From assembly GCA_039802085.1 (NCBI GenBank), contig JBDRVU010000003.1, forward strand, positions 1 through 35,314: a stretch of 35,314 nt of DNA. The letters are read 5' to 3'. This DNA is from a candidate division WOR-3 bacterium (GTDB taxonomy: Bacteria > Hydrothermota > Tepidihabitantia > Tepidihabitantales > JBDRVQ01). Each line of letters begins with the position of its first letter. Position 1 is the stretch's first letter. Shown piece after piece: positions 1 to 35,314 of the stretch. Position numbers and translations under genes: made by a program. The notes below the pieces were generated by a model. That model worked only from the letters and a program-made list of their open reading frames with translations. It searched no databases and had not been told where the DNA came from.

Positions 1-476
1 GCCAAATTTTCAATGAGGTATTCGCCATTCTCATTAGTTCTTCCTTGACCGCAGGTTGGTCCGCAAGCCCGAACTAAAGCATTAGGAATTGGCTCACCAG
101 TAATTGAATCGGTCACTAAGCCAGAAATCCCACCATTTCTCGGGGGAGGGGAATAAGGGACTAAGGCAAAGTTAATGTTGGGTGTGGTTTGACCCGAAAC
201 CACCTCAACCAATTCCGGATAATGTTTACAGAGGTAATTGGGTGCGGAGGCGGTGACGCGGTAAAAGCCAGGTCTTAGATTTTGAATGGTATATTCACCA
301 TTTTGATTCGTCACCGCCATCCCGCCACTACCATGTTGCATCATTGCCCGAACGGTCGCTCCGGCAATTGGTGCACCCGTCAGAGAATCGGTAACAATAC
401 CGGAAATCGCTCCCAGACCATTAGCCCAAGCAAAACTTAATCCTAAGATTAAAAAGCTCGTAAGAAGCTTTTTCAT
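1..476 (-). CDS. Secreted protein with tandem carboxypeptidase-regulatory-like (CarboxypepD_reg) domains; runs off the window edge (partial)
   Basis: Not in the ORF track. Manual translation from ATG 476: MKKLLTSFLILGLSFAWA (signal peptide), GAISGIVTDSLTGAPIAGATV...TNQNGEYTIQNLRPGFYRVTASAPNY, then a second repeat GGISGLVTDSITGEPIPNALV...TNENGEYLIENL. GGGAGG RBS at 481-486. Confidence 0.85.
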   Translation of the reverse strand, partial: MKKLLTSFLILGLSFAWANGLGAISGIVTDSLTGAPIAGATVRAMMQHGSGGMAVTNQNGEYTIQNLRPGFYRVTASAPNYLCKHYPELVEVVSGQTTPNINFALVPYSPPPRNGGISGLVTDSITGEPIPNALVRACGPTCGQGRTNENGEYLIENL

Positions 477-510
477 ATTTCCTCCCGTTTCTTTCATCAT
501 TACTTATTAC

Positions 511-528
511 AAGCAAAAATTGTGCCAA
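511..528 (-). promoter_or_regulatory. Sigma54 (RpoN) -24/-12 promoter for the CarboxypepD_reg gene
   Basis: Minus strand TTGGCACAATTTTTGCTT: GG(526-525)-N10-GC(514-513), matching TGGCAC-N5-TTGC. Predicted +1 near 501, upstream of the RBS and ATG 476. Confidence 0.85.
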
Positions 529-578
529 TTTTTTCGATTGATTGGGAGAGGGTTTTTTCTTAATTGGCAAGGGAAAAA

Positions 579-615
579 TGTGCAAATTTTTACCAGATGA
601 GAGAAAAATTACTCA
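579..615. promoter_or_regulatory. Candidate enhancer (bEBP upstream activating sequences) for the 511-528 sigma54 promoter
   Basis: Two imperfect palindromes, TGTGCAAATTTTTACCA (579-595) and TGAGAGAAAAATTACTCA (598-615), about 80-115 bp upstream of the predicted +1. Confidence 0.4.
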
Positions 616-1229
616 GAAAGTTTGAGGTCCAAGAGATGGAGGCCATAAGAGAAACCGAGGGTAATGCCAAAGACTTGTTGGGCGATATAGGTGAATTTAT
701 AGAGGTTGTAAGCGGATTCAATCTCGGAAGGGAGTCTCTTTTCTAAATAAGAGCGATGGAAAATTGGAGTTAAGATAACACTAGTTAAAAATCCTACTGC
801 CGAAACTGTTGTCAAAGAGGTGAGTAGATATCCTTTAAATTTTTTCCCATCCTTTAATTGGAAGAAACCGGGATAAAAGTAGATTAATGGGGAACGGCTA
901 ATTTCTTCCTTTCTCTTTTTTCGAACCTCAGCCTGAGCTTCCTGAAATACCCTCATAATTTTTGGTGAGGTTTTTATCGGATCTAAAGAGAAATTGGGAG
1001 CAATTTGGAGGAGGGAAGAAAAATACCCCTTTGCCTTCTCTTCCTCACTAAGAGCGACTGCGGAGAATGCCATTATCTTTAATACCGTAACCTTCTCTTC
1101 CTTTTTCAATTCTTGGATTAAAATTATCTCTCCTTCTTTTAGCACCCCTGCATAATCACCTGATTGATAAAGGGAATCTAGAAGAGAAAGGTTGCCAAAC
1201 AAGAGAATAAGGAGAAATGGAATTCCCAT
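609..1229 (-). CDS. TPR-like exported/membrane protein
   Basis: 206 aa. N-terminal hydrophobic segment, helical TPR-like region (LYQSGDYAG...AKGYFSSLLQIAPNFSLDPIKTSPKI), two C-terminal hydrophobic segments. Confidence 0.65.
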   Translation of the reverse strand: MGIPFLLILLFGNLSLLDSLYQSGDYAGVLKEGEIILIQELKKEEKVTVLKIMAFSAVALSEEEKAKGYFSSLLQIAPNFSLDPIKTSPKIMRVFQEAQAEVRKKRKEEISRSPLIYFYPGFFQLKDGKKFKGYLLTSLTTVSAVGFLTSVILTPIFHRSYLEKRLPSEIESAYNLYKFTYIAQQVFGITLGFSYGLHLLDLKLSE

Positions 1230-1237
1230 CCTTTAGT

Positions 1238-2341
1238 CTAAAAGATGATTACCTTCCTTTTAATATTTCCCCTTTCCCGGCAAAGAAAATATAACCCTCT
1301 TTTTAATTTTTTACTTAAAACCCTCTCACCCAAGATATTGAATATCTCATAACCTTCTTCCAAGAGGATTTTTTTCTCTATCAGAAAGGTTTCGGATTTT
1401 TCCCCTATAATCTTTTCGCTCTTCTCTTCGCTTATTCCCGAAGGTTGAGTCTTTTCTGTTATCCCTAAGGAGAATCCGGAACTATCGCCACCAATCGCAT
1501 AAATTTCATCATTTAGGATGCAGGCGGCTAATCCCGCCCTTGCCCGATTGAGTGGGGAGTATTCTACCCAGGAGTCTCTTTCCGGTATATAGTACCTTAC
1601 CTTATTGGATGGTATCCCTTGGCTGGTAATCCCACCAATTAAAAAAATCTTTCCCTGATGGACACAGCCCGCGGCTAGAAACCGAGGGCAAGGGAGTCTT
1701 CTGATTGGATACCAAAAATTGAGACTATCATTATAGCCTTCGCATAAACTAATTGGTCCCTGATATAGACCACCAAGGGCATAAACTTTTCCTTCCGCCA
1801 CCGCGCTAAAATGCATCCGGGGCGTAATCATTGATTTCTTTATTAACCAGGAATTTCCTAAGATATCATAAACTTCAACCGTATCAGTTACATGCTCCCC
1901 TCTTTTTGATCCACCCATAATAAAGATATAAGGACCAAGGGCACAACCACCAATCCCAGAACGGGGAGTAGGAAGGAAAGAATTTATCTTCTCCCAAGTA
2001 TCTCTTTCTGGGTCATAAACTTCAATGACATTGGTGGGAGAAGAAAAAAACGGAGAGGTATCGCCGCCAATCACATAAATTTTATTCTCCCAGACCCCAG
2101 AAACCGCTCCATAACGAGGGGTGGGCATTGGTCTCTTAACCACCCAAGTATCCCTTACCGGATCATATTCCTCACAAATTCCCAAAACTTGCCTTTCGGT
2201 TTTACCACCAATGGCATAAATCCGACCGTTAACTACTTGACAGGAAAGACCGGTGCGGGGGAAATTCAATTGCCTCCGGTAATGCCATTCCTGGGAAAAT
2301 CCGAAAAGGGAGAGGAGGAGAATTAAGGCGGTAATAATCAT
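1238..2341 (-). CDS. Secreted Kelch-repeat beta-propeller protein with a T9SS type A-like C-terminal sorting domain
   Basis: Six Kelch repeats (IYAIGG...YDP..DTW...MPTPR). Signal peptide MIITALILLLSLFGFS. Tail YEIFNILGERV...GLYFL...RKVIIF. Start moved to 2341 (2350 also possible) because a sigma54 promoter occupies the ORF-track N-terminus. Confidence 0.85.
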   Translation of the reverse strand: MIITALILLLSLFGFSQEWHYRRQLNFPRTGLSCQVVNGRIYAIGGKTERQVLGICEEYDPVRDTWVVKRPMPTPRYGAVSGVWENKIYVIGGDTSPFFSSPTNVIEVYDPERDTWEKINSFLPTPRSGIGGCALGPYIFIMGGSKRGEHVTDTVEVYDILGNSWLIKKSMITPRMHFSAVAEGKVYALGGLYQGPISLCEGYNDSLNFWYPIRRLPCPRFLAAGCVHQGKIFLIGGITSQGIPSNKVRYYIPERDSWVEYSPLNRARAGLAACILNDEIYAIGGDSSGFSLGITEKTQPSGISEEKSEKIIGEKSETFLIEKKILLEEGYEIFNILGERVLSKKLKRGLYFLCRERGNIKRKVIIF

Positions 2342-2363
2342 ATCTCTCATTTCCTTAATATTT

Positions 2364-2381
2364 AAGCAAAAATCGTGCCAA
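2364..2381 (-). promoter_or_regulatory. Sigma54 -24/-12 promoter internal to the cluster, driving the Kelch gene
   Basis: Minus strand TTGGCACGATTTTTGCTT: GG(2379-2378)-N10-GC(2367-2366), directly after the kinase stop at 2383. Predicted +1 near 2354. Confidence 0.85.
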
Positions 2382-2382
2382 A

Positions 2383-3893
2383 CTACCATTTTATCCTTCT
2401 TTCTATAATTTCCCCAGATTTTATCTCTAAGGTCTCAACATAGGGGGGAAAATTGGGGTTTAATACCTTTAATTCGTGCCGACCCGGAGGCAGGTAGATT
2501 ATGCCCATTGGTGTTTCCCCTTTATCGTTATCATCAAGATAAATCTTTCCCCAGGGTTCGGCTATTACCCTTAACCCACCAAGCACGGTCTTAAAGTCAA
2601 AGAAGATAAGGATTGTCTCATCAGGCAAAATTTCTAACCCTTTCTCTATTGTCCCAAATTCCGGATGGCTAAACTTTATCTTTATACTCCCTGATGGTAA
2701 TTTTATGGGAAAGGCGAAAGGGGTCTGACCAAGATACGCATCCGCGAGATAAATATCTGCCCAAGGTTCCACCTGGATTCTTAAATATCCACTATCCATC
2801 TTTATGGGAGAAGATAAAAGGGAAGAAGGAGCCTTTCCCTTTTTCTCTCTTATCTCGTCTTTTTTTGCCTCCTGGGGAAGAGAAGGAGGCGGCTTTTCAA
2901 TCGTTGGCTCAATTACCTCTAAAGGAATCCCCCTTTCCCCTTCCGCCGGGGAAAAAGTTTGCCGCCGCTGAATGAGGAAAAAATGGAAGGATATGAGGAA
3001 GGATGTGATAATTAAGAGAATAAAGAGAACTTTCCGCCAAAGGAAGCGAAGGATTTGATGGGGTAAAGGAAAACTGACTGGTTCTTTTAGGATGAGACTA
3101 ATCGCTTGTCTTACTTCTTCCGCGGCAGAAAACCTTTTATTGGGGTCTTTTGCCAACAGCCGGGCGAATAGACCTCGCACTTCCTTTGGCAAACCACTTA
3201 AATCCGTCTTTTGATAAAGAATTTTATGCAAAACCCCGGTAAAGGTCGAAGCGAGAAAAGGGTTCTCTCCGGTTAATAATTCAAACAAGAGAACCCCTAA
3301 GGAAAAGAGGTCAGAACGGTGATCAATCGCCTTTCCCGAAATCTGTTCCGGTGACATATAAGCGGGGGTGCCAATAATCTCTCCATCGGCGGTTAATTTT
3401 TCAATCCGGAATGATTGAGCAAGTCCAAAATCGGTAAGTTTCAATTGACCATCTTCTTTAAGAATAACATTTGATGGCTTAATATCCCGATGTAATATCC
3501 CTTTCTTATGAATTCGGGATAAAATATCCGCTATCCCTTTGCCAATTTTTAAGACCTCTTCGGTGGGCAATCTCTTTCTTTTATTTAAAACCTCCTCTAA
3601 GGTCTCCCCGGGCACAAACTCCGAGATAATGAACGCCATCCCCTCTTCTTCACCGAAGTCATAAATTTTTGTCACCCCGGGTCATCCAATTCGGAAAGAA
3701 TTTTTGCCTCCCGTTCAAAACGTTTTATTGCACCTTCACTTTGAGTAATTTGTGGGGCGATGACTTTAATAATCACCTTCCGGTTTAATGGTTTTTGAAT
3801 CGCTAAATAGACGGTCGCAAAATGGGAACGGGAGAGGGTCTTTTCAATTTCGTATTTGGAAAGACAACTTTTCGGTAAAAGTTGGTAACTCAT
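2383..3893 (-). pseudogene. Membrane Hanks-type Ser/Thr protein kinase with two PEGA domains, split by a one-base frameshift near 3674-3677
   Basis: ORF 3672-3893 is the N-lobe (YEIEKTL, VIIK, RFEREAKIL). ORF 2383-3675 has HRDIKPSN, DFG, GTPAYMSPE, a TM helix and PEGA repeats (VEPWADIY, AEPWGKIY). The junction reads CCG GGG TGA CAA; one extra G gives DPG-V-T-KIYDF, equivalent to HPNIVKIYD. Confidence 0.8.
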
Positions 3894-5383
3894 CGGAAGA
3901 GGTCCTCGTCCTTAATGCCCAACTCGTCCATCTTATAATATAAAGTCCTTCGGGAGATCCCCAATATCTTTGCCGCCTCGGACTTATTTCCTCCGCACCG
4001 CCGGATAGCGGCGATAATTTTTTCCCGCTCGGTTGCTCTTAAAGTCATCTTCAAACTCTCATCCTGCTTCCCCTCCTTTGCTGAGATTTCTAATTTCAAA
4101 TCCTCCGGTTTAATTATCTCTCCTTCTGCTAAGGAGACCGCCCGGGCAATGGCGTTTTCTAATTCCCGGACATTACCCGGCCAAGGATAAGTCCGAATTA
4201 AGTTTAAGGCGGATGGGCTAATTCCTTGAATTGGCTTATTAAATTTCTCGCCGTATTTCTCGACAAAATATTTCGCCAGCAAGATGCTATCTTCCCCCCG
4301 CTCCCGGAGGGGTGGTAAGGTAATTGTTAGAACATTGAGACGATAGAATAAATCCTCCCGAAAGGTTTTCTTCTTTATTTCTTCCTTCAAATCCCGATTG
4401 CTCGCGGCGATTATTCGACAGTCAACCTTTCTCGGCTCACCCTCTCCAATTCTCCTTATTTCTCCTTCTTGTAAAAAGCGGAGGATTTTTGCCTGAACGG
4501 AAAGGGGGATGTCAACCACCTCATCCAAAAAGAGGGTGCCCCCGTCAGCCTCTTCAATCAGCCCCTTTTTATCACTTAAGGCCCCGGTAAAACTTCCTTT
4601 TTTATAACCAAAAAGTTCGGATTCCAATAAACTCTCTGGTAAGGAACCGCAATAGATTGGGACAAATTTTTTCTTCCGACGCCAGCTGGAATAGTGGATC
4701 GCCTTAGCGACCAGTTCTTTTCCCGTTCCGGACTCCCCATAAATTAAGACATTAACATCGGTAGTGATAATCTTCCTCAGAAGGGAGAAAATTTCTAACA
4801 TCTTCTCACTCTGACCGATAATATTCTCAAAGGCATATAATGAGGCAATTTCCCTTCGGAGATATAGATTCTCATCCAGCAGCATCTCCCGAAACCTGGC
4901 ATTTTCAATGGCAATGGCGCAGAGATTAGAGAAGGCAATTAGGAATTCTAAATCCTCTTGGGTGAAAAGACCTTTTTGGGAGAGGGAATCACAATAGATT
5001 GCCCCAATTAATGCATCCCGCTTCTTTAAGGGACAAGCCAAAACCGATTGAATCCTTGATAAAATAACACTCTCCTTCGCCCCAAACTCACTCTCTAAGG
5101 CGTTATGTAAAAGAATGGGTTTTTCTGTTCTTAGTACCTCTTCAATTACACTCCGCGAGATCCTTTTTATATCCGCTAAATCCCCGGACCTTTTATCCCG
5201 AGCGGTAACCGGGACAAAGTCATCTTTTTCTTTTAAGACAATCACCCCCCTTTCCGCATTTAAGGCCTCAAGGCACAAATCCATTATCCGTTCTAAGAGT
5301 TCCTTATAGTCCAAAATGGAATTAATCGTGGTAGCGATTTGATGGAGAACCGATAGCCGATCTCTATTTAACTCAAAACGCAT
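3890..5383 (-). CDS. GAF-domain sigma54-dependent transcriptional activator (bEBP, Fis-type HTH)
   Basis: N-terminal GAF (SVLACPL...IGAIYCDS...FTQEDLEFL), Walker A GESGTGKE, GSFTGA, LFLDEV, FREDLFYRL, WPGNVREL, C-terminal HTH (GNKSEAAKILGISRRTLYYK). Start taken at ATG 5383 (MRFEL). Confidence 0.92.
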   Translation of the reverse strand: MRFELNRDRLSVLHQIATTINSILDYKELLERIMDLCLEALNAERGVIVLKEKDDFVPVTARDKRSGDLADIKRISRSVIEEVLRTEKPILLHNALESEFGAKESVILSRIQSVLACPLKKRDALIGAIYCDSLSQKGLFTQEDLEFLIAFSNLCAIAIENARFREMLLDENLYLRREIASLYAFENIIGQSEKMLEIFSLLRKIITTDVNVLIYGESGTGKELVAKAIHYSSWRRKKKFVPIYCGSLPESLLESELFGYKKGSFTGALSDKKGLIEEADGGTLFLDEVVDIPLSVQAKILRFLQEGEIRRIGEGEPRKVDCRIIAASNRDLKEEIKKKTFREDLFYRLNVLTITLPPLRERGEDSILLAKYFVEKYGEKFNKPIQGISPSALNLIRTYPWPGNVRELENAIARAVSLAEGEIIKPEDLKLEISAKEGKQDESLKMTLRATEREKIIAAIRRCGGNKSEAAKILGISRRTLYYKMDELGIKDEDLFR

Positions 5384-6356
5384 ATTTCTCCGGAATGCCA
5401 ACCCGGAAAACCGCCTCCGCCGATTTTGCCCAATTATTATAAGTATCCTTAGCCCCAACCTGCCAATAGTAATAACCGGAGATTAAGGATTCGGATAGAA
5501 AAAAGGAGGTATCAGCAGGCGAGAGAGTATCATACCGTAAATAAAGGATTGGTTCTAAATTGGGGCGGATCAAATAAATTTCCAAAAATTGGGTATAAGA
5601 GAAGGGGTATTGGGGAAGGTGCCAAAAGAAGGAAGGACGGCAAGAGACACTATCACCACCGAGCGGAGAAATTGGTTCCGGCGGATTTCTAATCACCCGG
5701 ATGAGTCGAAGGGGAGGGGATTGGGCATAATGACCAAAGATATCCCAAGCGACAAGATAAAGATTCCGACCGCTAATCTCCTCAAGATTTTGGGAAAGGC
5801 TTTTTTCTAAAAAGAAATTCTCATAAGTAAAACCGGACTTAAAAAATAAGGGCAAGGTATCAGAAAGCCCCTCAATTATCCCGAATACCTGGTTGATATC
5901 CCCCTGCCCTTCTTCATCTCTCAATTCACATCTCAAATTTAAAACGCACGAATCCCGTGGGATATGACGAGAGACAAAAGAAGAGAAGACGGCATAGTTA
6001 AGAAATTTGGGCAAACCTTCTAAAATAAAATTTAAAGTCTCGTACTTATAAACTTGAGGATAGCGATAAATCGATTCCGGGACAAAACCTTCCTTTTCCC
6101 CAATCACCAAGATGCTTTCCGCGGGACAATCCTTTATCTCGTATCTTCCTCTCTCGTCACTTTTCGCCAGATAAGAGTTATTTCCCCTAATTGGTAAAAT
6201 CTTTATCCAACAATCTGGGATTGGGACACCGGTCCGATTCTGACAGACACCCAGAAGGACGGTCTTCTTCTGAAAAAAATCCGAATTGGGGTCATAGGGG
6301 TTATCTCGCTCCGGAAGGCAGGAGAGGAAGAACACCAGGAGAAAAATTCTTTTCAT
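5373..6356 (-). CDS. Lipoprotein with carboxypeptidase-regulatory-like and Ig/FN3-like domains
   Basis: Signal and lipobox MKRIFLLVFFLS-C, then RDNPYDP; SDERGRYEI; C-terminal GYYYWQVGAKD beta-sandwich pattern. Confidence 0.7.
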   Translation of the reverse strand: MKRIFLLVFFLSCLPERDNPYDPNSDFFQKKTVLLGVCQNRTGVPIPDCWIKILPIRGNNSYLAKSDERGRYEIKDCPAESILVIGEKEGFVPESIYRYPQVYKYETLNFILEGLPKFLNYAVFSSFVSRHIPRDSCVLNLRCELRDEEGQGDINQVFGIIEGLSDTLPLFFKSGFTYENFFLEKSLSQNLEEISGRNLYLVAWDIFGHYAQSPPLRLIRVIRNPPEPISPLGGDSVSCRPSFFWHLPQYPFSYTQFLEIYLIRPNLEPILYLRYDTLSPADTSFFLSESLISGYYYWQVGAKDTYNNWAKSAEAVFRVGIPEKYAF

Positions 6357-6362
6357 AAAAAT

Positions 6363-6391
6363 ATTATAAAGGTTTATCCTTTATCTGTCAA
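6363..6391 (-). promoter_or_regulatory. Consensus sigma70 promoter, leaderless arrangement
   Basis: TTGACA-17 nt-TATAAT, then 6 nt to ATG 6356; no SD. Confidence 0.85.
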
Positions 6392-6454
6392 ATATATTTT
6401 TCATTGGGCGAGACTTCGCAATGATAGTTCACGCCTTAAAAAACTTAATGCCTC

Positions 6455-6622
6455 ACTACCAATACTTTTACTCCCCAAATTAGCCAAAGGATTAGGCAAA
6501 GGATTAGAAATTTTCTTGGGCTTTTCCGGAGAGAAAAAATTAGCGATAAAACCGGTCCTTTTTTCCGAGGAGAGATTAGGGATAAGATTAGGCCTTTAAT
6601 TAGGAAAGAAATCAGTCCTTAA
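6455..6622. repeat. Degenerate 12-bp periodic array (ATTAG core on +), about 14 units
   Basis: ATTAG at 6479, 6491, 6503, 6539, 6575, 6587 and 6599, and ATCAG at 6611, all in one 12-bp register with no indels. Confidence 0.75.
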
Positions 6623-6831
6623 AGGATAGCCGGAACGATGGATAAGAGGTGGGGAGGGGGGTGGCAGGAGAGGCGGTGGTAGGGCTCACTTCAGATTTAT
6701 TTTGGAAGCGAGTAAGTTATTGGAGGAGAAAGAACTCAAAAGAAAATGGCCTTTTTTGATAGGCGACTTTTATGTCACTTGGGAGAAGAAAAATTTATCC
6801 AAACTAATCTGTTAACCTGAGAAACTTACTC

Positions 6832-6859
6832 TTGATTTTTTCTCTGAATTTGTTATAAT
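6832..6859 (+). promoter_or_regulatory. Sigma70 promoter (extended -10) of the hydrogenase operon, leaderless arrangement
   Basis: TTGATT-16 nt-TATAAT with TGn extension; ATG 6868 lies 8 nt downstream; no SD. Confidence 0.7.
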
Positions 6860-6867
6860 TTCTTTTT

Positions 6868-7899
6868 ATGAAAGCCTTAAAGTTAAAGAAAGAAAACTTG
6901 TTTGAATTCCTGAAGGGAATTCAAAGATTTGGGGAAGTCTACGGTCCGGTAAAAAAGGGTGATAAGTTTATTTACGAAAGATTAACAGATTTTTCCCGAT
7001 TAGAACTTACCGCTTTAAGAGCCATTATCCCAGTGAAGAAATTTCTTCTCCCACCTCGATTTCCGATTCTTAAATTTGACCCGATAAATTTTTACGAAGA
7101 AATTCCGGCAGAAATCCCGATGCGGATAATTTTTGGTCTCCACCCTTGTGAAATCCATAGTATTTTAATTTTAGACCGGTTATTTAAGGAGCGCACCCCA
7201 GACCCTTATTATATTAGGGCCCGGGAAAAGACCGTAATCATTGGTCTTTCCTGCGTTCCGGATGATAAGTGTTTTGCCCGTTCTACTAATACCCATTTCA
7301 TTGAAGAAGGTTTTGATTTGGGCTTTAATGAGTTAGGAGACAATTATCTGGTTTGGGTGGGTTCTTCCATTGGCGATGATTTGGTGAGAAGTCGGCTTGA
7401 CCTTTTTGATGAGAATATCACCCAGAAGGATTTAACCCAGTATATTGAATGGCGGAAATGGCGCGACAACCAATACCAACTTCATCTGGACTTAACCGCG
7501 CTACCCGACATTATGGAATTGAGTTACGATGCGCCAATCTGGGAAGAGTTGGGCGAGAAATGCCTTTCCTGCGGTGCTTGTTCTATGGTCTGCCCCACCT
7601 GTCCCTGTTTCAATGTCCAAGATTATCTTCCGATTGGCGAAAAAGCCGGCATTCGGGAAAGACATTGGGATTCCTGTATGCTTAAAGACTTCGCCTTAGT
7701 TGCGGGGGGGCATAACTTTCGGGAAAAACGTTCCTCTCGGGTGAAATTATGGTATACCCATAAATTGAAAGCCTTCATCACCGAATTTGGGCGACCCGCC
7801 TGCGTTGGTTGTGGTAGGTGTATTGACACCTGTCCAGTAAATATTAATGTCTTAGAAGTGGTAAAAAAATTAAAAGGCGAAGGAGTTTTGCTTAAATGA
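6868..7899 (+). CDS. hydB: Group 3b NiFe (sulf)hydrogenase beta subunit (Fe-S, AsrA-like)
   Basis: CLSCGACSMVCPTCPCF and CVGCGRCIDTCP clusters, RERHWDSC; first gene of the four-gene operon. Confidence 0.88.
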   Translation: MKALKLKKENLFEFLKGIQRFGEVYGPVKKGDKFIYERLTDFSRLELTALRAIIPVKKFLLPPRFPILKFDPINFYEEIPAEIPMRIIFGLHPCEIHSILILDRLFKERTPDPYYIRAREKTVIIGLSCVPDDKCFARSTNTHFIEEGFDLGFNELGDNYLVWVGSSIGDDLVRSRLDLFDENITQKDLTQYIEWRKWRDNQYQLHLDLTALPDIMELSYDAPIWEELGEKCLSCGACSMVCPTCPCFNVQDYLPIGEKAGIRERHWDSCMLKDFALVAGGHNFREKRSSRVKLWYTHKLKAFITEFGRPACVGCGRCIDTCPVNINVLEVVKKLKGEGVLLK

Positions 7900-8735
7900 A
7901 TAGTAATAATATCTATCAGCCAATCCCAATGCGCATTGTCCGGCGCTATAACCTAACCGAAGATGTCCGATTTTTTCAAGTGCGACCAGTGGAGATGGAA
8001 AAGGCATTGACCTTGCGTTATAAACCAGGACAATTTATGATGGTCTCGGTCTTCGGGGCGGGAGAAGCACCTTTTTCTATCTCTTCTTCCCCCTCTCGTC
8101 CCGGACTCTTAGAGTTCGGTATCCGAAAGATTGGGGTTTTAACGACAGAGTTATTCAAATTGAAGGAAAACGAAGTGATCGGAGTTCGGGGACCTTACGG
8201 TAACGGTTTTCCCGTAGAGAAGATGATTGGTCATGACCTAATCATTGTCGTTGGTGGTTTAGGGGCAGTTCCTTTACGTTCCCTTTTACTCTATGTCTTA
8301 GACAATCGGGATTTGTTCGGTAAGATTTATTTCCTTTATGGCGCCCGTCAACCAAAAGAGATGCTCTTTTTAAGGGAGTTTTTGGAGTTAAAAGAGAGAG
8401 AAGACCTGGACTGTCTATTGGCAGTTGATAAAGATGATACCGGAACTTGGACGGAAAAGATTGGAGTTGTTACTGAACTATTTAAGTTTATAAAAGAAAT
8501 TGACCCAGAAAAGAGTTACGCCGCGGTCTGCGGCCCACCGGTGATGTATCGCTATGTGATTGATAAATTGGTCGCTCTAAAAATACCTAAACATCAGATT
8601 CTAATGACCCTGGAAAGAAGAATGAAATGCGGGGTGGGCAAATGCGGACACTGCGTTATTGGCTCAATCTATACCTGTTTAGATGGTCCAGTCTTTACCT
8701 ATTGGGATGTTTTACATATGAAGGATTTAATATGA
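7896..8735 (+). CDS. hydG: Sulfhydrogenase gamma subunit (FAD/NAD(P)-binding, 2Fe-2S)
   Basis: PGQF, RGPYGNGF, GGLGAVP, CGPPVM, ERRMKCGVGKCGHC...CLDGPVF. Confidence 0.9.
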   Translation: MNSNNIYQPIPMRIVRRYNLTEDVRFFQVRPVEMEKALTLRYKPGQFMMVSVFGAGEAPFSISSSPSRPGLLEFGIRKIGVLTTELFKLKENEVIGVRGPYGNGFPVEKMIGHDLIIVVGGLGAVPLRSLLLYVLDNRDLFGKIYFLYGARQPKEMLFLREFLELKEREDLDCLLAVDKDDTGTWTEKIGVVTELFKFIKEIDPEKSYAAVCGPPVMYRYVIDKLVALKIPKHQILMTLERRMKCGVGKCGHCVIGSIYTCLDGPVFTYWDVLHMKDLI

Positions 8736-9496
8736 AGCCTAAAGTCGGTTTCTTTGAATTTACCGGTTGTGCCGGAGACCTTTTGACTATAGTCCATTCT
8801 GAGGATTATCTCTTAGATGTTTTGAAAGCGGTTGAGGTGGTAAGTTTCCGCCTCGCCTCTAGCCAAATCCGAAAGGGGAATAACGGCTTAATGGATCTCG
8901 TTTTCATTGAAGGTTCTATTACTACAACCGAGCAGGAAGAGAAGTTAAAAGAGTTGCGCAAGCGAAGCAAGATTTTAGTTGCCTTAGGTACCTGTGCCAC
9001 TTTTGGCGGTGTGCAGGCGATGTATACCGGAAAGCCGAACTTCTCCAAAAGATTCCGTTCGGTTTATAATAAAAATTTTAAGATTGTGGAAGCCTTTGAA
9101 TCAAAACCCTTAGAGGCTTTTGTGCCGGTGGACTATTTCATCCCCGGTTGTCCAATCTCTCCGCAGTTATTCTTATTCAATTTCCCTCGTCTCTTAAAAA
9201 ATCTGCCCGTTGAGTTACCTGCCTATCCGGTTTGTGTGGAATGTAAATGGCAGGAAAATGAGTGTCTCCTCTTAAAAGACATCCCCTGTCTTGGTCCGGC
9301 AACGCGCGCTGGCTGTTTAGCAAGATGCCCAAAGGATAATCTTCCCTGCGTTGGTTGTTTCGGTCCCGTTCCTGGCGGAAATTTTGCCTCCTGGGAAAAG
9401 CATCTATTGGAAAAGAAGTATCATGAGCCCCAGTTGGACAAAAAAATGAGATTTTTCTTTGGTGCCAAAATTAAAGAGGTGAAAAGAGGAAAATGA
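8732..9496 (+). CDS. hydD: NiFe hydrogenase group 3b small (delta) subunit
   Basis: EGSI, ALGTCATFGG, VDYFIPGCP, VCVEC...CLGPATRAGC..RCP...CVGCFGP. Start ATG 8732 overlaps the gamma stop. Confidence 0.88.
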   Translation: MKPKVGFFEFTGCAGDLLTIVHSEDYLLDVLKAVEVVSFRLASSQIRKGNNGLMDLVFIEGSITTTEQEEKLKELRKRSKILVALGTCATFGGVQAMYTGKPNFSKRFRSVYNKNFKIVEAFESKPLEAFVPVDYFIPGCPISPQLFLFNFPRLLKNLPVELPAYPVCVECKWQENECLLLKDIPCLGPATRAGCLARCPKDNLPCVGCFGPVPGGNFASWEKHLLEKKYHEPQLDKKMRFFFGAKIKEVKRGK

Positions 9497-10782
9497 GAGA
9501 AGGAAAGGAGATAAGAATTGATAGTGTAGCCCGGGTTGAAGGGCACGGCAATATCTATGTCCGGCTTTTAAAAGGGAAGGTGAAGGAAGTGCGTTTTGAA
9601 ATCCCGGAAGGACCTCGTTTATTTGAAACTTTGGTTTTGGGAAAAGAACCGTCGGAGGTATTAAATATCGTACCCCGGATTTGTGCCATCTGTAACATCT
9701 CCCACCGCTACGCGGCGATTAGAGCCTTAGAAAAGATTTTGGCGGTGAAGGTCCCTCCTGAAGTCACTTTCTTGCGAAATCTGATGCATTACGGGGAGAT
9801 GATTGAAAGTCACAGTCTCCACATCTTCTTCCTCGCCCTTCCGGATTTTTTGGGCTATCCGGATGCGATTGCCTTAGCGGAAAAGTATCCGGAAGAGGTA
9901 GGCATCGGACTCCGCTTGAAGAAATTTGGTAATTATGTGATGGAAACAGTTGCCGGAAGAATGATGCACGGCGAGAACCCAACCATTGGTGGTTTTGGTC
10001 GTTTCTTAAATAAGGAAGAGATAAAATCGATAAGAGACGGAGCGGAAAAACTCCTACCTGATGCGATAAGAACCACCGAACTTTTACGCAACCTTCATTA
10101 CTCAACCTATGCCGAAGAAGGAATGCTCTTCGTGTGCTTAAAACCAACAACAGATGAGTACGGCTTTTGGGGCGATACGGTGATGATTTCTAACGGGGAC
10201 GACCGAACCGTGGAAGAATTCCGAACTGCCATCAAAGAGCGGATTTATCCCCATTCCACCGCTAAAAGGACCCTCTATCGGGAAAGACCTTACCTGGTGG
10301 GTGCCCTTGCCCGAATGAATCTCTTAGGAGAGAGGTTGCACGGTGCCGCTCACGAGGCCCTTCAAAAATGCTACAGCCTGAGTTGGATTAGAAACCCATT
10401 GTATAATAACTTGGCTCAGGCGATTGAAATCGTTTTTACCTTAGAGGAGATTATTAAGACCACCGAGAGAATTTTGAAAATTAAAAAACCTCCAAGTATT
10501 GTACACAGCAAAAAAGGCGAGGGGAAAGGGGCCGGGGCGGTAGAAGCGCCTCGGGGTAGTCTCTTCCATTATTACGAGTTTAAGGACGGGTTATGCACTT
10601 ATGCGGATTTAATTATCCCCACCGCCCAAAATTATAATGCCATAGAAAAACACCTGACGGTGGCAGCGGAGAATTTATTCTTTTCTTCGGTAGAAGAAGA
10701 AAAGGCAAAGTTGGAATTGGAGATGATTGTGCGGGCCTACGACCCTTGTATCTCTTGCTCCTGCCATATCCAACAAATCTAA
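9493..10782 (+). CDS. hydA: NiFe hydrogenase group 3b large (alpha) subunit
   Basis: RVEGHG, L1 motif RICAIC, EAPRGSLFH, L2 motif RAYDPCISCSCH followed by a short IQQI tail. Confidence 0.92.
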   Translation: MREGKEIRIDSVARVEGHGNIYVRLLKGKVKEVRFEIPEGPRLFETLVLGKEPSEVLNIVPRICAICNISHRYAAIRALEKILAVKVPPEVTFLRNLMHYGEMIESHSLHIFFLALPDFLGYPDAIALAEKYPEEVGIGLRLKKFGNYVMETVAGRMMHGENPTIGGFGRFLNKEEIKSIRDGAEKLLPDAIRTTELLRNLHYSTYAEEGMLFVCLKPTTDEYGFWGDTVMISNGDDRTVEEFRTAIKERIYPHSTAKRTLYRERPYLVGALARMNLLGERLHGAAHEALQKCYSLSWIRNPLYNNLAQAIEIVFTLEEIIKTTERILKIKKPPSIVHSKKGEGKGAGAVEAPRGSLFHYYEFKDGLCTYADLIIPTAQNYNAIEKHLTVAAENLFFSSVEEEKAKLELEMIVRAYDPCISCSCHIQQI

Positions 10783-10801
10783 TTGCTAACTTTTAACCAA
10801 A

Positions 10802-11767
10802 CTACTCTGTTGGTTCCCAGATAAAATTTCCCCTTTTATCAATATAACCAATCTTCCCTTTCATTTGCACTCTTGCCAAACCCCGAAAGAAGGGGTAGGC
10901 CACTTCAAAACTCGGTTGAATCTTAAACTCACCACTTTTATCAATATAACCCCAGAGGCTATCCGCTAAGGCGGGGGCGAGTCCTTCGGAAAAGTCGCCG
11001 CAGGACTTAAACTTGGGCTTAATAACAAACTTCCCCTTTTTGTCGATATAGCCAACTTTCTCCTGCACCCGAACCGCGGCCAAACTTTCCGAAAAATCAA
11101 AGCCCTCATCAAAACGGGGCTTAATTACAAACTTACCGTTTCGGTCAATATAACCCCATTTCTTATTAACCATCACCCGGGCTAAACCTTCCCTAAAGTC
11201 CCAGATAAAATCAAAAATTGGTTTAATCACCACCTTACCGGTTGAGTCAATGTAACCAAGTTTATTTCCGACTAAAACCCCCGCCCTTCCTTCGGAAAAG
11301 TTGAAGGTGGAGGGAAACTGGGGGCTGATAATAAACTTACCCGTAGAATCAATATAACCAACTTTTCCCCCAATGCCCACCGCGGCTTTCCCTTCCTTAA
11401 AATCGCCCGCGAATTCAAACTGGGGCCTAATTACAAATTTTCCCTTCCGGTCAATATAACCCCATTTTTCTTTATAGAGAACCCGCGCCTTGCCTTCCGA
11501 GAACCGCCCCACCTGGTCAAAGTTCGTTTTTAATACCTGCCACTCCTGACCATCAATATAACCCCACTGATTGCCGATCCGCATTACCGCCATCCCTTCC
11601 GAAAAATCATCAATCATATCCAGTTGCGGCTTGAGCATAATTTTTCCCGTAGAGTCAATCACCCCGTAACGAAAACCCTGGCGAATCGGAAAGAGGGCGG
11701 GAAAGGGTTCCCCGGACAAAAGAGACAAGACAATAATGTAAGCAAAAAGAAGGTTTCTCTTTTTCAT
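10802..11767 (-). CDS. Secreted WG-repeat (KWG) protein
   Basis: Signal peptide followed by about 8 repeats of FSEGxAxV...KWGYIDxxGKFVIxPxF. Confidence 0.9.
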   Translation of the reverse strand: MKKRNLLFAYIIVLSLLSGEPFPALFPIRQGFRYGVIDSTGKIMLKPQLDMIDDFSEGMAVMRIGNQWGYIDGQEWQVLKTNFDQVGRFSEGKARVLYKEKWGYIDRKGKFVIRPQFEFAGDFKEGKAAVGIGGKVGYIDSTGKFIISPQFPSTFNFSEGRAGVLVGNKLGYIDSTGKVVIKPIFDFIWDFREGLARVMVNKKWGYIDRNGKFVIKPRFDEGFDFSESLAAVRVQEKVGYIDKKGKFVIKPKFKSCGDFSEGLAPALADSLWGYIDKSGEFKIQPSFEVAYPFFRGLARVQMKGKIGYIDKRGNFIWEPTE

Positions 11768-11773
11768 AATTGA

Positions 11774-11801
11774 ATTATACCCAATTCTTTCCGGTTGTCA
11801 A
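11774..11801 (-). promoter_or_regulatory. Sigma70 promoter of the WG-repeat gene, leaderless arrangement
   Basis: TTGACA-16 nt-TATAAT, 6 nt to ATG 11767. Confidence 0.8.
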
Positions 11802-11815
11802 ACTCAATGGTAATG

Positions 11816-11844
11816 TTGACTTTTTGGTTGTTGGGGGATATAAT
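11816..11844 (+). promoter_or_regulatory. Sigma70 promoter of the serpin gene, leaderless arrangement
   Basis: TTGACT-17 nt-TATAAT, 5 nt to ATG 11850; back-to-back with the 11774-11801 promoter. Confidence 0.8.
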
Positions 11845-11849
11845 TAGAT

Positions 11850-13031
11850 ATGTTAATAAATCTATCCGTAGGGAAAAGAGTTATCCCATTACTAATTTTT
11901 TCCCTCCTGGTGGATGGGGAAGGGGCTGCAATTAGCCCAAGGATTAACAATTTTGGTCTTGCGCTTTTCTCGGAATTATTAGCCGGGGAGAGCAATAAGA
12001 ATATTCTCATCTCACCACCTAGTATTGCTATCGCCTTAATAATGACCTATAACGGTGCGGAAGGGGAAACAAAGCAGGCGATGGCTAAAACCTTAGGTTT
12101 AGAAGGAATTGCCTTGGCGCAATTAAACCAAGAGATGAAGAAAATCCACCAGAGATTAAAAAGCCGAGATGAGAAAATAAAAATAGAAGTTGCCAACTCC
12201 TTATGGGCAAGAAAAGGTATTTCTTTCCGTCAGGATTTTCTAAAAAGAAATAAAGAGTTCTTTTCCGCTGAGATAAAAAGTTTGGATTTTTCTCAAGCTG
12301 CGATAAAAGAAATTAACCGCTGGGTCGAGAAAAAAACCAAAGGCAAGATAAGAGAGATTATAGAAAAGATAGAAGGGAATGCGGTTCTCTTCTTGATCAA
12401 TGCTATTTACTTCAAAGGGAAGTGGCAAAAGGAATTTGCTAAGAATAAAACAAAAGAGGATATCTTCTTCGGCCCAAAAGGACCAGAAAAGGTCTTTATG
12501 ATGAACCAATCCGGGAGATTCCCCTATCTGAAAAAGGAAATCTGCCAGGCAGTTTCTCTGCCTTATGGAAAGGGGGATATTAGTATCTATCTTTTTTTGC
12601 CGGATACAAACAGAACTATCTCTGAGCTTGTTCAGTGGTTGAAGGGGGAAAAGTGGGAAGACCTTATGGGTGAGTTTAGAGAGATGGAAGGGGATATTTC
12701 TTTGCCCCGTTTTCAGATGGAGTATGAGAAGTCATTAAAGGATGTTCTAAAAGAGATGGATATGGCAATCGCCTTCGACCCGTATAAGGCGGATTTCACT
12801 GGGATGCGTAAGGAGGGAGAATTATTCATTAATGATGTTCGGCATAAGACTTTTATCAAAGTAGACGAGGAAGGGACCGAAGCGGCTGGGGCAACATCCG
12901 TAGAAATCGCCTTGACCGCTGTCCCTGATAGGTTTAGTATCGTTTTCAATCGTCCCTTTTTCTTCGCCTTGCAAGATAATAGGACGGGTCTTTTGCTTTT
13001 TACCGGGATAGTTTCTGAGCCAAATGAGTAA
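11850..13031 (+). CDS. Serpin (serine protease inhibitor, I4 family)
   Basis: NILISPPSI, INAIYFKGKW, LPRF, hinge VDEEGTEAAGAT, FNRPFFF signature. Confidence 0.95.
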   Translation: MLINLSVGKRVIPLLIFSLLVDGEGAAISPRINNFGLALFSELLAGESNKNILISPPSIAIALIMTYNGAEGETKQAMAKTLGLEGIALAQLNQEMKKIHQRLKSRDEKIKIEVANSLWARKGISFRQDFLKRNKEFFSAEIKSLDFSQAAIKEINRWVEKKTKGKIREIIEKIEGNAVLFLINAIYFKGKWQKEFAKNKTKEDIFFGPKGPEKVFMMNQSGRFPYLKKEICQAVSLPYGKGDISIYLFLPDTNRTISELVQWLKGEKWEDLMGEFREMEGDISLPRFQMEYEKSLKDVLKEMDMAIAFDPYKADFTGMRKEGELFINDVRHKTFIKVDEEGTEAAGATSVEIALTAVPDRFSIVFNRPFFFALQDNRTGLLLFTGIVSEPNE

Positions 13032-13111
13032 GATTTTAACGGGGCGCTTGTGGTTTAAGGGTATGGTCTAAAATATTGGTGGATTACGTTCGTGATAAGG
13101 AAGTGATTAAA

Positions 13112-13318
13112 ATGGAAGGTTTTAAGGTCTTAATCCGAAAAGAATGGTGTAAGGGTTGTTTTCTCTGTTTGCAAATCTGCCCCAAAAAAGTCTTCACCCG
13201 CGGCGAAGGGAAAGTTCCAGAAGTAAAAGACCAAGATAAGTGTAGCGGTTGTCTTTTATGCGAACTCCTCTGTCCGGATTTAGCGATAACTGTGGAAGGG
13301 AGATGCCCGAGAGAATAA
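13112..13318 (+). CDS. korD: 2-oxoacid:ferredoxin oxidoreductase delta subunit (2x4Fe-4S ferredoxin)
   Basis: CKGCFLCLQICP and CSGCLLCELLCP; AAGGAAGTG RBS before ATG 13112. Confidence 0.82.
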   Translation: MEGFKVLIRKEWCKGCFLCLQICPKKVFTRGEGKVPEVKDQDKCSGCLLCELLCPDLAITVEGRCPRE

Positions 13319-14430
13319 AAAGGTCAATTTTGGAACCGAAGCGATATTTCCTTTCCGGGAATATCGCCTGTGCTGAAGGGGCTTTAGCCGCGGGTTGTCG
13401 CTTCTATGCCGGTTATCCCATCACTCCTTCCTCGGAGATTATGGAGCATATGGCGAAACGACTCCCGGAGGTTGGGGGTGTTTTTATTCAAATGGAGGAT
13501 GAGATTGGTTCCATCTCTGCCTGCATCGGTGCCTCCTGGGCCGGGGCGAAGGCGATGACCGCTACCTCTGGTCCGGGTTTCTCTTTAATGCTGGAAGGGA
13601 TTGGTTATGCCTTAATGACGGAGACCCCTTGTGTGATTGTTGATGTTCAGAGACAAGGACCAGCCACCGGTCAAGCGACAAGACCCGGTCAGGGTGATAT
13701 TATGCAGGCGAGATGGGGTGCTCATGGCGATTATCGGATTATTGCCCTTTCTCCCTGGTCGGTTCAGGAGATGTACGATTTGACAATATCCGCCTTTAAC
13801 CTATCGGAGAAATACCGAGTGCCGGTTATTCTTCTTAGCGACGAGGTTGTCGCCCATTTAAAAGAAAGTATTTTAATTCCAGAAGAGATTAAACTCTTTG
13901 ACCGAAAAAAGGATAAGGGTCTACCACCATTCGGGAATGATTTGGTGCCCCCAATGCCCACTTTTGGCGAGGAGGCAAATCTTTTAGTAACCGGTTCCAC
14001 CCATAACGAATGGGGGATAAGGAAGGTACAAGATCCGGATGTGAGCGAGAAGTTAGTGGTGCGCCTCTGTGAGAAAATTGAGAAAAATAAGAAGGAGATT
14101 GTGCGCTTTGAGACTTTCTTTACTGATGATTGCGAAATTTGCCTCATTTCCTTTGGCATCACTGCCCGGAGTGCCGCCTATGCGGTTTCCCTTTTACGAC
14201 AGGAAGGGATAAAGGCGGGACTCTTTCGACCAATTACTATCTGGCCCTTTCCAGAAGAAGACCTAAAAGAGATAACTACCTCCGCCAAAAAGATTTTGGT
14301 CTGCGAAATGAATCGGGGACAAATCATTGAAGAGGTAAAAAAGATTCTCTGTAATAAAGAAGTCTTTGGACTTTTTAAAACCAGAGGTGAAGCAATCTAT
14401 CCCTGGGAGATTATAGAAAAGATAAAATGA
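13303..14430 (+). CDS. korA: 2-oxoacid:ferredoxin oxidoreductase alpha subunit
   Basis: GNIACAEGA, YPITPSSE, QMEDE, TATSGPG. Start taken at ATG 13303 after GGAAGGGAG. Confidence 0.9.
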   Translation: MPERIKRSILEPKRYFLSGNIACAEGALAAGCRFYAGYPITPSSEIMEHMAKRLPEVGGVFIQMEDEIGSISACIGASWAGAKAMTATSGPGFSLMLEGIGYALMTETPCVIVDVQRQGPATGQATRPGQGDIMQARWGAHGDYRIIALSPWSVQEMYDLTISAFNLSEKYRVPVILLSDEVVAHLKESILIPEEIKLFDRKKDKGLPPFGNDLVPPMPTFGEEANLLVTGSTHNEWGIRKVQDPDVSEKLVVRLCEKIEKNKKEIVRFETFFTDDCEICLISFGITARSAAYAVSLLRQEGIKAGLFRPITIWPFPEEDLKEITTSAKKILVCEMNRGQIIEEVKKILCNKEVFGLFKTRGEAIYPWEIIEKIK

Positions 14431-15191
14431 GCCGATTAGATAAATATCTCCGTACCGAAGTCTTCCCCAGTCCATTTTGTGCGGGTTGTGGCCATGGGAT
14501 TTTGATGGGAGCGATTTTGCGAGCGATTGACGAATTGTCCGCCTCCGGTAGATTAGATTTCTCCAAAATGGTTTTTGTTTCCGGCATTGGCTGCGGTGCT
14601 TGGATTCCATCTCCCCACTTTAAGGGGGATACCCTTCATACTTTGCATGGCCGGCCAATTGCTTATGCCACTGGTGTGAAATTGGCAAGACCGGAATTAA
14701 AAGTGGTCGTTATCTCCGGTGACGGTGATTTAGCGGCGATTGGGGGCAATCACTTAATCCACGCCGCGAGGAGAAATCTACCAATCACCACCATCTGCGC
14801 CAATAATAATATCTACGGGATGACCGGGGGACAGGTTTCCCCAACCTCACCCGAAAATAGTCTCACCGAAACTACCCCTTTGGGAAATAAAGAGAAACCT
14901 TTTGACCTCTGCCAATTGGTTAAGGCCTGTGGTGGAGAATACGCGGCTCGGTGGACCGTCTTCCACATTAAGCCATTGATTCGCTCGATTGCCCGGGCAT
15001 TAACCATTGAAGGTTTTTCTTTTCTTGATGTCGTCTCCCCTTGTGTTACTCAATTCGGCAGAAGAAATGATTTACCAACAATCTATGACTTCTTCTTAGC
15101 AATTAAAGAAAAGACCCTATCTTATGAGAAGGCAAAGGGGATGAAGGAAGAAGAAAAGAGAGGTAAGATAATAATCGGAGAATATGATTGA
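14427..15191 (+). CDS. korB: 2-oxoacid:ferredoxin oxidoreductase beta subunit (TPP-binding)
   Basis: FCAGCGHG, SGIGC, GDGD...NN TPP motif, YGMTGGQ, SPC. Confidence 0.9.
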   Translation: MSRLDKYLRTEVFPSPFCAGCGHGILMGAILRAIDELSASGRLDFSKMVFVSGIGCGAWIPSPHFKGDTLHTLHGRPIAYATGVKLARPELKVVVISGDGDLAAIGGNHLIHAARRNLPITTICANNNIYGMTGGQVSPTSPENSLTETTPLGNKEKPFDLCQLVKACGGEYAARWTVFHIKPLIRSIARALTIEGFSFLDVVSPCVTQFGRRNDLPTIYDFFLAIKEKTLSYEKAKGMKEEEKRGKIIIGEYD

Positions 15192-15729
15192 GATTAAGAT
15201 TATCGGCAAGGGCGGTCAGGGGATCGTTTTGGTGGGGGAGGTTTTAGCTCACGCCAGTGTCTTGGAAGGTTCTTACGCTAGTGCCATTGCTGGCTACGGC
15301 TCTCAGGCACGAGGAGGAGAAGTGAGTTGCGATGTGATTATTGCCCAAAGAGAGATCTTGGCACCTTTTGTTATGAAACCTGATTATCTCCTCTGCCTCT
15401 CCTTTGACACCTACCAAAAGAATCGGTCTTTAATTACCGAAAAGACCAAGGTCTTCTTAAATACGGAAAATCAGGAGGAAGAGGAAGGCCATTTCCTAAT
15501 TCCCGCATCCGGAATTGCCCAAAAGGTATGCCAAAACCCTCAGGTAGCAAATATGGTGATGTTAGGTGCTTTCACCGCTTTGACGAAAATTGTCTCCCTG
15601 GATAGTATAATGGTTGCCCTTTCCGAAAGGATGAAAGGCAAAATCTTAGAAGGAAATATTCGGGCATTGAAAGAAGGTTACCAAAGAATGGCTCGGGACG
15701 GATGCCCCGAGGCGAGGAGGAAAATATGA
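15184..15729 (+). CDS. korC: 2-oxoacid:ferredoxin oxidoreductase gamma subunit
   Basis: GKGGQG, YGSQARGG, NMVMLGA. Confidence 0.88.
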   Translation: MIEIKIIGKGGQGIVLVGEVLAHASVLEGSYASAIAGYGSQARGGEVSCDVIIAQREILAPFVMKPDYLLCLSFDTYQKNRSLITEKTKVFLNTENQEEEEGHFLIPASGIAQKVCQNPQVANMVMLGAFTALTKIVSLDSIMVALSERMKGKILEGNIRALKEGYQRMARDGCPEARRKI

Positions 15730-16586
15730 AATTAAAGACGAACAAAGTAAACCTACCTTGTATTTCGGTAATGGGTGAAGTTGCCCCGCCGAAAAGAAGA
15801 TTTCCTTATACTATTGATTATAAGGGAGAACCCAAAGTCTTCCCTGGCACCGGAGGGATTATCTATAATATAAAAGTTGGGGATAGGGTTTTTGGCTGGG
15901 TGGGTGACCACTTAGAACCGGGTGTCTCAATTAAGGTGAAGGACGAGGATGAGAACCGAGCCTTAAATACTTATGCCTGTATCGGCAATTCCGCTAAAGT
16001 TATTTCCGGTGAAGCGAAAGGGGAAAAGGGATTTGTTACTGGTAAACACGGTGGCATTGAGCATATTTTAGTCTATTTCCCGGAAGAGGTTTTAGAGAAG
16101 TTAGCGATTGGTGATAAAATTCAAATTAAGGCAATCGGTCAAGGATTGGCGATTGAAGATTTCCCTTGGGTGAAATTTTATAACCTTGACCCTGACTTGT
16201 TAGCAAGAATTGACCCGGTCATTAAAAATGGTTTCCTTTACTTTCCAGTAACTCATACCCTGCCGCCGGAGATAATGGGTTCGGGTTTAGGTGGCGCGAC
16301 AACTTCTACGGGAGATTACGATATCACAACTCAGGATGAAGGAATGATAAAAAAATGGCGGTTAGATGAACTCCGCTTTGGTGATATCGTCTGCCTTCAG
16401 GATACGGACAATACTTATGGGCGGTGTCTAAGAAAGGGGGCGGTCTCCATCGGTGTTGTTGTCCACGCCAATTGCGTGATCGCTGGTCACGGACCCGGGG
16501 TGACAACGATTGCCACTTCTTCAAGAGGGAGGATTAAACCAATCTTAAATAAGAAGGCGAATATCGCCCATTATTTACTGGGATAA
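15726..16586 (+). CDS. DUF4438-like conserved protein of unknown function
   Basis: PGTGGIIYN, DHLEPGVS, ACIGN, GKHGG, GDYDI and GHGPG motifs as I recall them for this family. RBS GAGGAGG before ATG 15726. Confidence 0.7.
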   Translation: MKLKTNKVNLPCISVMGEVAPPKRRFPYTIDYKGEPKVFPGTGGIIYNIKVGDRVFGWVGDHLEPGVSIKVKDEDENRALNTYACIGNSAKVISGEAKGEKGFVTGKHGGIEHILVYFPEEVLEKLAIGDKIQIKAIGQGLAIEDFPWVKFYNLDPDLLARIDPVIKNGFLYFPVTHTLPPEIMGSGLGGATTSTGDYDITTQDEGMIKKWRLDELRFGDIVCLQDTDNTYGRCLRKGAVSIGVVVHANCVIAGHGPGVTTIATSSRGRIKPILNKKANIAHYLLG

Positions 16587-16607
16587 AAAACTGGTGGATT
16601 AAGGGTT

Positions 16608-17105
16608 ATGACAGGGAAGAAGAGATATTCTAAAAATAGGCGTTTATCCTGGGATGAGTATTTTATGAGAATTGCCCAAATGGTCGCGGAAAGGTCTACC
16701 TGCTTACGGCGGAAGGTGGGAGCGGTTTTGGTGAAGGATAAAAGAATCCTTTCCACCGGCTATAATGGCGCCCCAACCGGGTTAAGGCACTGCGATGAGA
16801 CAGGCTGTTTGCGCGAGCAATTAAAATTGAAACCCGGGGAAAGGATTGAACTATGTCGGGGTCTCCATGCGGAGCAGAATGCTATTGTCCAAGCGGCCGC
16901 TTTTGGCATAGATGTTTCAGGGGCTACCCTTTATTCTACGCACCAACCCTGCATCACTTGTGTGAAGATACTAATTAATGCCCGGATTAAGAGAATATGC
17001 TATTTAACCGCCTATCCTGATGACCTCGCCTCTTCGCTCTTAAAAGAGGCAAAGATTAAAGTAGAGAGGATGGAAAGTGGGAGAAAGGGAGGGAAAAATG
17101 AATAA
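16608..17105 (+). CDS. dCMP deaminase (cytidine/deoxycytidylate deaminase family)
   Basis: WDEYFM, RSTC, TGYNG, HAEQNA and PCITC zinc motifs. Confidence 0.9.
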
Positions 17106-18489
17106 GTTACCTTATCTCCTTTTAACCCTTTATTCTTTAATTTTCAGCCAGTCAGTTTTAAACCTCAAAAAAGTTCCCCTTTTGGGTGATACCACCGAAG
17201 AAATTATATTTACGATTGCTTTTGAGAAACCGGAAACTATTGCCTATGAGGTTTTCTTTGGTGATGGGGAAGTTTATCGGTCTTCTTTTGTCTCGGGGGA
17301 GATAGAGGTTGGGCACTGGTATAAAAAGCCGGGGATTTATCCGGTAAAGGTCAGCGCTCATAGCAAGAAAGGGGTTACGGTTACGGAATCCCTTTGGATC
17401 GAGGTTAAAGAAAAACTTTCCCTTTTTGAAATTCCCCTTCCTTCGGCTACTATCTCTACCCCAGCATTAGATGGTAATGACAATCTCTATCTGGGTTTAG
17501 AAGATAACGCCTTAATCTCCTTTCGGAAAGACGGCACCCATCGTTTTACCTTCCCCACTCGGAATGCGGTTTATGCGACACCCGTAGTTTTTCAGGAGAA
17601 AGTCATTTTCGGAGCCCTTGATTCCACGCTTTATTGCCTTGACACCACGGGAAGATTAATCTGGTCTTTTCCCGCCGGGGGCGAGATTTACCAACCAGCG
17701 GCGACTGATGGGGAAAAGATTTTCTTTGTTAACGATGACGGCAACCTCTTCTGCCTTACGATGAAAGGAAAGTTATTGTGGCAAAAGAAGATTGCCCCCG
17801 AACCTTCCCCGGTCACGATTGGCGAGAAGGTTATCTACTTAACCGCGGATGGGGTCTATTCTTTAACCAAAGACGGGAAACTTCTTTTTACCTGGAAAAC
17901 TCCGGATGAAGACCTATTCCTTACTGGGTGTGTTTTAGTAGGAGATGGTTCTTTAATTGCCGGGTGTGAGAATGGGAGTCTCTACTGCCTGAATCAGAGA
18001 GGTGAGTTAATCTGGAAGGCGCCGACCCCAGAAGAGGACCCGATAAGGTGTGAGGGGGTATTTAAGGGTGATACCTTGATCTTCGGCGCGGATGACGGTG
18101 TTTTGTATAAGAAAGGGAAATTGGGTAGCCTCATCCCATTTTTCTCAACTGATGGGGAGATAATTGCCAGTCCCATGATAACCGGAGATGGCCGGGTCTT
18201 TATCTTTTCGGATGATGGTTATCTCTATTGTCTGAGGGAGGATGGACAACTTGTCTTCCGAAAGGAAGTCGCTTATAGCGAGAAGGGATTTTTCGTAACC
18301 CCATCTTTGACTTTAATTCGCTCGGAGCGAAAGGGAGTTTTATTGGTAACGTCCTGGGATGGAACAATTTTTGCTTTTCCAACAACCGAAAGCCAAGAGT
18401 CAAAAGGGAGAAGTCAATACTACTGGCGAACCTATCGGGGAAACTATGCCCGCCAGGGAAGGATACCGAAGGGGGAGAACGAGTGGTGA
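17098..18489 (+). CDS. Secreted PKD-like plus PQQ-type beta-propeller repeat protein
   Basis: Signal peptide [17 protein letters not shown]; FGDG..H.Y.KPG.Y.V PKD pattern; repeated LYCL...G.L.W propeller blades. Confidence 0.8.
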
Positions 18490-18490
18490 T

Positions 18491-19768
18491 GTGAAAAAAG
18501 GCAAACGGCTTTGCTTTGGGTATCATTTTGTTAGCGTGCTCTTTCTCATTTTCTTTTTTATTCTTAACGGATGCCAAAAGCCGGCGCCCAAGGTAAAAAG
18601 GCTTTCGGTTAAAGAAAGGAATTTAAGAGAAGAATGGTCCTCCGGGGAATTTCTCTTTATAAGGGAACTACCACTAAATCTTTATCTTTCCCCGGTGACC
18701 ATTTTGGCTGGCGATTTCTTAGCCAAAGGTGGCAAGGAATTATTGCTCTACGCGGCTTCCCTTCCCAATCTCTATATCCTATCGCCCGGCCTATCTCTCC
18801 TGGAGAAGTTATCGGTCTTCTCTTTCCCGCCTAAAGTATTTTTCCATAACGGAAAAGATATTCTTTATCTGAGTGATGGTAAGGCGATCTTCTTTTTCGG
18901 AAAGAGCCCGAGAGGAAAATTGTCGCGCCTCGCCACTATCCGATTGGGAGATAATAGTTGGTTAAAAGATTTTCTGATCACAGGCAGCGAAGGGAATTTA
19001 ATGCTCTGGACGATAGAAGAGAGGGAAAAAGGTTGCTTCCTTACTTCTTGGACTTTCCCGGATGGCGGATTAAGGTCTGAGGAAAAATTAGAACAAGACC
19101 AACCAACTTTATTACTAACAGGAAGTTCCTCCGGTACCGTTTTCCTTTTAAATGGCGACCGAATAGTTGCCCGGGGGAGGAATAATTGGGAAAGTTCAGT
19201 GGATGGCTTACGGCAGCCGCTTCGCACCGCTTTCTCTGCTGATGGCCGAACTTTCTTTGGTCTTTTTCAGGGGGAAAACAAGAGTCGACTCTACGCCTGG
19301 CGGGTAGCAACCGGCGAGGAGATAAGTCCGAAAATTACTATTCCTCTCTTTAATACCGGTTCGTTCGTTAATGATTTTTACCTGAACGATTTTGATGGTG
19401 ATGGGCAAGAAGAGATCCTCCTTACCTATTCTGGTAAGGAAGGGAGAATAATCATCCTGAAAGAAGGGAAGATAGTAAGTCAAAAAACCTTCCTTCCGCA
19501 CTTTTTCTATTCCCGCATCGTCATCTATCCTCTGGGGGTTTTGAAGACCGAAACCGGAATGGAGATTATAGCAAGTATCCGTTGGGAAGGGGGAAAAACT
19601 CATCCGCAAAGTGGCGAGCTGACGAGTGAAAATTACCTCTATCGTTTATCGCCCCAATTGAAGGTGAAGGAGATTGTTGATTTGGAAGATGTGATTTTAG
19701 CCTGCGCATTTCTGCCCAAGGGACTTTTGCTAGTGGGTGAAAGTTTTACGCTTTACCGATGGGAATAA
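18491..19768 (+). CDS. Putative lipoprotein, beta-propeller with FG-GAP-like motif
   Basis: GTG start at 18491, hydrophobic stretch and lipobox LNG-C; DFDGDGQEEILL motif. Confidence 0.6.
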   Translation: MKKGKRLCFGYHFVSVLFLIFFFILNGCQKPAPKVKRLSVKERNLREEWSSGEFLFIRELPLNLYLSPVTILAGDFLAKGGKELLLYAASLPNLYILSPGLSLLEKLSVFSFPPKVFFHNGKDILYLSDGKAIFFFGKSPRGKLSRLATIRLGDNSWLKDFLITGSEGNLMLWTIEEREKGCFLTSWTFPDGGLRSEEKLEQDQPTLLLTGSSSGTVFLLNGDRIVARGRNNWESSVDGLRQPLRTAFSADGRTFFGLFQGENKSRLYAWRVATGEEISPKITIPLFNTGSFVNDFYLNDFDGDGQEEILLTYSGKEGRIIILKEGKIVSQKTFLPHFFYSRIVIYPLGVLKTETGMEIIASIRWEGGKTHPQSGELTSENYLYRLSPQLKVKEIVDLEDVILACAFLPKGLLLVGESFTLYRWE

Positions 19769-21600
19769 AGCAGAACACGATTTTTCAGAACTCAAAAAAG
19801 AAGGTACTCATTTTGATTTTGGGTTTTGGAACTTTATTCTCGCAATTTTTACCCGTCGGTTCCTTTCTTCTCCCCCAGAAGAATTTTTATCATTTTTTCT
19901 TTCTTAATCTCATCCCGGATAAACCGAAAGAGGTTATCCTTCTTGCTGAAGGAGAAATGGTGATTACCGACCTATCTGGGAAAATCATTGGTCAATACCT
20001 TTTCCCCAAAAAAGTTCTTATCGCTTATCCCTGTTCCACCGTGGCTTATTTAGTAACCGAGGAAGGGCTCTATCGTCTCAGTTTTTTAAATCTGGTCCCA
20101 AAATTGGAGATGATAGAAAGAGAAGAAGTCTTTGCTTCCTTCCCAATTTCCCCTTTTCAGTTCGCGATTCGGACCAAAGAGAAGACAATGGTCTATAATC
20201 TCGCCGAAGGTAGTATTAAAGAACTCTTCTCTCTTCCTTTAAGGGAAGTTAATAGCGGTTGTCGGAGAAGAGAGAAATTCTATCTGGCAGAAAGCGCCGC
20301 GCTTTACGAATTTGACCAGGTAAGCGGGGAATTAAAAAGAATCCTAACCAGTCAAGAAAAAATTCATAGTATCTTTAACCTGGAAGGCATCCTCTACTAT
20401 CTAAAAAGGAGGGGAATGGATTTATACTTGGTAAGATACGAGCCGGACAAAAAGATTCCGGTTAAAAGCATACCGATTGTTGGCCAAAAGGGAAAGACGT
20501 TGATAAGAGAGATCCCCCCTTTTTGCTTCTTAAAAAACAAAGATGATTTATATTTAATCTTCCCTTCGGGATTTAAGAAAAAGATAAGCCAAAGATTGGT
20601 AGATTTAGCCCGGGCGGACTTGAATGGTGATGGCTTAACAGATTGCGCCCTTCTCCTACCGAACCGGGTGGAGATTTTTCTTAATCAGCGTCGGGATTTA
20701 TTAACAAAAAGGGAGAGGGAGGTTGAACATTTTTCTTTGTTAACCCAAAAGGAAGAATGGCGGGAGGCAGAAAGGGCATTTTTAATGGCAAATATCTTTA
20801 ATGACCAGGCGATGGGCGAAGAAACTTCCCTCCGGAAATTGAGAAGAGATACCTATCTCGCCTATTATATCAAAAGATGGACCAAAATCTCCTCTACCCT
20901 TCTCCTGCCTGTCCTACTAATTATTTTTGCTATTTTTCTCCTCCGCCAAACCATTCATAAGAGACGGAGTTTGGCTAAAAGAGAGGTAAGAGAGATTGTC
21001 AATATCGCCTACGAGATAATTACTTTAGACCACAATTTTGTGGTGAAAGGCAATTTGCCTTCCGCCCTCAGGAAGTTGAAGGAGTTATTCAGCCGCTACC
21101 GAATACCCAAAGAGAGATTTTTACCCGATATCTGGGACGAGAAGAATTATAAGGAATTTCTGGCTCACTTTCTCTCTTCCCCTCATCTTCACTCCCTCCG
21201 GAGATTTTTGGAAGAGAGGGTTTTAGAAATCGGCCAATCCTGGGATTGTGTAAAGATCAGCCCAGAGGCGGAAGATGTCCTCTGTTATTTTGATAAGACG
21301 ATGGAGGCGGTCTTTACTCATATCTTCTATGATAATTTTCGCTATGCCCGTACCTTCGCCCAAATTAAGGTCTCTTATCTGGTGCCAACGGAGTGGTCAA
21401 AGAAAGTGAAAATATCCTTTTTCTCCGATGGCGAGGCGATTCCTAATTTAAGAGAAGGTCATTTGGCAGAGGATTTACGCTCTCTCACCTTCCACTACGG
21501 TAATTACATCGCCTACGGCGAGGGGATTGAGAGAGATGAGAAGTTATGGGTAACATTTTTGGATATTGTGGGAATAATTAAAGGGATAATGAAGAGATGA
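19759..21600 (+). CDS. Membrane sensor: extracytoplasmic beta-rich/FG-GAP region, TM helix, degenerate histidine-kinase-like cytoplasmic tail
   Basis: ADLNGDGLTD; TM TLLLPVLLIIFAIFLL; LDHNFVVKGNL (H-box-like); MEAVFTHIFYDNFRYA (N-box-like); FFSDGEAIP (G1-like). Overlaps the start of the receiver-bEBP gene (ATGA). Confidence 0.55.
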   Translation: MGIKQNTIFQNSKKKVLILILGFGTLFSQFLPVGSFLLPQKNFYHFFFLNLIPDKPKEVILLAEGEMVITDLSGKIIGQYLFPKKVLIAYPCSTVAYLVTEEGLYRLSFLNLVPKLEMIEREEVFASFPISPFQFAIRTKEKTMVYNLAEGSIKELFSLPLREVNSGCRRREKFYLAESAALYEFDQVSGELKRILTSQEKIHSIFNLEGILYYLKRRGMDLYLVRYEPDKKIPVKSIPIVGQKGKTLIREIPPFCFLKNKDDLYLIFPSGFKKKISQRLVDLARADLNGDGLTDCALLLPNRVEIFLNQRRDLLTKREREVEHFSLLTQKEEWREAERAFLMANIFNDQAMGEETSLRKLRRDTYLAYYIKRWTKISSTLLLPVLLIIFAIFLLRQTIHKRRSLAKREVREIVNIAYEIITLDHNFVVKGNLPSALRKLKELFSRYRIPKERFLPDIWDEKNYKEFLAHFLSSPHLHSLRRFLEERVLEIGQSWDCVKISPEAEDVLCYFDKTMEAVFTHIFYDNFRYARTFAQIKVSYLVPTEWSKKVKISFFSDGEAIPNLREGHLAEDLRSLTFHYGNYIAYGEGIERDEKLWVTFLDIVGIIKGIMKR

Positions 21601-23159
21601 AACCTTATATCTTAATTTGTGATGATTTAAGAGAAAGTTATATTACCTTAATAGAAAGGATTCGGGATTATGAGGGTGGAAGACTTCTTTCAGAATTTGA
21701 ATTTGTCCACTTCCGAAACGGTAAAGAGATGGTTGATTGGTATAAGAAAAATAAGGGAAAGTTTGTCTCCCTTATTGTTCAGGATATTGATTTCACCCAT
21801 CTTGAGGATGAGGAACTAATCACGCCGCGCGATTTGCATATGGAACTTATTGGTCCCCACGACGTGAAGGCATTACAGGGTTTTTTGATTTTCGTTGGTC
21901 TCCGGCAAATTGATAAAATTGCCCCAGTCTTATTTCTTTCTTTGCGGGTTGGTACTTCTTCCCTGAAGGAATTTTCCAACCTCCTGGTTAGCCCTGGTTA
22001 TGGTCGGGCAACTTTTGTTCCGAGTAATGCGGTGGGTGAAAACTTTTATCCTTCGGTTGTCAAAAAGATTGATTTCTTTGCCCTCCGTCCGGTCCCCGAG
22101 GAGAAAAAACAAAAATGGCAAGAGGATTTCGATTTTGTCATCGGCGACGCCCGGCTGATGAGTTATCTCGTTTGTGAGATTGAAAAGATCGCTCCTTCGG
22201 ATGCTACGGTAATGTTATTAGGAGAACCGGGGGTGGGCAAAGAGTTAGTTGCCCGAATTATCCATCACCTTTCCCTCCGCTTTGACCAAGAAAAGTTAGA
22301 GAAACGAGAGCCTCTAACCGTCAATATTGCCGCCTTAGATTATAACCTAATTGAAGATGAACTCTTTGGCCATGAAAGGGGTGCCTTCACGGGGGCTATC
22401 TTGCCACGGGAAGGAATATTTGAATCGGCGAATAACTCAACCGTCTTTTTGGATGAAATTGGCGAACTATCCTCCGAAATTCAGATTAAACTATTAAGGG
22501 CATTGGAGTACAAAAGGATAAAACGACTGGGTGCCTCTTGGGAGAAAGAGGTTGACATCCGAATTATCGCTGCCACCAATCAGCCATTAGAAAAACTTTC
22601 CTCAACTTTGAGACCAGACTTCTATTCCCGACTTTTCCAACACTGTCTTCTCGTTCCTTCCTTAAAAGAACGATGGTATAATGAGACGCCGGCCGTAATT
22701 GAAAGGGATATTGCTACCTTTGCTGATTTCTTCATCAAAAAGATTTCCGCCACTATGCGGACGAAGAAAGCAATTCCCCTTTCCCAATCGGGTAAGAATT
22801 TTCTTTTTACATTAATTAATGATTACCTCCGGGGAGAGAACTCTTTATTTGAAGGGAATGTCCGGACCCTCCGGAATGTGATTGAGCGGGCATACGAAAG
22901 AGCCTTCGCCGAAGCCGCCAAGGAGATTGACATTGACCACCTCATTCCGACTTTAGGGATGATGCGCTTCGTCCAGAAGAAAGAAGAGAAGGAAGGGGAT
23001 TTAGAAAAAAGTTTTGGTACCTTAAATCTTGAGCTCTTAGAAAAAAAGGCGATTAAAGAGGCACTCGCTAGGACCAATGGTCATATCGGTCGAGCGGCTG
23101 AACTCTTGGGAATTCACCGTGAGACCTTAAGGAAAAAGATTATAGAATATAACTTTTAA
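21597..23159 (+). CDS. Sigma54-dependent activator with atypical N-terminal receiver domain (NtrC-like)
   Basis: ILICDD, LIVQDID and VLFLS receiver elements; [34 protein letters not shown]; C-terminal [23 protein letters not shown]. Confidence 0.88.
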
Positions 23160-23175
23160 TCATTCTTTCTTTGAC

Positions 23176-24663
23176 TTATTCCCAGGTATCGATCTGTGCT
23201 TTCTGCAAAGAACCGGAGTAGTCAATATAGACGGTTTTTAGTTCGGAGAATATCTCATAGACTGTCCAGCCACCTTCCCGGTGACCATTGCCGGTATCCT
23301 TCACCCCGCCAAAGGGCAGGTGGCATTCCGCACCAATTGTTGGCGCATTGACATAAGTAATTCCCGCTTCAATCTCTGAGATTGCCTTAAATGCCTTATT
23401 CACATCCCGGGTATAGATGGAAGAAGAGAGACCATATCTTGTGCTATTTAAGACGGAAATCGCCTCTGCTAAATCCCGAACCTTAATTACCGAGAGGACC
23501 GGACCAAATATTTCTTCTTGGGCGATTCGCATCTCCGGTTTCACATCAATAAAGATTGTTGGTTCATAAAAATAGCCCTTGGCGCATTCCCCTTCGGTAT
23601 AAGGCTTGCCACCCAAAAGGAGTTTTGCCCCTTCTTTTTTCCCAATCTCCACATAATTATGGACTTGGTTTCTCTGGGTTTCGTTAATTAAAGGACCAAC
23701 GTCGGTATCTTCCTTTAAGCCATTACCCAATTTTAATTTCTTTGTCCTCTCTACTAACATTTCGATAAATTGGTCATGGATTTTTTCTTCCAGTATGAGT
23801 CGGGAGGTAGCGGTGCATCTCTGACCCGTAGTGCCAAAGGCACCCCAGAGTACACCCTCTAAGGCTAAATTCAGGTCCGCATCGGCAAGAACAATCTGAC
23901 CATTCTTCCCGCCTAACTCTAAGGAACAACGTTTTAAGGTTCGGCCGCAGACTTCGGCGATTCTCTTCCCAACCGCCGAAGAACCGGTGAAAGAAATCCC
24001 GGCGACATCCGGATGACTAAGCAAAGCTTCTCCAACTTCGCCACCGCGGCCAAAGACTAAGTTGACGACGCCCTCAGGAATTCCGGCTTCCAATAGAATC
24101 TCAACAAAGAGAAAGGCGGTGGCTGGGGTATCGGTTGCCGGTTTGAAGACAACCGTATTGCCACATAATAAAGCGGGGAATATTTTCCAAGAAGGAATTG
24201 CCAAGGGAAAATTCCAAGGGGTAATAATTCCCCAGACGCCAATCGGTTGACGATAAACGAAGCAAGTTTTATTGGGTAATTCACTGGGGGTGGTAAAAGA
24301 GAATAACCTTCTTCCTTCACCAGCCGCATAAAATGCGGTGTCAATCCCTTCTTGGACATCGCCCCTTGTTTCTTTTAAGACCTTTCCCATCTCCCGGGTC
24401 ATAATCTGAGCAACCTCTTCTTTTTTCTTAAGCATTATCTCACCCGCTTGGCGCAAGATTTCTCCCCTTTTTGGCGCTGGGACCTTTCGCCAGTGTTCGT
24501 ATGCCTTCTTAGCCGCCTGCACCGCTAATTCAACATCTTCTTTACCGGAGGAAGGAAAGATACCAATCACCTCTTCGTAGTTGGCGGGATTGCGGTTTTC
24601 ATAAGTCTTTTTTGTTTTACTTTCCACCCATTTCCCATTAATAAAATTATGATAGTCTCTCAT
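23176..24663 (-). CDS. NAD(P)-dependent aldehyde dehydrogenase
   Basis: ITPWNFP, FTGS, catalytic ELGGKN and GQRCTA, EEIFGP, PFGG. Confidence 0.95.
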   Translation of the reverse strand: MRDYHNFINGKWVESKTKKTYENRNPANYEEVIGIFPSSGKEDVELAVQAAKKAYEHWRKVPAPKRGEILRQAGEIMLKKKEEVAQIMTREMGKVLKETRGDVQEGIDTAFYAAGEGRRLFSFTTPSELPNKTCFVYRQPIGVWGIITPWNFPLAIPSWKIFPALLCGNTVVFKPATDTPATAFLFVEILLEAGIPEGVVNLVFGRGGEVGEALLSHPDVAGISFTGSSAVGKRIAEVCGRTLKRCSLELGGKNGQIVLADADLNLALEGVLWGAFGTTGQRCTATSRLILEEKIHDQFIEMLVERTKKLKLGNGLKEDTDVGPLINETQRNQVHNYVEIGKKEGAKLLLGGKPYTEGECAKGYFYEPTIFIDVKPEMRIAQEEIFGPVLSVIKVRDLAEAISVLNSTRYGLSSSIYTRDVNKAFKAISEIEAGITYVNAPTIGAECHLPFGGVKDTGNGHREGGWTVYEIFSELKTVYIDYSGSLQKAQIDTWE

Positions 24664-24668
24664 GGATT

Positions 24669-24697
24669 AAATTAACAAAAAATCAAGCCGAAGTCAA
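24669..24697 (-). promoter_or_regulatory. Sigma70 promoter (extended -10) of ALDH, leaderless arrangement
   Basis: TTGACT-17 nt-TAATTT with TGn extension; 5 nt to ATG 24663. Confidence 0.5.
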
Positions 24698-24711
24698 TCT
24701 TCTTAAAAGAG

Positions 24712-24729
24712 AAGCAAAAATCGTGCCAA
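24712..24729 (-). promoter_or_regulatory. Sigma54 -24/-12 promoter upstream of ALDH
   Basis: TTGGCACGATTTTTGCTT: GG(24727-24726)-N10-GC(24715-24714). Identical over 19 nt to the promoter at 2364-2382. Confidence 0.85.
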
Positions 24730-25052
24730 AATGAAAAATTTAGAAAAATTGAGCAAAAAATTCACTGAGACATTTTAGGGGGTATTTCCGTTTTTATTAG
24801 ATAGGGCTATGAAGAGGTTAAAAAGGATGGTTAGAAAAATTATTAAGGATTTTGCCTTTTTGGGTGTTATAAATAAAAAGGGGTCATTAAATAATTGGGT
24901 TTTAATCCCATACTTTTTTATATTGTCAGAAGAGAGATTAAGGAGGTGTTATCGGGTAAGTAGTTTTTAACCAAAGACGGAGTTAAATCATAGGACTTTT
25001 ATTAAACAGGAGGGGATTCCCTTTATAAAAAGTGGTGAAGCATACAGGGGAT

Positions 25053-25292
25053 GGTATCAGGGGTCTAACTGAGGGCATAATAGAAGTTCTAATAGCAGGC
25101 GTAATTCCGGATTTAACAGAGGATATAATAGATGTTTTAATGGAGGATATAGTAGAGGGTCTAATAGAGAGGATAATCCGGGGTGTAATCGGGAGCCTAA
25201 CTGATATTCTGATGGGGGGTCTAATCTTGAGTCTAATCAGGGGCGTAATCCGAAGCCGAAATGAGAGTCTAATCGAGAAAGTAGCCAGGAGT
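25053..25292. repeat. Degenerate 12-bp periodic array (NTAAT core on +), about 19-20 units
   Basis: NTAAY or a close variant at nearly every 12-bp step from 25065 to 25281 (e.g. CTAAT at 25089, 25161, 25221, 25233, 25269). Approximate consensus CTAATNGAGGGT; no indels. Confidence 0.85.
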
Positions 25293-25381
25293 GGTAAAGC
25301 ACCTCTTAAAGTAAATAGATTTAGTTAAAAAGTCATCTCCTTAATGAGTTGAAAAACCGCAATTATAGAAAATAACGAAGA

Positions 25382-27844
25382 TTACTTGATGACGATATTT
25401 AGGAGTTTATCTTTTATGTAGATTATTCTCCTTATCTCTTTGCCCGCAGTATAATTCTTCACTTTACTATCTTCTAAGGCTAATTTCTTAATCTCCTCTT
25501 CGGCTGTTCCTAAAGGAACCATAATTTTAGAACGGAGTTTGCCATTGATTTGAATTGGAATCTCAATCTCCGGGAATTTTGTTGCCGATGGGTCATAACT
25601 GGGAAAAGAAACAGAAGAGATAAACTCCTCACCTTTTGCCCTCTCCCATAACTCCTCTGCCAGATGGGGGGCAAAGGGGGAAAGGAGGATAAGGAAGTTA
25701 TAGAGGGAGAATTGAAAAATTTCACTCTCTTTTTCGGAAAAGGCATATAGGTCATTTAAGAATTCCATCAAGGCAGCGATGGCGGTATTGAATTGGAATC
25801 GTTCATTATCTTCCCTCACCTTCTTAATTGTTTGATTCAAACGGATGTAAAGTTCTTTTCCTTGAGGAGAAAGTCTTTCTTTTTTTATACTCGATTTTAT
25901 TTGGTAATTATTCTCTTCAAAAAGGCGATAAATTCGGTTTAAGAAACGTTTCGCTCCGGTGATTAACTCATCCTTCCAATCTAAATCTTTTTCCGGTGGG
26001 GCGGCAAAGAGAATGGCTAAGCGGGCAACATCGGCACCATGCTCTTCTAAGAAAGGGCCAACCCAAACACCATGCCGACGAGAGGAAGACATCACCTTCC
26101 CATTTAGCATTACCATCCCCTGGGTGAAGAGGGAAAGACAAGGCTCATCGTAGGCACAAAGACCTAAGTCATAAAGAAACTTGGTGAAGAAGCGGAAGAA
26201 GATTAAGTGACCACAGGCATGTTCAATCCCTCCAATATATTTGTCAATCGGTAGCCATTCCTTGGTCGCCTCGTAGGTGAAGGGCAATTTTTCATTTCTG
26301 GGGTCTAAATATCTTAAAAAATACCAGGAGGAATCAACAAAGGTATCCATTGTGTCTGGATCGCGTTTCGCCTTACCCCGGCACTTTGGGCAGGTGGTGT
26401 TGATAAACTCTTCCACCCCGGCTAAAACAGATTTTCCTTTCGGTAGATAGTCTTGAACATCTTCGGGGAGCCTGACCGGTAAATCTACTTCGGGCACGGG
26501 CACAATCCCACACCGCTCACAATGAATCATGGGGATTGGGGTTCCCCAATACCTCTGCCTAGAGATGAGCCAATCCCGCAGTCGGTAATTTACCTTTCGC
26601 CGGGCCAAGCCTTTTTCCACTAAATAATCGGTTATTAACTTAATCCCTTCTGGGGAAGGTTTATTGGAAAACGGACCGGAGTTTATCATAATCCCTTCCT
26701 CGGTATATGCCTCGGCCATCTCTTTTTCTTTCAAATCGCAACCAGGAGGTCTAATTACTACTCGGATGGGCAAGTTGTATTTTTTGGCGAACTCAAAATC
26801 TCTTTGGTCATGAGCGGGAACCGCCATTATGCAACCAGTGCCATAAGAACCCAGGACATAATCGGCGATAAAGATTGGTACTTTCTCCCCGTTTAATGGA
26901 TTTTTACAATATCTCCCGATAAAGATGCCTTCTTTCTCTTGCCCAATTGCTTGTCTTTCGATCTCGGACTTCTTTAATATCCGGTCAATAAACTTCCTTA
27001 TTTTCTCTTCTTCTTCTGTTCCGCGGATAAGTTCCTCGGTAATTTCCACATCCGGGGCGATAGCCATAAAGGTAACGCCGTAAAGGGTATCGGGTCGGGT
27101 GGTGAAGATATTTAGAGAATAATTAGTCCCTAAGACCGGAAATGAGACCTCAATTCCTTCACTTCGCCCAATCCAATTCCTCTGCATTATCTTCACATTT
27201 TCCGGCCAACCTTCTAAACGGTCAATCCCTTCCCAAAGTCTTTCCGCATAGGCGGTAATCTTAAAGAACCATTGTTCTAATTTTCTCTTCTCGACAATGG
27301 CGTTACAGGTTCCCCGATAGCACCTTCCGTCAACAACCTGTTCGTTGGCTAAGACCGTTTGACAACCCGGACACCAGTTAACCCATCCACCTTTTCGATA
27401 GGCTAATCCTCTCTCATAGAATTTCAGGAAGAAGTATTGATTCCATTTATAATAGTTTGGGTCAAAGGACCATATCTCTTTTTCCCAATCGTAACTTATT
27501 CCTAAGCGGATTAGATGTTCTTTGGAGATTCTTATATTTTCCTTGGTCCAAGCCTCAGGATGAACCTTATGGATAATCGCCGCGTTCTCCGCGGGTAAAC
27601 CAAAGGCATCCCAGCCGAAAGGATGAAGGACATCTTTACCTTCCTGGCGTTTGGTCCGAGCGACGACATCGCCGATCACATAGTTTTTAATATGACCCAT
27701 ATGCAAATCGCCCGAAGGGTAGGCGTACATCACTAAACAATAATACTTATTTTTTGGGTGGGAAGGGGTTAAAAAGACCTCGCGTTCTTTCCATTTCTTC
27801 TGCCATTTCTTTTCTAAGCTATTAAAATCATAATCTAACTTCAT
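25382..27844 (-). CDS. leuS: Leucine--tRNA ligase
   Basis: YPSGDLHMGH, GWDAFGLPAENAA, FTTRPDT editing domain, RDWLISRQRYWG, DTFVDSSWY, C-terminal QINGKLR. Confidence 0.97.
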   Translation of the reverse strand: MKLDYDFNSLEKKWQKKWKEREVFLTPSHPKNKYYCLVMYAYPSGDLHMGHIKNYVIGDVVARTKRQEGKDVLHPFGWDAFGLPAENAAIIHKVHPEAWTKENIRISKEHLIRLGISYDWEKEIWSFDPNYYKWNQYFFLKFYERGLAYRKGGWVNWCPGCQTVLANEQVVDGRCYRGTCNAIVEKRKLEQWFFKITAYAERLWEGIDRLEGWPENVKIMQRNWIGRSEGIEVSFPVLGTNYSLNIFTTRPDTLYGVTFMAIAPDVEITEELIRGTEEEEKIRKFIDRILKKSEIERQAIGQEKEGIFIGRYCKNPLNGEKVPIFIADYVLGSYGTGCIMAVPAHDQRDFEFAKKYNLPIRVVIRPPGCDLKEKEMAEAYTEEGIMINSGPFSNKPSPEGIKLITDYLVEKGLARRKVNYRLRDWLISRQRYWGTPIPMIHCERCGIVPVPEVDLPVRLPEDVQDYLPKGKSVLAGVEEFINTTCPKCRGKAKRDPDTMDTFVDSSWYFLRYLDPRNEKLPFTYEATKEWLPIDKYIGGIEHACGHLIFFRFFTKFLYDLGLCAYDEPCLSLFTQGMVMLNGKVMSSSRRHGVWVGPFLEEHGADVARLAILFAAPPEKDLDWKDELITGAKRFLNRIYRLFEENNYQIKSSIKKERLSPQGKELYIRLNQTIKKVREDNERFQFNTAIAALMEFLNDLYAFSEKESEIFQFSLYNFLILLSPFAPHLAEELWERAKGEEFISSVSFPSYDPSATKFPEIEIPIQINGKLRSKIMVPLGTAEEEIKKLALEDSKVKNYTAGKEIRRIIYIKDKLLNIVIK

Positions 27845-27854
27845 AAGTTAGTTG

Positions 27855-27882
27855 ATTATAAGGAAAAAAGAGAAAAAGTAAA
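27855..27882 (-). promoter_or_regulatory. Sigma70 promoter of leuS, very short or no leader
   Basis: TTTACT-16 nt-TATAAT, 10 nt to ATG 27844; no SD. Confidence 0.55.
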
Positions 27883-27884
27883 GA

Positions 27885-27921
27885 TGCCAAAAAAAATGGC
27901 AATTTTCCAAAAAATTTGGCA
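27885..27921. promoter_or_regulatory. Tandem palindromic bEBP enhancer sites
   Basis: TGCCA-N7-TGGCA (27885-27901) and TTCCA-N7-TGGCA (27905-27921), 20 bp apart, centred about -127 and -107 from the predicted +1 at 28020. Confidence 0.65.
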
Positions 27922-27993
27922 AAGAATTAAAAGGGAGGCATACCTTTCTAAATAAGACTTCAATTTTCAATGCCTTAGCATCGTTTAATAAAT

Positions 27994-28009
27994 CGGCACA
28001 CTTTTTGCT
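27994..28009 (+). promoter_or_regulatory. Sigma54 -24/-12 promoter
   Basis: CGGCACACTTTTTGCT: GG(27995-27996)-N10-GC(28007-28008); predicted +1 at 28020. Confidence 0.8.
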
Positions 28010-28019
28010 ATGTTTTGCG

Positions 28020-28120
28020 TGATTGCTATCTGCTATCTATTATGCCGCCGACCGCTGTGGCGGAAAAAAGAATAATAAAATTGAGGCGGAGAAGAAGTTA
28101 TAGATAGCAGATGGCAATTA
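28020..28120 (+). ncRNA. Candidate structured sigma54-dependent RNA (sRNA or 5' leader), 101 nt
   Basis: 28020-28040 pairs with 28100-28120 for 21 continuous bp, including two G-U pairs valid only on the + strand; internal CCGCC/CCGC versus two GGCGG elements. Confidence 0.6.
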
Positions 28121-28128
28121 ATTTAGAA

Positions 28129-28971
28129 ATGACATTAAAAAGAAAAATCTTATTAATTATTCTAATTACTCTCTTCATCCTTTTTGCCTTTACTCTCTTC
28201 CCTTTTCTTTATTTAGAAAAATATTACCCCCAAAAAGAGAATCGGTCTTTATTCAAAAGCGCAGAACGATTCAAGTCTTTGCTCAAAAAGAAAGATGGTA
28301 AGGGCATCTATGCTCTTTTTAACCAAACCTTCCAAAAGGAAATATCGGAGGAGAGGTTTCTTACTGCCTTCAATCAATGGCTAAAAGGGAAGAAGGTGAA
28401 AAAAGTTGAGACTAAGTTTATCAATGTTACGGGTTTCACTGGTCAAGTCTCCACTTGGCTCTGGGGTGATGAGAAAGATTACCAGTATCTCTTTAGTAGT
28501 TGGATTAAAACCAAAAAAGGCTGGTATCTCCTTTGGCTTTCTCCCATTTTAAATCAAGATTTTGAATATGGAGTTGGAGAATTAAAAGAGCGAAGGGAAT
28601 TATTGCGCTTGGCGACAGAAAAGGCGCTCGGCGCTGATGGCTTTGAAGAGATATTTCCAGAATTTGACTTACCCCATTCCCTTGTCTTTCTAAAAAAGGG
28701 ACGGTTGGAAGAGAGGGTAAAATCTTCTCGGCCGGTTCTCTGGCTCACCTTAGAGGAAATAAAGGAGAAAGCTAAATATCTCTCGCTTCCCTTCTATTTT
28801 GATTTTGGGGCGATTCGGATAATTGATAATCTCGCTACGGTCTATTTAGATATAATACCCATCAAAGGGGAAGGTAATCAAAATTTCCGGCATACCCGCG
28901 GTCTTCAATTTCAATTCCGGCGCAAAGAAGATGGGAGTTGGGAATTTGTTGGTTATGGTTCAAGATGGTAG
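28129..28971 (+). CDS. Membrane-anchored hypothetical protein (DUF3887/NTF2-like N-terminal region)
   Basis: Basic N-terminus plus TM helix (KRKILLIILITLFILFAFTLF), then GIYALFNQTFQKEISEERF. An alternative start at 28111 lies inside the hairpin. Confidence 0.6.
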   Translation: MTLKRKILLIILITLFILFAFTLFPFLYLEKYYPQKENRSLFKSAERFKSLLKKKDGKGIYALFNQTFQKEISEERFLTAFNQWLKGKKVKKVETKFINVTGFTGQVSTWLWGDEKDYQYLFSSWIKTKKGWYLLWLSPILNQDFEYGVGELKERRELLRLATEKALGADGFEEIFPEFDLPHSLVFLKKGRLEERVKSSRPVLWLTLEEIKEKAKYLSLPFYFDFGAIRIIDNLATVYLDIIPIKGEGNQNFRHTRGLQFQFRRKEDGSWEFVGYGSRW

Positions 28972-28974
28972 TAA

Positions 28975-31599
28975 TTATTTAACGGGCCAAAACTTTTTTA
29001 ACAACTCACCCAAGAGAAGGGTAGTGCTACTGAGAGCAATAACCGATAACCAATAATAGGGAGGGAAAGGAGAAATTTCAAACAGGCGGGCAAAAAAGGG
29101 TAGGTAAATAATTAAAATTAAAGAAAGAATAGTTAGACTTTGTGCCAAAAGTAAATTCCAGTTGGAAAAAAAGCCAATCTTAAATACCGAAAGCCTCTCC
29201 GAACGCCAATTGAAACAGTTAAACATCGCAGAGATTGTGATGAGGGAAAGCACTAAGGTTCTGGTTTCTCCAATTTGGGCATGACTGGTTAAAAAGATGA
29301 AGGAGACTTGGCCAGTAATTAAAAGCGCAAGGAAGAGACTAAATCCAACACTTTTTCCTGTGAAAAAGGATTCCTTTCTTCCCCGGGGTGGTTGGGTCAT
29401 CAAACCTGGTTCGGGCAGTTCCAGGCTTAAAGCGAGAGGCGGCAAGCCATCGGTAACCAAATTGAAAAAGAGAATTTGGGCCGCGGTTAAAGGAAGGGGA
29501 AGACCCAAAAAGAGGGCAAATAAGATGATAAATATCTCCGCCAGATGCAAGGTGAGACCGTAACTGATAAAATTCTTTGTGTTCTTAAATATATTTCTCC
29601 CTTCTTCTACGGATTGGACAATGGTGGCGAAATTGTCGTCCAAGATAATCAAATCGGAAACTTCTTTCGTCACCTCTGTTCCGGTGATGCCCATCGCTAC
29701 GCCGATATCCGCCTTTTTTAAGGCCGGGGCATCATTGACCCCGTCCCCGGTCATTGCCACCACATAACCCTTATTCTGAAATGCGGATACGATGCGCAAT
29801 TTATGAAAGGGCGAAACTCGAGCAATGACATTAATTCTTTCTACCTTTTCTTTTAGTTCCGCATCACTCATCCGGTCTAAATCCTCGCCCTCAAGACAAA
29901 TCCCTTCTTCATCGGTAATACCAACCTCCTTAGCCACTGCCTGGGCAGTGAGGATGTGGTCACCAGTAATCATCATTGGTTTTATCCCTGCCTTTTTGCA
30001 TTTTGCCACTGCGGATTTCACCTCTGGTCGGGGTAAATCCATCATCCCGACAAAACCCAGAAAGGTGAGGTCTTCTTCCACCCTTTCATCTGATAAAAGA
30101 TTTCCCTCTTTGTATGCGATTCCTAAAATTCTGAGACCTCTTTTCGCCATATCCTGTAAAACAGAAAGGTATTGCGCCGAAACCTCTTTTCCCAATCCGC
30201 ACTTATCTAAAATCACCTCACCCGCTCCCTTGCTGGCGATAAGAAAACTATCTCCCTTTTTATGAATGGTGGTCATTAACTTTCTTTCCGGGGTAAAAGG
30301 GATTTCATCCACCCGAGGATATTCCTTTGTTAAATCTTCTTTTTTTAGCCCTTTCTTAGCCGCTAAAACCAAAAGGGCGCCTTCAGTTGGGTCACCATCA
30401 ATTACCCATTTGTCTTTTTCTTTTCTTAAAAAGGCATCATTACATAAAAGACCGACTAAAAGTAAACTTTTTAGGTTCACTTCTAAGTTAGGAGAATTAT
30501 TGCCTTTAATGGAAAATTCCCCTTCTGGTTGATAACCAACCCCACTCACTTCCACCACCGCTCCGGGTGGGAGAAATATCTCTTTCACCGCCATCTCTCC
30601 TTTAGTTAAAGTTCCAGTTTTATCTGAGCAGATGACATTGACCGCACCCAAGGTTTCAATGCTAGCCAATTTCCGCACCAACCCCTTCCTTTTTGCCATC
30701 CGTTTTGTCCCTAAGGAAAGAGAGACAGTAACAACTGCGGGTAACGCCTCGGGGACAATTGCTACTGCGATCGCAATCGCCCAAAGAAACATTTTTGATA
30801 GGTTCTCACCCCGTCCAATCCCAATCCCCAGAATTATGCCACAAAAGATTAAAGTTAAAATACCAAACCACTTCCCCAACTTATCTAAAGAGACCTGTAA
30901 GGGCGTCTTCTCTTCCTTGATTGCTTCCAGTGTTTGGGCAATCTTACCAAATTCGGTATTCATCCCGGTCGCTAAGACCACCCCCTTCCCTTTCCCATAG
31001 ACAACGGAGGTGCCGGAAAAGATGATATTCCGACGGGCAAAAGATGGAGTTTCTGGTGGTAAGAGGCAAACTTCCTTCTCCACCGGAACCGATTCTCCGG
31101 TCAGGATTGACTCGTCGACCTTTAAGGTGACTTCGGAGAGGAGATAAGCATCCGCGGGTACTTTATCCCCGGCACTCAAAAGGATAATATCCCCGGGGAC
31201 GACTTCTTCGGCTAAAATCACCTTCTCCTTCCCTTCCCGCAGAACCCGGGCGTAGGGGGAAAGCATTCCCTTTAATTCCCTTACTACCTTCTCTGCCTGA
31301 TAATTTTGGATTCCTCCTAAACCAGCCGCAATTAAAATAATTATTAGAATTACTAAACCCTCGGTCCAATCGCCAGTAAGAAGGGCAAGAAAAGTAGCAA
31401 AGAGAAGAATTATAATCAGGAAGTTTTTGAACTGTTCAAGAAAGAAAGAAAGAATTCCCCTTTTTTTTAATTCGGTTAAACGATTTGGACCAAATTTTTT
31501 TATTCTCTCCTTTACTTCATCCTCGAAGAGTCCTTCTTCCCTTCCTCCTATTTCTTTTAATACCTCTTCGGCCCTTTTGCTATGCCAGGCATTTCCCAT
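28975..31599 (-). CDS. P-type IIA (Ca2+-type) cation-transporting ATPase
   Basis: TGES, PEAL, DKTGTLT, GDPTE, MITGD, GDGVNDAPALKKADIG, NLVTDG. Start taken at ATG 31599, just after the holA stop. Confidence 0.93.
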   Translation of the reverse strand: MGNAWHSKRAEEVLKEIGGREEGLFEDEVKERIKKFGPNRLTELKKRGILSFFLEQFKNFLIIILLFATFLALLTGDWTEGLVILIIILIAAGLGGIQNYQAEKVVRELKGMLSPYARVLREGKEKVILAEEVVPGDIILLSAGDKVPADAYLLSEVTLKVDESILTGESVPVEKEVCLLPPETPSFARRNIIFSGTSVVYGKGKGVVLATGMNTEFGKIAQTLEAIKEEKTPLQVSLDKLGKWFGILTLIFCGIILGIGIGRGENLSKMFLWAIAIAVAIVPEALPAVVTVSLSLGTKRMAKRKGLVRKLASIETLGAVNVICSDKTGTLTKGEMAVKEIFLPPGAVVEVSGVGYQPEGEFSIKGNNSPNLEVNLKSLLLVGLLCNDAFLRKEKDKWVIDGDPTEGALLVLAAKKGLKKEDLTKEYPRVDEIPFTPERKLMTTIHKKGDSFLIASKGAGEVILDKCGLGKEVSAQYLSVLQDMAKRGLRILGIAYKEGNLLSDERVEEDLTFLGFVGMMDLPRPEVKSAVAKCKKAGIKPMMITGDHILTAQAVAKEVGITDEEGICLEGEDLDRMSDAELKEKVERINVIARVSPFHKLRIVSAFQNKGYVVAMTGDGVNDAPALKKADIGVAMGITGTEVTKEVSDLIILDDNFATIVQSVEEGRNIFKNTKNFISYGLTLHLAEIFIILFALFLGLPLPLTAAQILFFNLVTDGLPPLALSLELPEPGLMTQPPRGRKESFFTGKSVGFSLFLALLITGQVSFIFLTSHAQIGETRTLVLSLITISAMFNCFNWRSERLSVFKIGFFSNWNLLLAQSLTILSLILIIYLPFFARLFEISPFPPYYWLSVIALSSTTLLLGELLKKFWPVK

Positions 31600-31601
31600 T
31601 T

Positions 31602-32540
31602 TTACTTCCAAATCTCCGCCACCCATTTGAAAAGAAGGGTTTCGCCATCGCAGCTGGTTGTCTTTATTTTCTTATCAATCTTTGTCAATTCCTTTAACCG
31701 GGCTAAAATTTCCTTCCTTTCCCAGAGAGAATAGTCTTCCTCGCCTTTGGCGAAGTCTCGCCTCGTGGATCTGGTTAAAAGGCGGAAAAGGATACCGGCA
31801 AAATAGCCGATGATATTTTCTAACTTGCCGGAATAGAGAAAGAGGCTATGAAGAGCCAAAAGAGCAGTTTTCTTATCCTTATGCTGAAATGCCCTACCTA
31901 ATTCTTGAATTGGAAAGCGTTTTGTTGGTGAGATAATCTCTTCTAAAAGAGAGCGGGTAATTTGGCGATTTTGGGTATAGAGTTTAGCCTTTTCGTATTC
32001 CTGATAGATTTGGGTGTAGTCGTCACCGGCATATTCCAAAATTAGAGAAAGGGCCCCTTCATCAATCAGATACCCATCCCGCTCTGCCTTTTCTCTTAAC
32101 TCCTTTTTGATTGCCCAATCCTTTCCTTGGTAAAGATTTATTACATATTTAATGAGTCCTTCTTTTTTGAGAAAAGACTCAGCCTCTTTTGTATAAGACA
32201 ACTTAATAAAAATAATCACGGGACTTTCCTTTTTGCCGGCGATACTTTTGAGGAGAGGTAAGAGGGTAGATTTTATCTCCGGGTTTAAGATAAAATCTGT
32301 CTCCGACTCTAAGGCAAGAAGCGAAGAGAAGTTCTTTAAGATCAGTACTTTCTTATTAACAAAGAGGGGATTGGTTAAAATTTTTTCCAAGAGGGAGAAG
32401 ATTTCTACTTCGGAACAGTCAATTATCTCCGACTCATAAGATATGCCTTCATTGGTCAACTCCCCTTTTACCGACTGGATAAATTCTTCGGCGCGGATGT
32501 CGTCCTCGCCGAAGAGGATATAGAGGAAATTTCTCTTCAT
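31602..32540 (-). CDS. holA: DNA polymerase III delta subunit
   Basis: LYILFGED, NPLFVNKKVLILKN, IDEGALSLILEYAGDD..I.QEYEK, IDKKIKT; typical size. Start at ATG 32540. Confidence 0.8.
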   Translation of the reverse strand: MKRNFLYILFGEDDIRAEEFIQSVKGELTNEGISYESEIIDCSEVEIFSLLEKILTNPLFVNKKVLILKNFSSLLALESETDFILNPEIKSTLLPLLKSIAGKKESPVIIFIKLSYTKEAESFLKKEGLIKYVINLYQGKDWAIKKELREKAERDGYLIDEGALSLILEYAGDDYTQIYQEYEKAKLYTQNRQITRSLLEEIISPTKRFPIQELGRAFQHKDKKTALLALHSLFLYSGKLENIIGYFAGILFRLLTRSTRRDFAKGEEDYSLWERKEILARLKELTKIDKKIKTTSCDGETLLFKWVAEIWK

Positions 32541-32545
32541 CACTA

Positions 32546-32573
32546 ATTTTACTATTAAAAAGGCGAAAATCAA
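32546..32573 (-). promoter_or_regulatory. Sigma70 promoter of holA, leaderless arrangement
   Basis: TTGATT-16 nt-TAAAAT, 5 nt to ATG 32540. Confidence 0.55.
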
Positions 32574-32595
32574 GTTTGCGCCCAAGTCGGACTTA

Positions 32596-32624
32596 TTGAC
32601 TTAAAAATAAATATCTTCTATAAT
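32596..32624 (+). promoter_or_regulatory. Sigma70 promoter of the ATPase pair, leaderless arrangement
   Basis: TTGACT-17 nt-TATAAT, 8 nt to ATG 32633; no SD. Confidence 0.8.
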
Positions 32625-32632
32625 AATAAACG

Positions 32633-33922
32633 ATGATTTCCATAACAAAAGAATATAGCCAAGCGATTATTCATAAACTTGGTTCCTCTGGCACTCCCCC
32701 AGAATTTGGCTTAGAGTTTTTTACGATTGGTCTGGATAGATACCTAAAGGTAATTGAAGAAGAGTATCTTCAGGCACTTCTCAAATACCGCCTCTCTTCT
32801 TTTAAGATTGTCACCGGCAATTACGGAGGCGGAAAAACCCACTTTCTCTATCTGGTGCGCAATCTCGCCTTCAAGAATAATTATGTCTGTTCTTATGTTG
32901 CCCTCTCCCCGGTGGAGTGTCCATTTGATAAATTGGAGTTGGTCTATCGGCAGGTGGTTTTAAACTTGATGCCACCGTTTAAGGATGAAGACTTATTGAA
33001 GCCCAACCCAAAAGGGATTGATTTTTTTATTAAGAATTGGTACTATGAGTTTAAGAATCGATTAGAAAAGACTGATTCTCCCCTGGTGGTGAGTGAGTAT
33101 TTAAAGAGCCTTCCGACAACGGAAAGTAGTAGTTTTGCCAACGCGGTCAAAGCAGCTTTTTTATCCTGCGCTACTGATGATGAGGAAGGTTATTCGGTTT
33201 TGATTCAATATCTGAAAGGGGAGGAGATTCCTCGGGAAATTAAGATGCGCTACCGGATCTCAGAAAGAGTGGAAAAGACCAATGCCTTCCGGATGATGCG
33301 GAGTCTTGCCCAGTGGATAGTAGCAATTGGTTATTCCGGTCTCATTTTGCTTTTTGACGAAGCGGAAAGGGGAATTTCCATATCATCCTCCAAGGATAAA
33401 AGGAGAGCATTAGATAATTTAAGACAGATTATTGATGAGTGCGGCAATGCTCGCCTTCCCGGGGTGATGGTCTTTTACGCTGTCCCCAACGAAGATTCGC
33501 TTTTAGATGGGACAGGTGGTGTTTATGAGGCACTAAAACAGCGTCTCAGGAGTTCTTTCACCAAAACCAATCCCTCCGGGGCAAAGATAAATTTGGAGGA
33601 TTTGGATGTCCCCCCAGAATTATTCCTCACCGAATTGGGAAAGAAATTGGCGCAAATTTTTTCTCTCGCTTATACTTTTTCCTTTCCCCCGGCGGTCTTT
33701 GAGCCCACTCTCAACCTTTTAGTCAAAACCTGTCTCACCTCCTATCTTTTTGATGTCAGTTATCGTCGGCTTTTTATATTAGCCTTAATTGAAGCCCTCT
33801 ATCAGTTAAGAGAAAACCCCAAAGTGCCTCTTAGTGAGAAGAAGATTCGGGAGATTTTGAAGGTTCGACAGGAGGAATTAGTGAAGGAAGAAAAAGAGAA
33901 AGTAGAAAAGGAGGAGTTTTGA
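32633..33922 (+). CDS. DUF2791/BrxD-like P-loop ATPase (copy 1)
   Basis: GTPPEFGLEFFTIG, Walker A GNYGGGKTH, PFDKLELVYR, Walker B GLILLFDE, YEALKQRL. Confidence 0.8.
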   Translation: MISITKEYSQAIIHKLGSSGTPPEFGLEFFTIGLDRYLKVIEEEYLQALLKYRLSSFKIVTGNYGGGKTHFLYLVRNLAFKNNYVCSYVALSPVECPFDKLELVYRQVVLNLMPPFKDEDLLKPNPKGIDFFIKNWYYEFKNRLEKTDSPLVVSEYLKSLPTTESSSFANAVKAAFLSCATDDEEGYSVLIQYLKGEEIPREIKMRYRISERVEKTNAFRMMRSLAQWIVAIGYSGLILLFDEAERGISISSSKDKRRALDNLRQIIDECGNARLPGVMVFYAVPNEDSLLDGTGGVYEALKQRLRSSFTKTNPSGAKINLEDLDVPPELFLTELGKKLAQIFSLAYTFSFPPAVFEPTLNLLVKTCLTSYLFDVSYRRLFILALIEALYQLRENPKVPLSEKKIREILKVRQEELVKEEKEKVEKEEF

Positions 33923-33928
33923 TTTAAT

Positions 33929-35245
33929 ATGCTAAATCGCGGATTAATCTGCTCCCATCCTGTTTTCGGAGAAGGAGAAATCTTAGAGGAACGTTTCCGC
34001 GGGCAAGAATTTTTGGTCAAATTTCGGACAGGTATTAAACTTTGGTTGAGAAAGGAGAGACTTTTCTTTTTTAGCCCGTTAAGAGAAGAAAAAATTGACC
34101 AAATCTCCGCCCGGCGGATGATAGAAGCCTTCCGGCTGGGGATTGTCCCGAGGCGGGATATTGAAGATTTCACCTTCGGTCGGGAAGAAGAAATCTCTCA
34201 ATTCAAAAAGGAGATGGAAGGATTGAAAAGGGGTTACGGCGATTGTCTCTTGATTGAGGGGCAATACGGGTCAGGGAAAACCCACCTTTTAGAATATTTT
34301 TACCATACCGGATTAAAAGAGGGTTTTTTGGTGAGCCGGGTGGAACTTGACCCGCGGGAGGTCTCTCTGGCCCGGCCCAAGAAGGTCTATCGGGAAATTA
34401 TCCATAACATCCGTTTCCTGCAAGAGGAAAAAGAGGGAGGCTTCCGTGATTTTCTCCGGCAGGCGGCGAAACTAAATATCAAAGACCATATCTATTTTAC
34501 ACCACTTCTCTCCTCTCTAAAAAAAATGGATGAAGATGCCGCATCCGCGGAGGTCTGGTGGCAATGGGTGGAAGGGGAGTCAACAAAGGAGTACGCGGTG
34601 GAACATAGATTTTATCGGGTAAAAGGCGGGAATAAAATCCCGGCTCTCTATGACTTTTCCACCGCTGTTGATTTTTACTGTTACCTCATTTCTGGTATTT
34701 CTTACATGGCTCGGGAATTGGGATTTTTTGGTTTTATTCTTTTAATTGATGAAGCGGAGACCGTCACGCATTTTTGGGATATGCATTCTTTTCTTGCTGG
34801 TTTCTCCTTTCTGGAGGGATTACTTAAAACCAGTCTCAATTTTCCGGAGTTAAAGAGAATAAATTATCAATATCTCCATAATGGGATGCGACCAACGCCC
34901 TATATCTATAAAGATGCTTACCTTCTCCTAATAATCGCCGCCACCCCTCTTCCCGATGGCTACCTCCAAACGAAAATCCGGCAGATTGTCAAAAAGAATA
35001 TTTCCCTTTCTCCTTTACCGGAACGTGCTTGCCAGGAATGTTTCTATCATTTAGTTTCCCTCTACCGTGCTGCCTATCCGGAATTTTCTTTGCCACCTCG
35101 AAAAGAGCGGGAGATTTTGTTATCCGCCATCGCTTCGGAAAATCTCCGTGATTTTATTAAGTTTACAGTTGATTATTTAGATATCGAACGGCACGCCGTC
35201 ACTTGTAGGCATAACCTAAAGCACCGACCATCGTTATCGCTTTAA
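33929..35245 (+). CDS. DUF2791/BrxD-like P-loop ATPase (copy 2) with N-terminal Tudor-like extension
   Basis: IEAFRLGIVP...FGREEEI, Walker A GQYGSGKTH, Walker B ILLIDE; N-terminus HPVFGEGEI...VKFRTGIK. Confidence 0.8.
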   Translation: MLNRGLICSHPVFGEGEILEERFRGQEFLVKFRTGIKLWLRKERLFFFSPLREEKIDQISARRMIEAFRLGIVPRRDIEDFTFGREEEISQFKKEMEGLKRGYGDCLLIEGQYGSGKTHLLEYFYHTGLKEGFLVSRVELDPREVSLARPKKVYREIIHNIRFLQEEKEGGFRDFLRQAAKLNIKDHIYFTPLLSSLKKMDEDAASAEVWWQWVEGESTKEYAVEHRFYRVKGGNKIPALYDFSTAVDFYCYLISGISYMARELGFFGFILLIDEAETVTHFWDMHSFLAGFSFLEGLLKTSLNFPELKRINYQYLHNGMRPTPYIYKDAYLLLIIAATPLPDGYLQTKIRQIVKKNISLSPLPERACQECFYHLVSLYRAAYPEFSLPPRKEREILLSAIASENLRDFIKFTVDYLDIERHAVTCRHNLKHRPSLSL

Positions 35246-35314
35246 TCGGGCAGACCTTAAAACACTCTCCACAACCGATACATTTTTCAATAATTACCTT
35301 ATGCCGCTCCCCGA
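35199..35314 (-). CDS. C-terminus of a 4Fe-4S ferredoxin-domain protein (possibly RnfB-like); partial
   Basis: Manual translation: GERHKVIIEKCIGCGECFKVCPIKAITMVGALGYAYK-stop (TGA at 35201-35199); CxxCxxCxxxCP motif. Confidence 0.75.
   Translation of the reverse strand, partial: GERHKVIIEKCIGCGECFKVCPIKAITMVGALGYAYK

Follow-up and report, generated by a model that had tools for sequence, protein, structure and literature searches.

Directly upstream of a gene whose product is membrane-anchored and has two NTF2-like domains, the window (the whole 35,314-nucleotide stretch of DNA that was analysed) carries a hairpin which, judged by its pattern of base changes in relatives, is a conserved structured RNA of + strand polarity. 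At about 95 nt, it appears to be the first member of a new kind of structured RNA that is confined to one bacterial family. Our account of the locus, to which as a whole we give somewhat less than an even chance, is that expression of this new RNA depends on sigma54 and an enhancer-binding protein (bEBP), and that the RNA would form the 5' part of the transcript of the gene and may be processed in the way of the tRNA-Asp that occupies the same slot in sister families. The features of the locus are as follows.

27885-27901, no strand assigned: upstream palindrome 1, TGCCA-N7-TGGCA, which lies about 109 bp ahead of the promoter and may bind a bEBP
27905-27921, no strand assigned: upstream palindrome 2, TTCCA-N7-TGGCA, a putative bEBP site 20 bp after palindrome 1
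27952-27974, no strand assigned: conserved AT-rich block of the ATAAG..TTSA type between palindromes and promoter, with similar blocks in relatives
27994-28009, + strand: sigma54-type promoter CGGCAC-N5-TTGCT, with the -24 GG at 27995-96 and the -12 GC at 28007-08
28020-28120, + strand: hairpin RNA as first described, its outer 5 bp (28020-24 / 28116-20) being specific to this genome
28025-28115, + strand: conserved RNA core, matching model R2 with 87.6 bits
28025-28040 / 28100-28115, + strand: P1, the conserved closing helix of the core
28045-28049 / 28085-28089, + strand: P2, nested in the MFE fold
28052-28055 / 28060-28063, + strand: P3, nested in the MFE fold
28064-28084 and 28090-28099, + strand: purine/A-rich joiners inside the core
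28116-28128, + strand: A/U-rich linker of the AAUUAAU type from P1 to the likely start codon, also found in G001 and L027
28129-28971, + strand: gene for P0001, a protein with a membrane anchor and two NTF2-like domains; a further in-frame ATG, at 28111, falls inside the stem

Reading of the sequence confirmed the 21-bp stem that an earlier note on this DNA had described between 28020-28040 and 28100-28120, as well as its only two deviations from a perfect inverted repeat, at 28021/28119 and 28027/28113, each being a G-U pair on the + strand. Repeat finding returned arms of 19 nt at 28022-28040 and 28100-28118 that are 95% complementary. The + strand folds with -41.2 kcal/mol (z -6.96), a value that none of 200 shuffles equals, and the - strand folds with -33.5 kcal/mol and two mismatches. 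The motifs CCGCC (28045-49), CCGC (28052-55) and GGCGG (28059-63 and again 28085-89) are all present inside the stem, but the switch between alternative pairings of these motifs that had been proposed is not conserved, L027 altering P2 and P3 differently. We favour the nested P2/P3 form because covariation supports it.

Six distinct versions of the hairpin were compared, four from genomes of one family (this genome, G000, and G001, G002 and G003) and two from the metagenome contigs L027 and L028. The metagenome scan had yielded four loci, the other two being a repeat of the G003 sequence (L029) and a locus of the tRNA-Asp type (L030). All six versions have a common architecture, with a P1 of 14-21 bp, a P2 of 5 bp and a P3 of 4-5 bp in an RNA of about 95 nt. 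In alignment A7, 94.1% of cells are paired, compared to 31-55% in slid controls, and 7 of 23 pairs have changed on both sides, compared to 2.6 ± 1.1 in shuffles, with none of 500 shuffles reaching 7; these are six sequences of one family, and their kinship inflates the shuffle statistics. RNAalifold independently recovered P1 and P2, with 19 pairs of which 5 are compensatory. Covariation in relatives was thus found by both routes. P3 is more thinly supported, being absent from the MFE fold of L028, and MAFFT misaligns three rows (72.7% paired). Beyond their pairing, the helices are conserved in sequence, and so is a single-stranded AAnU motif.

An element acting as DNA, such as an inverted repeat bound by a protein, a site of recombination or what is left of a mobile element that inserted at a tRNA gene, could also present P1 as a long, sequence-conserved inverted repeat and would not function as RNA. 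Integration at tRNA genes is common, and the tRNA-Asp of the hairpin locus now lies elsewhere in this genome (G000:C9). We nevertheless regard such an element as highly improbable, given that the four wobble cells in A7 are all U-G on the + strand with no A-C counterpart, that the inner helices carry compensatory changes, that the scores of model R2 are 72.7-87.6 bits for the + strand and only about 30 bits for the - strand, that the hairpin is present in a single copy per genome, and that no integrase or transposase ORF is adjacent to it. The one-sided wobble pairs also bear out the suggestion, made from this genome's two G-U pairs, that selection has acted on RNA rather than on DNA symmetry.

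The distribution of the hairpin is narrow. Searches with R2 gave one + strand match in each of the four family genomes and no match in the 147 others of the phylum sample; in the order sample, one weak match (G020, E 0.066) was seen among 37 other genomes. BLAST gives one match in G000. A weak R2 match at G000:C26 (23.6 bits) was rejected as a further copy as it falls within a coding frame, and a DNA pattern scan of the genome contigs for further copies returned the G003 contig and one chance match in a GC-rich coding frame. An earlier model, R1, was too restrictive for the order-wide search, in which it did not detect G002 and G003. A single-protein query for related loci had no match in the genome contigs. 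Lack of conservation or covariation, a match to an Rfam family, and many dispersed copies, any of which the earlier note would have counted as refutation, were each looked for, and none was seen.

Comparison with known RNA families gave no identity for the hairpin. A cmscan of 27400-28700 with E up to 10 returned only eukaryotic or chance rows far under their gathering scores. No Rfam row with E up to 10 lies over 28020-28120 on the + strand, the sole overlap being on the - strand with 12.4 bits against a gathering score of 208 bits. At gathering score, Rfam 15 matches nothing in the window and, in the five related loci, only the tRNA-Ala of L027, with nothing over the hairpin. Neither Qrr, GlmY/GlmZ and the other curated sRNA families nor any known riboswitch class has a match at the hairpin, and ARAGORN finds no tRNA in the window. 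The earlier view that the hairpin is not SRP, 6S, tRNA or a known riboswitch is therefore upheld, and its description as an undescribed structured RNA is supported. The hairpin resembles SRP/4.5S, 6S and bacterial Y RNAs in its size and in the long closing helix formed by its 5' and 3' ends. Unlike SRP and 6S RNA, it has no Rfam match, and the canonical genes lie at other sites in the family genomes (SRP RNA in G001 and G002, 6S RNA in G000, G001 and G003), so that an identity with either was rejected. A coding reading was likewise rejected, since the frames across the hairpin in G002, G003 and L028, as judged by eye, differ and have no shared peptide outside the conserved nucleotides. The element can be put forward as a candidate new RNA family, for which a seed alignment, a model and boundaries are in place.

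Upstream of the hairpin, both palindromes and the GG-N10-GC promoter were read where the earlier note had placed them. The palindromes lie 109 and 89 bp before the promoter, within the range of about 80-150 bp upstream that is expected of activator sites, and tandem palindromes are also found upstream of the hairpins in G001 and L027. With up to one mismatch, the palindrome pattern occurs 3 times in the window against 0.38 expected, and 2 of 100 shuffles reach 3. This count alone is weak, and what gives the palindromes weight is their tandem layout, their spacing, their conservation in relatives and their recurrence at a second locus. The AT-rich block at 27952-27974 is a possible IHF-like bending site, its fit to the IHF consensus being imperfect. 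The promoter, with its -24 GG and -12 GC at 10-nt spacing, matches the genome's own consensus (TGGCACGATTTTTGCT), the strict form of which has 11 sites in 0.89 Mb of genome; GGCAC-N5-TTGCW has 4 occurrences in the window against 0.03 expected. An rpoN gene is present (Sigma54_DBD at G000:C15, 160 bits), as are three bEBP genes encoding Sigma54_activat proteins (168-238 bits), two of which lie inside the window. A fourth Sigma54_activat match, in an 811-aa frame, has 28.9 bits and is barely above the 20.2-bit cut-off. No sigma70-type promoter or terminator is predicted on the + strand of 27900-28130. From these features, we infer that transcription at the hairpin locus is sigma54-dependent.

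A sigma54-type promoter together with paired upstream palindromes is also seen in relatives. The sigma54-like sites of G002, G003 and L028 have TGA or TGT at -12, not TGC, lie 95-115 nt before the hairpin, and may be weak or dead. The earlier proposal that the stem begins exactly at the predicted +1 is correct for this genome but does not extend to the others, and the conserved P1 begins at 28025. P1 begins 2-3 nt after the predicted +1 in the same-genus genome, about 20 nt after it in L027, and 95-115 nt after it in the three other loci.

The same control architecture is found at a second locus. At G000:C2:34304-34341, tandem palindromes of the same motif, spaced by 20-21 bp, lie upstream of a consensus sigma54 promoter at distances of 108 and 87 bp, and after the promoter comes an sRNA that ends in an intrinsic terminator. 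This arrangement is conserved in G001 and G002, and in G002 a variant palindrome of the TGCCG type is found at both the hairpin locus and the C2 locus. One enhancer-binding protein thus appears, from the motifs that the two loci have in common, to drive both of them; if true, two unrelated RNA families would be under one enhancer-binding protein in an uncultured lineage. A duplex between the C2 sRNA and the hairpin or start region is no better than in shuffles, fractions of 0.905 (G000), 0.735 (G001) and 0.415 (G002) of 200 shuffles being at least as good.

Small RNAs under the control of sigma54 and a bEBP include Qrr1-5 of Vibrio with LuxO, GlmY/GlmZ of enterobacteria with GlrR, and CrcZ of Pseudomonas with CbrB. 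To our knowledge, sigma54-dependent small RNAs have so far come almost exclusively from Proteobacteria. The present locus is like these systems in its GG-N10-GC promoter, its paired upstream activator sites with an AT-rich block between, its predicted product of about 100 nt, and the presence in the genome of a second sRNA with the same upstream sites. It is unlike them in that the hairpin has no Rfam match and no terminator and runs on into a protein gene, in its fold, a long closing helix around two short helices, and in its setting, since Hfq (PF17209) and CsrA (PF02599) were each found in none of the four family genomes, three of which are 94-96% complete. RNase III (PF14622, PF00636) was also found in none of the four, with the same searches positive in 8 of 14 control genomes, so that a divergent enzyme is possible. 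Given that these three proteins were not found in the lineage, the mode of action of the hairpin RNA and of the C2 sRNA would have to differ from the textbook cases, and the suggestion that the hairpin is a protein sponge is not borne out for a sponge of the CsrA type.

These likenesses bear on a different reading, in which the hairpin is a free-standing, trans-acting regulatory or protein-binding sRNA of the same bEBP/sigma54 regulon as the C2 sRNA and its link to the gene is inherited order only. Such an sRNA would account for helices and an AAnU motif that are conserved in sequence and not merely in pairing, for the sister sRNA with the same upstream architecture, and for an independent sigma70-type promoter that lies downstream of the hairpin in three loci. 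Precedents exist, GlnZ and NrsZ being named as RpoN-dependent sRNAs in one paper (PMC9731577). We think this reading unlikely, if a serious competitor, because none of the scanned loci has an intrinsic terminator after the hairpin while the C2 sRNA has a canonical one, because the junction of hairpin and gene is kept in all six loci despite a changing left-hand neighbour, and because the family has no Hfq or CsrA match that would supply an identified partner.

In each of these six loci, the hairpin precedes the P0001 homologue and shares its strand. P0001 homologues are present in 38 of 41 genomes of the order. P0001 matches no Pfam family, its predicted structure (pLDDT 88.4) gives only generic NTF2-like matches in a fold search, and the function leads from the atlas all score below 0.9. 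The earlier note had taken the ATG at 28111, buried in the stem, as the first possible start of this protein. That ATG does lie in the 3' arm, but the protein homology begins at the second ATG, at 28129, and an AUG at the stem position is absent from four of the six versions, which have GAUAGC in place of GAUGGC. Thus, 28129 rather than 28111 is probably the true start. In G002, G003 and L028, a conserved sigma70-type promoter, TAGACA-N16/17-TATAAT (11 of 12 matches), lies between the hairpin and the ATG, and no terminator is predicted after the hairpin in L028 and G002. Given that the gene in these three loci has its own promoter downstream of the hairpin, the hairpin would be dispensable for its expression there, and the separate promoters point to an independent function of the hairpin.

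The constant position of the hairpin directly 5' of the same gene would also suit a cis-acting leader, whether a riboswitch or a protein- or temperature-responsive element, that masks the start region of the downstream mRNA and in this way controls how well that mRNA is translated or how stable it is. Three loci have an AUG 8-10 nt beyond P1, G000 and G001 have an in-frame AUG within the 3' arm of P1, and the conserved inner helices and joiners could make a pocket for a ligand or protein. We judge a leader of this kind to be improbable, as a P1 of 14-21 bp is very stable, where riboswitches have a short P1 that can switch, the alternative pairing fails in L027, no pair of terminator and anti-terminator was seen, no known riboswitch family matches, and the sigma70-type promoter from which three of the loci would make a leaderless message is located 3' of the element.

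Our preferred account, that of a 5' module processed in the manner of a tRNA, draws on what stands in this slot elsewhere. In all 15 non-family loci with sequence, which are from sister families, and also in L030, the place of the hairpin is taken by tRNA-Asp(GTC), and in 9 of these 15 non-family loci the 3' end of the tRNA-Asp lies 3-8 nt before the first in-frame start. According to this account, sigma54 and an enhancer-binding protein acting at the tandem TGCCA-N7-TGGCA sites would drive + strand transcription, and the hairpin, in which a long, sequence-conserved P1 encloses two short GC helices and purine/A-rich joiners, would be the 5' part of a transcript reaching into the tandem NTF2-like protein gene. 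The hairpin would then fill the role of tRNA-Asp as a 5'-terminal RNA domain that is compact and stable and is recognised by protein. An enzyme of the RNase E/G type, a gene for which is present in all four family genomes, may cut in the conserved A/U-rich linker, for which 28116-28128 is the putative cleavage region. Such a cut would yield a stable small RNA, which may have a function of its own, and an mRNA with its AUG at or near the 5' end. Counting against this account, the sequence conservation of P1, P2 and P3 exceeds the needs of a mere stabiliser or cleavage signal. The sigma70-type promoters between hairpin and gene in G002, G003 and L028, and the deviant -12 elements of their sigma54-like sites, also speak against it.

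A 5'-terminal stem-loop guards the E. coli ompA mRNA from 5'-end-dependent decay. The present hairpin is like stem-loops of the ompA type in that the very stable stem of this genome begins right at the predicted +1, and in the occurrence of RNase E/G across the family. It is unlike them in that 20 to 115 unpaired or other nucleotides precede P1 in four of the six loci, and in that conserved inner helices would be superfluous for that role.

In the 'tRNA punctuation' of mitochondria, a structured RNA before a message is excised, leaving a leaderless mRNA. A bacterial counterpart, in which the order would express the membrane-protein gene as a message released from an upstream tRNA-Asp, and in which, in this one family, a sigma54-induced hairpin replaces tRNA-Asp as the excised 5' module and a processing enzyme or self-cleavage gives a leaderless mRNA and an active, stable sRNA, is an idea that we put forward as speculative and with little confidence. 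The literature on tRNA-mRNA transcripts and 'tRNA punctuation' is, among the matches listed, mainly mitochondrial, and the one bacterial paper among them (PMC4633059) cites the scheme only in its references. The locus is unlike tRNA punctuation in that the element is not a tRNA according to ARAGORN, in that the gene is served by its own promoter in three loci, and in that processing is here a proposal from the layout. The likeness lies in the spacing, as the tRNA-Asp of the sister families closely precedes the start codon of the same gene and the compact hairpin takes that slot here, in three loci with a similarly short distance to the AUG. The exchange of a tRNA gene for another structured RNA, in a constant position before a conserved gene, amounts to a natural experiment, and it asks what an upstream structured RNA gives to a message, be it processing, stability or leaderless translation.

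Directly upstream of the gene for P0001 (28129-28971, + strand), a membrane-anchored tandem NTF2-like protein, the window contains two palindromes, identified by sequence reading, a sigma54-type promoter, and the stem of the hairpin RNA:

27885-27901: palindrome 1, TGCCA-N7-TGGCA
27905-27921: palindrome 2, TTCCA-N7-TGGCA
27994-28009 (+): sigma54-type promoter CGGCAC-N5-TTGCT (GG, 27995-96; GC, 28007-08)
28020-28040 with 28100-28120: 21-bp stem, perfect except for two pairs that are G-U on the + strand

The earlier note had described all of these elements, including both G-U pairs, and each is present where that note placed it. A repeat search recovers the stem arms as 28022-28040 and 28100-28118 (95%). 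The + strand folds at -41.2 kcal/mol (z -6.96), and none of 200 shuffled sequences folds as well. The - strand folds at -33.5 kcal/mol and leaves both G-U positions unpaired.

A P0001 homologue is encoded by 38 of the 41 genomes in our sample of the order, and we read the upstream DNA for 20 of these homologues. A hairpin of ~95-105 nt with the same plan as that of G000, the genome holding the window, is found in the three other genomes of its family (G001, G002, and G003) and on two metagenome contigs found through the P0001 protein (L027 and L028); another contig, L029, repeats the G003 sequence, leaving six distinct hairpin sequences in total. A long P1 helix forms in the single-sequence folds of all six versions, while P2 (5 bp) and, immediately following its 5' arm, P3 (4-5 bp) form in five, P3 being weak in the L028 fold. 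In A7, an alignment of the six sequences, 94.1% of cells are paired, and sliding the partners by 1-3 columns lowers this value to 31-55%. The covariation in relatives that the earlier note proposed looking for is present: two-sided changes that keep the pair occur at 7 of 23 pairs, where shuffles average 2.6 (sd 1.1) and 0 of 500 reach this number, in a test inflated by the relatedness of six sequences that all come from one family. RNAalifold, given no structure to start from, arrives at P1 and P2 as well and counts 5 compensatory pairs, and L027 carries compensatory changes in P2 (C-G to U-A) and in two P3 pairs. The wobble cells in A7 are all U-G on the + strand, and R2, a covariance model built from the six sequences, scores 72.7-87.6 bits on the + strand versus about 30 bits on the - strand. 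By these comparative measures, the hairpin is a real RNA of the + strand. Beside such strand-specific pairing, it is extremely improbable that the inverted repeat is an element of DNA only.

A search of Rfam 15 with the + strand of 28020-28120, at E up to 10, yields no matching family. The sole Rfam row overlapping this interval is on the - strand and far under its gathering score; no family reaches its gathering score in the window, and in five related loci only a tRNA-Ala on L027 does. As had been supposed, the hairpin is not SRP RNA, 6S RNA, or a tRNA: canonical SRP RNA is found elsewhere in G001 and G002, 6S RNA is found elsewhere in G000, G001, and G003, and the window contains no tRNA by ARAGORN. 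Nor is it a dispersed repeat, since it is single-copy, one extra weak match in G000 sitting in a coding frame. We also rejected a coding reading, because the small frames over the hairpin vary between loci in frame and peptide (by eye). R2 matches all four family genomes, and the 147 other genomes in the phylum sample give no match; in the order sample, it gives one weak match (E 0.066) among 37 other genomes. Judged by sequence, the hairpin constitutes a new RNA family; its structure is well supported, and its position is unusual.

The window has 4 occurrences of the motif GGCAC-N5-TTGCW, compared to 0.03 expected, and strict-form sigma54 sites number 11 in the 0.89-Mb G000 genome, with a tight consensus. 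Chance does not account for the promoter at 27994-28009. Two other sites in the window were compared with the ORF list, and each lies just before a gene start, on the gene's own strand:

24713-24727: sigma54 site before the aldehyde dehydrogenase gene
512-526: sigma54 site before ORF 3-500, a CarboxypepD_reg-domain gene

G000 encodes rpoN and three sigma54 enhancer-binding protein (bEBP) genes, two of them inside the window. From the palindromes to the P0001 gene, the + strand has no predicted sigma70-type promoter or terminator. The coincidence of the predicted +1 with the first base of the stem holds in G000 but is particular to it; conservation does not extend to the outer 5 bp of the G000 stem, P1 in its conserved form beginning at 28025.

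Several further sigma54-related features were observed. A consensus promoter at 2365-2379 (-) lies in the last codons of a Ser/Thr kinase gene (2383-3675), before a Kelch-repeat gene (1238-2389). A ~200-nt repeat with a consensus sigma54 promoter lies upstream of at least 4 genes, including that for the aldehyde dehydrogenase (23176-24663), and looks like a dispersed promoter cassette or shared regulatory region:

24713-24930 (-), window: ~200-nt sigma54 repeat
C20:~9380-9610, C38:~1090-1320, and C39:~270-500, other G000 contigs: the same repeat

The N-terminal 180 residues of the second bEBP (21597-23159) have no Pfam family, and neither does the 613-aa protein encoded upstream of it (region 19759-23159); the two could be a sensor/activator pair.

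A second sigma54 unit lies outside the window, at G000 C2:34304-34520 (loci L045/L046):

C2:34304 and 34325: palindromes, 108 and 87 bp before the sigma54 promoter
C2:34412: consensus sigma54 promoter
C2:34493-34520: canonical intrinsic terminator, ending a predicted ~85-nt transcript

This unit also carries an AT-rich block, and opposite-strand genes come next. G001 (C29) and G002 (C47) conserve its promoter, its palindromes, and the core of the sRNA, and the C2 sRNA has no Rfam match. In G002, the palindromes of the hairpin locus and of the C2-type locus are of the same variant type. The C2 unit is the strongest indirect support for the palindromes as putative activator sites and for the probable membership of the hairpin unit in a small bEBP regulon. 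Pairing between the C2 sRNA and the hairpin region is no better than chance.

Qrr, GlmY, and CrcZ are sigma54/bEBP-dependent small RNAs. The hairpin unit is predicted to work like RNAs of this kind. GlnZ and NrsZ are named as sigma54/RpoN-dependent small RNAs in one paper (PMC9731577). The hairpin belongs with none of GlnZ, NrsZ, Qrr, GlmY, and CrcZ: it has no model match and no terminator, it is continuous with a gene, and partner proteins were not found. A narrow search of the literature on sigma54/RpoN-dependent sRNAs gave two records of a single work; the hairpin may have been described earlier under another name.

In the family of G000, the hairpin fills a slot held by tRNA-Asp in sister loci. 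All 15 non-family loci with upstream sequence have tRNA-Asp(GTC) directly before the P0001 homologue on the same strand (a sixteenth is cut by a contig end), as does metagenome contig L030; across these sister-family loci (L006-L021, L030), the tRNA is fixed in that position. Sequence reading places a sigma70-type promoter before the tRNA in the non-family loci. The first in-frame start follows the tRNA end by 3-8 nt in 9 of the 15 loci, an arrangement that implies co-transcription of tRNA and mRNA and a nearly leaderless message, and by 13-33 nt in the other 6. Among the 10 of 12 matching papers listed in a narrow search, tRNA punctuation with leaderless mRNA belongs mainly to the mitochondrial literature, with 9 papers; in the bacterial one (PMC4633059), this scheme appears in the reference list only. 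The tRNA-Asp of G000 itself is on another contig (C9), before a folC-like gene.

The six hairpin loci have two layouts. In layout A (G000, G001, and L027), P1 is preceded at a distance of 10-30 nt by a consensus sigma54 promoter, the tandem TGCCA-N7-TGGCA sites stand a further 90-110 bp or so above that promoter, and the likely AUG is 8-10 nt past P1, after a conserved A/U-rich linker. In layout B (G002, G003, and L028), the palindrome-like sites are of the TGCCG type and a sigma54-like site with TGA or TGT at -12 lies 95-115 nt before P1. Between the layout B hairpin and the gene is a conserved TAGACA-N16/17-TATAAT promoter (11/12 matches), which ends 5-8 nt before the ATG, implying a leaderless message. 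That the gene has this separate promoter argues that the RNA may also matter independently of P0001 expression. A free-standing trans-acting RNA is possible, if unlikely. The protein-sponge form of that idea, raised in the earlier note, has no Hfq or CsrA to act on, neither being found in G000-G003 (three of which are 94-96% complete).

Several observations suggest that the hairpin would be made with the P0001 gene on one transcript, acting as a separate RNA domain at its 5' end: all six loci preserve the junction of hairpin and gene while the left-hand neighbour varies; the loci scanned show no terminator after the hairpin (one weak G003 pattern overlaps the P1 3' arm), though the lineage gives the C2 sRNA one; the hairpin takes the slot of the tRNA; and the layout A AUG lies a few nucleotides after a structured RNA, matching the position of the start behind the tRNA at most sister loci. 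Two Pfam models for RNase III match none of the four family genomes; since they detect the enzyme in 8 of 14 control genomes, a divergent form is possible. RNase E/G is present in all four family genomes. On this basis, any cleavage would probably fall outside the stem, in the A/U-rich linker. Sequence is conserved in P1, P2, P3, and an AAnU motif, which argues for a specific protein partner. We tentatively favor, at somewhat under an even chance, a 5' RNA module that is co-transcribed with the gene and may be released as a stable RNA.

A regulatory leader or riboswitch is a doubtful reading. The proposed alternative pairing of CCGCC/CCGC with either GGCGG can form in G000, but it is lost in L027 and favored by no fold. 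ATG 28111, noted earlier as the first possible start, is in frame in G000 and G001, but homology starts at the next ATG, 28129, and the other four hairpin versions have no AUG at that P1 position. In G000 and G001, a P1 U-G wobble (GAUGGC instead of GAUAGC) makes this AUG within the stem (window 28111-28131), 18 nt (G000) and 12 nt (G001) before the likely start.

P0001 has no Pfam family. A model from 19 homologues (pLDDT 88.4, pTM 0.78) predicts an N-terminal helix and two NTF2-like domains; the structures that match its fold are generic NTF2-like proteins, and their whole-chain TM scores are low. Atlas leads, with scores <0.9, point in this direction too. Several homologues begin with a lipoprotein-like signal by sequence reading. 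Elsewhere in the window are a [NiFe]-hydrogenase-type cluster (6868-10782; Fe-S, FAD/NAD, small and large subunits), a bacterial serpin gene (11850-13031), and two adjacent genes (32633-35245) that match BrxC/BrxD-type ATPases of BREX systems.
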